43,025 bases of DNA from an uncultured Candidatus Saccharibacteria bacterium (GCA_964512315.1 CAZEIK010000005.1:1-43025); one strand, 5' to 3'. Numbered from the stretch's first letter, positions 1 to 43,025 are shown. The notes: generated by a model from the sequence alone, not told the origin. Made by a program: numbers and translations.

Positions 1-12
1 GTATTTGCTCCG

Positions 13-56
13 CGCGCTCGAAGGGACTCGAACCCCTAACCTTCTGATCCGTAGTC
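13..56 (-). repeat. Displaced 3' segment of tRNA-Arg (anticodon loop to discriminator); distal att copy (att-1)
   Basis: Minus strand reads GACTACGGATCAGAAGGTTAGGGGTTCGAGTCCCTTCGAGCGCG. This matches the anticodon loop, T-arm and 3' acceptor of the tRNA at 42946-43019. Its acceptor 3' strand CGAGCGC is a perfect complement of the 5' acceptor GCGCTCG at 43013-43019. No 5' half is present. Confidence 0.8.
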
Positions 57-260
57 GCGCCGGTTGGGAGATCGGATCCGCCGGCATCCCCGCCGCCGGG
101 TGCTCCCACGAGGCGGTCTGCAGCGCCGCTACCAGCACCTTGACCGTTGTGCGGCAACCATCCGGCAGGGTTCGACGGCCAGCCGGCCGCGGCCGCCGGG
201 CTCGGTCGGTTGGCCCTGCTGGGCGCCTGATCCGGGTTCTGGGGGCTCGTTGTGTGCACT
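57..260. repeat. 204-bp repeat, copy 1 (element-end arm next to att-1); identical to 9241-9444
   Basis: Base-by-base comparison of 57-260 with 9241-9444 shows no mismatch. The identical artefactual ORF prefixes 64..369 and 9248..9460 in the ORF track confirm it. Confidence 0.9.
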
Positions 261-515
261 GCGCGGCTCCTTGTGTGTGCTGGACACGATCAAGGTACGA
301 ACGCGCTGGGACAGCCGACCGCCGCAGCCCGACCGATCGAGCGCGTCGGCCAGATCGGTCGCTTCGTGATCCGCTCCTACGGCGACCAAGCCCGCTTCAT
401 CGACGCTGAGGCGCCGCCGCAAAGCCCGCTCAACACCGAGGGGTTCACCGACAACCAGGTCGACCTGCGGCTCGCCGCGGTCGACGCGCCCTCGTCGGTC
501 ACCGGGTTCTTCTGA
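252..515 (+). CDS. Possible small ORF or C-terminal gene fragment (hypothetical)
   Basis: The ORF is in the track. From about 330 onward the third codon positions are strongly G/C, which looks coding. The first ~25 codons look non-coding, and there is no clear start or RBS. It begins at the edge of the 204-bp repeat. Confidence 0.25.
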   Translation: MCTARLLVCAGHDQGTNALGQPTAAARPIERVGQIGRFVIRSYGDQARFIDAEAPPQSPLNTEGFTDNQVDLRLAAVDAPSSVTGFF

Positions 516-610
516 GCGCTGCCTCAGGCCACGCCACCGGTCGGGCGTCGGCGCCGGTCGCGCCCCGGGGGAGGGATGGGGCGGGCCGGCACCGAGCGTC
601 GCGCCGACGG

Positions 611-1303
611 TCAGGCGTCGGTGCAGGTCCAGGAGATGTCGGCCTCGATCGGGTCAGACCAGGTGCCCGACCCGTTGTCCACGAGGAAGTTCCCGGCCTG
701 CAACGACCCGCTGCCATCGGCCTCGACCGTCATCGTCGCGGTGCTCTGCCCATCAGGGTCGGGCTGGTAGCGCAGGTCGCCGACGACGATGGTGAACGAG
801 CTTCCCGACCCGCTCAGCTGCTCGAGGTCGTAGGTGCCTGGACCGGTGTAGTCCGTGACGAGCGACTCCATCCCGAACCGGGTCCCGTCGCTGAGCCCGT
901 CGAGGAAGAGCGGCAACTGGAGGTCGCCATCGGCGCCTTCGGCCCAGGTCGCGCAGTCGGCGACGCCGTCGGTCGACACCGCGCCGCCCACCGGGCTGGC
1001 CGCGGTGTCGTCCACCGCGGTCGACCCGCTGACCTTCACGGTGGCGCACACGGTGGCGACGTAGATCTCCCCGCCGCAGGCGGAGGCAGCGGCACCGCCG
1101 TCGGAGCCCTCGGCATCGGTCGTCGCGCCGTCGCCGGCGCCGGATCCGGCCGAGGTCTCGGTCCCGTCGCCGGCTGACGCCGACGAGCCCCCGGAGTCGC
1201 TCGAACCGCAGCCCGTGGCTCCGAGGAGGATCCCCGCTGCGAGGAGGGCGACGAGGCCGACTCGGCGGGCGCGGACTGGATTCGGGGTGTCGATGTCGAT
1301 CAT
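611..1303 (-). CDS. Putative secreted lipoprotein (Gly/Ser/Asp-rich linker, hypothetical)
   Basis: ATG at 1303 gives MIDIDTPNPVRARRVGLVALLAAGILLGATGCGSS. This is a positive n-region, a hydrophobic core and a lipobox-like ATGC. GC3 is high. The upstream part of ORF 611..1336 is probably not translated. Confidence 0.7.
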   Translation of the reverse strand: MIDIDTPNPVRARRVGLVALLAAGILLGATGCGSSDSGGSSASAGDGTETSAGSGAGDGATTDAEGSDGGAAASACGGEIYVATVCATVKVSGSTAVDDTAASPVGGAVSTDGVADCATWAEGADGDLQLPLFLDGLSDGTRFGMESLVTDYTGPGTYDLEQLSGSGSSFTIVVGDLRYQPDPDGQSTATMTVEADGSGSLQAGNFLVDNGSGTWSDPIEADISWTCTDA

Positions 1304-1390
1304 GCGCCCATCGTGCGGGCGGGCGTCGCGTGCCACCTAGGTAGTCGCTACCTGATCCTTCCGGGACCACCCGTCGTAGGGTCCCCGATC

Positions 1391-4054
1391 GTGGGGAGCG
1401 TGGGCGACGGACGAGGCCGGACGAGGGCACCGACCTGGCCGTTCGTCGGCAGGGAGCAGGCCCTCGATCTCGTCGGACGAACCCTGGTGGACCCGACCGC
1501 GCCCAGCCTGCTCGTCCGGGGCATCGCCGGCATCGGCAAGACCGCGCTCGTCAACGAGGCGGTGGCCCGGGCCGGGTCCGATGGGCGTCGGGTCCTGCGC
1601 GTGACCGGACGCCCGAACGGCGATCCGCTCCCACTCGGGTCGCTGTCAGCTTCGCTCCCATCGCTCTCACCCGACCCGGGGACCGCCCTCGCCCCGGCGT
1701 TGGCGCGAGCGGTGCGCCGCGTCGAGGACGACGGGTGGGAGGCCGTCTGCGTCGACGACGTCTCCGGGATCGATGCGGCGAGCGCGCAGGTGCTGCAGCA
1801 CCTCGCCGCGGCCGGGCTCCCTCTCGTGGCCACCGCGCGGACGGGTGATCCGCTGCCCGAGTCGGTCGTCGCCCTGCGCGTCGTCGGCACCCTCGAGGTG
1901 CTCGCCCTCGGGGCGTTGGCCGATGCCGAGGTGACGAGCCTGGTCGAGCGCGTGCTCGGCGAGCAGGTGGACGAGGCGACCAGCAGGCGGTTCGCGCTGC
2001 TCTCTGAGGGGAGTCCGCTGCACCTGCGCGAGCTGCTGCGCGCTGCGGTGGCGCGCGACGTCCTCCGCCGGGCCGGTGGCATCCTCCGCTGGGACCCGTC
2101 CGTCGGAGGTGCGTGGGCCCTCGGCGGACTGGTGCGAGAGCGCCTGGCCCACCAGTCCGACGACGTGTTCCGCGCCGCTGCGCTCGTCGCGGTCGGTGGC
2201 GACCTGCCCGCGCCGGTGCTGACGGACCTCGTCGGGCGGGCGACGCTGGCCGCGGCCCGCGCGGCCGAGCTGATCGACGTCGACGTGCACGGCACCGTGG
2301 CGCCAGCACACCCGCTCATCGCCGAGGTGCTCCTCGACGGTCTCGACCCAGACCGCCAGCGTGCCCTGCACCACGACCTCGCCGAGTCCCTTGGGGCCGA
2401 ATCGCTCAGCGACTGGGCGCCGGGTGCATCGCTCCGGGCGATCGCGCACCGCCAGGCGGCCGGGGATCCGGTCGACAGCTGCCTGCTGATCGATGCCGGC
2501 GAGGAGGCGCTGCGCCGGAGCTCGCCGGAGGTGGCGATTCGGCTGTTCGCCGCAGCGGTCGACGCTGGCGTGGCCGAGGCCCGGGTCGGCCTGGGCGACG
2601 CGCTGGCCGCGCTCGGAGCCGACGAGGACGCCGCCACGGCGTACCGCGCCGCGCTGGAGGCCGGCCTGGACCACGGGTCGACCGGGCGCGCCACCCTCGG
2701 GATGCACGTGCTCCGGCGCCGGACCGGACCGGCAGACGCCGATCGATCCCGGGCGCTCGTCGCCCTCGCCGACACGACGCTCGACGACGACCTCGCTCGT
2801 GCACTCCGCGTCGAAGGAGCGCGCGGTCTCCTCGACGCGGACCTGGCGGAGGATGCCATCGGCGCGGCGAGACCGGTGCTGGACGATCCCGATGCCGCCG
2901 TGGCGCACCGAGTGGGTGCGGCGGCCACGATCGCTCGCGCCGACGCGCACCGGGGCCGAGCCCTCCACGGGCTCGCGATGCTCGAGGCAGCGCGGACGGC
3001 CCTCGTCCGGGCGCGCGCCACCGGCTCTGCCGAGGAGGAGCTCGACGAGGCGACCATCGAAGTCCTCGACCTGCTCGGGGATGCCCGGCTGCTCGAGCGG
3101 TTCGGCGACGAGCGCCTCGGTCGCATCCGGCGCAGCGGTCCGTTCCCGGGGAGCGTCGACCTCGCGAGCGAGGCGCTCGGCCTCGCTGCCCTCGCCGCCG
3201 GCGAGCCCGGCGTCGCGGTCCGGGCGCTCCGGGCCACGATCGGCGCCCGCCACGGCCGGCCCGGGAGCGGGCGACGTACGGCGGTGCTGCGCGCTCGCCT
3301 GGCCGAGGCGCTCGCCCTCGACGGCCAGATCGAGGATGGGTGGCGCGAGCTCGACGGGCGGGTGCCAGCCGAGCTCCCTGATGTCGACGACGCCGACCAC
3401 GCCCGGGCTCGGGCACTGCTGCAGGCACTCGACGGGGAGGTGGAGGTCGCCGCTGCCGAGGGCGCGCTCCTGGTCACCCGAGCCGTGGACGCCGGCCTCT
3501 GGGGTCGCGCGCTGGCGCTCGGGCACCTCGTGTGGCGCGCCGCGTCGCTGGAGCGTCCGTTCCCAGGACTGCACGTGGCGGCAGAGCGGTCCGAGGGACC
3601 GTGGGCGGCCGCCGTCGCACGCCAGCTCGACGCCCTGCGCACGGGCGACGGCGAGGAGTCGCTCGCAGCTGCAGATGCGTTCGCCGAGCTCGGCCGCTGC
3701 GTGGACGCCGCCGAGGCCTCGGCCGACGCCTCGGCGGCCTGGGCGGTGGCCGGCTCCCGGCGCGCAGCCATCGCCGCCGCGCTGCGCAGCGATGAGCTGC
3801 TGGCGCGGTCCGGCCTCGCTCGCCCGCTTCGGCGGACGCCACCGGTCGAGCTTCCGACCCTGACGCCCAGGGAGCTCGAGATCGCGCTGCTCGTCTCGGC
3901 GGGGCGGTCCAACCGGGCGATCGCGGAGCAGCTCGTCCTCTCGGTGCGGACGGTCGAAGGCCACATCCTCCGTGCATCGGCGAAGCTCGGCGTCGACTCC
4001 CGCGAGGCGCTCGGCGAGGTGGTGGCCAACGGCACCGGACGCCCGCGTGGCTAG
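1391..4054 (+). CDS. Large ATP-binding LuxR-family (LAL-type) transcriptional regulator
   Basis: N-terminal P-loop (RGIAGIGKTALV). Long Ala/Leu-rich helical middle. C-terminal LuxR HTH (LTPRELEIALLVSAGRSNRAIAEQLVLSVRTVEGHILRASAKLGV). The start is uncertain: GTG at 1391 or 1400. Confidence 0.8.
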   Translation: MGSVGDGRGRTRAPTWPFVGREQALDLVGRTLVDPTAPSLLVRGIAGIGKTALVNEAVARAGSDGRRVLRVTGRPNGDPLPLGSLSASLPSLSPDPGTALAPALARAVRRVEDDGWEAVCVDDVSGIDAASAQVLQHLAAAGLPLVATARTGDPLPESVVALRVVGTLEVLALGALADAEVTSLVERVLGEQVDEATSRRFALLSEGSPLHLRELLRAAVARDVLRRAGGILRWDPSVGGAWALGGLVRERLAHQSDDVFRAAALVAVGGDLPAPVLTDLVGRATLAAARAAELIDVDVHGTVAPAHPLIAEVLLDGLDPDRQRALHHDLAESLGAESLSDWAPGASLRAIAHRQAAGDPVDSCLLIDAGEEALRRSSPEVAIRLFAAAVDAGVAEARVGLGDALAALGADEDAATAYRAALEAGLDHGSTGRATLGMHVLRRRTGPADADRSRALVALADTTLDDDLARALRVEGARGLLDADLAEDAIGAARPVLDDPDAAVAHRVGAAATIARADAHRGRALHGLAMLEAARTALVRARATGSAEEELDEATIEVLDLLGDARLLERFGDERLGRIRRSGPFPGSVDLASEALGLAALAAGEPGVAVRALRATIGARHGRPGSGRRTAVLRARLAEALALDGQIEDGWRELDGRVPAELPDVDDADHARARALLQALDGEVEVAAAEGALLVTRAVDAGLWGRALALGHLVWRAASLERPFPGLHVAAERSEGPWAAAVARQLDALRTGDGEESLAAADAFAELGRCVDAAEASADASAAWAVAGSRRAAIAAALRSDELLARSGLARPLRRTPPVELPTLTPRELEIALLVSAGRSNRAIAEQLVLSVRTVEGHILRASAKLGVDSREALGEVVANGTGRPRG

Positions 4055-4082
4055 CGTGCCCGCCGTGAGCGGGGGATGGCCG

Positions 4083-6671
4083 ATGGTGGGGCGCGACGAC
4101 GCCCGGCAGCGCGTGCACGCGGTGCTGACCGGTGCGTGCGACGGGCGGGCGATCGTGGTGCGGGGACCCGCGGGGATCGGCAAGAGCCGCGTGGTCGAGG
4201 ACGCGCTCGATCGGCTGGCGCCGCCGGTGTGGAAGGTGCGCGCCGGGCCCTCCCTGCGCACGACCCCGCTCGGCGCGTTCGCGCTCGCCGCACCCGATGT
4301 GGTGATCGGCGCCTCTGACCGGCGCGGGCTGGTCCAGTCGCTCGCCGACTCGATCGAGCGTCGACCACCCGAGGCCATCTGGGTGGATGACGCCCACCAC
4401 CTCGACCCCGAATCGGCGACGGTCGTGCTCCACCTGGTGCGGCAGGCGACCGTGCCCGTCGCGATCACGCTGCGCGACGGCGAGGACCTCCCACCGGCGA
4501 TCGACCAGCTGCTCGTGGACGGGATCGAGCAGCTGGCACTCGATCCGCTGCACGAAGCCGATGTCGACGAGCTCGTGACCAACCTGCTCGGCGGGCACCT
4601 CGACGGCCCCTCGCTGCGTCGGGTCCACGGCCGCAGCGGCGGCAACCCCCTGCTCCTGCGGGAGCTCCTGCGCTCGGGCCTCGCCCACGGCTCGATCCGA
4701 CAGCAGGGTGGCGTGTGGCACGCCGCGCCCGATGCCACCGCCCCCGTCGGCCTCGAAGACCTCGTCGCAGACCATGCGCTCGCGCTCCCACCGGCGGCCG
4801 CTCGGCTCTTCCGGCAGGTGGCCCTGGCCGGACACGTCCCCGTCGCCGCGCTCGACCACCTCGCGACCCCCGAGGCGGTGACGGACGTGCTCGAGTCAGG
4901 GCTGGTCCGCGTGCTCGACGACGCCGATCAGGTCCGCCCCGACCACCCGCTCTACGCCGAGGTCGTGATCGGACGACTCGACGCCGACCTTCGCGCGGAG
5001 CTCCTCACGGACCTCGCGGCCGCGGTCGAGGCGCTGGATCGGCCCGACGAGGAGGTGCGGGCCGTCCGCTGGCGGCTCGAGGCCGGGGCGCCGCTCGCCG
5101 TCGAGCGCTCCTCGGCGATGGCCTGGACCGCCCTCGCCGCCTTCGACGTCGAACTGGTCATCGCGGCGTCCGAGCACGCCCTCGCCGGCGGGAACCAGGG
5201 CGCGAGCATCCCCCTGGCCACCGGGCTCGCCTACTCCGGGCGCAACGAGGAGGCGATTCCGGTGTTCGAGGCCGCGGTCGCGAGCGCCCACGGCGAGTGG
5301 CCGACCGCGTTCGCGAAGCTCGCCGGCACCCTGAACCGCGCCTACCTGTACGGCTGGGACACCTGGGTCGCCGACGCCCACCGGGCGGCAGCCGAGGGCG
5401 TGACCGACCCCATGGTGCTCGACCTCCTGCGATCGGAGGAGGCGTCGGCCCTGGCGTTCTCTGCGCAGCTCGAGGAGGCCGCCGCACTTGCTGGGCCCGT
5501 CGTGCTCGATCCCTCCGTCGACCCCGCCGTCGCGCTCCCCTACGTGCCCGGATGGGCCGCGGCGCGCACCGCACAGGGCCGGACCATCGAGGTGATCGAC
5601 GCGCTCGCCCGGCTCCAGGACACCGTGCGCGAGGCACCGAGCCGAGCCCACGCCTGGCTGTACGCGTTCCGAGCGCAGGCCGAGGCGGTCCACGGCCACC
5701 TCGAGGAGGCCGAGGCGGCGATGGTGCCGTTCGAGCAGCTGTCGTACCTGGCGATGGTGGAGGACGTGTCGGCGGTGCTGGCCTCGGAGATGCGGGGCCT
5801 GGTCGCCTTGTGGCGGGGGCAGGTCGCGGACGCCGTGCGCTGGCTCGACGAGGCGGCAGCGCTCTCGGGCACGCCCGAGTCGCGCTTCCGGCGGATCATC
5901 CCGTGGGCACACCTCGCCCAGGCACGCGCCCTCGCCGGCGACATCGACGGAGCGGCGGCCGCAGCCGCGGAGTCCGAGCGCGCCGCCGCGATGTTCCCGC
6001 TGGGGGCCGGGTACGCGGGCGAGGCGACGGCCTGGGCGCGCAGCGCTGCCGGTGACGTCACCGGCGCAGCGCGCGATGCGGCGAGCGCAGCACGGCGCGC
6101 CTACGACGCCGGCCTCGTCACGACGGCCGTGTGGTGCGCCGCCGATGCGCTCCGCCTGGCACCCGGTCCGACGCCGGCAGCGCTCGTGCGCGAGGTCACC
6201 CATGGCGTCGACGGGCGCTGGGCGGCAGCCTTCCGCGCCCACGCCGGCGCGGTGCTCGACCGTGAAGGCATTGCCCTGGTGGCCGTCGCGGACCGCTACG
6301 AGGAGATCGGTGCTCGGCTGCACGCCGCCGAGGTCCTCGACCTGGCTGCGAGCTGGCTCCAAGCTGACGGCAGGCGTGACGGCGCCCGTCGGGCGCGAGC
6401 CCGTGCCGACGAGGCCCACGCTGCGTGCACGGGCGCGGTCCGCCGGACGCTCCCAGCCGCGGTCGACGATCCCGCGATCGCCAGCCTGAGCCGCCGCGAG
6501 CGGGAGGTCGCGGTGCTCGCCGCGTCCGGTCTGGCGAACGCAACGATCGCCGAGCGCCTCGGCCTGTCGGTCCGCACCACCGAGGGCCACCTCGCGCGCG
6601 CCATGGCCAAGCTCGATGTCGCGCGCCGGACCGAGCTGCCTGCGCGCCTCGGCGACATCGAGCACGCGTAG
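4083..6671 (+). CDS. Large ATP-binding LuxR-family (LAL-type) transcriptional regulator, tandem paralogue
   Basis: P-loop VRGPAGIGKSRVV. C-terminal LuxR HTH (LSRREREVAVLAASGLANATIAERLGLSVRTTEGHLARAMAKLDV). ATG at 4083 is preceded by GGGGGA. An alternative GTG at 4056 lies 2 nt after the upstream stop. Confidence 0.8.
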   Translation: MVGRDDARQRVHAVLTGACDGRAIVVRGPAGIGKSRVVEDALDRLAPPVWKVRAGPSLRTTPLGAFALAAPDVVIGASDRRGLVQSLADSIERRPPEAIWVDDAHHLDPESATVVLHLVRQATVPVAITLRDGEDLPPAIDQLLVDGIEQLALDPLHEADVDELVTNLLGGHLDGPSLRRVHGRSGGNPLLLRELLRSGLAHGSIRQQGGVWHAAPDATAPVGLEDLVADHALALPPAAARLFRQVALAGHVPVAALDHLATPEAVTDVLESGLVRVLDDADQVRPDHPLYAEVVIGRLDADLRAELLTDLAAAVEALDRPDEEVRAVRWRLEAGAPLAVERSSAMAWTALAAFDVELVIAASEHALAGGNQGASIPLATGLAYSGRNEEAIPVFEAAVASAHGEWPTAFAKLAGTLNRAYLYGWDTWVADAHRAAAEGVTDPMVLDLLRSEEASALAFSAQLEEAAALAGPVVLDPSVDPAVALPYVPGWAAARTAQGRTIEVIDALARLQDTVREAPSRAHAWLYAFRAQAEAVHGHLEEAEAAMVPFEQLSYLAMVEDVSAVLASEMRGLVALWRGQVADAVRWLDEAAALSGTPESRFRRIIPWAHLAQARALAGDIDGAAAAAAESERAAAMFPLGAGYAGEATAWARSAAGDVTGAARDAASAARRAYDAGLVTTAVWCAADALRLAPGPTPAALVREVTHGVDGRWAAAFRAHAGAVLDREGIALVAVADRYEEIGARLHAAEVLDLAASWLQADGRRDGARRARARADEAHAACTGAVRRTLPAAVDDPAIASLSRREREVAVLAASGLANATIAERLGLSVRTTEGHLARAMAKLDVARRTELPARLGDIEHA

Positions 6672-6750
6672 GCGATCGTTCGAGACGCGTAGCGACTACC
6701 TAGGTTCGCGCCGCAGCCCTCGCGCACGATGCACCCAGACCGGTGCGCCG

Positions 6751-7953
6751 ATGCCCGAGGAGCCCACGATGCCAGCACGAGAACCCCGACCTGCACCGGC
6801 CCACGCCCGCGGTCGGGCCGTGCGCACCCGGCAGGTGGGCTCACCACGACGCGCGATCGGCACTGCCCTCGCGATCGCCATCGGCTGCTCGATCGGTGTG
6901 GTGGCGACCGCCAGCTCCACCGCGGCGCAGGTCGCACAGCCGCCGTACGAGGAGTTCACCGCCGGATACGCGGTGAACGGGACCTACACGCCGATCGTCG
7001 GCAACTTCACCGGGGCGGACGGGCGCGAGGACATCCTCTGGTACGCCCCGGGCTCCACCCCCGAGACGCTCTGGCAGGCCACGACCAGCCGCACCGCCCG
7101 CTTCGCCAAGGTGCCGGTCCCCGCCGTGAACGGGACGTACGTCCCGGTGGTCGGCGACTTCTCGAGCGACGGCTACGACGACATCCTCTGGTACGGGCCC
7201 GGCACGGCCTCCGACACCCTCTGGAACTTCACCTCGACCGGGCTGACCACGAAGGCGCTGGCCATCAGCGGCACGTTCACCCCGCTGGTGCTGCCCAACC
7301 GGGTGCTCCCCGACAGCGTGCTGTGGTACGCGCCGGGCACGGCGACCGACTGGCTCTGGGCGTTCGAAGCCGGGGCCACGTTCACCTCGGCGGCCTACCG
7401 GATCGACGGTACCTACCGGCCGCTCGTCGGCGATCTCGACTCCGACCAGCTCGGCGACGTGTTCTGGTACGCCCCCGGTCCGGCCCCCGACGCCCGCTGG
7501 ATGCGCAGCGGGCCGCAGGCGGCAGCCTCGTTCACCTCGGTGGCCGATCCGGTGAACGGCAGCTACGTGCCGATCGTCGGCGACTTCGGGACGCCCGGCA
7601 CGACCGCCGACGCGTCGAGCGACGTGGCGTGGACCACCACCTCCGGCACCGACCAGGTCTGGGACCGCACCGGGAGCACGGTGCACCGCTCGCAGGCGAC
7701 GATCGCGGGACCGAAGGTCGTCCGCGTCGGCGATGTGGGACCCGACGCCCTGATCAGCTGGGGCGGGACCGGCGGTGACCGGGTGTGGCGCTCGACGACC
7801 CTCGGGGGCGACAGCGCGCGGGGCACCGGGCTGGCGAAGGTCGCTGCCGACGCCATCCCGATCGTCGGCCGCTTCGGCGACGACGACGCCGAATCCGTGC
7901 TCTGGTACCGCCCCGGTGCGGGCGCCGAGCGCTACTGGACCCCCTACGAGTGA
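6751..7953 (+). CDS. Secreted FG-GAP/VCBS-like repeat (beta-propeller-type) protein
   Basis: N-terminal basic region plus a hydrophobic segment (AIGTALAIAIGCSIGVVATASS). About 7 iterations of NGTYxP[IV]VGDF..D....DILWY[AG]PG. The start is uncertain: ATG at 6751 or 6769. Confidence 0.75.
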   Translation: MPEEPTMPAREPRPAPAHARGRAVRTRQVGSPRRAIGTALAIAIGCSIGVVATASSTAAQVAQPPYEEFTAGYAVNGTYTPIVGNFTGADGREDILWYAPGSTPETLWQATTSRTARFAKVPVPAVNGTYVPVVGDFSSDGYDDILWYGPGTASDTLWNFTSTGLTTKALAISGTFTPLVLPNRVLPDSVLWYAPGTATDWLWAFEAGATFTSAAYRIDGTYRPLVGDLDSDQLGDVFWYAPGPAPDARWMRSGPQAAASFTSVADPVNGSYVPIVGDFGTPGTTADASSDVAWTTTSGTDQVWDRTGSTVHRSQATIAGPKVVRVGDVGPDALISWGGTGGDRVWRSTTLGGDSARGTGLAKVAADAIPIVGRFGDDDAESVLWYRPGAGAERYWTPYE

Positions 7954-7964
7954 GGACCCCACCC

Positions 7965-9056
7965 ATGCACCACGCCACCCGACCCACCCTCCGGCGCGCC
8001 CGGCGCGCGCTCCTCGGCGCCGCCGTCGCCGCGGCAACTCTCGTCCTCCCCGCCCGGCCCGCCGGTGCGGACTCCTTCGCACCAGACGCATCGAGCGAGG
8101 TCCGGGTGACCGGCTCCTACCTCCCGATCGTCGGCAACTTCTCGGGCGACGATCGCGACGACATCTTCTGGTACGCCCCCGGCAGCGGTGCCGAGCAGCT
8201 GTGGATCGCCACCGGGATCCCGTCGCAGCCGTTCACGAAGCAGGCCGGCGACCGCGTGAACGGGACGTACACGCCCCTCGTGGGGAACTTCGGCGGCGAC
8301 GCGTACGAGGAGATCCTCTGGTACGCCCCCGGCACTGCCGCCGATGTGCTCTGGACCAACCCCGCGGGCTACTTCGCCCCCCGCTCGGTGCGGATCGACG
8401 GCACCTTCACGCCGCTGGTGATGGACAACCCGGGCGCGTGGGACGCCATCTTCTGGTATGCCGCGGGCCCTGCTCGCGATGCGCTGTGGCAGTTCCTCAA
8501 CACCACCTGGCAGTCGACCTCGTACAACGTCAACGGGACCTACAAGCCGTTCGTGCTCGATCAGAACGGCGACTTCGTCGACGACATCTTCTGGTACGCC
8601 CCGGGCACCACCTCCGACACCCTCTGGCTGCGTCGGTCCACCGGCGGCTTCAACCCGTACCCCAAGACGATCAACGGCACCTACACGCCGCTCGTCGGCG
8701 AGTGGAGCGCCGTCGCCGACAACCTCGAGGACATCCTCTGGTCGAACCCGTCGGGTGGCGACGTGCTGATGACCAGCGACATCGAGGGCCGCACGTCGAG
8801 CGCTTCGGTCACCGTGCCGAACCGCAAGGCGATCGTCGCCGAGTCGCCCGGTCGAGACCTCGCCTACTTCTACGGCGGCTCCGGCCCCGACCAGGTCTGG
8901 CGCCGCGACGCCGACGGCAGCACCCCCACCGAGGTCCAGACCGGCTACGACGCCCCCGATCCGTCGGTGGCCCTCGCCGGCTTCTTCTCCAACACCGCGT
9001 CGGGCTCGCTGTTCTTCTATCGAGCCGGCACCGCAGGCGAGCTGCTGCTGCGCTGA
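7965..9056 (+). CDS. Secreted FG-GAP/VCBS-like repeat protein, tandem paralogue
   Basis: AGGA RBS lies 8 nt upstream of ATG 7965. Signal-like MHHATRPTLRRARRALLGAAVAAATLVLPARPAGA. Carries the same NGTY.P.VG.F..D...DI.WYAPG repeat as the upstream gene. Confidence 0.75.
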   Translation: MHHATRPTLRRARRALLGAAVAAATLVLPARPAGADSFAPDASSEVRVTGSYLPIVGNFSGDDRDDIFWYAPGSGAEQLWIATGIPSQPFTKQAGDRVNGTYTPLVGNFGGDAYEEILWYAPGTAADVLWTNPAGYFAPRSVRIDGTFTPLVMDNPGAWDAIFWYAAGPARDALWQFLNTTWQSTSYNVNGTYKPFVLDQNGDFVDDIFWYAPGTTSDTLWLRRSTGGFNPYPKTINGTYTPLVGEWSAVADNLEDILWSNPSGGDVLMTSDIEGRTSSASVTVPNRKAIVAESPGRDLAYFYGGSGPDQVWRRDADGSTPTEVQTGYDAPDPSVALAGFFSNTASGSLFFYRAGTAGELLLR

Positions 9057-9094
9057 CCCGTCGATCGGCGGCGGCGGGCCCCGGTGGGACGTGC

Positions 9095-9238
9095 GTGCGC
9101 CCGGTTCCTGGTGGCGCCCACCGCCGGGGCCTGCACCGTCGCCCGGGAACGACGAAACCCCCTCGTCAGAGGGGGTTTCGGCTGGAACTTGTGAAGCGCG
9201 CCCGTAGGGACTCGAACCCCAAACCTTCTGATCCGTAG
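9095..9238 (-). repeat. att-2: partial tRNA-Arg 3' portion plus ~100 bp tRNA-downstream arm (144 bp, 7 mismatches vs 42844-42987)
   Basis: Ungapped alignment with 42844-42987 at a constant offset of 33749. Includes CTACGGATCAGAAGGTTTGGGGTTCGAGTCCCTACGGGCGCG on the minus strand and the terminator hairpin. Confidence 0.85.
9154..9179. terminator. GC-rich hairpin (gaaaccccctc-gtca-gagggggtttc), bidirectional terminator candidate
   Basis: Perfect 11-bp stem with a 4-nt loop, flanked by A/T runs on both strands. Lies between the convergent FG-GAP gene end and the tRNA remnant. Duplicated at 42903-42928. Confidence 0.6.
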
Positions 9239-9240
9239 CC

Positions 9241-9444
9241 GCGCCGGTTGGGAGATCGGATCCGCCGGCATCCCCGCCGCCGGGTGCTCCCACGAGGCGG
9301 TCTGCAGCGCCGCTACCAGCACCTTGACCGTTGTGCGGCAACCATCCGGCAGGGTTCGACGGCCAGCCGGCCGCGGCCGCCGGGCTCGGTCGGTTGGCCC
9401 TGCTGGGCGCCTGATCCGGGTTCTGGGGGCTCGTTGTGTGCACT
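9241..9444. repeat. 204-bp repeat, copy 2 (element-end arm next to att-2)
   Basis: Identical to 57-260. Identity stops exactly where the IS3 left inverted repeat begins. Confidence 0.9.
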
Positions 9445-9484
9445 GGGGACTCCCGCGTGATCCGGTGACAGGTTGGGTGTGGGG

Positions 9485-10360
9485 TCAGGCCGCCTGAGTG
9501 GCGGGGTTGGTCATGATCGTTTCGAACTCGATCGGGGTCAATCGACCGAGGGCTGCTTGGCGGCGTCGGCGGTGGTAGGTGCGCTCGATCCAGGTGACGA
9601 TGGCGAGGCGGAGCTCGTCTCGGGTGGCCCATCGTTGGCGGTCGAGGACGTTCTTCTGGAGGAGCGCGAAGAACGACTCCATCGCTGCGTTGTCGCCGGC
9701 GGAGCCGACCTGGCCCATCGAGCCGACCATCCGATGATCGGTGAGCGCCCGTTGCAGCTTCCGGGATCTGAACTGACTGCCTCGGTCGCTGTGAAGGATG
9801 CAGCCGGCGACATCACCTCGGCGGGCAACAGCGTTGTCGAGCGCGTTGACGGCGAGGCGGGCCTGCATCCGCGAGTCGATCGAGTAGCCGACGATCCGGT
9901 TGGAGTGCAGGTCCTTGATGGCGCAGAGGTAGAGCTTGCCCTCATCGGTCCAGTGCTCGGTGATGTCGGTCAGCCACAGCTGGTTCGGGCGCTCGGCAGT
10001 GAAGACCCGGCGGACGAGGTCGTCGTGGGCGGGTGTGCCGGGCTTGGTGGCCTTGCCGGTTCGCTTCTTGCCGAACCTCGACCACCAGCCGTTGGCCTGG
10101 CAGTGCCGCCACACCGTGCGGTCACAGGCGCTAAGGCCGCCGTCGCGGACCTCATCGGCGAGGAACCGGTAGCCGAACTCGGGATCATCGCGATGGGCGT
10201 CGAAGACAGCGTTCGCCAACCACGCTGCGGCGAGCTCCCGGTCGCTCACCGGTTCCTTGAGCCAGCGGTAGTAGTGCTGGCGGCACAGCTTGAGGACCCG
10301 GCACGTCACCGTGACGGGAACCCCGTCATCAGCCAGCTCACGGACGAGCGGGAACATCAT
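9485..10360 (-). CDS. IS3 transposase OrfB (DDE/rve integrase core), expressed as OrfAB fusion
   Basis: LWLTDITEH..., ..ILHSDRGSQFRS..., ..GDNAAMESFF... D,D(35)E-type rve motifs. Its ATG overlaps the orfA stop (ATGA). Confidence 0.85.
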   Translation of the reverse strand: MMFPLVRELADDGVPVTVTCRVLKLCRQHYYRWLKEPVSDRELAAAWLANAVFDAHRDDPEFGYRFLADEVRDGGLSACDRTVWRHCQANGWWSRFGKKRTGKATKPGTPAHDDLVRRVFTAERPNQLWLTDITEHWTDEGKLYLCAIKDLHSNRIVGYSIDSRMQARLAVNALDNAVARRGDVAGCILHSDRGSQFRSRKLQRALTDHRMVGSMGQVGSAGDNAAMESFFALLQKNVLDRQRWATRDELRLAIVTWIERTYHRRRRQAALGRLTPIEFETIMTNPATQAA

Positions 10361-10650
10361 TTTGGGGGCAGATTCGCCTGCGACAAGTACGCGGCGGCCT
10401 TGCGCAGGACCTCGTTCTCCTGCTCGAGCAGCCGGATCCGGCGCTTGGCCTTCTTCAGTTCCTCGTTCTCCGCAGCGGTCATGCCGGGCTTGATCCCGTC
10501 CTCGACATCAGCGGCCTTGAGCCAGTTGGCCAGGCACGACTCGGAGATCCCGAAGTCCTTGGCGATGGTCTTCAACAGCACGTCGGGCTCGCGGTTGCGG
10601 GCCACTCGGATCACGTCCTCGCGGAACTCACGGGGATAGGGCTTGGGCAT
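10357..10650 (-). CDS. IS3 transposase OrfA (HTH + leucine zipper)
   Basis: MPKPYPREFREDVIRVAR...IAKDFGISESCLANWLK...EELKKAKRRIRLLEQENEVLRKAAAYL. GGAAGGA RBS lies before ATG 10650. Confidence 0.85.
   Translation of the reverse strand: MPKPYPREFREDVIRVARNREPDVLLKTIAKDFGISESCLANWLKAADVEDGIKPGMTAAENEELKKAKRRIRLLEQENEVLRKAAAYLSQANLPPK
10360..10366 (-). promoter_or_regulatory. Programmed -1 ribosomal frameshift heptamer C CCA AAA at orfA/orfB junction
   Basis: Minus strand reads CTG CCC CCA AAA TGA. C_CCA_AAA fits the X_XXY_YYZ pattern. A -1 slip continues as AAA ATG ATG TTC in the orfB frame. Confidence 0.6.
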
Positions 10651-10740
10651 GGTGAACATCCTTCCAGCGGCACCTCTCGGCACCACAGATCAGATGTCAC
10701 CGACTCACGCGGCAGTCCCACCCAGCTGCCGGAACGGTTC

Positions 10741-10767
10741 TGAGGTGGGTCGTTGCGATCCACCTCA
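10741..10767 (-). terminator. Hairpin downstream of HNH gene (tgaggtgg-N11-ccacctca)
   Basis: 8-bp perfect stem located 18 nt past the stop of the 10785-11750 gene. No obvious U-tract. Confidence 0.4.
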
Positions 10768-10784
10768 CGAACTGAATCTGAGTG

Positions 10785-11750
10785 TCATCCCGGCTCGGTG
10801 TCGTCAGGTGGCGCAATCGGGTCCAGGAGGTGAGGACCGGGCTCGTCGAGTTCCAGCCACTCAGGCTCCTCCTCCGGCATCTCGACGAAGCGTTCGACGA
10901 AGCCGGCGAGGGTGACTGCCGGGTGATCGGAGTCGCCTTCGTAGACCATCGTCAGGGGAGCGGGCGCCTGGGCGTACACGAGCAGTGCGAGTCCGCATGG
11001 CACCTCGCGGCCGAGCAGGTGCACGAGCACGAGGGTTCTCGCTGCGACACCCCCGCCGGCCGCCACCTCGACGAAGAGGCAGCGTCGGCCGTCGGGCTCG
11101 ACCGGCGCGAACGGCGATGTGGTCCAGAACGGGACGGCCTGAGGGTCGACCCACAGTGCCTCGCCTCCGTTCACGATGGCGCGCAGGGCTTCGGCGAGGT
11201 CTGAGGTGATGAACGCGTCGCCGTAGTTGAACGTGCCTGCTGCGAGCGCCACCTTCGCAGCGAGCCTGGCCTCCAGAAGGATCATCGGGTCGAGATGCGC
11301 CTCGATCTCCTCGATGAGGTCGCCCTTCCCCATGGCCATGATCTGATCGGGGTCCAGGTTGTGCTTGCGGGCGATGCCCTCGACGATCCCTCGGACCTGT
11401 TTCTCGGGTCCGCCAATCTGGAAGGTCTCGACGTTGCCTTCCCTGGATCGTTCGACGAGGTCCCGACCCCGGTGCTCACCGGTCGACCAGTCGACCTCCA
11501 TCTGCCGTCCGTCGTGCTCGAACCGCACGACCGGTCCCACACCTGATCGGAGTCCCGCTTGGAACGCGAATAGGGCCGGCGGCTTCGACAGGGTCCCTTC
11601 GATCTCCGAGCCGATCCTGTTGTTGCAGTCTTTGCACGCAGGCACGGTGACCCGTCCACCGACGTACTCGGGGAAGACGTGCTCGTCGCTCGGAATCACC
11701 CCATCGGTCCCGATTTCCCGTGTGCAATACGGGCAGAGCGCGTTCGTCAT
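10785..11750 (-). CDS. HNH-family nuclease (HNH_5-like N-terminal finger) with uncharacterised C-terminal domain
   Basis: MTNALCPYCTREIG...SDEHVFPEYVGGRVTVPACKDCNNRIGSEIE, i.e. CxxC...EH...CxxCNN. ATG 11750 is chosen because the upstream part of ORF 10785..12062 is Arg/Ser-rich and non-coding-like. ATG 11774 and 11810 remain possible. Confidence 0.7.
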   Translation of the reverse strand: MTNALCPYCTREIGTDGVIPSDEHVFPEYVGGRVTVPACKDCNNRIGSEIEGTLSKPPALFAFQAGLRSGVGPVVRFEHDGRQMEVDWSTGEHRGRDLVERSREGNVETFQIGGPEKQVRGIVEGIARKHNLDPDQIMAMGKGDLIEEIEAHLDPMILLEARLAAKVALAAGTFNYGDAFITSDLAEALRAIVNGGEALWVDPQAVPFWTTSPFAPVEPDGRRCLFVEVAAGGGVAARTLVLVHLLGREVPCGLALLVYAQAPAPLTMVYEGDSDHPAVTLAGFVERFVEMPEEEPEWLELDEPGPHLLDPIAPPDDTEPG

Positions 11751-12052
11751 GGCGGCCGACGGTACTGGGCGCATTCTTCTGAGGCGCGACAGAATCCGCC
11801 TATCGGGCATCAGGGTTCGGTACGACGACTGAACGTGGGACCGGATCGTCTCAGCACGAGCGCTATGAGGGCGGCGCTCCGAACGTGAACGGCTCGCCTC
11901 TTGCGTCCGATAGAGGGGGAGGCAACGTCGGCCGAGTGAACGGCAGTGCGCTCTCTGTTGATGAGAGCAGCTGGACGGCCCTTCGGAGTGAACGGATGCG
12001 GGAGAGGGTCCGAAGAAGAGACGACAGCGACCACGCACAAGGGAGTCCCACC

Positions 12053-12379
12053 ATGCACGCAACGTTCGATGAGCACCTCACCAGCCTCAGCCCCGATCAC
12101 GTCTGGAGCCTCCGAGGCGTGACCCGGGCCGATGGGAGCACGGCGATCCAGATGCGATGTAGGCACCGGGTCTCCGGAGCTGTCCGGGTGGCCGTGTGCG
12201 ACCTCGGGCGTCGTGATCCGATCACCGTGTCAGAGCGCATCACCGACTGGGACCTCACGCTGCTGGAAGCCCCAGCGTTCCTGAACACGGGTTGGGACCG
12301 GAGTGTCGCCGAGGCCGAAGACGCAGTCCTCGGTACGGCGTTCTACCTCGACGGCGCAGTGCGCTGCATCCCCGTCTGA
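12053..12379 (+). CDS. Hypothetical protein (108 aa)
   Basis: AAGGGAG RBS lies before ATG 12053. GC3 is moderately high. No recognisable motif. Confidence 0.5.
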   Translation: MHATFDEHLTSLSPDHVWSLRGVTRADGSTAIQMRCRHRVSGAVRVAVCDLGRRDPITVSERITDWDLTLLEAPAFLNTGWDRSVAEAEDAVLGTAFYLDGAVRCIPV

Positions 12380-12448
12380 GGGCGGCCGTGCTTGGGCATC
12401 CGGCGTGCGGCCTGCTGGACGTAGGAGTTCGCCACCGGGAGCCCGGGT

Positions 12449-12949
12449 CTACGGCTCCGCTCCGTCCGATGGCGATCGCCTCTCGTCCCACCAACGCTTC
12501 ACTCGTGGAGCCAGCTTGTAGATCCCATAGACCACGCCGCCAGCAAGTGCCAGCCCACCGATGACGATGACCACAGTGTTGATGTCCGTGGAGCTCGCAT
12601 CGCGGCTCGGCTCGACAGGTTCAGCCACTGGCGGAGCGGCCTTTGCTTCCCTCGCCTGCCGCCGGGCAGCAGACGCAGCCTCTCGTGCCCTCTGCTTCTT
12701 CTCGGCGTCTAGGTCCAAGGCCTCGAGGACCTCGTCCTCCCAGGTTCGGACCTCGTAGTCAACGACGTACTGCTGGTATCCGCCGACGCCGTTCCACCTG
12801 CGCTCCTCGGTTGCGTACTTCTTGCCTTCCTCCGTGACACGCCAGCGTTGCGGGGCGCCCTCTAGGAGGCCTGCCTCTGCAAGGGCGAAGTTGACCTCGG
12901 GTGCTGTCAGGCCCAGTTCGTGGCCCAGGACCCTCGCGGACTTGCCCAT
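12449..12949 (-). CDS. Hypothetical protein with C-terminal transmembrane anchor
   Basis: GGAAGG RBS. Charged, coiled-coil-like middle (KKQRAREAASAARRQAREAK). One TM segment (INTVVIVIGGLALAGGVVYGIY). Confidence 0.6.
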   Translation of the reverse strand: MGKSARVLGHELGLTAPEVNFALAEAGLLEGAPQRWRVTEEGKKYATEERRWNGVGGYQQYVVDYEVRTWEDEVLEALDLDAEKKQRAREAASAARRQAREAKAAPPVAEPVEPSRDASSTDINTVVIVIGGLALAGGVVYGIYKLAPRVKRWWDERRSPSDGAEP

Positions 12950-13087
12950 CGCGTTCGCCTTCCTTCGTCACGGTGGATTCGTTGGCTCGAGGTGCGCACA
13001 TGGTCATGCGCTATCTCGTTCGCGGGCATCACACCATGGTGGAGTGCGCACTGGAAGGGCCTCGACTGCACGGGCCTCGGACGGAAC

Positions 13088-13822
13088 TCAGAAGTGATCG
13101 TGATCCGATGGAGGAGCGTCCAAGCGGCCGAGCAAGCGTAGGAGGTAGTCGCGGACGTCTGGCCACCGAGGCGCCAGCACAGCGCGGTGAGCACCGCTCA
13201 GGTGCTCGGTGCCGGTGAAGCCGGTCTCGGTGACCGCGAACCGAAGCTCATCGACCTTTCGCCGTGGCAGACCAAGACTGGCGACCGAGAGGCCGGGCCG
13301 GAGAAGCCCGTTCAGCGGTGACGACAGGTACGCGGCCACCGCGTCGTTGGGCCTCGCCCGTTCAGCACCGAAACGCCGTAGGTCCGCAGGATCGGGCCAG
13401 GCAGGCCGTCGATCGTGGCCATCGTCGTCGAACGCGTCGAGGATCCGGGATACGTCGGCAAGCTCCCAGCGCCGATACACCTGGTCGGGTCTGGCGTGAG
13501 CCAGCCGCAGCTGCACCAGAGGATGCGGCGTGTGGGGGATCATCGCAACGACCGTCACCTTGAGCGGCCCGAGGCGTTCGATGGCGGTGATGCCGGAGTA
13601 CAGGTCCGTACCCACTTCGCCCGGCGCACGATCGTCGTAGACATCGACGAGCGCGATGTCCACGGATTTCCAGAACGAGTCGACTCGTCCTGCGGCATCG
13701 TCTTGGTCGAGGGCAGCCGTCACTTCGACCTGTCCTGAGGCATCGAGTCGGTCGGCCAGGGCGTCCCGCTTCCATGGATCGTCTTCGACGACCACGATCC
13801 TCTTCTTCACCGGACCACCCAC
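13088..13822 (-). CDS. Orphan response-regulator receiver (REC)-like domain protein with unknown C-terminal domain
   Basis: KKRIVVVEDDPWKRDAL...DIALVDVYDD...KVTVVAMI follows the CheY-like beta1-DD / beta3-D pattern. There is no HTH output and no histidine kinase in the window. GTG start at 13822 or 13810. Confidence 0.6.
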   Translation of the reverse strand: MGGPVKKRIVVVEDDPWKRDALADRLDASGQVEVTAALDQDDAAGRVDSFWKSVDIALVDVYDDRAPGEVGTDLYSGITAIERLGPLKVTVVAMIPHTPHPLVQLRLAHARPDQVYRRWELADVSRILDAFDDDGHDRRPAWPDPADLRRFGAERARPNDAVAAYLSSPLNGLLRPGLSVASLGLPRRKVDELRFAVTETGFTGTEHLSGAHRAVLAPRWPDVRDYLLRLLGRLDAPPSDHDHF

Positions 13823-13937
13823 TCTGGCCCTTGCTCCCCCATCCGGACCATCGGCAAGCTCCCCGTCGCAACTGGACGAGGGTAGGTGTCGACTGCCCTG
13901 AGGGATGGCAGGACCAACCGTCTCGTAGCCACGAGGC

Positions 13938-14726
13938 TCACGTCGATGCGACCGGGCGGAGCTGGCCGCTGGCCATCAGCGCATCGAAGTGGTCGGCGAG
14001 GCGGCGTGGGACGGGGCCGCCGGTGATGAGAAGGCCGAGCTCCATGTTGCGCTCGAGTGCCCGCCCGGTGAAGTTGGCGGAGGTGACGAGCGCGGCGCTG
14101 GTGTCGCGGATGGCGGCCTTCGCATGGAGGACTCCTCCGGCAGGAGGACGGGACGCGGCGGGCCAGACCCAGAACGCTGCGATTCCGGCGAGAGCGTCGA
14201 AGGCTTCGGCGGCGTCCTGCTTGAGCTCGCCCTTGGAGTCGCCTTCGGTCTCGAGTACGAGGTCGATCGCGACGCCGCGGCCAGCGGCATCTCGCAGCCC
14301 ACGCTCGACGCTGGCGACCTTGTAGGCGGCGAAGCTCACGATGATGATCCGGCGGCGGGCGTCGTCGATGAGCCGCTCAAGGACCTGGGCGGACTGACGG
14401 ACCGGGACCTCGTTGCTGGTCGGGCCGGTCCAAACGACCTCGAGGCTCGAGGCCGAGCGCATGCGCTCGGCGGTGAGAGCAGCGGTCCGCAATGCGAGCG
14501 CGACCGCCGCGCCTGGGGTCGCAGGTTCGGTTCCCCACGCTTGCCAGAGGTTGGCAACCGCCGTCTTGAAGGCGGGGCTGGCGGTGAGGGACGCGGCCTG
14601 GGCACGACCGCCGGGTTCGGGACCGTCGAGGGTGGCGAGCAGGTCGGCGAGCCGGTCCGCCTGGGCATGGGGAAGCGTGGAGGCCAGGAGCTGGACCTGT
14701 TCGACGAGCCCTGGCGCGACGGTCAC
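13938..14726 (-). CDS. drmC: DISARM DrmC, phospholipase-D (HKD) family nuclease
   Basis: Single HxK(x)4D motif in LHAKAAIRDTSAALVTSANFTGRALERNMELG. The GTG start overlaps the drmB stop (GTGA). The N-terminal 163 codons of ORF 13938..15215 are Arg/Pro-rich overlap with drmB and were discarded. Confidence 0.85.
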   Translation of the reverse strand: MTVAPGLVEQVQLLASTLPHAQADRLADLLATLDGPEPGGRAQAASLTASPAFKTAVANLWQAWGTEPATPGAAVALALRTAALTAERMRSASSLEVVWTGPTSNEVPVRQSAQVLERLIDDARRRIIIVSFAAYKVASVERGLRDAAGRGVAIDLVLETEGDSKGELKQDAAEAFDALAGIAAFWVWPAASRPPAGGVLHAKAAIRDTSAALVTSANFTGRALERNMELGLLITGGPVPRRLADHFDALMASGQLRPVAST

Positions 14727-16591
14727 GGCAGTCCGGTGAAGTACTCGATGCCGGCGCCGGCGAGGGTCGGTACGAGGACAGCTCGGTCGAGGTAGCGGTT
14801 GCCGAGCTCGCAGCTGGTCTCGGGGACGAACAGGCAGGCGTGGCAGCTGGCGCCGTGGAGTGACTCGTCGTCTTCGTCGGGGAGGTGGTCGGCGCACATG
14901 GGGTCGGTGCTGCAGAGCTGTGCTCGGGTGAGGGCACTGGTGAGGAGCCGGCCGAGGATCTGGTCGTCTCCGAGGGCGACGAGCCCGCCGAGGGTGCCTT
15001 CGGTGTCTGGGGCGGAGGTGTAGAGGAGGATGCCCGCCATGGCTTCGCCGGTGCCGCCGGGCTGGCGGCTGTAGATGCGTTCGCGGATGGACGCGGCGGC
15101 GTATCCGCACTCGAGGGCGAACTCGTTGATGAGGGCGTGCGAGAGGGAGTGGAGCAGCACGTAGCGCTCCCCGTTCCATCCGCCGGCTGGGTCGAGGTTG
15201 CGACGTTGCCTCCAACGTTGCTGCGAACGGTGGAGGGCGTCCATGCGCTCGGTGCCAGCTACTCGGGCTTCCCAGTCGGCGACGGCGTCTTCGGGTAGGC
15301 GGATGAAGACGCCTTCGCCGCGGGTCTCGGCCGCGGGGAGCCAGGTGGTGCGGCGCCGAGCCAGGGGGACGGTGTGGGTTGGTGCTGCGTCGGAGGCGAC
15401 GCCGGAGTCCGGCCCGTCGAGGCGGGTGAAGCCGGTGAGGGCCACCACCTCTCGGAGTCGCTCGGCGAGGACCGTGGGGGCGACGACGGCGTCGAACCCT
15501 GTCGGGCTGCGGACGGCGCGGAGCCGGAAGTCAGGGCCGGCAGGGGCGACGTCGGGGTGGGTGAACTGGGTCCACTCGGGTCCGAGGAGGTCGAGGTCGT
15601 TGGGTGTGGCGCCGGTGCCGTTGCGGAGCTCTTCGAGCCGTTGCCATGCGTCGGCGGGTTGGAATCCCGTGAGGAAACCGAAGTCCTGGGGGGCGAGGTC
15701 CATGAGCATGGCGAGGGTGTCGGCGGAGTCGACTCGGGCGAGCTTGTCGAGGTTTTCGGAGATCGCTTGGCCGAGCGGGTCGCCTGCCGCGGGGATGGAC
15801 AGCACGGACCGGGTGACGGGGAACCAGGCGTTCGAGGCGCCGAGCAAAAGGGCCGAGGCCTGGTTGGCGCATCCGCCGGGGTTGAAGGTCCGCAGGTGCG
15901 GCATGCGGCCTCGACACTGCGGCAAAACGCGGTCCGCGTTCTGGCCGAAGGCCTGGTTGAGGAGCTGCTTCTGGCCGCAGGTCTGGCACTCGACGCCCAT
16001 GCTCGTGGACCGGGTGCCTTCACCGACGTCGTAGGCCTTGAGGATCGGGTTGCCGGTGCACGGCTGGTCCTTGTGGCAGAACTCGACCCAAGGGAACTCG
16101 TCGAGGTGACCGGAGGGGCATGCGGTGACGAACCGGGCGGGGATCGCCGCGGGTGGCTTGCCGCGGCTGTTGCAGCGGTGGACGTATCGGGCGAGGTGCG
16201 GCCTCGATGGCGGAACCTCGAGTTCGAACAGGTTGGAGTCGATCGAGGCGAGAAGGTTGCAGGCCGTGTTGGAGCAGCGCAGCCATCGAGGGAACGGCAC
16301 GACGGGCAGCCCGGTGAACGCCCACGAGTCAAACGGGTTGCGGGTCTCGGGCTCCCATGGGGCGCCGCGCAGCTGGGTGACCTGGGGGCCGACGTGGGCG
16401 TCGAGGCGGACCGCTGCGAGCAGCCGCTCTTCGGTGATGGCGGTCTGCTTGGTCTCGTCCCAGTCGTCGAGGCCGGCGACGACGACGGAGAAGTTCGGCA
16501 GGTCGACGGTGGACCCGACGCCGTAGGAGTACATCATCTGCGACGGTCGGATGCCGCCGACGCGCTGAGCTTGCACTGGGCCGCCGGTCAC
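14723..16591 (-). CDS. drmB: DISARM DrmB, DUF1998-domain protein
   Basis: C-terminal DUF1998 signature ...CSTDPMCADH...SLHGASCHACLFVPETSCELGNRYLDRAVL. Position between the helicase and the PLD gene. GTGA overlap with the drmA stop. Confidence 0.85.
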   Translation of the reverse strand: MTGGPVQAQRVGGIRPSQMMYSYGVGSTVDLPNFSVVVAGLDDWDETKQTAITEERLLAAVRLDAHVGPQVTQLRGAPWEPETRNPFDSWAFTGLPVVPFPRWLRCSNTACNLLASIDSNLFELEVPPSRPHLARYVHRCNSRGKPPAAIPARFVTACPSGHLDEFPWVEFCHKDQPCTGNPILKAYDVGEGTRSTSMGVECQTCGQKQLLNQAFGQNADRVLPQCRGRMPHLRTFNPGGCANQASALLLGASNAWFPVTRSVLSIPAAGDPLGQAISENLDKLARVDSADTLAMLMDLAPQDFGFLTGFQPADAWQRLEELRNGTGATPNDLDLLGPEWTQFTHPDVAPAGPDFRLRAVRSPTGFDAVVAPTVLAERLREVVALTGFTRLDGPDSGVASDAAPTHTVPLARRRTTWLPAAETRGEGVFIRLPEDAVADWEARVAGTERMDALHRSQQRWRQRRNLDPAGGWNGERYVLLHSLSHALINEFALECGYAAASIRERIYSRQPGGTGEAMAGILLYTSAPDTEGTLGGLVALGDDQILGRLLTSALTRAQLCSTDPMCADHLPDEDDESLHGASCHACLFVPETSCELGNRYLDRAVLVPTLAGAGIEYFTGLP

Positions 16592-19500
16592 GCTTCGACC
16601 TCCTCGGTGACCGGTTCCTCATCCGCGATGGTGTCGCGGGCAGGTCGAGTGGTGACGCCACCGCCGAGTTGGAACGCCGGGGCGTCGTCGAGGCTGTGGT
16701 CACTCGGCTGGATGAGGAGGTTGACGTTGGGTTCGGTCTCGCGCATGGACCAGGGGCACGTGAAGAGGCCCCAGGAGGCGATGCCTGGAACGTCGAGGAG
16801 TGGGGCGATGGCCTTCTTGGGGTCGGCTGCGTAACCGAGGGTGCTGCCCTGACGACCTTGTTCGGCTCGCCATCGGTCGATGCGGGTCTGGAGCAGGTCC
16901 CGGACCAGGTCGCCGGAAGCGATGTCGCTGGTGACCAGTTCAGCTCGGGCGACGATCCGTTCGACGATCTCGTCGAGATCGGGGCTGTTGAGGGTGACAG
17001 CCTGGGCGCCTTCGTTGGGGTTCCAGGCGGGCTGCTCAGGGTTCTGGCGGGCCAGCGCCACGAGGACAGCGGAGAGGCCTCGGTCGAGAGCCCGTGGTGA
17101 GAACGGAGTGACCGACAGGGCTTCGACCTGCCGGTAGAAGGTCGAGTGGTAGTGCTCGAAGGTCTCGTAGTGCGAGAGGTCCCGTGGCCGTGACCAGTTG
17201 TAGAGCGTGAAGACCAGACCCGGGCCGTTCTGGGAGCGTCCGACCCGGGAGGTGGCCTGGATGTACTCGGAGGTGGTTTTGGGTTGCCCGACGGCGCACA
17301 TGACCCCGAGGCGGCCGACGTCGACGCCCACGGAGATCATGTTGGTGGCGAGCAGCACGTCGATCGGTGGTCGGCCGTCGCTGTCGGGGTCGAAGCGTTG
17401 CTTGAGCCGGTCGAGGACGTCGCGGATGTCACCGGAGCTGACCCGACTGGTCAGCTCCTCGACGCCGCTCGAGCGAATGCTGCGCTGGCCGAGACCCCGA
17501 CGGTTGGCTCGATAGGCGGCGTTCTTGACCTCATCGTCGACCAGCCGTCGAGTGCCGGCGAGCTCACGCAGCGCCGAGAAGTACCCAACGAGGGTCATCC
17601 ACGGGTCTGCTGCGACCCCATAGCGGTCGTAGAGGCGTTGGGCGGCAGCGAGGATGGCCGTGAAGACGCGGACCTCTGCGGACTTGAGCCGGAGGCCCGG
17701 GGCGCACAGGCCGACGTAGCGGCGGCCGGCCCGTTCGTCGAGGCTGCGTTCCTTGGCGAAGAACGAGTCGGACACGTCGAGGACCGGCGTCGGGAAGACC
17801 GCGAGGCCGCGGGCGAACAGTGCGTGGGCCTGCTCATCAGCGCGGCGGACCGTGGCGGTGGAGGCCACGACCTTGGGGCGCACGTCCACACCCTCGATGC
17901 TCCAGGTGGCGAGCTCGTCGATTGCCGTCTCGTACAGTCCGACCAGCGTGCCGAGCGGACCCGAGATGAGGTGCAGCTCGTCCTGGATGATCAGATCCGG
18001 TGGCCGCAGCGGATCGACCGCGACGGTGCGCGCTGAGGGCAGGTTGCCTGCTTGGGGTCCGGTCCGGTTGTGCGAGTCCCGTTCGGGGCGCTGCGGGTCG
18101 ATCGTGTCGAGGTCAGGTGACCGGTAGCCGTGGCGTTCGCATCGGCGCGACACCCGACCGAACAGGACGTGCAGCGGTCCGCGCCACGGGAGCTGCGCGA
18201 ACTTGTCGGCCGTGGAGATGATGAAGCTCGGCAGCAGCCGGTACAGCTCCTCGTCGACGGTCACCACGGGGAGGCCTTCGCCGGGGGAGCCGGCGTCGGT
18301 GAACGGGCAGGTGCCGAACGGGTCTCCGCAGAACAGCAGGGTCCGCCAGCGGTTCGGGTCAGTGCGAGCGTCACGTGCCGGGTCGAGACGCGTGCCACAC
18401 CACGGGCAGGTGACCAGCTGGACCGGGCTGGACCCGGCCGCTCGCCGCCGCCCAGCAGAGCGGGCCTCCTCGAGGGCGTACCCGGCGTCTTTGGTGCGGT
18501 TCGGGGCGACGTTGGCGCCCACCCACATGCCCAGTCGGAACGGTTCGTCACCCCATCGAGGGTCATCACCGATGAGCTCACGCCGGCGTACCTCGCAGGC
18601 GCAAATGAGCGCTGCGGCTCGTTCGAACTGCTGGGCGGTCAGCAGGCGCAGCGTGTAGCGCATGAGCACGGCGACTCCGCCGGAGCGGCCATCGAAGCCG
18701 GCGACCGTGCCTTGCAGCCGGCGGACCGCCAGCGTGAACGCCGTGAGGCCGAGGTAGGCCTCGGTCTTGCCGCCACCGGTCGGGAAGAAGAGCAGGTCGA
18801 CCAGACCCTCGTCGCGGGTGCGTTGAGGGTGGGTCGGCTCAGTGAGCGACGGCAGGTTCAGGATCAGGAACGCCAACTGGAACGGACGCCAGGACCGGTT
18901 GAAAGACTGGTCGACGTCGGCGAGCGCCGCCGCGAGCTCGATCTGCGGGTCGTCGCGGCGCTTGTCGGAGGCGAGCGTGTGGACGCGCTGCTGCCACATG
19001 ACGTGGTTCGCGAACCGGAAGGCCTCGGCCGCGTCGGTCTCTTGTCCACCGATGGGTTCGAGCAGCGCGACTCCGGCGCGGAGTCGGTCGGCGGCGCGGC
19101 GTGCATCCGCCAGCGCTGCTTCTGCCGATCCTTGGTGTTCGTCGAGGCGGTCCATGCCAGCGTCGAGGCGGACCTGCTGTTCGTCGAGCCACAGGTCGTA
19201 GGCGTCGACGAGCGGCGACACGGCCGCGACCAGCGCTGAGCCTTCGAGCGAACCGAGGGTGGCCATGTCGAGCACCACGCCCGAGAGGGCCGCCTTCACG
19301 GAGTCGGATCGGGACGGGTCTGACGGTCCCGGGGCCTCGGTCAACGGGACCTCGTGGCTGGGCACGGCGGTGGTGACGATCCGGACAGCTCGCGTCACGT
19401 CCCCCGCTGCGACCTCGGCGTGCGTGGCGGTGCCGTGGCCTACGGCGAACTCGACCCGGTTGCGGTACTGGAGGTCCAACAAGGCGAGCTCGTCGATCTC

Positions 19501-20214
19501 CGCCGGGGTCTCGTTGCCGAGGACGTCGGAGCGGCCGCAGAACACCGGGGCGCCGTCTGGTGACTCGACCGCCATCGACACCTGGTAGAGCCACGCCTCG
19601 TCCTTGTTGCGGTCCGGCGGCAGCTGATCGTTCACCAGGAACAGCGACACGAGCCATCCATGCGCGAGCCGGGTCGCCTTGCCCCGAACGATCACGTCCG
19701 GCTGCTCGGCGACCGGTGACGCCGGCGTGATCTCCCCGGCCACCACGGGGACGGTCACCTGACCTGACATCGGGTGGCGCTGCCACACCGTCGCCGGCCC
19801 ACCCTCGCCGTCGCCCGCGGCCTCCTTCAGGTACCGCCCCCACGACGCGGTCACGACGAGCTCCGAGGTCCCGTCAGCAACCGTGAAGCTCACCCCGAGG
19901 CTTGACGGGAAGAGCGACGGCTTGGCGGCCACCTCTGTGTCGTCGCTACCTGAGTCATCGGAGACAGCGGTGACCGCCCCGGTCCCCTCCGAGCGCTCGC
20001 GACGCTCAGGATCCAAGGCCAGCGACTGCTTGGGCGCCAACGACCCAGTGATGTACCGCTCGTTCACCCGAGCGCGGCCGGGAAGCTGCTCGAGCTCACC
20101 ACCTGCAGGCCCATGCAGCTCACCGATCACTAGGCCTTCGAGCTCCGCACGCAGCGACCCCGGCGACGGCACCTCGACAACCAAGCCCTCGCCGTCCGGT
20201 TCGGTACCCGTCAT
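16588..20214 (-). CDS. drmA: DISARM DrmA, superfamily-2 DEAD/DEAH-like helicase
   Basis: Walker A FFPTGGGKTEAYLGL. Motif II IIQDELHLISGPLGT. C-terminal helicase motifs ATNMISVGVDVGRLGVM and QATSRVGR. ATGA overlap with the drmMI stop. Confidence 0.85.
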   Translation of the reverse strand: MTGTEPDGEGLVVEVPSPGSLRAELEGLVIGELHGPAGGELEQLPGRARVNERYITGSLAPKQSLALDPERRERSEGTGAVTAVSDDSGSDDTEVAAKPSLFPSSLGVSFTVADGTSELVVTASWGRYLKEAAGDGEGGPATVWQRHPMSGQVTVPVVAGEITPASPVAEQPDVIVRGKATRLAHGWLVSLFLVNDQLPPDRNKDEAWLYQVSMAVESPDGAPVFCGRSDVLGNETPAEIDELALLDLQYRNRVEFAVGHGTATHAEVAAGDVTRAVRIVTTAVPSHEVPLTEAPGPSDPSRSDSVKAALSGVVLDMATLGSLEGSALVAAVSPLVDAYDLWLDEQQVRLDAGMDRLDEHQGSAEAALADARRAADRLRAGVALLEPIGGQETDAAEAFRFANHVMWQQRVHTLASDKRRDDPQIELAAALADVDQSFNRSWRPFQLAFLILNLPSLTEPTHPQRTRDEGLVDLLFFPTGGGKTEAYLGLTAFTLAVRRLQGTVAGFDGRSGGVAVLMRYTLRLLTAQQFERAAALICACEVRRRELIGDDPRWGDEPFRLGMWVGANVAPNRTKDAGYALEEARSAGRRRAAGSSPVQLVTCPWCGTRLDPARDARTDPNRWRTLLFCGDPFGTCPFTDAGSPGEGLPVVTVDEELYRLLPSFIISTADKFAQLPWRGPLHVLFGRVSRRCERHGYRSPDLDTIDPQRPERDSHNRTGPQAGNLPSARTVAVDPLRPPDLIIQDELHLISGPLGTLVGLYETAIDELATWSIEGVDVRPKVVASTATVRRADEQAHALFARGLAVFPTPVLDVSDSFFAKERSLDERAGRRYVGLCAPGLRLKSAEVRVFTAILAAAQRLYDRYGVAADPWMTLVGYFSALRELAGTRRLVDDEVKNAAYRANRRGLGQRSIRSSGVEELTSRVSSGDIRDVLDRLKQRFDPDSDGRPPIDVLLATNMISVGVDVGRLGVMCAVGQPKTTSEYIQATSRVGRSQNGPGLVFTLYNWSRPRDLSHYETFEHYHSTFYRQVEALSVTPFSPRALDRGLSAVLVALARQNPEQPAWNPNEGAQAVTLNSPDLDEIVERIVARAELVTSDIASGDLVRDLLQTRIDRWRAEQGRQGSTLGYAADPKKAIAPLLDVPGIASWGLFTCPWSMRETEPNVNLLIQPSDHSLDDAPAFQLGGGVTTRPARDTIADEEPVTEEVEA

Positions 20215-23200
20215 GGCGCTCCACCTTCATCGCCGAACAGCGCGGGAGACGGCGCAGACACCTTCTTCGCCTTGGAGGGCTTCGTGACCGTGCCGTGGAG
20301 GCCCTGCGCCACCTCGGCCTCGTACCGCTCCCTGTTCAGTTCGAGCAAACGCTCCAGCACCTCCGTCGCTGCTGCGGGCGAGAACGTGTACCGAATGCCT
20401 TGGCCCCGCACCGGATGAAACCCATGGTCCAGATCCAAACCGTGCCAGCCATAGGCGTCTCGCACCACCTCATCGAGATTTCGGTGCAACTCCCGCAACC
20501 GCACGATGCCCGGCGACGCATCCTCTGGGTCATGCACCCGGTTGTAGGTCACCGTCAGCCCCTCATCTCGCACCACCATGAGTTCCGCTCGGTGCTCGTT
20601 CAGGACACGGCCGGCAGTAGCTACGGCTTCGGCCATCGAGGGCTGGGGGAAGGTCTCGAAGACATCAGAAGGCGTGTAGACAGGATCCACCCTCATGGAA
20701 CTGCCATGGCGGAGCACCCAGTGCCAGTGAAGCCCAGAGCTCAACACCCCGAAGTGAAAGTCGTCCTCAAAGGCGAACACGACGAGCTTGTGTGAGAACA
20801 CCTGACGGGGCGCCACGAACGCGGGCAGCTGCAGCTTGCTCGTCTGGCACAAAACAAGCACTCGGCTTGCGCCCTCGATGCGTCGGTACATCTCCATGGT
20901 GGGGCGAGTGAAGCGCCACCAGATCTCCCGCCGGGTTCGGTCCTTGTTCAGCGCACGTTCCGGCTTGACCTTCTCTTCAACGATGGCGAAGCAGTCCGGG
21001 TAGGCACGAGCCCGAGCCTCATCCCAGTCAAGGAAGTTGACCACCCAACGTGGCGCCGTATGCGTGGGGGACGTGTTGAGGTCCTGTCCGCCGAGGTATG
21101 GGAGGAGCACGTCCGCGTTACGTGAGTCCCGATCAATGAGTGCATGCGCCTCCTGAGGGCTCATGGTGAACCCCATCCCCAGAACGAGCGACCCCTGGAA
21201 CGACTTGCCGGCATTGGCCGCGAGTCGCCGTTTCCGCCAGCCCGAGCGAGGCACGGGGTAGAGCATTTCGTCGATGCCCACGACCGTCTCCCCATCAAGG
21301 ACTCGGGCGCCGGAGAACGGTTCGCGCTGAGCCCAGACCTTGGCGATCTCGAGACTGGCGCGACCGGGCCAGGGCGTGGAGGAGACGGCGCGCTGAATCG
21401 TCCAGCCTGCGTCGATCATCTGGGCGAGTCCGACCTCACTTGTGTCGCCTTGGGCGACGGTGTTCGTGGCGAGAAACCCGAACGACGGACCAAGTTGGCC
21501 GGCACGGAGGAGGAAATAGGCAACAAGGTCCGCCGATCCCTTCTTGCGGCCGCCGATCCAGCGAACGAGGTACTCCCGGGCGGTCTCGCCCATAGCGCCA
21601 GTGATCTTCTGGCCGCCGACGAACGGTGGGTTCCCGACGAAGTGGAAGCCCGGTTCGGCTCGGTCGAGGAAAGCCTCGGGGAACTCGAGCGGCCAGTGGA
21701 GGGCGTGCCGCACGGGCGCCTGGTCGGGTCGGCCGGCATTGAGCCACTCCTGGGCCGTGGCCGCCAGTTCGGTGAGGAGCAGCTGGCGAGATGCGCCGTC
21801 GAGGTCCTCGTCGAGCGCAGACGCGACACGCTGCGCAACGACCCGGAGTCGAGCGTCGAGGGCTGCGGGCTTCTGGGCAGACGTCGAGATGGCGGCACCG
21901 CATACGAGGTCAGCGATGATGCGAAGCGCCTGGAGATCGGCATCGGCCTCGGCAGTGAGTCGGGCCTTGTCCTCGGCATCTCGAACGGTCAGAACGCGGA
22001 TCTCAGCAAGACGACGCCGCCGTTCGAGCGCCTGCTTCACGAGCGAGTCGAGGCTGGCGGTCCAGTCGAACAGGCTCTGGTGAAGCCCGCGGCCGGCGGC
22101 GGGGTCAAGGTGGAGCCAGCGAATCTGGTCGAGGTCGGTCACGCCAAGAAGGGCGTCACCGACACGAATGGCGTGGTCGAGAAAGGTGAATGGCCGGTCC
22201 TTAGCCATGGTGGTGAGCCACAGGGAGAGCTTGGCCATCTCGGCGGCGAGCGGGTCGCGGTCAACGCCGTAGAGGCAGCGGTCGGCGACTGCGCGCCGGG
22301 CGGTCAGACGAATCTCATCTGCCAGGCCCTGGGCTTCGGCTGCCTCCTCCGCCGTCCAGGCCTCGACGAGTCGGTCGGCAAGATACCGCCCGGCCGCAAC
22401 GAGGATCGCTCCGCTTCCCACGGCTGGATCGCAGATCTTCAAGTCGAGGAGCTCTGCGGACGATCGGAGCTTCCAGTCCTCGGGGTGGGTCCCGTCCTGG
22501 GGCCCTGGCGAGTAGACGAGGGGTTCGAGGGCGTATCGGGCGACCTCGTCGGCGAGGTCCTTGGTGGTGTACTCGACGCCCCCTTCGCGTCGCGTGGACG
22601 TCTGGGTCACGTAGATGGACCCTTCGAGCATGACGACCGGAAGATCTCGAAGGTCGCGTCGCAGCAGGTGGAGGTAGGGCAGCAGCCGATCGGTGAGGTG
22701 CTGATCGTTGTCGACGGCGGCTGCGAGGAGTTGGCGGTCGTTGTCTCCGGGCGGAGCGTCGAGGAGCCTGGTGAGTTGCTTGTCGGTCTTGCCGGTAGCG
22801 GCCTTCAGCCAGCGGACGAGATCGGCGCGGCCGGTGGCCGCAGCGTGCTCGAGTTCGGCGAGCGGGACCTCGGGTTCGTCACCAGGCTTGCCGACGAGCC
22901 CGAGCGTGGTGGTGTCCACCATGCGGACGGAGTGGTCGAGGAGACCTTCGTACACGTGGCCGATCTGTTCGACCTCGAGCGTGCGGTACGAGAGCTGGCG
23001 GGCCTCCCGCACGCCACCTTCGGTGAACTGGAGGACCTGGAGGCTCTCGAGGATCGCGAGCATCGTGAGGTCATCGACGGGGATCGGTTCCGCGTGGCTC
23101 TGCCGCCAGGGTTCGTCTCCGGTACGGCCTTCGAGGAAGGGGTAGCGGTCGGGGTCGAAGAGCCGGCCGCCGTAGGGCGGGATGCGCAGGGTGTCGTGGG

Positions 23201-24233
23201 TGAGTCCACCGTGGATGGCTCGGAAGAGGGCGAGCACCCGGTACCAGGCCGCGCTGCGTCGTTCGAGGGGCTCCTCGCCATGGAGGTCTCGTTCGGCTTG
23301 GAGTTGGTCTCGCAGGGTGCTGAGGGCATAGGAGCGTGCGTAGAGGTCGTCGTCGAGTGGAAGGAGGTCCTGTTCTTCGGCGTAGAGCAGGAAGACGAGG
23401 CGCATGAGCACGGTGACGGTGCCCTGGTAGATCTCGGTGGGTTCGAGGTCGCGGAGGAGGTCTCCGTTGCGCTCGCGGTTGGCCCGGCTGATCGACGCGA
23501 CGAGGAGCTCGACAGCGGCGCGGACTTGGCGACCGAGCTGGTCGGCGACGATCTCTTGGGCAGTGGCGGACTCGGCGAGGAGCGACTCGATCGTGTCACT
23601 GGGTTGGACGGAGAAGAACCGGCGAGCGGAGAGGAGCGAGGTGAAGGCGTCGAGCACGGCGGCTTCTTCGCTGAACAAGCTGGCGAGGAAGGTCGCCGAT
23701 CCGGGCGGGGCTTCGACTGGTGCCCAAACGAGCCGCCACTGGTTGGCGTCGGTGACGATGGCAAGCGGGACGCCGGTGGCTTGGCAGAGCTTGGCGGCTC
23801 GTTCAGCTGGGGTGGCGGACCAGTGCTCCCCGGGGAGCTTTGTGTCGAGGGCGGTGCCGAGCGGCCACACGCAGACGAGGGCACGGGCCTTCTCTCGGCC
23901 CTCGACAGGTTCGATGAGGATGTGATCGGGGCGCAGCACTGCGTTGTGCTCACCGATGACATGGGTGAGCGTGGCGGGCACTTCGGGACCGGATCGGACC
24001 CGGCCTCCCCAGCCGAGCAGGTCGTGCAGCACCCAGTCGATCCACGCGGTTCGAGCTGCAGGGTCGGTCAGGTCGGCCGGTCGACGGTCTCGGGTGGCTT
24101 GGCGTAGGACAGGGTCGGTGCGGTCGAGTCCGTTGGGGAACACCCGGTTGAGCACCGGGAGGGTGACGAAGCTTCCCGCCGGTTCGACGAGCGAGAGCCA
24201 GTCGGCGTGGCGGTAGGCGACGGCGCGGCTCAT
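20211..24233 (-). CDS. drmMI: DISARM DrmMI, large Eco57I-like N6-adenine DNA methyltransferase
   Basis: SAM motif I ICDPAVGSGAILVAAG and catalytic motif IV FHFVGNPPFVGG (NPPF). ATG 24233 overlaps the drmD stop (ATGA). The upstream 127 codons of ORF 20211..24614 are Arg-rich overlap with drmD. Confidence 0.85.
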   Translation of the reverse strand: MSRAVAYRHADWLSLVEPAGSFVTLPVLNRVFPNGLDRTDPVLRQATRDRRPADLTDPAARTAWIDWVLHDLLGWGGRVRSGPEVPATLTHVIGEHNAVLRPDHILIEPVEGREKARALVCVWPLGTALDTKLPGEHWSATPAERAAKLCQATGVPLAIVTDANQWRLVWAPVEAPPGSATFLASLFSEEAAVLDAFTSLLSARRFFSVQPSDTIESLLAESATAQEIVADQLGRQVRAAVELLVASISRANRERNGDLLRDLEPTEIYQGTVTVLMRLVFLLYAEEQDLLPLDDDLYARSYALSTLRDQLQAERDLHGEEPLERRSAAWYRVLALFRAIHGGLTHDTLRIPPYGGRLFDPDRYPFLEGRTGDEPWRQSHAEPIPVDDLTMLAILESLQVLQFTEGGVREARQLSYRTLEVEQIGHVYEGLLDHSVRMVDTTTLGLVGKPGDEPEVPLAELEHAAATGRADLVRWLKAATGKTDKQLTRLLDAPPGDNDRQLLAAAVDNDQHLTDRLLPYLHLLRRDLRDLPVVMLEGSIYVTQTSTRREGGVEYTTKDLADEVARYALEPLVYSPGPQDGTHPEDWKLRSSAELLDLKICDPAVGSGAILVAAGRYLADRLVEAWTAEEAAEAQGLADEIRLTARRAVADRCLYGVDRDPLAAEMAKLSLWLTTMAKDRPFTFLDHAIRVGDALLGVTDLDQIRWLHLDPAAGRGLHQSLFDWTASLDSLVKQALERRRRLAEIRVLTVRDAEDKARLTAEADADLQALRIIADLVCGAAISTSAQKPAALDARLRVVAQRVASALDEDLDGASRQLLLTELAATAQEWLNAGRPDQAPVRHALHWPLEFPEAFLDRAEPGFHFVGNPPFVGGQKITGAMGETAREYLVRWIGGRKKGSADLVAYFLLRAGQLGPSFGFLATNTVAQGDTSEVGLAQMIDAGWTIQRAVSSTPWPGRASLEIAKVWAQREPFSGARVLDGETVVGIDEMLYPVPRSGWRKRRLAANAGKSFQGSLVLGMGFTMSPQEAHALIDRDSRNADVLLPYLGGQDLNTSPTHTAPRWVVNFLDWDEARARAYPDCFAIVEEKVKPERALNKDRTRREIWWRFTRPTMEMYRRIEGASRVLVLCQTSKLQLPAFVAPRQVFSHKLVVFAFEDDFHFGVLSSGLHWHWVLRHGSSMRVDPVYTPSDVFETFPQPSMAEAVATAGRVLNEHRAELMVVRDEGLTVTYNRVHDPEDASPGIVRLRELHRNLDEVVRDAYGWHGLDLDHGFHPVRGQGIRYTFSPAAATEVLERLLELNRERYEAEVAQGLHGTVTKPSKAKKVSAPSPALFGDEGGAP

Positions 24234-27200
24234 CGGATGCCCCCGGCGGGGACCAGGAACTCGACGGCGGCAGGGAACAGGCGAGGTGTCGGTGCTGCGT
24301 AGCGAGCGCGGACGGCGGCGGCTTCTTGGTCGATCTCGTCGGGGATCTCGTCGAGGCGTCGCTGGAGGGCGTCGACGTTGCGTTCGAGCTGGTCTCGTTC
24401 GGCGTGGTCGAAGTCGAGGGTGAGCTGGGCCATGTCTTCGCCCCGGATCCGGCGGAGCTCGCTGTCGATGCTGTCGCGCAGGTCGGTGAGCACCGCAGTG
24501 ATGGCGTCGATGTCGGCGGCCTCGCGTTCGCCGAGGCGACGCATGAGTGACTGGAGCCGCTCGTCTGAGCGGGCTTCGAGGGAGGCGTAGACGCTGTCGG
24601 CGATCCGGGGCCAAAGCGCTGCGATCTGGGCCTCGGCCGCCGCACCTGCGGGCTCGTAGGTGGCGGCGTCGAGGGCGTCGTTGGTTTGGCCGATGTTCCA
24701 GCGGGCGTAGCTGCCTGATCTGACCCGCCCGCCGGCGGTGATGACCTCTTCGTGAAGGCGGCGTCCGTCGCCGCCCACAAGGACGAGTCGGGCGTAGGCG
24801 ACGACACCCAGTTCGTCGAGGTCGGTGCCACCGATACGCGCCGATACGCGGCCCATCCGGACATCGGCGCCTGACGACCAGATCTCGGCGCGGAGGGTCC
24901 GCATGGCTTGGGCGACGAGCCGGTGGTTCAGGTGCGCCAGGAGAACGTCATCGTGGTCTGCCGCGACGTCATGGTCGAAGGTGATGGGACGGCGAACCTC
25001 GGCGATGGGGTCGTAGAGGTCCATGGTCGTGGTGCGCCACGACCGGGTGAGCGGTGGCACGTCGAACACGTCGACCTCGCCAGTGGGTCGGGCGAGGGTG
25101 GTGGGCCGAAGCGGCGCTTGGTGGGCGAGCTCGAGGGCCGTATTGGTGACGCGCTCGACGTTGGCCGGGTGGAGGTGCAACTCGGCGATGCTTTCGGCGA
25201 GCTGGTCGTGGAGGTCAGCGATGCGCTGCCGCAGGTCTCGCTCGAGCCGGTTGAGTGCCCGGGCAGCCTTGTTGCGGTCGGAAGTGGCGGTCCTGGTCGG
25301 GTCCGCTGTGCGGCCGAGCATGGCGGCTTCGACCTCAGCGGCGAGCACGGGGCCGGCGGTGCCGAGGTCGTCTCGGATGGTGTCGACCTTGCGGGCGATG
25401 AGCGACAGGAACGCAAGGTCGGCTTCGAGGGTGCCGTCTGTGACCCCAGCCCACTTCTGGGGGGTCGCGTCGTGCCATCCGGTACCGACGAAATGGTGGA
25501 TCATCACGTCGGGAGCGGGCTGGCCGTGGCGGTCGACTCGGCCGTTGCGCTGTTCGAGCTTGGTGGGCGAGAACGGGATCTCGACGTGCACGAGCCGGTG
25601 GCAGTGCCGTTGCAGGTCGATGCCTTCGCTGGCGGCGTCGGTGGCGAGCAGGATCCGCACCGGGCGCAGCGACGGGTCATGTTGGAACTCGGCCTTGATC
25701 CGTTCGCGTGCATCGGTGTCCATGCCGCCGTAGAGGAGCGCGAGGCGGTCGCCGCCGAGGCCGCGGGCTTCGAGCAGCTGTTGCAGGTACCGCTGGGTGG
25801 TGCGGTACTCGGTGAACACGATGATGCGTTCGTCGTTCCAGGTGCGCTTGCCGCCACGCTTGGTCGGGCAGCAGGTGTCCTCAATCCACTGGAGGAGCCG
25901 TTCGGTCTTGGCGTCGGGCCGTCCTCGGTTGGCGTTCGCCCAGACCGTCATGCGGTCGAGGAGCTCGAGCTGCTCGGCATCCGCTGCGCCTGTGGCGACT
26001 GCGGCTGCCGCGAGGGCGGCTTCCTCGGCCTCGGTTGCAGCGTCCTCGTCGTCGAAGTCCTCTTCGAGGCGGTCGAAGAGGGTGTCGACTTCGGTCGAGC
26101 GCGCGGGGCCAGCTGCGGCGAGGGTGCGGCGGTGCAGTTCGAGCGTGGAGGCGAACGCCGCCGGCGACGAGAAGAGACGCTTCTTGAGGAGCAGGGTGAC
26201 CAGGTCGGCGGTCCCCTTCGCACCCTGCGCCTTGACGGCGGTTCGTCGAAGCTGCGCGTATCGGTTCAAGTCGGCGTGGACGGCGACTTCGTCGGGCGGG
26301 TAGGTGACCTCGAGGGGTACGACTCGTCGGGCCGCGAACCGTGGAGTGCCGTCGGCGTTGACGATGTCGCTCTTGAGCCGACGGACGAGCGCTGAGGCCA
26401 GGGTCGCTGGCTTCGGTTCTACGCCGCGGGCGAAGCGCTGCGGGTCGAGGAGCTCGAGCAGCGCCGTGAACGACTCGGTGTAGCCGTTGTGCGGGGTGGC
26501 AGAGAGGAACAGCCGGTGCTCGAAGTGGGGGGCGATCTCGCGGATCGCCTTGGTCCGCTGGGAGTCCACGGCGTAGCGGCCCCGTCCCGACGGTGCGCAC
26601 TGGTGGACCTCGTCGATCACGAGCAGGTCGAAGCGCCGCGGGTACGCGTGCGCGTCAGCCGGGAGCACCTCCCGCAGCAGGCCCATGGCCCGTGGGCGCT
26701 TGAGCCAGTCCATGGAGACGATCAGACGTGGGAACACCCGGAACGGGTTGGCTCCCATCCCACGGGTGCGGCGCAGGTCTCGCAGCAGTTCGGCGTTGAC
26801 CACCCGGAAGTCGAGCCCGAACTTCTCGGCCATCTCGGACTGCCACTTGAGGCACAGCGAGGCGGGGCAGACGATCATCACCGTCCGGGCCCGATGCCGC
26901 AGCAGCAGCTCTTGGACGACGAGGCCCGCTTCGATGGTCTTGCCGAGGCCGACGTCGTCGGCCACCAAGAGGTTCACGCGGGGCATGCGCAGCGCCCGGA
27001 CCACGGGGTCGAGCTGGTAGTCCTCGATCTGGATGCCCGACCGGAACGGTGCTTGCAGGGCTTTGGGGTCCGCTGAGGCGACGGCACCCCAGCGGACGGC
27101 GTCGAGGAACGCAGCGAGGGTGGATGGGTCGTCGAAGCCTCCGTCGCGGGGCACTGGCAGGGTGGCGGTCTCCAACACGGCTGCGCCGGGCTCGACCTCC

Positions 27201-27406
27201 CAGATGACGTCGAGGTCGTCGGTGGCGCCATCGTCCTCGACCGAGATCAGCGATACCAGGTGCTGCACACCAGCGTCCGAGCCCGAGAGCTCGTCGGTCG
27301 GTAGCGACCCTGCGGACACCTCGGCGACGATCCAGTGGCGGTCTCGAACGAGCACCAGTTGGCCACGCTCCGGGACCGCCGTTCCCAAGCTCTCGACCAC
27401 CGTCAC
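24230..27406 (-). CDS. drmD: DISARM DrmD, SNF2-family helicase/ATPase
   Basis: SNF2 motifs LLVADDVGLGKTIEAG, LLVIDEVHQC, and C-terminal LLATDAASEGIDLQ...QRNGRVDRHGQ. GTG 27406 is preferred because GGGGAGGG lies 6 nt upstream. The ORF stays open to ATG 27484. Confidence 0.85.
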   Translation of the reverse strand: MTVVESLGTAVPERGQLVLVRDRHWIVAEVSAGSLPTDELSGSDAGVQHLVSLISVEDDGATDDLDVIWEVEPGAAVLETATLPVPRDGGFDDPSTLAAFLDAVRWGAVASADPKALQAPFRSGIQIEDYQLDPVVRALRMPRVNLLVADDVGLGKTIEAGLVVQELLLRHRARTVMIVCPASLCLKWQSEMAEKFGLDFRVVNAELLRDLRRTRGMGANPFRVFPRLIVSMDWLKRPRAMGLLREVLPADAHAYPRRFDLLVIDEVHQCAPSGRGRYAVDSQRTKAIREIAPHFEHRLFLSATPHNGYTESFTALLELLDPQRFARGVEPKPATLASALVRRLKSDIVNADGTPRFAARRVVPLEVTYPPDEVAVHADLNRYAQLRRTAVKAQGAKGTADLVTLLLKKRLFSSPAAFASTLELHRRTLAAAGPARSTEVDTLFDRLEEDFDDEDAATEAEEAALAAAAVATGAADAEQLELLDRMTVWANANRGRPDAKTERLLQWIEDTCCPTKRGGKRTWNDERIIVFTEYRTTQRYLQQLLEARGLGGDRLALLYGGMDTDARERIKAEFQHDPSLRPVRILLATDAASEGIDLQRHCHRLVHVEIPFSPTKLEQRNGRVDRHGQPAPDVMIHHFVGTGWHDATPQKWAGVTDGTLEADLAFLSLIARKVDTIRDDLGTAGPVLAAEVEAAMLGRTADPTRTATSDRNKAARALNRLERDLRQRIADLHDQLAESIAELHLHPANVERVTNTALELAHQAPLRPTTLARPTGEVDVFDVPPLTRSWRTTTMDLYDPIAEVRRPITFDHDVAADHDDVLLAHLNHRLVAQAMRTLRAEIWSSGADVRMGRVSARIGGTDLDELGVVAYARLVLVGGDGRRLHEEVITAGGRVRSGSYARWNIGQTNDALDAATYEPAGAAAEAQIAALWPRIADSVYASLEARSDERLQSLMRRLGEREAADIDAITAVLTDLRDSIDSELRRIRGEDMAQLTLDFDHAERDQLERNVDALQRRLDEIPDEIDQEAAAVRARYAAPTPRLFPAAVEFLVPAGGIR

Positions 27407-27571
27407 TGACGCCCTCCCCAGCCGGCCGCGTGGGCCGGTGCCCTCTGCGCTCGGTACCGAGCGATACCTGACGGTAGCCCGCATCGACGGCCGGTCGGGG
27501 GCCCAACGTGTCAGTTCTCGGCGTCCGGCGCTCGATCTGCTTTCGAGCTGGTCTGGGGCCTGGTGACCTGG

Positions 27572-27796
27572 TCAGTTCTTCTTGACGGCCTTGCCCTCGT
27601 CAGCCATGAGGGTGGCGAAGCGCTCCCAGGTCATCCGGTAGAAGTTCGACGAGTTGTTCGACGGCCACCAGTCGATCGATCCCTTGGAAATCTCGAGGCG
27701 ACCGAGCGCAGATTCGCCGGACTTCACCCTGATGGTCACGTCCTTGTTGATGACCTCCGACGCAGGCAGAACCATCTTGATCTCGTGAGAAGGCAT
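27572..27796 (-). CDS. Small hypothetical protein (74 aa), visibly lower GC than neighbours
   Basis: Clean ATG-to-stop ORF with Lys/Asn/Ser/Trp-rich composition (ISKGSIDWWPSNNSSNFYRMTWERFATLM). Sits between the DUF5131 gene and drmD on the same strand. Confidence 0.55.
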   Translation of the reverse strand: MPSHEIKMVLPASEVINKDVTIRVKSGESALGRLEISKGSIDWWPSNNSSNFYRMTWERFATLMADEGKAVKKN

Positions 27797-27858
27797 GGCT
27801 CAACGTACCAAGAGGATGCTGAGCGTCCGAGGCCAACCTAGGTGCCATGTCGTCCGAA

Positions 27859-28605
27859 TCAGCCTGTCGAGCTTGCGGGCATCTCGTCCCAGGTGCGGCC
27901 TTCGAGCTCTCGTCCTCCGGCCTTGGCGGTGTGTCCGCCCCACTGCTTGAAGAAGAAGGAGACCCCGGAAGATACGCACTGGTCGCGTAGTTCGCTCACC
28001 CACGGCAGCTGCATCGGTCGGGCTCCGGGCCCGGACTCGCCCCCAGCGATCACCCAGTCGATCCCGGTGAGGTCAAGGTCCCCGACTGAAGCGAGCAGCG
28101 GCTCGCACGATAGGAACCGCACTGCCGCTGGTACCTGTCGGAGATGGTCGATCCGGAACCGGTACCTCGCTGACTCGACGCTGACCCCCATCCAAAGATT
28201 CGGGGGCCACACGAGCTCATCGCTCACCTCGAGGAGTCGCTTCGAGCGCTTGGTCAGCACCTGGTACTTGTGCTGCGGCGTGTCCGCGATCACCGCAAAC
28301 ACTTGCTGGATGAACTCGGTCGGAACAGCTGCGTGGAAGAGGTCGCTCATCGAGTTGACGAAGATGGTCCGTGGTTGACGCCATCGCCTTGGTTGGTCGA
28401 GGGCACCTGGGTGGACCGTGAGCCCGAAGCCCGGTCCGCTGGTTCGCGGATCCCCATCGGCTTGGTACTTCGCAACCCCCATGGCCTTGAGGCGCTTCGA
28501 CAAGGTGAGGGCGTAGCAGTTGTCGCAACCCGGGGAGGTGCGATCGCACCCGGTGGTGGGGTTCCAGGTCGCTTCAGTCCATTCGATGGAGCTGTTGTCG
28601 GCCAT
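27859..28605 (-). CDS. DUF5131 / phage Gp37-Gp68 family three-Cys-motif protein
   Basis: N-terminus SIEWTEATWNPTTGCDRTSPGCDNCYA is the hallmark of PF07505 (Cx6CxxC). 248 aa, the typical size. Confidence 0.8.
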   Translation of the reverse strand: MADNSSIEWTEATWNPTTGCDRTSPGCDNCYALTLSKRLKAMGVAKYQADGDPRTSGPGFGLTVHPGALDQPRRWRQPRTIFVNSMSDLFHAAVPTEFIQQVFAVIADTPQHKYQVLTKRSKRLLEVSDELVWPPNLWMGVSVESARYRFRIDHLRQVPAAVRFLSCEPLLASVGDLDLTGIDWVIAGGESGPGARPMQLPWVSELRDQCVSSGVSFFFKQWGGHTAKAGGRELEGRTWDEMPASSTG

Positions 28606-28639
28606 CTGAAGCCTCCTGTGGTCGCGCGTATGTTCGATG

Positions 28640-29764
28640 CTAGGGGTTCGGAGGGAACCGCACTACGACTTGATCGGGGAAGGTGAAGCGCCTGTTCTGT
28701 CCTGAGACTGCTTCGATGACGCCTTCTCGTTGCAGATGGGCGAGCGCGCCCTTCTTGTAGTGGCTGGCACTGAACGGGGTGTTGACGAGTACGAACCGCT
28801 CGATGGCGGGAACGGCCGCATCCTTGCCAGCGAAGTGCGACAGCAGCGCCTGGCGAAGGGGTTCGAGGTCCGGCTCGGCTTCGAAGAGCACTTCGACACC
28901 TGCCAGCCGGTCCGAGAAGCGACCACCCTCGATGGGGTCGAGCTTCCACATGGCGTCCTTCATGACCTTCAGCCCTGTGAGGTTCCGGGTGCCGTAGAAC
29001 AGCGAGTAGGTGGTGTGACCCGACATGCCGATCATCTCGAAGCTCTGAACGAACTCGAGTCCCGCTCCCTCAGTCAGCTGGCGGGCGTAGAGATCATGGA
29101 GAAACGCCTTGCGCTCCGCTGGAGCCAGGCCGTCTGCGTCCCGGTACTCCTCGGTCCCGAAGAGGTCAGAGAGGTGAACATGGATGGACTCTTGCGGATG
29201 GGTGATCCACCTGTTCAACGAGTCGTACATGAAGTTGAAGAAGACCTCACACTTCGGGTACCGGGCGATGCGTTCGAAGATGGAGAACGGCACACCCTTG
29301 AACCCGAAGGGATCAACGAACGCGAAGGTCGGAGCGAGGTTCTTGCCCGCCTCCTCCAGCGAGGACAGCAGGCCGTCTGCCACCTCGGCGAACTCTCCGT
29401 TGACCATCTCGACTCTGACGTTCTCCGGCTGACCACCGTGGGCGGCCCAGAAGCCAGCGACCTGCTCCCCGAGACTGGCGAAGCGCTCTGGGTCTTGTTC
29501 GACGAAGAAGAGCACGAACTCGGTGTGGCTCAACCTGTCGAACATGTGATGCGACACGAGGGTCTCGAGCGCGATGAGCGGTGAGCCGTTCTCGCCAGCG
29601 CTGTAGACGCCGGGCCCAGCGAAGCCGTCAAGGAACACGACGCGCGGGTTGAATCCGCCGTGGGTGAGGATGGGGAACCATCCCCCGAGGTACCGCCGGA
29701 GGATCTCGTGCTTGGCCACCGTGTGTGGGTCAAGGGCCCACTTAGTGGTCTTCGGTACCGCCAT
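28640..29764 (-). CDS. tcmP: Three-Cys-motif partner protein TcmP-like (probable Rossmann-fold SAM methyltransferase)
   Basis: TKWALDPHTVAKHEILRRYLGGWFPIL N-terminus. VFLDGFAGPGVY is MTase motif I-like. FAFVDPFGFKG is DPPY/DPPF-type motif IV-like. Lies immediately upstream of the PF07505 gene. GGGAGAG RBS before ATG 29764. Confidence 0.7.
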   Translation of the reverse strand: MAVPKTTKWALDPHTVAKHEILRRYLGGWFPILTHGGFNPRVVFLDGFAGPGVYSAGENGSPLIALETLVSHHMFDRLSHTEFVLFFVEQDPERFASLGEQVAGFWAAHGGQPENVRVEMVNGEFAEVADGLLSSLEEAGKNLAPTFAFVDPFGFKGVPFSIFERIARYPKCEVFFNFMYDSLNRWITHPQESIHVHLSDLFGTEEYRDADGLAPAERKAFLHDLYARQLTEGAGLEFVQSFEMIGMSGHTTYSLFYGTRNLTGLKVMKDAMWKLDPIEGGRFSDRLAGVEVLFEAEPDLEPLRQALLSHFAGKDAAVPAIERFVLVNTPFSASHYKKGALAHLQREGVIEAVSGQNRRFTFPDQVVVRFPPNP

Positions 29765-29876
29765 TGTTGTTCTCTCCCGCCCCGCCGGCTCTCCCGGCGT
29801 CGAATGTACTGGGCGCGGGCCATCGCAGCGGCCGACTTCAGGGCGCCTCGGCACGGTTCACCGGACCGCAACCCGT

Positions 29877-31733
29877 TCAGATGGAGCCGCTCTCGTTGTC
29901 GGTGAGCCGCGCCATGAGTTGACGGCTGGGGGAGGGGGTGCGGGTGTAGTCGGGCCGGTTGTAGCTCATGAGGACGTCGTAGGACTTGTGGCCGGTGATC
30001 TGGGCGATCTCGGCGGCGCTGAAGCCGAGGGCGAACATGCTGGTGGTGAACCCGGCACGGGTGCTGTGGGCGCCGAAGCGGGTGGGGTCGAGGCCGGCTC
30101 GGGCGGCGAGGCGTTGAATGAGGTTGCAGACGGCGTCGCCGGAGAGGGGGGCGAGTTCGACTGTGCCCGACAGGGTGGGCGTGAGGCTTCGCCGGTTGCC
30201 GTCGGGGTCGATCACCTCGGGTTGGTCGTGGCGGTTGATCGGGAAGAACACCGGTGCGTTCGGGAGGTGGGTGACGGGGTCCGCGCCGACGAGCGCGGTG
30301 ACCTGTTCGCGTAGGCGTTCGAGGCTTGCGACCGGGCAGGGGATGCGGTCGGGGTCCGGCGATCGTTCGAGGATCCAGGTGGTGGGGCCGACGCTCGGGT
30401 CTGCGGTCGGGTTGGTCTTGGTGGGTCCGGGTGTCCAGCTGATGGTGTCTTCTTGGAAGTCGAACTGGCCCCAGCGGGCGTCGACGAGGTTCACGCGGCG
30501 GTGCGCGGTGAAGAACGCAGTGGTGAGGATGCTCTCGTCGCGGGCGGCGGTCAGCGGTTTGGTCGGGCTGCAACTGCTCCACAGCCGGGTGAGTTCGTGC
30601 GCGCTGTAGTCGTGTGGGTCCGGGCAGCGCTTCCCGTCGGCAACCGGTAGGCCGTGGGCGGTGAGGACGCGTCGGATGAGTTGCACGATGCCGGGACGGG
30701 TCATGGCGAGACGGGCAGTCGGTTCGGGTTCGGGTGCTGGTTCGAGCCAGAACTGTCCGGGGTTGAGCACGTCAGGTATCGGTGGCGGGGTTGCGGGGCT
30801 GGCGCGGCGGGTGTCAGGGGTGCGCTGCTCGTTGGAGGTGGTGAAGCCCCCTGCGGCGAAGGGGCCGCGGCCGGTGCGTGCCCGCCACTTTGCGATGGCG
30901 TCGATGGCTCGTGGGTCTTCGATGACGAGCAGCCTGTGCCCTGCGGTGATGTGCTCGGTGCCGTCTTGAGCGGTGAAGTCGGTCCAGTCGAGTCCGGCGA
31001 TGGTGGTTGGGGTCAGTTCGGCGGCCCACACCGCCATGACGGCGCGGTCGCGGAGGTCGTCGTTGGTGTTGCGGATGACGTCGATGAAGGTGATGAGCAG
31101 GTCGATGTCGATGGCGGCCTTGCGGTTGGTGGGTGCGTTGCCGAAGCGGTTGCGGATGCCCTTGAGGATCGACTTCACGGCGGCGGTTGGTCGGAGGGGT
31201 TCTTGGTCGGCTGCTTGACGGACGCGGTCGACGGCGCTGACGAACACGTCGAGGGTGCTGGGCGAGACGGTTCCTCGGAGGTATTCGCCGTTGGGTCCGA
31301 GGAGCAGTTGGTCGTCCTCGGTTGCGCACGCGGCCCAGAGGCAGAACCCCGCGAACAGGACGGGTGTGAGCTCGTGGGGGTGGTTGCCGGTGGCAAGGCA
31401 CCAGAACACGACTTGGCGCCACGCGGACCGGTAGGTGGCGTGGGTGCGCTCGGCGAGAGAGGCTTCGGCGAACTCGGCGACGGCTTCGGCGAGGGGGCCG
31501 AGCTCAGCGCGCAGCGCTGCCTCGTCGGCGAACACGAACGGTGCCCACACGAGGTGCGCGAGGGCGACCTTCCCGTCGGCGGGTAGCGGGTCGGGGTCGA
31601 ACCCGTGCCGTTGACGGAACTGGTCGTAGAGCTCCGCTTCTTGTTCGACGCGGGTGTTGGCGTGGCGTTGCGAGCGGGTCGGTGGGTGCGGTGCCGGGTC
31701 GGGGAACGCGATGGGGGCGGGCAGGGCAGTCAT
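29877..31733 (-). CDS. Large tyrosine recombinase (618 aa)
   Basis: C-terminal catalytic motifs ...HRRVNLVDARW (R), FGAHSTRAGF (HxxR), GHKSYDVLMSYNRPDY (H...Y). A second SAM-like/core-binding-like segment lies N-terminally (THATYRSAWRQVVFW). AGGAAGG RBS before ATG 31733. Confidence 0.8.
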   Translation of the reverse strand: MTALPAPIAFPDPAPHPPTRSQRHANTRVEQEAELYDQFRQRHGFDPDPLPADGKVALAHLVWAPFVFADEAALRAELGPLAEAVAEFAEASLAERTHATYRSAWRQVVFWCLATGNHPHELTPVLFAGFCLWAACATEDDQLLLGPNGEYLRGTVSPSTLDVFVSAVDRVRQAADQEPLRPTAAVKSILKGIRNRFGNAPTNRKAAIDIDLLITFIDVIRNTNDDLRDRAVMAVWAAELTPTTIAGLDWTDFTAQDGTEHITAGHRLLVIEDPRAIDAIAKWRARTGRGPFAAGGFTTSNEQRTPDTRRASPATPPPIPDVLNPGQFWLEPAPEPEPTARLAMTRPGIVQLIRRVLTAHGLPVADGKRCPDPHDYSAHELTRLWSSCSPTKPLTAARDESILTTAFFTAHRRVNLVDARWGQFDFQEDTISWTPGPTKTNPTADPSVGPTTWILERSPDPDRIPCPVASLERLREQVTALVGADPVTHLPNAPVFFPINRHDQPEVIDPDGNRRSLTPTLSGTVELAPLSGDAVCNLIQRLAARAGLDPTRFGAHSTRAGFTTSMFALGFSAAEIAQITGHKSYDVLMSYNRPDYTRTPSPSRQLMARLTDNESGSI

Positions 31734-31969
31734 GTTCGATGCACCTTCCTGAGAGACGTGGATGGGACGCTCTCGCCGGGTGCTGTGCCAGCGACGGGCT
31801 GCGCTGCACACGCTGCGACGCAACTCTTGGCTCGGCAAAGGCTGATATGACCCGGTGAGAGTTGCCCCTGGACGGTGCGGGTGCAGGTCACGGGTGCAAC
31901 CAGGTCCGCCGCCGGTGACGGTGAGCGCGGCGGTTGCGCCGGTGTCGGCGGGTCGGACGGTGCCCGGCT

Positions 31970-33733
31970 ATGGCTTCCACCCGCTCCCGCAAGAAGAGGA
32001 AACCGGCCGCTGCATGCCCGGTCGTCATGGACACTGGCCGTCCGTGCGGCAGGGACGTGCGGTGCTGGAACCTGTGCGACAAGCACTACCAGCGTCTGCG
32101 CCGCGGGTGCTCACCGGAGGAGATGGCTGCGACCAGCCTGCGTCGACGCACCCCGTGCCGAGTCGTCGAGCAGGCGACCGGTCAGCCGTGCCCGCGTCTC
32201 CACAAGGGGCTGGGCATGTGCTCGGTGCATCTGAGCCGCTTCCACCAGGGCTGGCCCGAGGAGGATCTGGGTCTGCCACCCCACGCGCGCCGCAAGCAGG
32301 CGCAGCGCGGCGACGACCGTGCTGCGGTCGGCAAGAAGGACCAGAGCTCGCGCTACGGGGCCGTCGAGCCAGTCGTGCTCGACGGGTTCGCAGCTATTGA
32401 CGCCGAGATCATGGCGTTCATCACGAGCTATGAGGACCGCGCCGGCATCACCGCAGCGCGACAGGTTGCGGTCCGGCAGTACGAGCAGTGGTGCAAGGAG
32501 GTGGGTCTGACCCCGTTCGAGCACACCGCGACGGCCTTGACAGCGTTCGTCCGGTGGTTGACGCAGCCGGCCGGGGACCGACCGGGCTTCACGTCCGAGA
32601 CGATGGTTCGGAAGCTGAAGGTGATCAGCGACGAGTTCCGCCGGCTCACCGGTGATGACCCGCATCAGCTGCCGGTGCTCGCCGAAGCGGTAGAAGCTGC
32701 GAAGCAGCAGTCACGTCCGCTCGCTCACGGAGACCGGGAGGGCCGAGCTGGCCGGGCCGGGCCGGTGCATCCGTTCGGGCTGGCAGAGATGGAGCGGCTC
32801 GTCGGGACCTGCCCGGGGGTGCATGACGATGTCATCGCGTTGCGGGCGCTGTGGCGGATCGCCGGGGTCGTCGGATGGGAGAACCTGGAGGCGGCCGAGG
32901 TGATCCCCGTCGATGCGCACCGGGTGGAGGTCATCTCGCTGGGCACAGTCCATGTGCTCCCCTTGGGTTCCCCGGAGCGTTGGCACGCGCCGTGGCTGTC
33001 ACCGGCTGCGTCGATCGCTGCCGCAGTCGCTGCGTTTGGGACGGGCCGGCCGATCGACACCTGGCCAGGCCCACGGAACGTCGAGGGCATCCGACGGCAA
33101 GTCGAGCAACGGTTCTTGGAGCACGGCCGGATCGATCACGTCGCCTACGGGGACATGGCCGCGAGCGACTTCCGGATGGCTGCGGCACTTGACCCGCCCT
33201 ACCTGACGTGGCTGAGGACTCGCGCCGGGATGCTGGTGGCGTGGCGAAGCGCGCTTGCGTTGGCCGAAGCACGCCAGCTGCAGTTCGGCGTCAACCTGAC
33301 CCTCGACCAGCGGGGGTGGCAGGTCGTTCCTCCCCGCAGACGCACCCGGGCCAACCTGCACCCCAGGCCTCAAGGGCTGATGCCGGCAACCGACCCCGTC
33401 CTGTGCGCGACCACTGCACTCGACGAGTGGCTCGACGCCGGAGCCATGCAGTTCGGCGACCACCTCCTGTGTGCAGCACCCCTGGATCGCCTCGACCGAA
33501 CCGCACCAAGCCGCAGCCGCTCCGAGCGCAACCAGCTCCAGGCGATGCTCGCCGCGGCCGAACTCGACCAACGCCTCTACACGTGGAGATCGTTCCGCCT
33601 CGGTTACGAGACCCTCGCACAGGGTGACGCCACCTCCGCCCAGATCGCCACCGCGACGGGCTCGACCGATCTCGCCCAGCCCCGAACCGACGTACGACGA
33701 CGCAAGGACAACGACGGTGAGCAAGCCACGTAA
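31970..33733 (+). CDS. Tyrosine-recombinase-like protein with N-terminal double Cys/His zinc-ribbon; catalytic Tyr not evident
   Basis: Two copies of C..V...TG.PC.......C..H..R...G occur at the N-terminus. Core-binding-like ITAARQVAVRQYEQWCKEVGLTPFEHTATALTAFVRWL. C-terminal YTWRSFRLGY occupies the HxxR position, but no GH...Y follows. Confidence 0.65.
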   Translation: MASTRSRKKRKPAAACPVVMDTGRPCGRDVRCWNLCDKHYQRLRRGCSPEEMAATSLRRRTPCRVVEQATGQPCPRLHKGLGMCSVHLSRFHQGWPEEDLGLPPHARRKQAQRGDDRAAVGKKDQSSRYGAVEPVVLDGFAAIDAEIMAFITSYEDRAGITAARQVAVRQYEQWCKEVGLTPFEHTATALTAFVRWLTQPAGDRPGFTSETMVRKLKVISDEFRRLTGDDPHQLPVLAEAVEAAKQQSRPLAHGDREGRAGRAGPVHPFGLAEMERLVGTCPGVHDDVIALRALWRIAGVVGWENLEAAEVIPVDAHRVEVISLGTVHVLPLGSPERWHAPWLSPAASIAAAVAAFGTGRPIDTWPGPRNVEGIRRQVEQRFLEHGRIDHVAYGDMAASDFRMAAALDPPYLTWLRTRAGMLVAWRSALALAEARQLQFGVNLTLDQRGWQVVPPRRRTRANLHPRPQGLMPATDPVLCATTALDEWLDAGAMQFGDHLLCAAPLDRLDRTAPSRSRSERNQLQAMLAAAELDQRLYTWRSFRLGYETLAQGDATSAQIATATGSTDLAQPRTDVRRRKDNDGEQAT

Positions 33734-35081
33734 GGACCAGCCAGCCCCCACATCGGCCGTGAGCCTCGAGGACGCCCTCAACGACACTGCCGCCGCAGCC
33801 CTCAAGGACAGTTCGCGCAGGACCTACGACAAACAGACGCGTGTCTACGAACGGTTCTGCACCGCCAACAACATCGATCCATGGCCCGCCCAAGACATGG
33901 CGATCACCCGGTTCCTCCACGTTCACCGCAATCGTCACAGCCCGCCGACGTCCGAGTTGTACGTCAGCGCCATCCGTCGCCATCACCTGGACGCAGGATT
34001 GCCGCCTCCCGATGCCACCCTCACCAGCCGGTGGCTGCGGGCTTGGCGCCACACGAGTGAGCACGAGCCGCCAACACCGATCGACCCGCTGCTCCCTGAA
34101 GATCTCCTGACCATCGCCGGTGCTGCGACCAACGTGGCGGTCAGCGAACGAACCCTCCTGCAACGCGCCGCACTCGGCGTCGCTCGGGCCGGGAAGCTCG
34201 TTGTGCCGCAGCTGTCAGCGATCACCCGCCACGACGTTGAGGTCGCCGACGCCATCGTGACGGTTCGTCTCGACGATGGTGAACTGGTTCTTCCTCGCCG
34301 CGAACCGTTCGACAGTGGGAGCCTCGTTGCGCAGCTCCTCGAGGTGGCGCCCAGCTCGCGGCTTCATCTGTTCGGAGCGCAGCCCCAGCTGCGACAGTCG
34401 CTGCTGGCCTCTGCGAAACGGGCGGGCCTGGAGGCACAGTGGCGCGTTCGACCTCACGTCGGCTCTGGGCTCAGCGAATCGGACCATCGGTGGATGATCG
34501 CGATGTGCGACCCGACGTTGCTCACTGACCTGCGCACGGTCACCTGGACGTTGGTCGCCTGCAGCCAGGCCTTCCGCAACGACGAGCTGTCGCGCCTCGA
34601 CCTCGAGACCGTCGTCGTGACGCCCACCGGCTTCGACCTGATGCTCGGCGCCAGCAAGGGGGACCCAACCGGTCGTCGACCGGTCTGGCACCTCAACCAC
34701 ACTCCGGACCCCGATGGCGGGGGGCAGTGCGCCGTCACCTGCGGGGCTTGCAGCCTCGGGCGGTGGGTGTCCGTCCTGCACCATGCGAAGGGCCTCACGA
34801 CTGGCCCGGTGTTCCCGACCTTCAAGCCCTCGAGCGACGGGCGCCTCACCAACGGCGTGGCCACCTACCACCTGCGACGGCTTGCTGGCCGGCTCGACAT
34901 CGCAGAAGGCCGACGCCTGGGGTCTCGAAGCCCACGGATCGGGACGGTGACCGCGATGCACCTCAACGGCGAAGATCTCGCTGCGATGGCCGCGGTCACA
35001 CGGCACACGCAGTTCCGGACGCTTCTCCACTACATGCGCATCGTGGACCCATGGCGGCAGACGTGGCAGATCCCGGCCTGA
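33717..35081 (+). CDS. Tyrosine recombinase (454 aa)
   Basis: GTG 33717 has AAGGA upstream and overlaps the preceding gene by 17 nt. Motifs RRTYDKQTRVYERFC (core-binding), AFRNDELSRL (R), SRSPRIGTVTAM (xxR), TRHTQFRTLLHYMRI (H...Y). Confidence 0.75.
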   Translation: MSKPRKDQPAPTSAVSLEDALNDTAAAALKDSSRRTYDKQTRVYERFCTANNIDPWPAQDMAITRFLHVHRNRHSPPTSELYVSAIRRHHLDAGLPPPDATLTSRWLRAWRHTSEHEPPTPIDPLLPEDLLTIAGAATNVAVSERTLLQRAALGVARAGKLVVPQLSAITRHDVEVADAIVTVRLDDGELVLPRREPFDSGSLVAQLLEVAPSSRLHLFGAQPQLRQSLLASAKRAGLEAQWRVRPHVGSGLSESDHRWMIAMCDPTLLTDLRTVTWTLVACSQAFRNDELSRLDLETVVVTPTGFDLMLGASKGDPTGRRPVWHLNHTPDPDGGGQCAVTCGACSLGRWVSVLHHAKGLTTGPVFPTFKPSSDGRLTNGVATYHLRRLAGRLDIAEGRRLGSRSPRIGTVTAMHLNGEDLAAMAAVTRHTQFRTLLHYMRIVDPWRQTWQIPA

Positions 35082-35090
35082 TCCACCGGA

Positions 35091-35651
35091 CTACTTGCGG
35101 GCCCAGACCATGCCAGCAGGCACCGTCCGTTGGAGGTGGTCGTGCGCTTCGGCTTCGAGGATCTCGGCGCTCCACCGGCTCTTGCCTCGGCCGGCTGGGC
35201 CGCCGGGGTGGACGACGGAGAACTTGGGTGACTTCTGCACGAGCCGGTTCGCGCCCTGCTTGGTGCTGCTGAGCCCGGGAAGCACCAAGTTCCACACCGG
35301 CGCGAACGCTTCGATCGCCAGCGCTTCCGCGTAGCCGGCACCTGACGCGCTCGGCAGTGCGAGCGTCGCCACCCAGAACGTCACCTGCGAGAGGTTCGGG
35401 ATGAGCGCAAGGTTGCCTCGGTGCCGGCGCAGGCGGGCGTCTGCGTCAGCGGCTGCCTTGCCGGCGTAGACCGGCCACCGGCAGCGGGCGACCGGCCGGT
35501 ACGCGGGGAGCGGCGCAACGTCCATCAGCAGGAGGTACACGCCGGGTGCCGCGGGGAACCCACCACGGTCGAGTCGCTGCAGGGGGCAGTGGAGCAGTTC
35601 GTCGACGACGCCGATCATGGCTCGACGCTCATCCCACAGGGCGTCACGCAT
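35091..35651 (-). CDS. GIY-YIG nuclease, Eco29kI-restriction-endonuclease-like (186 aa)
   Basis: PGVYLLL (GIY), PVYAGKA (YIG), RLRRHRGNL (Arg), YAEALAIEAFAPVWN (Glu/Asn), ...VVHPGG. The upstream 104 codons of ORF 35091..35963 were discarded. Confidence 0.6.
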   Translation of the reverse strand: MRDALWDERRAMIGVVDELLHCPLQRLDRGGFPAAPGVYLLLMDVAPLPAYRPVARCRWPVYAGKAAADADARLRRHRGNLALIPNLSQVTFWVATLALPSASGAGYAEALAIEAFAPVWNLVLPGLSSTKQGANRLVQKSPKFSVVHPGGPAGRGKSRWSAEILEAEAHDHLQRTVPAGMVWARK

Positions 35652-35772
35652 GCGGGCACCGGCCTCGGTGCGCAGCGACCGGTTCGGTTGCGGTGGCCCG
35701 GCGGGCTTCGACGGTTCGAGACGGCGTCGATCGGCGCTGTCCCCAACCCATGGAGCACACGTGACCTCCACC

Positions 35773-36048
35773 ATGCCTGCGGTCGAAGCGACCGCACCGC
35801 CAACGTCCATCGCCGAGATCGACGCTGCGATCTCGGCGGTCATCGCCACGGACCCATGCCGAACCTGGCGTGCCGACACGCTCATCGACGCCACCGGCAT
35901 CGCCCTGGTCGATGTGCTCGTCGCTCTCGCTCGGCTGACCCACGCCGGACGGGTCGAACGCACCGGCCCAGGCCGGTACCGCTACCCCACCGACTCTGCG
36001 GAGGCGACCGCGGCGCGCATGCGCCGGCGAGTGCTCGGCGACCACTGA
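35773..36048 (+). CDS. Small winged-helix-like DNA-binding protein (91 aa), divergent from the GIY-YIG gene
   Basis: ...TLIDATGIALVDVLVALARLTHAGRVERTGPGRYRY resembles a wHTH recognition helix plus wing. An alternative GTG start lies at 35761. Confidence 0.5.
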   Translation: MPAVEATAPPTSIAEIDAAISAVIATDPCRTWRADTLIDATGIALVDVLVALARLTHAGRVERTGPGRYRYPTDSAEATAARMRRRVLGDH

Positions 36049-36066
36049 TCGAGAGATCCCCGAGCA

Positions 36067-36099
36067 CGAGAGGACCCTGCCACTGGTGGGGTCCTCTCG
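36067..36099. terminator. Hairpin cgagaggaccc-N11-gggtcctctcg between convergent genes
   Basis: 11-bp perfect stem, 19 nt after the 36048 stop and ~100 nt after the 36202 stop. Confidence 0.55.
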
Positions 36100-36201
36100 A
36101 CGTACGGTTCTCGCGCCGCGGTCACCTGAGCCATCCCACCCGACCATGGCCGAAGTGTGGACCGGTGCTGGGACACCGCCGAGGTAGCTGGCGTCGTCGG
36201 T

Positions 36202-36615
36202 TCAGTCGGGCAGGTCGAACCCGGCGCCGCGTGGCGGGGCGGTGCGAACCCAGCCGCGGTGCACGAGCTCCGCGATGACCTCTTTGCGCAGCCGGTCCCA
36301 ACGGTTCGGGTCCTGGAGGGGGTAGAGCTCGTCGAGCGCGTGCCACAGTCCCGGCCGTCCGTTGAAGTGCAGGACCGGTCCGCTCGAGTCCGCATGGCGC
36401 CGGGCCCAGGCGTCGAAGAGCTCCGCGAGGACGTCGACATGGTCGACCGCGATGGGTTCGGTGCTGTCGAAGCGGCCGCCGGAGCGTTCGACCAACGTTC
36501 GAAGCTTCGCCTGCGCCGCCTGCTCGACGGGTGTGAGGTCCGTCGCGTTGGGCACGTCGGGCACTTCGTCGCGAAGGCGGCGTCCTCGGGAGAGCGACCC
36601 TGCTGCTTTGCTCAT
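36202..36615 (-). CDS. Hypothetical protein (137 aa)
   Basis: ATG overlaps the upstream stop (ATGA). GC3 is high. No recognised motif. Confidence 0.6.
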   Translation of the reverse strand: MSKAAGSLSRGRRLRDEVPDVPNATDLTPVEQAAQAKLRTLVERSGGRFDSTEPIAVDHVDVLAELFDAWARRHADSSGPVLHFNGRPGLWHALDELYPLQDPNRWDRLRKEVIAELVHRGWVRTAPPRGAGFDLPD

Positions 36616-37682
36616 GCGGTTTCCTCCTCAATCCCTGAGCTTTCCAGGATCGGGTGCGGTTGCGGGTGTTCCGGTTGTCGATCGCCGGGATCGGACGGTG
36701 ATGTCGGCACCCCTTGGAGGTCGGGGCTGGCTTCAGCCTTGGCTCCCTTGCCTCGGCGCCTTCGGTTGCGACGGGATCGGCCGGGGCGCTTGTCATCGGT
36801 GGCGGGATCGGCAGGCGCACTGGGCGTTTGGGGTTCGGAGGATCTCGCTACGTCGACTGCCGCTTCGACCTGCCCTCGGGCGATCCGTTCAGGGTCGGCG
36901 GTGGCATCGAGCAGCAGGTCGTGACCTGCGGCATCGAGGAGGCGGCGAAGCTCCGACACTCGCAGGTCGACCACGTTGTTCTCAACGAGGGCGACGAACC
37001 TTGCCGGGACCTGCGCTCGTGATGCGAGCTGCGCCTGCCTGAGACCGGACGTGAGCCGCGCTTGCTTCACGAGACTGCCGCCACTGGAACCGAGGTGCCC
37101 GGTGAGGCGCGCGTCCTGGTCGGAGGTCTTCGCTGCGGCGTCGGGTCGGTCGTCGCATGCTTCTCGTGGTCGTCGTGGACCAGGCAGGGTGATCGCCTCC
37201 CATGCGCCGATGGTCCCACGGGCGATGACCGGGTGGACCTTCGCGCTCTTCGGGGTACCTGGGGCTTGGATGATCGTGACCCCACCCACTGCGGCCAGCT
37301 TGTCGAAGAACGCACGGGTACCTCCGCGGGTGCCCGCTGGGATGGCAGTGACTTCTTGTCGCAGCAGTGCCTTCTCGTACTCCTCGCGTTCGTCTTCGTC
37401 GAGCCGGCTGGCAAGGGCGGCATCTACGACGAGTGCGTCATGAGCTCCGCCCAGGAGCTGTTGGCAGCTCGTTCGCAGCGTCGACCATCGTCGACGGCCG
37501 TCCGGGTCGAGCGAGAAGTCGCCGCTGCCGTCGATGACGAGGGCCTGGCGACGTACCTGCTGGTTCCACCGATTGCTCAGCGGCGCAGGTCGTACAGCGG
37601 TCACATCTTCGGGGTGGGATGAACGGGGTCGTTGCGATGTGACCGGTTCGGTCACGGAGATGAGTTCGGCCGTGTCGTCCAC
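36612..37682 (-). CDS. XRE-family HTH domain protein with unknown N-terminal domain and basic disordered tail
   Basis: LVKQARLTSGLRQAQLASRAQVPARFVALVENNVVDLRVSELRRLLDAAG is a Cro/C1-type HTH. GAGGGAG RBS before GTG 37682. C-terminal RSRRNRRRRGKGAK. Confidence 0.65.
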   Translation of the reverse strand: MDDTAELISVTEPVTSQRPRSSHPEDVTAVRPAPLSNRWNQQVRRQALVIDGSGDFSLDPDGRRRWSTLRTSCQQLLGGAHDALVVDAALASRLDEDEREEYEKALLRQEVTAIPAGTRGGTRAFFDKLAAVGGVTIIQAPGTPKSAKVHPVIARGTIGAWEAITLPGPRRPREACDDRPDAAAKTSDQDARLTGHLGSSGGSLVKQARLTSGLRQAQLASRAQVPARFVALVENNVVDLRVSELRRLLDAAGHDLLLDATADPERIARGQVEAAVDVARSSEPQTPSAPADPATDDKRPGRSRRNRRRRGKGAKAEASPDLQGVPTSPSDPGDRQPEHPQPHPILESSGIEEETA

Positions 37683-37857
37683 CTGCTGCTCCCTCGCCGC
37701 GGCGGACCCACCTGCGCTCCGCCGATGTGCGGAGCATGTCAGATCTCACCTGGCTTCGCGTTCGCAACCGCGAACCACTGGCTCTTCCTCGGCGGTCAGT
37801 CCGGCGACGACGTCGACGGCACCCTGCGACGGGCACTCGACCGGTACGGGTGAGGCG

Positions 37858-38214
37858 TCAGGCGACGAGACCGAGCGATTCGCGTGCGCGGAACGCCTGG
37901 TTGTTGCAGGGCCGGCACAGCACCACGGTGTTGTCGTCGTCTTCGCAGCCGATCGCGTCGCGGTCGGCGGCCCACAGGACCGCTGGCAGATCGCCGCAGC
38001 GGTCGCAGCCGCACCGCCGGGTGAAGATCGCCTCGCGGCGGGCGCGGTACGCGGCGCTCTGGTGGTAGCGGCTGCGGTCCGCAGCAGCGAAGACCTCGCC
38101 GGTGTCGACGTCGGCGAACCGGTGACGTGGCGGGGTCGTCGGCCGGTAGATGACGATGCCGAGCGGGTCGCCGTCGGCGAGAGCTCGCAGGTGGCGGATC
38201 GTGGTGTCGGTCAT
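37858..38214 (-). CDS. Small Cys-rich (zinc-finger-like) protein (118 aa)
   Basis: RRCGCDRCGD...VVLCRPCNNQ has two CxxC pairs. No catalytic His was seen, so it is not called HNH. The rest of ORF 37858..39039 is an out-of-context extension. Confidence 0.6.
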   Translation of the reverse strand: MTDTTIRHLRALADGDPLGIVIYRPTTPPRHRFADVDTGEVFAAADRSRYHQSAAYRARREAIFTRRCGCDRCGDLPAVLWAADRDAIGCEDDDNTVVLCRPCNNQAFRARESLGLVA

Positions 38215-38252
38215 GGGTGGACTCCTGGGGATCGGGGTGCGGCAGCGGCCGG

Positions 38253-38726
38253 TCAGGCCGCTTCGGGGAACTGCTCGTCGTCGGCGAGCTGGGTGAAGTA
38301 GGCGACGAACAGCCGGCCGGCACGTTCGGTGGCGACTTCGAAGGCGTGGAGGCCTTCGTCGCTCTGGGCGAACTCGGCGCCGTCCGCCCACTGGGACTCG
38401 AACGTGGGGCTGGTGGCGAGCTCCCACACGGCACACGGCTCGTCGGTGTCGGCCAGCAGGCTGAGGTACCCGCCGCCACCGAGCATCGCGGTGACGAACG
38501 CTGCGGCGTGCAGGCCTGCGGGGCGTGCGAGGTCGAAGCCGGCCCAGGCGAGGAGGACCTCGTAGAGGAACGGGTCGAGCTCGTGGAGGAACGGAGACTC
38601 GGCGAACGCGACGAGCGTCGCGGTGAGCCAGTCGGTGCCTTGGAGGTCGTCGTCGGCGCCGATCTCGGTGAGCGTCTCGGCGAGCTCGAGCAGCCCGGTG
38701 CTCCAGGGGGTGAGCAGGGCGGTCAC
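38253..38726 (-). CDS. Acidic SUKH/SMI1-KNR4-like protein (putative immunity/antitoxin partner)
   Basis: GTG overlaps the NYN gene stop (GTGA). Acidic composition, and the ...MLGGGGYLSLLADTDEPCAVWE segment resembles the SUKH G-G-G...hydrophobic...V-W core. This is a weak by-eye call. Confidence 0.45.
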   Translation of the reverse strand: MTALLTPWSTGLLELAETLTEIGADDDLQGTDWLTATLVAFAESPFLHELDPFLYEVLLAWAGFDLARPAGLHAAAFVTAMLGGGGYLSLLADTDEPCAVWELATSPTFESQWADGAEFAQSDEGLHAFEVATERAGRLFVAYFTQLADDEQFPEAA

Positions 38727-39238
38727 GCGGCCTCCCCGGGGTTGTAGCCGAACATCGGCAGTTCGTCGTCGAGGTCGTAGGTGTGCTCGGGGTCGACGAC
38801 GGCGAGCAGCTCGCGGGCGGTGGAACCGGTCGGGCAGAGGAGGTGGACGGCCACGCCGGCGCGACCCAGGGTCTGCACGACCGGGACGAAGTCGCCGTCG
38901 CCGGTGACGAGCAGGATCGTGTCGAACGTGGGGGCACCGGCGATGGCAGCGAGGCCGATCTCCATGTCCATGTCGGCCTTGCAGCGTCCGCCGGGCAGGG
39001 TCTTGGGGGTCTTGGTGTGGACCTCGATCCCTGCGGCACGCAGGTGCGAGAAGAACGAGGCGGTGCCGGGCCAGGCGCCCTGGAACCACTTGATGGTCGG
39101 GCGACCGAACGTGGCGCACCAGGCGACGAACGCCTGGGCTTCGATCCGGCGGTACTGGGCGTCGTCGAGGTACCCGAGCAGGTTCTGCCCGTCGACGAGC
39201 ACCAGCACCCGACGGCGAGACAGCGAAGTTACGGTCAT
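38723..39238 (-). CDS. NYN-domain (LabA/PIN-like) nuclease
   Basis: RVLVLVDGQNL, KADMDMEIGLAAI and ILLVTGDGDFVPVV give the conserved Asp constellation of PF01936. AAGGAG RBS before ATG 39238. Confidence 0.75.
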   Translation of the reverse strand: MTVTSLSRRRVLVLVDGQNLLGYLDDAQYRRIEAQAFVAWCATFGRPTIKWFQGAWPGTASFFSHLRAAGIEVHTKTPKTLPGGRCKADMDMEIGLAAIAGAPTFDTILLVTGDGDFVPVVQTLGRAGVAVHLLCPTGSTARELLAVVDPEHTYDLDDELPMFGYNPGEAA

Positions 39239-39251
39239 CTTCGTCTCCTTG

Positions 39252-39293
39252 ATGATGTCAACTCAGCGGTCCGTCCGCCTGAGTTGACATCAT
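39252..39293. promoter_or_regulatory. Perfect 15-bp inverted repeat (ATGATGTCAACTCAG-N12-CTGAGTTGACATCAT) just upstream of the NYN operon RBS
   Basis: Read directly from the sequence. Contains GTCAAC/GTTGAC half-sites that recur at 39318-39333. Confidence 0.6.
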
Positions 39294-39317
39294 TCTGGAC
39301 ATAGATGAGCCCCGTCG

Positions 39318-39333
39318 TCAACAAATATGTTGA
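39318..39333. promoter_or_regulatory. Second palindrome TCAACA-AATA-TGTTGA sharing the GTCAAC/GTTGA half-site
   Basis: Read directly from the sequence, 25 nt from the first palindrome. Confidence 0.5.
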
Positions 39334-39381
39334 TCGGCCCACTCGCGTCCTGCACCCTCTCTGACCTGGGGTTATGCCGAT

Positions 39382-39520
39382 CGCTTTTCCTGAAAAGCGG
39401 CTCGTCAGTGACAGCTCAGGAACCGAAAAGGCGAATCCTTTGACGCTTTCCTTTTCCGAAGTCTTTTGCCGTCATTGGTTACCGAAAAGGGAAGACAAAA
39501 GAGAAAGCCAAGAAGGAAGC
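39382..39520. repeat. AT-richer tract with CGAAAAG/CTTTTC(C) iterations and a cgctttt-cctg-aaaagcg hairpin
   Basis: cctGAAAAGcgg (39389-), accGAAAAGgcg (39422-), accGAAAAGgga (39481-), plus the complementary ctttccttttccgaag and gtcttttgcc. This is the lowest-GC stretch of the window. Confidence 0.5.
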
Positions 39521-39631
39521 TCTGACGACAAAAGGGCCGCGGTGAAGACGACGCGCAGGTCGCGTCGCAGACCATGCTGTGACGGCCTCGGACGCACAGG
39601 GTTGCGGCGAGCCGATCGGCTGCGCGTCGGC

Positions 39632-40081
39632 TCAGGGGTGGCGCCTCGATCGGCCGCAGCGCCGGCAGCGGACGGTTGCTGCGGCGAGCTCGGCTTCGAT
39701 TGCTGCGAGTGCCCAGCCGTCCTTGCGGAGGCTCTTGAGGCTCCTGCCGGTCGACCCGATGGCGCACAGCGCAGTGGTGGAGCCGCAGCAGGCGCAGCGG
39801 GCCCCATCGAGCCAGCGGTCCACAAGGTCGTTGACGGCCGTCGTTGTGGCTCGGCGTCGTGCGGCGTTCGCGGCACGTTGGCGTGCACCGTCGGCTGCGT
39901 AGGCGTCAGCGGCTTTGGCGCGCCGGGCGATGCGGCACTGGCTGTGGAGCTTGAGGTGCGCGATCGACTTGAACGCGAACGCGCTGACGGGGTGCTGGCG
40001 GCTGCAGGCGCTGCAGTACTTGGTGGGTCCGACGGTCGCGGTGATCTGGTCGTAGAGGTCGTCGTGGAGGACAGCGGTCAT
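39632..40081 (-). CDS. Cys-rich hypothetical protein (149 aa)
   Basis: GC3 is very high in this frame. CSACS...C...CACCG...CRRCG motifs. Preferred over the overlapping + strand ORF 39374..40111. Confidence 0.65.
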   Translation of the reverse strand: MTAVLHDDLYDQITATVGPTKYCSACSRQHPVSAFAFKSIAHLKLHSQCRIARRAKAADAYAADGARQRAANAARRRATTTAVNDLVDRWLDGARCACCGSTTALCAIGSTGRSLKSLRKDGWALAAIEAELAAATVRCRRCGRSRRHP

Positions 40082-40116
40082 GGTCGGGTCCGTTCGCGGG
40101 TGGGTGGGTAGCGGGG

Positions 40117-40752
40117 TCAGCCGTGGGCTCGCAGCTCGCCGGTGCTGATGTCGATGCCGGCTTCGCGGACGAGGTCGTCGATGGCGGCGGCGACCCCGGT
40201 GAGCGATCCCGGCAGGTGTCGTGCTCGTTGCTTGGCGGCGGTGGCGGTGGCTGGGGGGATGCCGGCGTAGGCGAGGATGGCTTGGCGCCCGGCGGTGTCG
40301 GGCGCTCGGTGCAGCAGCGCGGCGGCCGCGACGAGGTGGAGGTCCTCGAGCTCCGGGGGGTGAGCGATCTCGAGGGAGCGGAGATCCGCGCGTACGAGCG
40401 CGAGCAGGCCACCTCGTTGCGCGACCGGTAACGCCAGGGTGTCGGCGACGTTGCCTGCGCGGCCATCGAGGAGTGCTCGTGCCGCGCCGGCGAGCGGCAC
40501 GTCTCGGGCGATGGTGACCTGCTGGTTGAAGGCAAGCGACCGGATGTGCAGGGCGTCTGCGGAGGCGGTCACGGCTCCTTCGAGGATCTCGTAGTGGCGT
40601 GCGAGGGTGAGCAGCGGCACGGCGAGCAGGCGGGTGCTGCGCGTCGGGCTGCGCAGGAGTTCGGTGAGCAGGTCGAGGTACCGGGTGGTCGGGTCGTGGG
40701 TCATGGGCCGCAACGTCCGGGGGCGGGTTGTGGGGGCAGTCGCTGTTGGCAT
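40117..40752 (-). CDS. Hypothetical protein (211 aa), immediately downstream of integrase
   Basis: ATG lies 1 nt after the integrase stop. Ala/Leu-rich and helical, with no motif recognised. An alternative start is the internal ATG at MTHDPTT. Confidence 0.6.
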   Translation of the reverse strand: MPTATAPTTRPRTLRPMTHDPTTRYLDLLTELLRSPTRSTRLLAVPLLTLARHYEILEGAVTASADALHIRSLAFNQQVTIARDVPLAGAARALLDGRAGNVADTLALPVAQRGGLLALVRADLRSLEIAHPPELEDLHLVAAAALLHRAPDTAGRQAILAYAGIPPATATAAKQRARHLPGSLTGVAAAIDDLVREAGIDISTGELRAHG

Positions 40753-40753
40753 G

Positions 40754-42715
40754 TCAGAGCTCCTCTTCGGTCATGCGGCGCCGGCCGCTCGCTGCGAGCG
40801 CACGGCCGAGGGCGTGGGCGGCGGCGGGGGTGAGCTCCGGGTGGGCTCGTTCGACGGCAGCTGCGGCGTCATCCGCGCCGAGGTTGAGCACGGTGGAGGC
40901 GAGGTCGCTGAGCGATTCGGCGAGCGCGGTGCCGTGGCGGTGGCGGGTGCGGGTCGCTGGTCCGTGCTGGTCGATGACGCCCCGGTAGTTGGCTTTGATG
41001 ACCAGCGGTGAGTTGCCTGCCCAGGTGGCCACGTCCTCGTAGTGGTACCCGTCTTGGAGCATGGCGGTGATGCCGGAGTGGCGGAGGTGACGGAACCGCA
41101 GGTCGCGCAGGTGGTGTTCGCCGGGGAGCGCGAAGAGTTCGTCGAGCACGGGGACCATCCACTTCTGGGAGAAGTCACCGAGGTCGATGGGGGCGCCGCC
41201 GTGGGTGGTGAACAGCCGGGGGTCGTGGCGGTCCGGATCGGCTGAGGTGAGGTCGGGCTCGGGGACGAACTCGTCGACGTGGCGTTGCAGCATCGCGGCG
41301 AGCTCTGGGGTGATCGGCACCCAGCGGCTGTCGCCTTCGCCGCGGGCTTTGAGGGTGACGACGGTGCGCGACGTGTCACCGTCGGTGTAGCGCAGCGGGT
41401 AGTTGACCTCGGCTTCGGAGATCACCAGCCCGGGGTTCGGTCCCTCGAGCGCCAGGCATGAGAGCCGTGTTGCGATCAGCTCTTCGGGTCGTGCGAACGT
41501 GCCGTAGGCGGTTTCGATGAAGCCCTGGTAGCGGCGGCCGTCGTAGATCTGCGCGCTGCCGTCGACATAGGGGCCTCGTCGGGTGTGGTTGGCCATCGTG
41601 TCGGCGATCGCCGCGACCTGCTGCGCGTTCCACAGGCGCTTGTCGCTGAAGTGGGTTCGGGGCGCGGCTTCGATGCGCTTGTCGACGCGGGGCGTCCACG
41701 GGTTGGTGTCGATGCGTCCCTCGGCGTGCGCTTCGCTCAGCGCGCTCTTGACGGTGCGAGCAGCGGCCCGCACGGTCGTCGGTCCGGCGACTTCAGCCGT
41801 CGCCGCCGGTGCCACAGGCAGCTCGAGGGGTGCGCCGGGGTGGGCGGCGGCGCGTTCTGCGGCTTCGATGGCGCGGCCCCAGGCCTGTTCGGCCCGCAGG
41901 TTCGCGGTGCGGGTCCGCAGGTTGAGGTGCTGGCGGTAGTCGACGAACCCGATGCAGTCGGCTTCGTTGAGCGACGCGCCGCCGGGGTCGTCGAGGCGCA
42001 TCGACGAGTGCGCGGCGATCGTCGGGTCCGCGAGGCGGGGGTCGCCCGGCACGTACTGGAAGAACGACGCGGCGAGGGCGAGCTCGCCTTCGTAGCCGCC
42101 GAGGGTGCCACCGGCGCGTGCCCGGTTGCGCTTGGACTTCGTGGCGCACAGATCGGCCATCCGCCAGGCGACGAGTTGGTCGAAGTCGTCGAGGTGCTCG
42201 ACCGCCACGACGAGCTCGTCCCACTGTGCTTCGAGCGGCGGCAGCCAGCCGGCGCCTCCAGGGTCGGTGTCGGGGCGTGGCGCCACGATCGGGGCGATGT
42301 GAGCATCGGCGCCGGTGACCGGCCCGGCCGGGGTGGGTGGCCGCGTCGGGAACGCGACGACGACCCCGGTGCGCTCCGGTGCCGGGTCGCCGGCGGTGGC
42401 CGCCGCCGGCGTGCCGGGTGCGATGGGGTGGCGGCGGTCGTCGGCGGGAAGGTCCGCGTAGATGGCCGCGACGAGCAGCCGCCGGAACGCGATGGCGTCA
42501 TCGAGGCCGTCGGGCAGCGCGAACGACGTCGAGGTGCTGGCGCCGTCGTAGCGCCAGTGCAACGAGACCCGCTCCGCGCCCCACAGCTCGGCGCGCATCT
42601 CGTCATCGGAGCCGTGCACGCCGGCTTCGAACGGCTCGGCGGCGCCGCCGGGACTGCGGCGCTTGGCGGAGAACGAGGCGCTCCAGCGGGCGTCGCGGGT
42701 GCGTCGGGTGCCCAT
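40754..42715 (-). CDS. Tyrosine integrase of the tRNA-Arg island (about 650 aa, long N-terminal extension)
   Basis: YGTFARPEELIATRL (R), VTLKARGEG (K), LRFRHLRHSGITAM (HxxR-H), GNSPLVIKANYRGV (Y). Adjacent to the tRNA. The ORF is open to 42796; ATG 42715 (GAGG upstream) was chosen. Confidence 0.8.
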   Translation of the reverse strand: MGTRRTRDARWSASFSAKRRSPGGAAEPFEAGVHGSDDEMRAELWGAERVSLHWRYDGASTSTSFALPDGLDDAIAFRRLLVAAIYADLPADDRRHPIAPGTPAAATAGDPAPERTGVVVAFPTRPPTPAGPVTGADAHIAPIVAPRPDTDPGGAGWLPPLEAQWDELVVAVEHLDDFDQLVAWRMADLCATKSKRNRARAGGTLGGYEGELALAASFFQYVPGDPRLADPTIAAHSSMRLDDPGGASLNEADCIGFVDYRQHLNLRTRTANLRAEQAWGRAIEAAERAAAHPGAPLELPVAPAATAEVAGPTTVRAAARTVKSALSEAHAEGRIDTNPWTPRVDKRIEAAPRTHFSDKRLWNAQQVAAIADTMANHTRRGPYVDGSAQIYDGRRYQGFIETAYGTFARPEELIATRLSCLALEGPNPGLVISEAEVNYPLRYTDGDTSRTVVTLKARGEGDSRWVPITPELAAMLQRHVDEFVPEPDLTSADPDRHDPRLFTTHGGAPIDLGDFSQKWMVPVLDELFALPGEHHLRDLRFRHLRHSGITAMLQDGYHYEDVATWAGNSPLVIKANYRGVIDQHGPATRTRHRHGTALAESLSDLASTVLNLGADDAAAAVERAHPELTPAAAHALGRALAASGRRRMTEEEL

Positions 42716-42843
42716 CACCGGGCCTCGGGCAGGTGATCGTTTCGTGCCATGGGGCCGCACCGTTCGACCGCGATCTGGGGGCGCAACCGCGTCCACCTCG
42801 GCGCGGTCGCACCCGGTTTGTGTGTTCGCTGCCGCCGTTGTGT

Positions 42844-42987
42844 GTGCGCCCGGTTCCTGGTGGCGCCCACCGCTGGGGCCTGCACCATCGGCCAGGAACG
42901 ACGAAACCCCCTCGTCAGAGGGGGTTTCGTCTGGAACCTGCGAAGCGCGCCCGTAGGGACTCGAACCCCAAACCTTCTGATCCGTAG
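42844..42987 (-). repeat. att-3: tRNA-proximal copy of the 144-bp direct repeat (overlaps the 3' part of the functional tRNA)
   Basis: Aligns without gaps to 9095-9238 with 7 mismatches. Confidence 0.85.
42903..42928 (-). terminator. tRNA-Arg terminator hairpin (gaaaccccctc-gtca-gagggggtttc)
   Basis: Same perfect 11-bp stem as 9154-9179, located 18 nt downstream of the tRNA 3' end. Confidence 0.65.
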
Positions 42988-43019
42988 TCAGATGCTCTAT
43001 CCAATTGAGCTACGAGCGC
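42946..43019 (-). tRNA. tRNA-Arg (anticodon ACG), 74 nt, no encoded CCA
   Basis: Folded by hand: acceptor GCGCTCG/CGGGCGC (one U:G), D-arm GCTC-AATTGGATA-GAGC, anticodon arm TCTGA-CTACGGA-TCAGA, variable loop AGGTT, T-arm TGGGG-TTCGAGT-CCCTA, discriminator G. Confidence 0.9.
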
Positions 43020-43025
43020 TGGTGG

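Follow-up and report, generated by a model that had tools for sequence, protein, structure and literature searches.

Three clustered genes with tyrosine-recombinase (YR) folds, A, B and C, in a genomic island within the 43,025-nt stretch of DNA analysed here (the window), are read as a rare multi-recombinase module of Actinobacteria, one that accompanies defence cargo and in which B would be a non-catalytic subunit. This reading, which likens the trio to GInt and SE elements by their descriptions, is given about an even chance. In the proposed scheme A and C, having kept their catalytic residues, would likely be the subunits that cut and rejoin DNA. B of the window, from which the nucleophile and three further catalytic residues are missing, retains a complete Cre-like DNA-clamp fold and has two N-terminal zinc ribbons in addition; it would most likely be a non-catalytic DNA-binding or assembly subunit, pairing with C and probably A in a heteromeric recombination complex that the ribbons may direct to its DNA target. 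Table 1 gives the coordinates.

Table 1. Coordinates of the trio and of associated island features in the window
Feature	Position	Strand	Remarks
Gene A	29877..31733	-	Cre-like tyrosine recombinase, 618 aa
A/B intergenic region	31734..31969	.	236 nt, divergent
Gene B	31970..33733	+	587-aa pseudo-recombinase: ribbons, core-binding domain, half-domain insert, catalytic-domain fold
Two CCCH zinc ribbons of B	32015..32239	+	aa 16-42 and 63-90, about 47 aa apart; regex matches
Gene C	33717..35081	+	Cre-like tyrosine recombinase, 454 aa
Class 1 DISARM drmD, drmMI, drmA, drmB	14723..27571	-	co-directional with A
PDC-M30 candidate defence pair (DUF5131 protein and TcmP-like protein)	27859..29857	-	directly downstream of A, same strand
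Island 148-nt direct repeat, left copy (tRNA-Arg 3' part and downstream terminator)	9091..9238	.	94.6% over 148 nt
Island 148-nt direct repeat, right copy	42840-42987
Island integrase, adjoins tRNA-Arg, not of the trio	40754..42796	-	phrog_1 integrase 1.4e-14; outside trio clade on tree
Intact tRNA-Arg	42945-43019	-

The open reading frame of A (29877..31838, minus strand) gives 653 aa from a TTG and 618 aa with the ATG at 31733; that of B (31934..33733, plus strand) gives 599 aa from a TTG and 587 aa with the ATG at 31970; and that of C (33471..35081, plus strand) gives at most 536 aa, and 454 aa with the GTG at 33717. The starts adopted follow three near-identical database twins, P0004, P0001 and P0002. 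GC3 of the three frames (0.84, 0.82 and 0.79) is typical for coding sequence in the window, B and C overlap by 17 nt (33717-33733), the gaps between the trio and its flanking genes are 19 nt and 9 nt, and the gene 3' of C is convergent (35091-35981, minus strand). An earlier note had described a 618-aa gene on the minus strand and 587-aa and 454-aa genes on the plus strand with a 17-nt overlap, all three recombinase-like; the coordinates agree with that layout, and the recombinase assignment stands on Pfam for A, a catalytic-domain profile for B and C, and a Cre-like model for B.

A second trio, A'-B'-C', is carried by the actinobacterium Blastococcus mobilis in the same order, all co-directional and with a 20-nt B'/C' overlap, and the true trio is known from these two genomes only. 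Identity between the two trios is 27-34%, with A matching its counterpart Bm_A at 7e-32 and C matching Bm_C over its full length at 1e-31. A tree of catalytic domains placed all three within a 26-row clade supported at 88/94; inside it, support was 99/95 for the A clade, 95/90 for the B clade and, more weakly, 84/77 for the C clade. Because the A-B-C order, the three clades and the B/C overlap are common to both genomes, A, B and C appear, beyond chance, to be three paralogues inherited as one unit. The earlier note had also suggested that the trio marks a junction of two formerly independent elements; in the sense of a pile-up of unrelated integrases this found no support, given inheritance as a unit. 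In sequence, all three clades are closest to proteins of about 330 aa with a SAM-like N-domain and Phage_integrase.

When catalytic residues were scored in all three proteins, the full R-K-H-R-H-Y set was found in A only. A is also the sole member to reach Pfam Phage_integrase (PF00589, 2.9e-9); at E <= 1 neither B nor C matches any Pfam or NCBIfam family. A SAM-like core-binding domain is followed in A by a degenerate half of a catalytic domain (about aa 200-383) and then by the catalytic domain (aa 384-606), the last interrupted by an insertion of about 45 aa that divides the hmmsearch match into 394-478 and 523-594. A and B have in common this half-domain insert, which repeats the first half of the catalytic domain in degenerate form; hhalign matched the A-clade insert to the N-terminal half of the catalytic domain at 96.1% (E 3.5e-9) and the B insert to a half catalytic domain at 93.1%. 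The idea of two recombinase-like halves in A was thus correct as to the matching insert, which has no catalytic residues and is not a second recombinase. C reads R-K-R-R-H-Y, as do Bm_C and G657_1, matches the Cre-like catalytic-domain profile at 3.2e-15, and by BLASTP matches the catalytic end of A at 2e-7.

In B the six catalytic columns read A-R-R-R-S-D and the tail is without Tyr, so that both the nucleophile and the first Arg are lost. Lacking the R-K-H-R-H/W-Y set, B is a member of the fold but not an enzyme of the tyrosine-recombinase kind. Its residues 402-584 nevertheless match the profile of canonical Cre-like catalytic domains at 5.3e-20, and an AF2 model (pLDDT 74.2) has Cre of phage P1 as best match both by VIA-align (residues 145-576, Z 19.8, rmsd 4.3 A over 284 residues) and by Foldseek (1e-5, TM 0.69). 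Cre and single Cre-like recombinases of about 330 aa act alone as homotetramers, unlike the trio, with its three diverged paralogues, a 130-180-aa insert between two domains and one inactive member. The two zinc ribbons are modelled at pLDDT 81-92. Both features of the middle protein singled out in the earlier note, the missing catalytic Tyr and two N-terminal ribbons, are therefore present, and the loss extends well past the Tyr.

Loss of the catalytic residues of B, element ends that were not found, and the rarity of the family (0 of 100 relatives, 0 of 400 in a phylum sample and a single locus among 185,579 species genomes) would each suit a decaying remnant, either leftover integrases from separate insertions, which would mark where old elements join, or a dead element in which B is becoming a pseudogene. 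Such decay is judged quite improbable, given that a genome as distant as that of Blastococcus has the same three paralogues, identically ordered and with B and C still overlapping, and given frames of A, B and C that are intact both in the window and in a 94-96% twin. B differs from its 95% twin P0001 at 31 of 587 positions with no indel, and the catalytic domain differs at 6 of 186 positions in B (3.2%), compared with 5 of 235 for A and 8 of 196 for C. These comparisons show B to be under constraint, its dead catalytic domain being conserved as much as those of A and C. Tyr and first Arg are missing in five of ten full-length B-clade members (W_B, P0008, P0012, P0015 and P0025); these five are independent and non-catalytic, yet retain the fold-defining columns, which again argues against decay, as does near-identical DNA in 18 runs of 9 studies from 2015 to 2025, not all of them independent because nine of the run rows are possible sources of the window DNA itself. 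Blastococcus B' retains five of the six catalytic residues, Tyr included, and inactivity of B is not a fixed trait of the module. Catalytic loss in the clade is mostly accompanied by N-terminal zinc-ribbon arrays. With half of its members having an active site and half without, the B clade is a natural comparison series, and since loss goes mostly with ribbon arrays the idea of an adaptor subunit is directly testable.

Pairing of B with C, which the gene overlap preserved in the two genomes also favours, was examined by complex prediction, which gave a score of 0.63 against 0.00 for the best control, a mark reached by 116 of 157 solved complexes and by 2 of 215 mismatched pairs. Contacts agreed to at least 86% between runs and partner pLDDT was at least 72. 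Because the predicted interface resembles that of Cre, similarity to Cre synapses of known structure may account for the pass, and the predicted complex is unable to separate specific B-C pairing from generic YR-YR contacts.

The role proposed for B would be analogous to those of two proteins, GinC of the GInt islands and Tfp of the SE (strand-biased circularizing integrative) elements; both are described as having a YR fold but no catalytic residues, and as being needed for recombination or associated with it (PMC5385486, PMC10214605). As reported by Bardaji et al. 2017 (PMC5385486), GinC of the ginABCD set lacks catalytic residues, all gin genes are required for recombination, and Phyre2 models of GinA, GinB and GinC have Cre, XerD or XerC as closest templates. 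By that description GInts, like the trio, cluster three YR-fold genes of which one is without catalytic residues, and carry variable cargo. They differ in that the inactive member is last (third) rather than in the middle, in the small fourth gene ginD (HLH), which the trio does not have, and in gene arrangement, the gin genes being all co-directional at the island 5' end beside attL, whereas the trio lies mid-island with A divergent and another integrase present. SE elements (intA-tfp-intB-srap; Nonaka et al. 2023, PMC10214605) are described as placing a non-catalytic Tfp between two catalytic YRs, as in A-B-C. This order is found in Blastococcus, and the inactive B in the window, where A is inverted. 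Further likenesses in the SE description are one recombinase of ordinary size and one large, and hitch-hiking inside other mobile elements; set apart by the same description are the fourth gene srap, the defined ends and the 6-bp footprints, as against a trio with no fourth gene, with ends not found and with zinc ribbons on B (PMC10214605). No small co-directional gene of GinD, Srap or TnpC type follows C in the window or the Blastococcus locus. In the accounts cited, GInts are reported from Proteobacteria, Verrucomicrobia, Bacteroidetes and Firmicutes, with Actinobacteria not among the phyla named (PMC5385486), and SEs only from Gammaproteobacteria (PMC10214605). The trio family would extend multi-recombinase modules with an inactive partner to Actinobacteria.

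An ordinary RIT (recombinase in trio) element, the ritABC type that a paper by Ricker et al. 2013 reportedly treats, also has three adjacent tyrosine-recombinase genes, and the overlap of B and C is in keeping with it. RIT elements as described by Van Houdt et al. 2012 (PMC3414803) further resemble the trio in comprising three paralogous YR families, inherited together and often on genomic islands. However, Rit proteins are described as 315-410 aa, all with Tyr, encoded co-directionally with 4-8-bp overlaps between terminal inverted repeats (PMC3414803, PMC10214605), whereas the trio proteins have 454-618 aa (314-412 aa in the pHG1 Rit proteins), A is divergent from B-C, B is without Tyr, the overlap is 17 nt, and terminal inverted repeats were not found. 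RitA, RitB and RitC of pHG1 match only a 72-residue C-terminal stretch of A (BLASTP 2e-9 to 3e-5), not B or C, and on the tree RitA/RitA2, RitB and RitC/RitC2 of this plasmid, the one whose Rit proteins were used, fall outside the clade to which A, B and C belong. In RitA it is the core-binding domain that is present twice (PMC8138268), in A and B half of the catalytic domain. RIT identity, to which almost no weight can be given, was rejected on tree position, size, orientation, missing Tyr, overlap length and the lack of terminal inverted repeats; the earlier impression of a trio that recalls RIT elements but differs from them was well founded.

Actinobacterial Tn554-related pairs, as described in PMC3414803, combine a long, TnpA-like TBSSR of 611-828 aa with a TnpB-like one of about 350 aa, with or without TnpC. 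They share with the trio an actinobacterial host, unusually long tyrosine recombinases and a multi-recombinase arrangement, but are pairs, and their long member has an N-terminal extension of more than 400 aa with no recognisable domain (PMC3414803). They are also described as common on actinobacterial plasmids (PMC3414803). A tblastn search with A and C against 72,556 plasmids (PLSDB) gave only partial matches to single integrases of about 330 aa, none covering at least 80%, and B found nothing there. One plasmid relative of about 330 aa adjoins a Tn3-family transposase. The trio bears on how recombinases cooperate in multi-recombinase elements (RIT, GInt, SE, Tn554) and on what a dead member does; up to 2023, according to PMC10214605, no laboratory had reproduced transposition of RIT or GInt elements.

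The trio sits mid-island, its distances to the two island ends being about 20 kb and 8 kb. The islands of the window and of Blastococcus differ in insertion target (tRNA-Arg versus the 3' end of an acyl-CoA dehydrogenase gene), their integrases have no BLASTP match to each other, and since each has its own integrase at its attachment site the trio is not the island integrase. When 22 window ORFs were compared with 27 from Blastococcus, matches were confined to the trio and the four DISARM genes (42-48% identity); class 1 DISARM is the one other gene set that the two islands have in common. PADLOC identified DrmD and DrmMI (both E=0), DrmA (6.5e-300) and DrmB (2e-76), and in the adjoining pair PDC-M30B/M41B (2.4e-111) and PDC-M30A (2.9e-65), with Pfam DUF5131 at 4.2e-101. 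DISARM is the companion in both true-trio genomes. Of 300 other genomes in the Blastococcus order, 44 have DrmB homologues, in no case linked to a trio-like match; DISARM being common in that order, the linkage counts as one independent case and could reflect chance clustering in defence islands. Related recombinase pairs adjoin Lamassu (G579) and an AriA/PtuA-like ATPase (G657).

The preferred reading, a module with a non-catalytic B, would most likely make the trio part of a nested or hitch-hiking element, or of a cassette-moving system, that travels with defence genes. That a nested unit moves the DISARM block, as the earlier note proposed, is favoured indirectly by the trio and the four DISARM genes being the sole content common to two islands with unrelated integrases and different insertion sites; on the other side, no ends, circular or inverted forms or flanking repeats were found. 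On the flanks of 29.8-35.1 kb and of 10.7-35.1 kb neither inverted nor direct repeats were found, inverted matches beside the trio being only chance-level (70-80%), and there was no repeated lox-like site. The A/B intergenic region probably holds the promoters of both genes and is a possible recombinase binding region; it yielded no sigma-70-like promoter, no internal inverted repeat and no motif of at least 10 nt in common with the Blastococcus A'/B' spacer. Contigs of two independent activated-sludge studies (three run records, the X13 and X14 pieces being identical) tile 28.3-36.4 kb colinearly and bridge the A/B region in the window orientation, and they offer no trustworthy joint for circular, inverted or rearranged forms, rare forms being beyond what such contigs can show. 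Mobility of the trio is an inference.

The same neighbourhood raises the prospect of a local DNA switch or regulator of the defence genes, acting by an inversion of drmMI/PglX type or with B as a repressor like YopR or MrpR, and not serving mobility. Programmed inversions that alter class 1 DISARM drmMI have been published, usually with recombinase genes nearby by that account (PMC9881135). DISARM is the conserved neighbour of the trio, and A is inverted relative to B-C in the window but co-directional with them in Blastococcus. The B model also matches structures of YopR, MrpR and SroF (Z 11.4-12.1), which we take to be non-catalytic repressors. Self-BLASTN, however, found no inverted repeats involving drmMI or nearby genes at either locus, tblastn with each DrmMI found only the gene itself and no silent partial copy in the window or the Blastococcus contig, and the metagenome contigs of the two studies hold a single arrangement. 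Two intact recombinases and a third partner, moreover, exceed the needs of a simple switch, and the DrmB homologues of the Blastococcus order noted above stand without a linked trio. A switch is considered unlikely.

Beyond the multi-recombinase module itself, a wider joint reading is possible but doubtful: the trio may represent an undescribed actinobacterial class of multi-recombinase elements in which B picks the DNA target for A and C, and which moves whole defence systems, with DISARM as ancestral cargo, between islands with unrelated integrases. The B clade would then record a step from a RIT-like set of three enzymes to a GInt/SE-like set of two enzymes and an adaptor, apparently taken more than once. 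The trio family also suggests one route for large defence systems such as DISARM between unrelated genomic islands.

Ribbon arrays homologous to those of B were found in at least 20 other proteins, and the ribbon region of B weakly matches the N-terminus of the phrog_5351 HNH endonuclease (0.0037). The repeated CCCH ribbon may be a modular DNA-reading unit and deserves study. CCCH ribbon arrays, of up to 11 copies, also occur on defence-type nucleases and helicases.

The three recombinase genes of the window lie in high-GC DNA (63-77%) of an actinobacterial type; gene A is divergent from gene B across a spacer of 236 nt, and genes B and C share a 17-nt overlap. GC3 values of 0.84 (A), 0.82 (B) and 0.79 (C) are as in real genes, and the start codons of all three are concordant with those of near-identical database proteins. 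The trio is tightly flanked, by a TcmP-like gene at 19 nt and an Eco29kI-like gene at 9 nt; scans gave no promoters, and 3 terminator-like sites against 2.0 expected. Coordinates are collected in the table.

Features of the window, of the Blastococcus mobilis island and of two related loci, with catalytic columns read in the order R1 K H1 R2 H2 Y
Feature	Sequence	Coordinates	Strand	Remark	Catalytic columns
Gene A	window	29877-31733	-	618 aa	R-K-H-R-H-Y
Gene B	window	31970-33733	+	587 aa	A-R-R-R-S-D
Gene C	window	33717-35081	+	454 aa	R-K-R-R-H-Y
Island, 148-nt repeat to its copy	window	9091-9238 to 42840-42987		adjoins tRNA-Arg	
Island integrase	window	40754-42796		separate from trio	
PDC-M30 pair	window	27859-29857		between A and drmD	
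drmB	window	14723-16618			
tRNA-Arg 3' end, three copies	window	12-261, 9196-9445, 42945-42989		first two form a 250-nt repeat (98.4%); 12-56 vs tRNA 93%	
rve-family (IS3-like) transposase gene	window	9485-10507		just inside left island repeat	
HNH_5 endonuclease gene	window	10785-12077			
Diverged direct repeats	window	6900-8750		many; 135-276-nt spacing	
Island end repeats (loci L027-L029/L032)	Blastococcus contig G498:C47	2193-2248 and 48895-48950		56 nt	
Island integrase	Blastococcus contig G498:C47	2367-3881		left end; Phage_integrase 1e-15	
Recombinase pair L024	G657:C16	6901-9860			
Recombinase pair and Lamassu L021	G579:C7	442-8653			

Within the trio, Pfam Phage_integrase matches A alone (2.9e-9); B and C have no match in Pfam or NCBIfam at E <= 1. 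Exhaustive phmmer searching of 1.84 billion representatives, with B as query, returned just 33 hits (E <= 0.001), part of them on the N-terminal zinc ribbons of B and part on residues ~400-580, and Phage_integrase was found in 10 of the 19 hits scanned (E <= 0.01), 8 of these above gathering score. The C-terminus of C is similar to that of A (BLASTP 2e-7), and a profile of six canonical ~330-aa relatives recovered all three: B (5.3e-20), C (3.2e-15) and A, the last as two separate segments (3.2e-16 and 1.4e-4). Modeling of B by AlphaFold2 from a 33-row alignment (pLDDT 74.2; a single-sequence model at pLDDT 36.9 was discarded in its favor) gave at least 20 Cre chains as the top Foldseek matches (best 1e-5, target TM 0.69), and VIA-align placed B 145-576 on Cre 25-326 (Z 19.8, rmsd 4.3 A over 284 residues). 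Together, the Pfam, BLASTP, profile and structural comparisons reveal that A, B and C are all Cre-like tyrosine recombinase-fold proteins.

Catalytic columns were read from a MAFFT alignment of 27 catalytic domains. The earlier note had suspected that the middle protein lacks the catalytic tyrosine; this is right, and understated, as the second Arg is the sole catalytic residue left in B. The H-to-R change of C recurs in the Blastococcus counterpart (Bm_C) and in two proteins from related recombinase pairs (G657_1 and G579_2). In A, B and C alike, an insert of 130-180 aa separates the core-binding from the catalytic domain. By hhalign, the inserts of the A clade (96.1%, E 3.5e-9, 79 columns) and of the B clade (93.1%, 3.3e-7) resemble the N-terminal half of the catalytic domain, the C-clade insert does not (0.2%), and in G657_1 the second half-domain is seen even by plain hmmsearch (4.7e-9). 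The "two recombinase-like halves" once proposed for A therefore stand as a duplicated half-domain, but the copy is degenerate and without catalytic residues.

A degenerate-pattern scan of 185,579 species (one genome each), using a three-row alignment of B, pointed to Blastococcus mobilis DSM 44272 as the one carrier of a related locus. It is co-directional, with A' of 590 aa, B' of 579 aa and C' of 457 aa, and a B'/C' overlap of 20 nt. Phage_integrase is recognised in each of them (E <= 0.01), with C', at 25.3 bits, below the gathering score of 27.1. The A-A' match is at 7e-32 and the C-C' match, which is full length, at 1e-31. Maximum-likelihood analysis of 32 catalytic domains (omitting the incomplete P0011, RitB2, and the near-duplicates P0001, P0002, P0004, P0039 and P0040) resolved an A clade of the window protein W_A, P0005, Bm_A and P0006 (support 99/95), a B clade of W_B, Bm_B, P0017, P0010, P0008, P0015, P0012, P0025, P0020 and P0028 (95/90), and a weaker C clade of W_C, Bm_C and G579_2 (84/77). 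These group with canonical ~330-aa Cre-like proteins (88/94), and outside that group fall RitA, RitB and RitC of plasmid pHG1 and the tRNA-side integrase of the window; long branches on several rows make deep placements uncertain. The trio, as read from this phylogeny, is a long-standing unit made of three paralogues and not a RIT (recombinase-in-trio) element, in keeping with the earlier impression that it recalls RIT elements but differs from them.

At its N-terminus B has a pair of CCCH ribbons (aa 16-42 and 63-90; model pLDDT 81-92). The ~47-aa ribbon unit is also found as tandem arrays in other database proteins, with 11 copies in P0009 (a Mrr-nuclease/helicase protein, with the array at its C-terminus), 6 in P0019, and 5 each in P0007 and P0021; array bearers among the phmmer hits of B include P0013 and P0014. 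Pfam on these array proteins gave DUF5763 in P0009 as the sole match there, and the arrays have the look of modules for reading nucleic acid.

Of the 10 full-length B-clade members, 5 (W_B, P0008, P0012, P0015 and P0025) have neither Tyr nor first Arg, and each of the 5 has ribbons; Tyr is kept in P0010, P0020/P0040, P0028 and P0017/Bm_B. That ribbons are always tied to catalytic loss was considered and rejected, with P0010 and P0040 combining ribbons and an intact set. The placement of W_B nearest to intact members on the tree suggests that catalysis was lost more than once in the clade. Relative to its near-identical database twin, B has 31 substitutions over 587 positions and is free of indels, and its most conserved part is its dead catalytic domain (6 changes in 186, 3.2%; 5/235 in A and 8/196 in C against their own twins). 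B stands as a well-supported pseudo-recombinase, an inactive enzyme that is maintained.

The B/C gene overlap is kept in both genomes, and complex prediction for C with B residues 138-587 passed, scoring 0.63 (median of three runs) against 0.00 (best of three controls). Of 157 solved complexes 116 reach this mark, as do 2 of 215 mismatched pairs. Contacts agreed by at least 86% between runs, with partner pLDDT of at least 72, and place core-binding helices on core-binding helices and the C tail (445-454) on the B catalytic domain (546-570). Since the interface so predicted is Cre-type, the pass may reflect likeness to solved Cre synapses, specific and generic pairing not being separated by the score.

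The module is rare. A, B and C each have one twin at 94-96%, all on a single contig of 22,685 nt, and other relatives are very few. Scanning genome contigs with the A alignment gave no locus, and with the C profile neither 100 relatives nor a phylum-wide sample of 400 genomes gave a hit. JGI metagenome scans (B alignment; P0020) and viral contig scans (B and C alignments) were empty; on plasmids, A and C have partial matches to single integrases and B has no match. Near-identical DNA does turn up in wastewater or activated sludge, in 18 runs belonging to 9 studies, with 9 of the rows marked as possible sources of the window DNA. Within the Blastococcus order, a search of 300 other genomes gave weaker C-like hits in 18; of the four examined, two have single ~330-aa recombinases and two have pairs. 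One pair (genome G657) consists of two overlapping 549-aa Cre-like paralogues, sisters on the tree, adjoining an AriA/PtuA-like ATPase, and its second protein is also degenerate (D-R-T-R-M-H). The other (genome G579) is a pair of large Cre-like recombinases with a C-clade second member; beside it, in divergent orientation, lies a complete Lamassu system (LmuA/LmuB/LmuC).

On the same strand downstream of A lie a PDC-M30 candidate defence pair and then the anti-phage DISARM genes drmD, drmMI, drmA and drmB. The pair consists of a DUF5131 protein and a TcmP-like methyltransferase-fold protein with a GMT-wHTH domain. The Blastococcus trio is in a 46.6-kb island with a 56-nt direct repeat at its ends (52/56 identical) that corresponds to an acyl-CoA dehydrogenase gene over its final 22 codons; the island sits in the 3' end of this gene and the repeat restores the codons. 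There drmD, drmMI, drmA and drmB are 6.6 kb upstream of A', and PD-Lambda-3_B and Wadjet genes lie beyond C'. When 22 window ORFs were compared with 27 from Blastococcus by BLASTP, used in place of raw tblastx because of noise in the latter, matches were confined to the trio and the four DISARM genes (42-48% identity for the latter); the two island integrases had no match to each other.

Of 400 other genomes in the phylum sample, 2 have a DrmB homologue (36% and 30% identity); of 300 others in the Blastococcus order, 44 do, and ~16 of these, at 44-47%, are as close to the window DrmB as is the Blastococcus copy. The idea that the window and Blastococcus DISARM systems are mutual closest relatives was therefore rejected. 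The higher DrmB identity to the Blastococcus order than to the window's own phylum sample fits a DISARM block that arrived horizontally. Five DrmB-bearing genomes of the order also have a weaker C-like hit, each on a different contig from DrmB. The DrmB-bearing contigs of genomes G104 and G381, at 8.6 and 5.8 kb, are too short to show linkage. These counts and separate contigs indicate that DISARM can do without the trio; the trio-DISARM association, being one independent case against a background of ~15% per genome, is suggestive and not proven.

Flanking repeats, raised earlier as a mark of a mobile unit, were absent around both the trio and the trio with DISARM in window-wide and local repeat scans and in self-BLASTN. 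A lox-like scan (12-nt arms, 6-8-nt spacer) gave 34 sites, against 12-23 in five crude shuffles, with none paired, repeated or flanking the trio. The A/B spacer and that of Blastococcus have no common word of 10 nt or more and no conserved motif. Programmed inversions are known for DISARM drmMI, signaled by inverted repeats or silent copies (PMC9881135); neither was found for drmMI, in the window or in the Blastococcus contig. Contigs from runs of two independent studies, which are blind to rare forms, span all junctions at 28.3-36.4 kb in the window arrangement. In read and contig mapping at 88% likeness, many apparent joints with 20-46-nt sides were taken as cross-matches from other organisms, and uncovered parts were given no weight as evidence.

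Five groups of tyrosine recombinase (YR)-encoding prokaryotic DNA transposons are recognised in four reports: ICE/IMEs, SEs, GInts, RITs and Tn554-related elements, the last four each having more than one YR-fold protein (PMC10214605, PMC5385486, PMC3414803, PMC8138268). Two of these reports describe a YR-fold protein without catalytic residues, GinC in GInts and Tfp, from the middle gene, in SEs (PMC10214605, PMC5385486). The A-B-C module has the same logic, with one non-catalytic YR-fold member, but differs from GInts and SEs in having no fourth small gene, in its mid-island position, in its presence in Actinobacteria, in its larger proteins with a duplicated half-domain, in its zinc ribbons, and in having relatives whose middle member is still active. 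No description of it was found in full-text literature on inactive or triple tyrosine recombinases, or on DISARM/drmMI with a tyrosine recombinase. The trio is real, as the earlier note held, and is a fresh form within the known multi-recombinase kind that, we infer, most likely moves DISARM or other defence cargo.

The window island also holds transposase and HNH_5 endonuclease genes near its left end. The first 9.2 kb of the window contain two LuxR/AAA regulators and FG-GAP repeat proteins and, because of the three copies of the tRNA-Arg 3' end, may be a second island in tandem insertion at the same tRNA. The diverged direct repeats in this region lie in the FG-GAP repeat protein genes and are protein repeat units, not mobile DNA.
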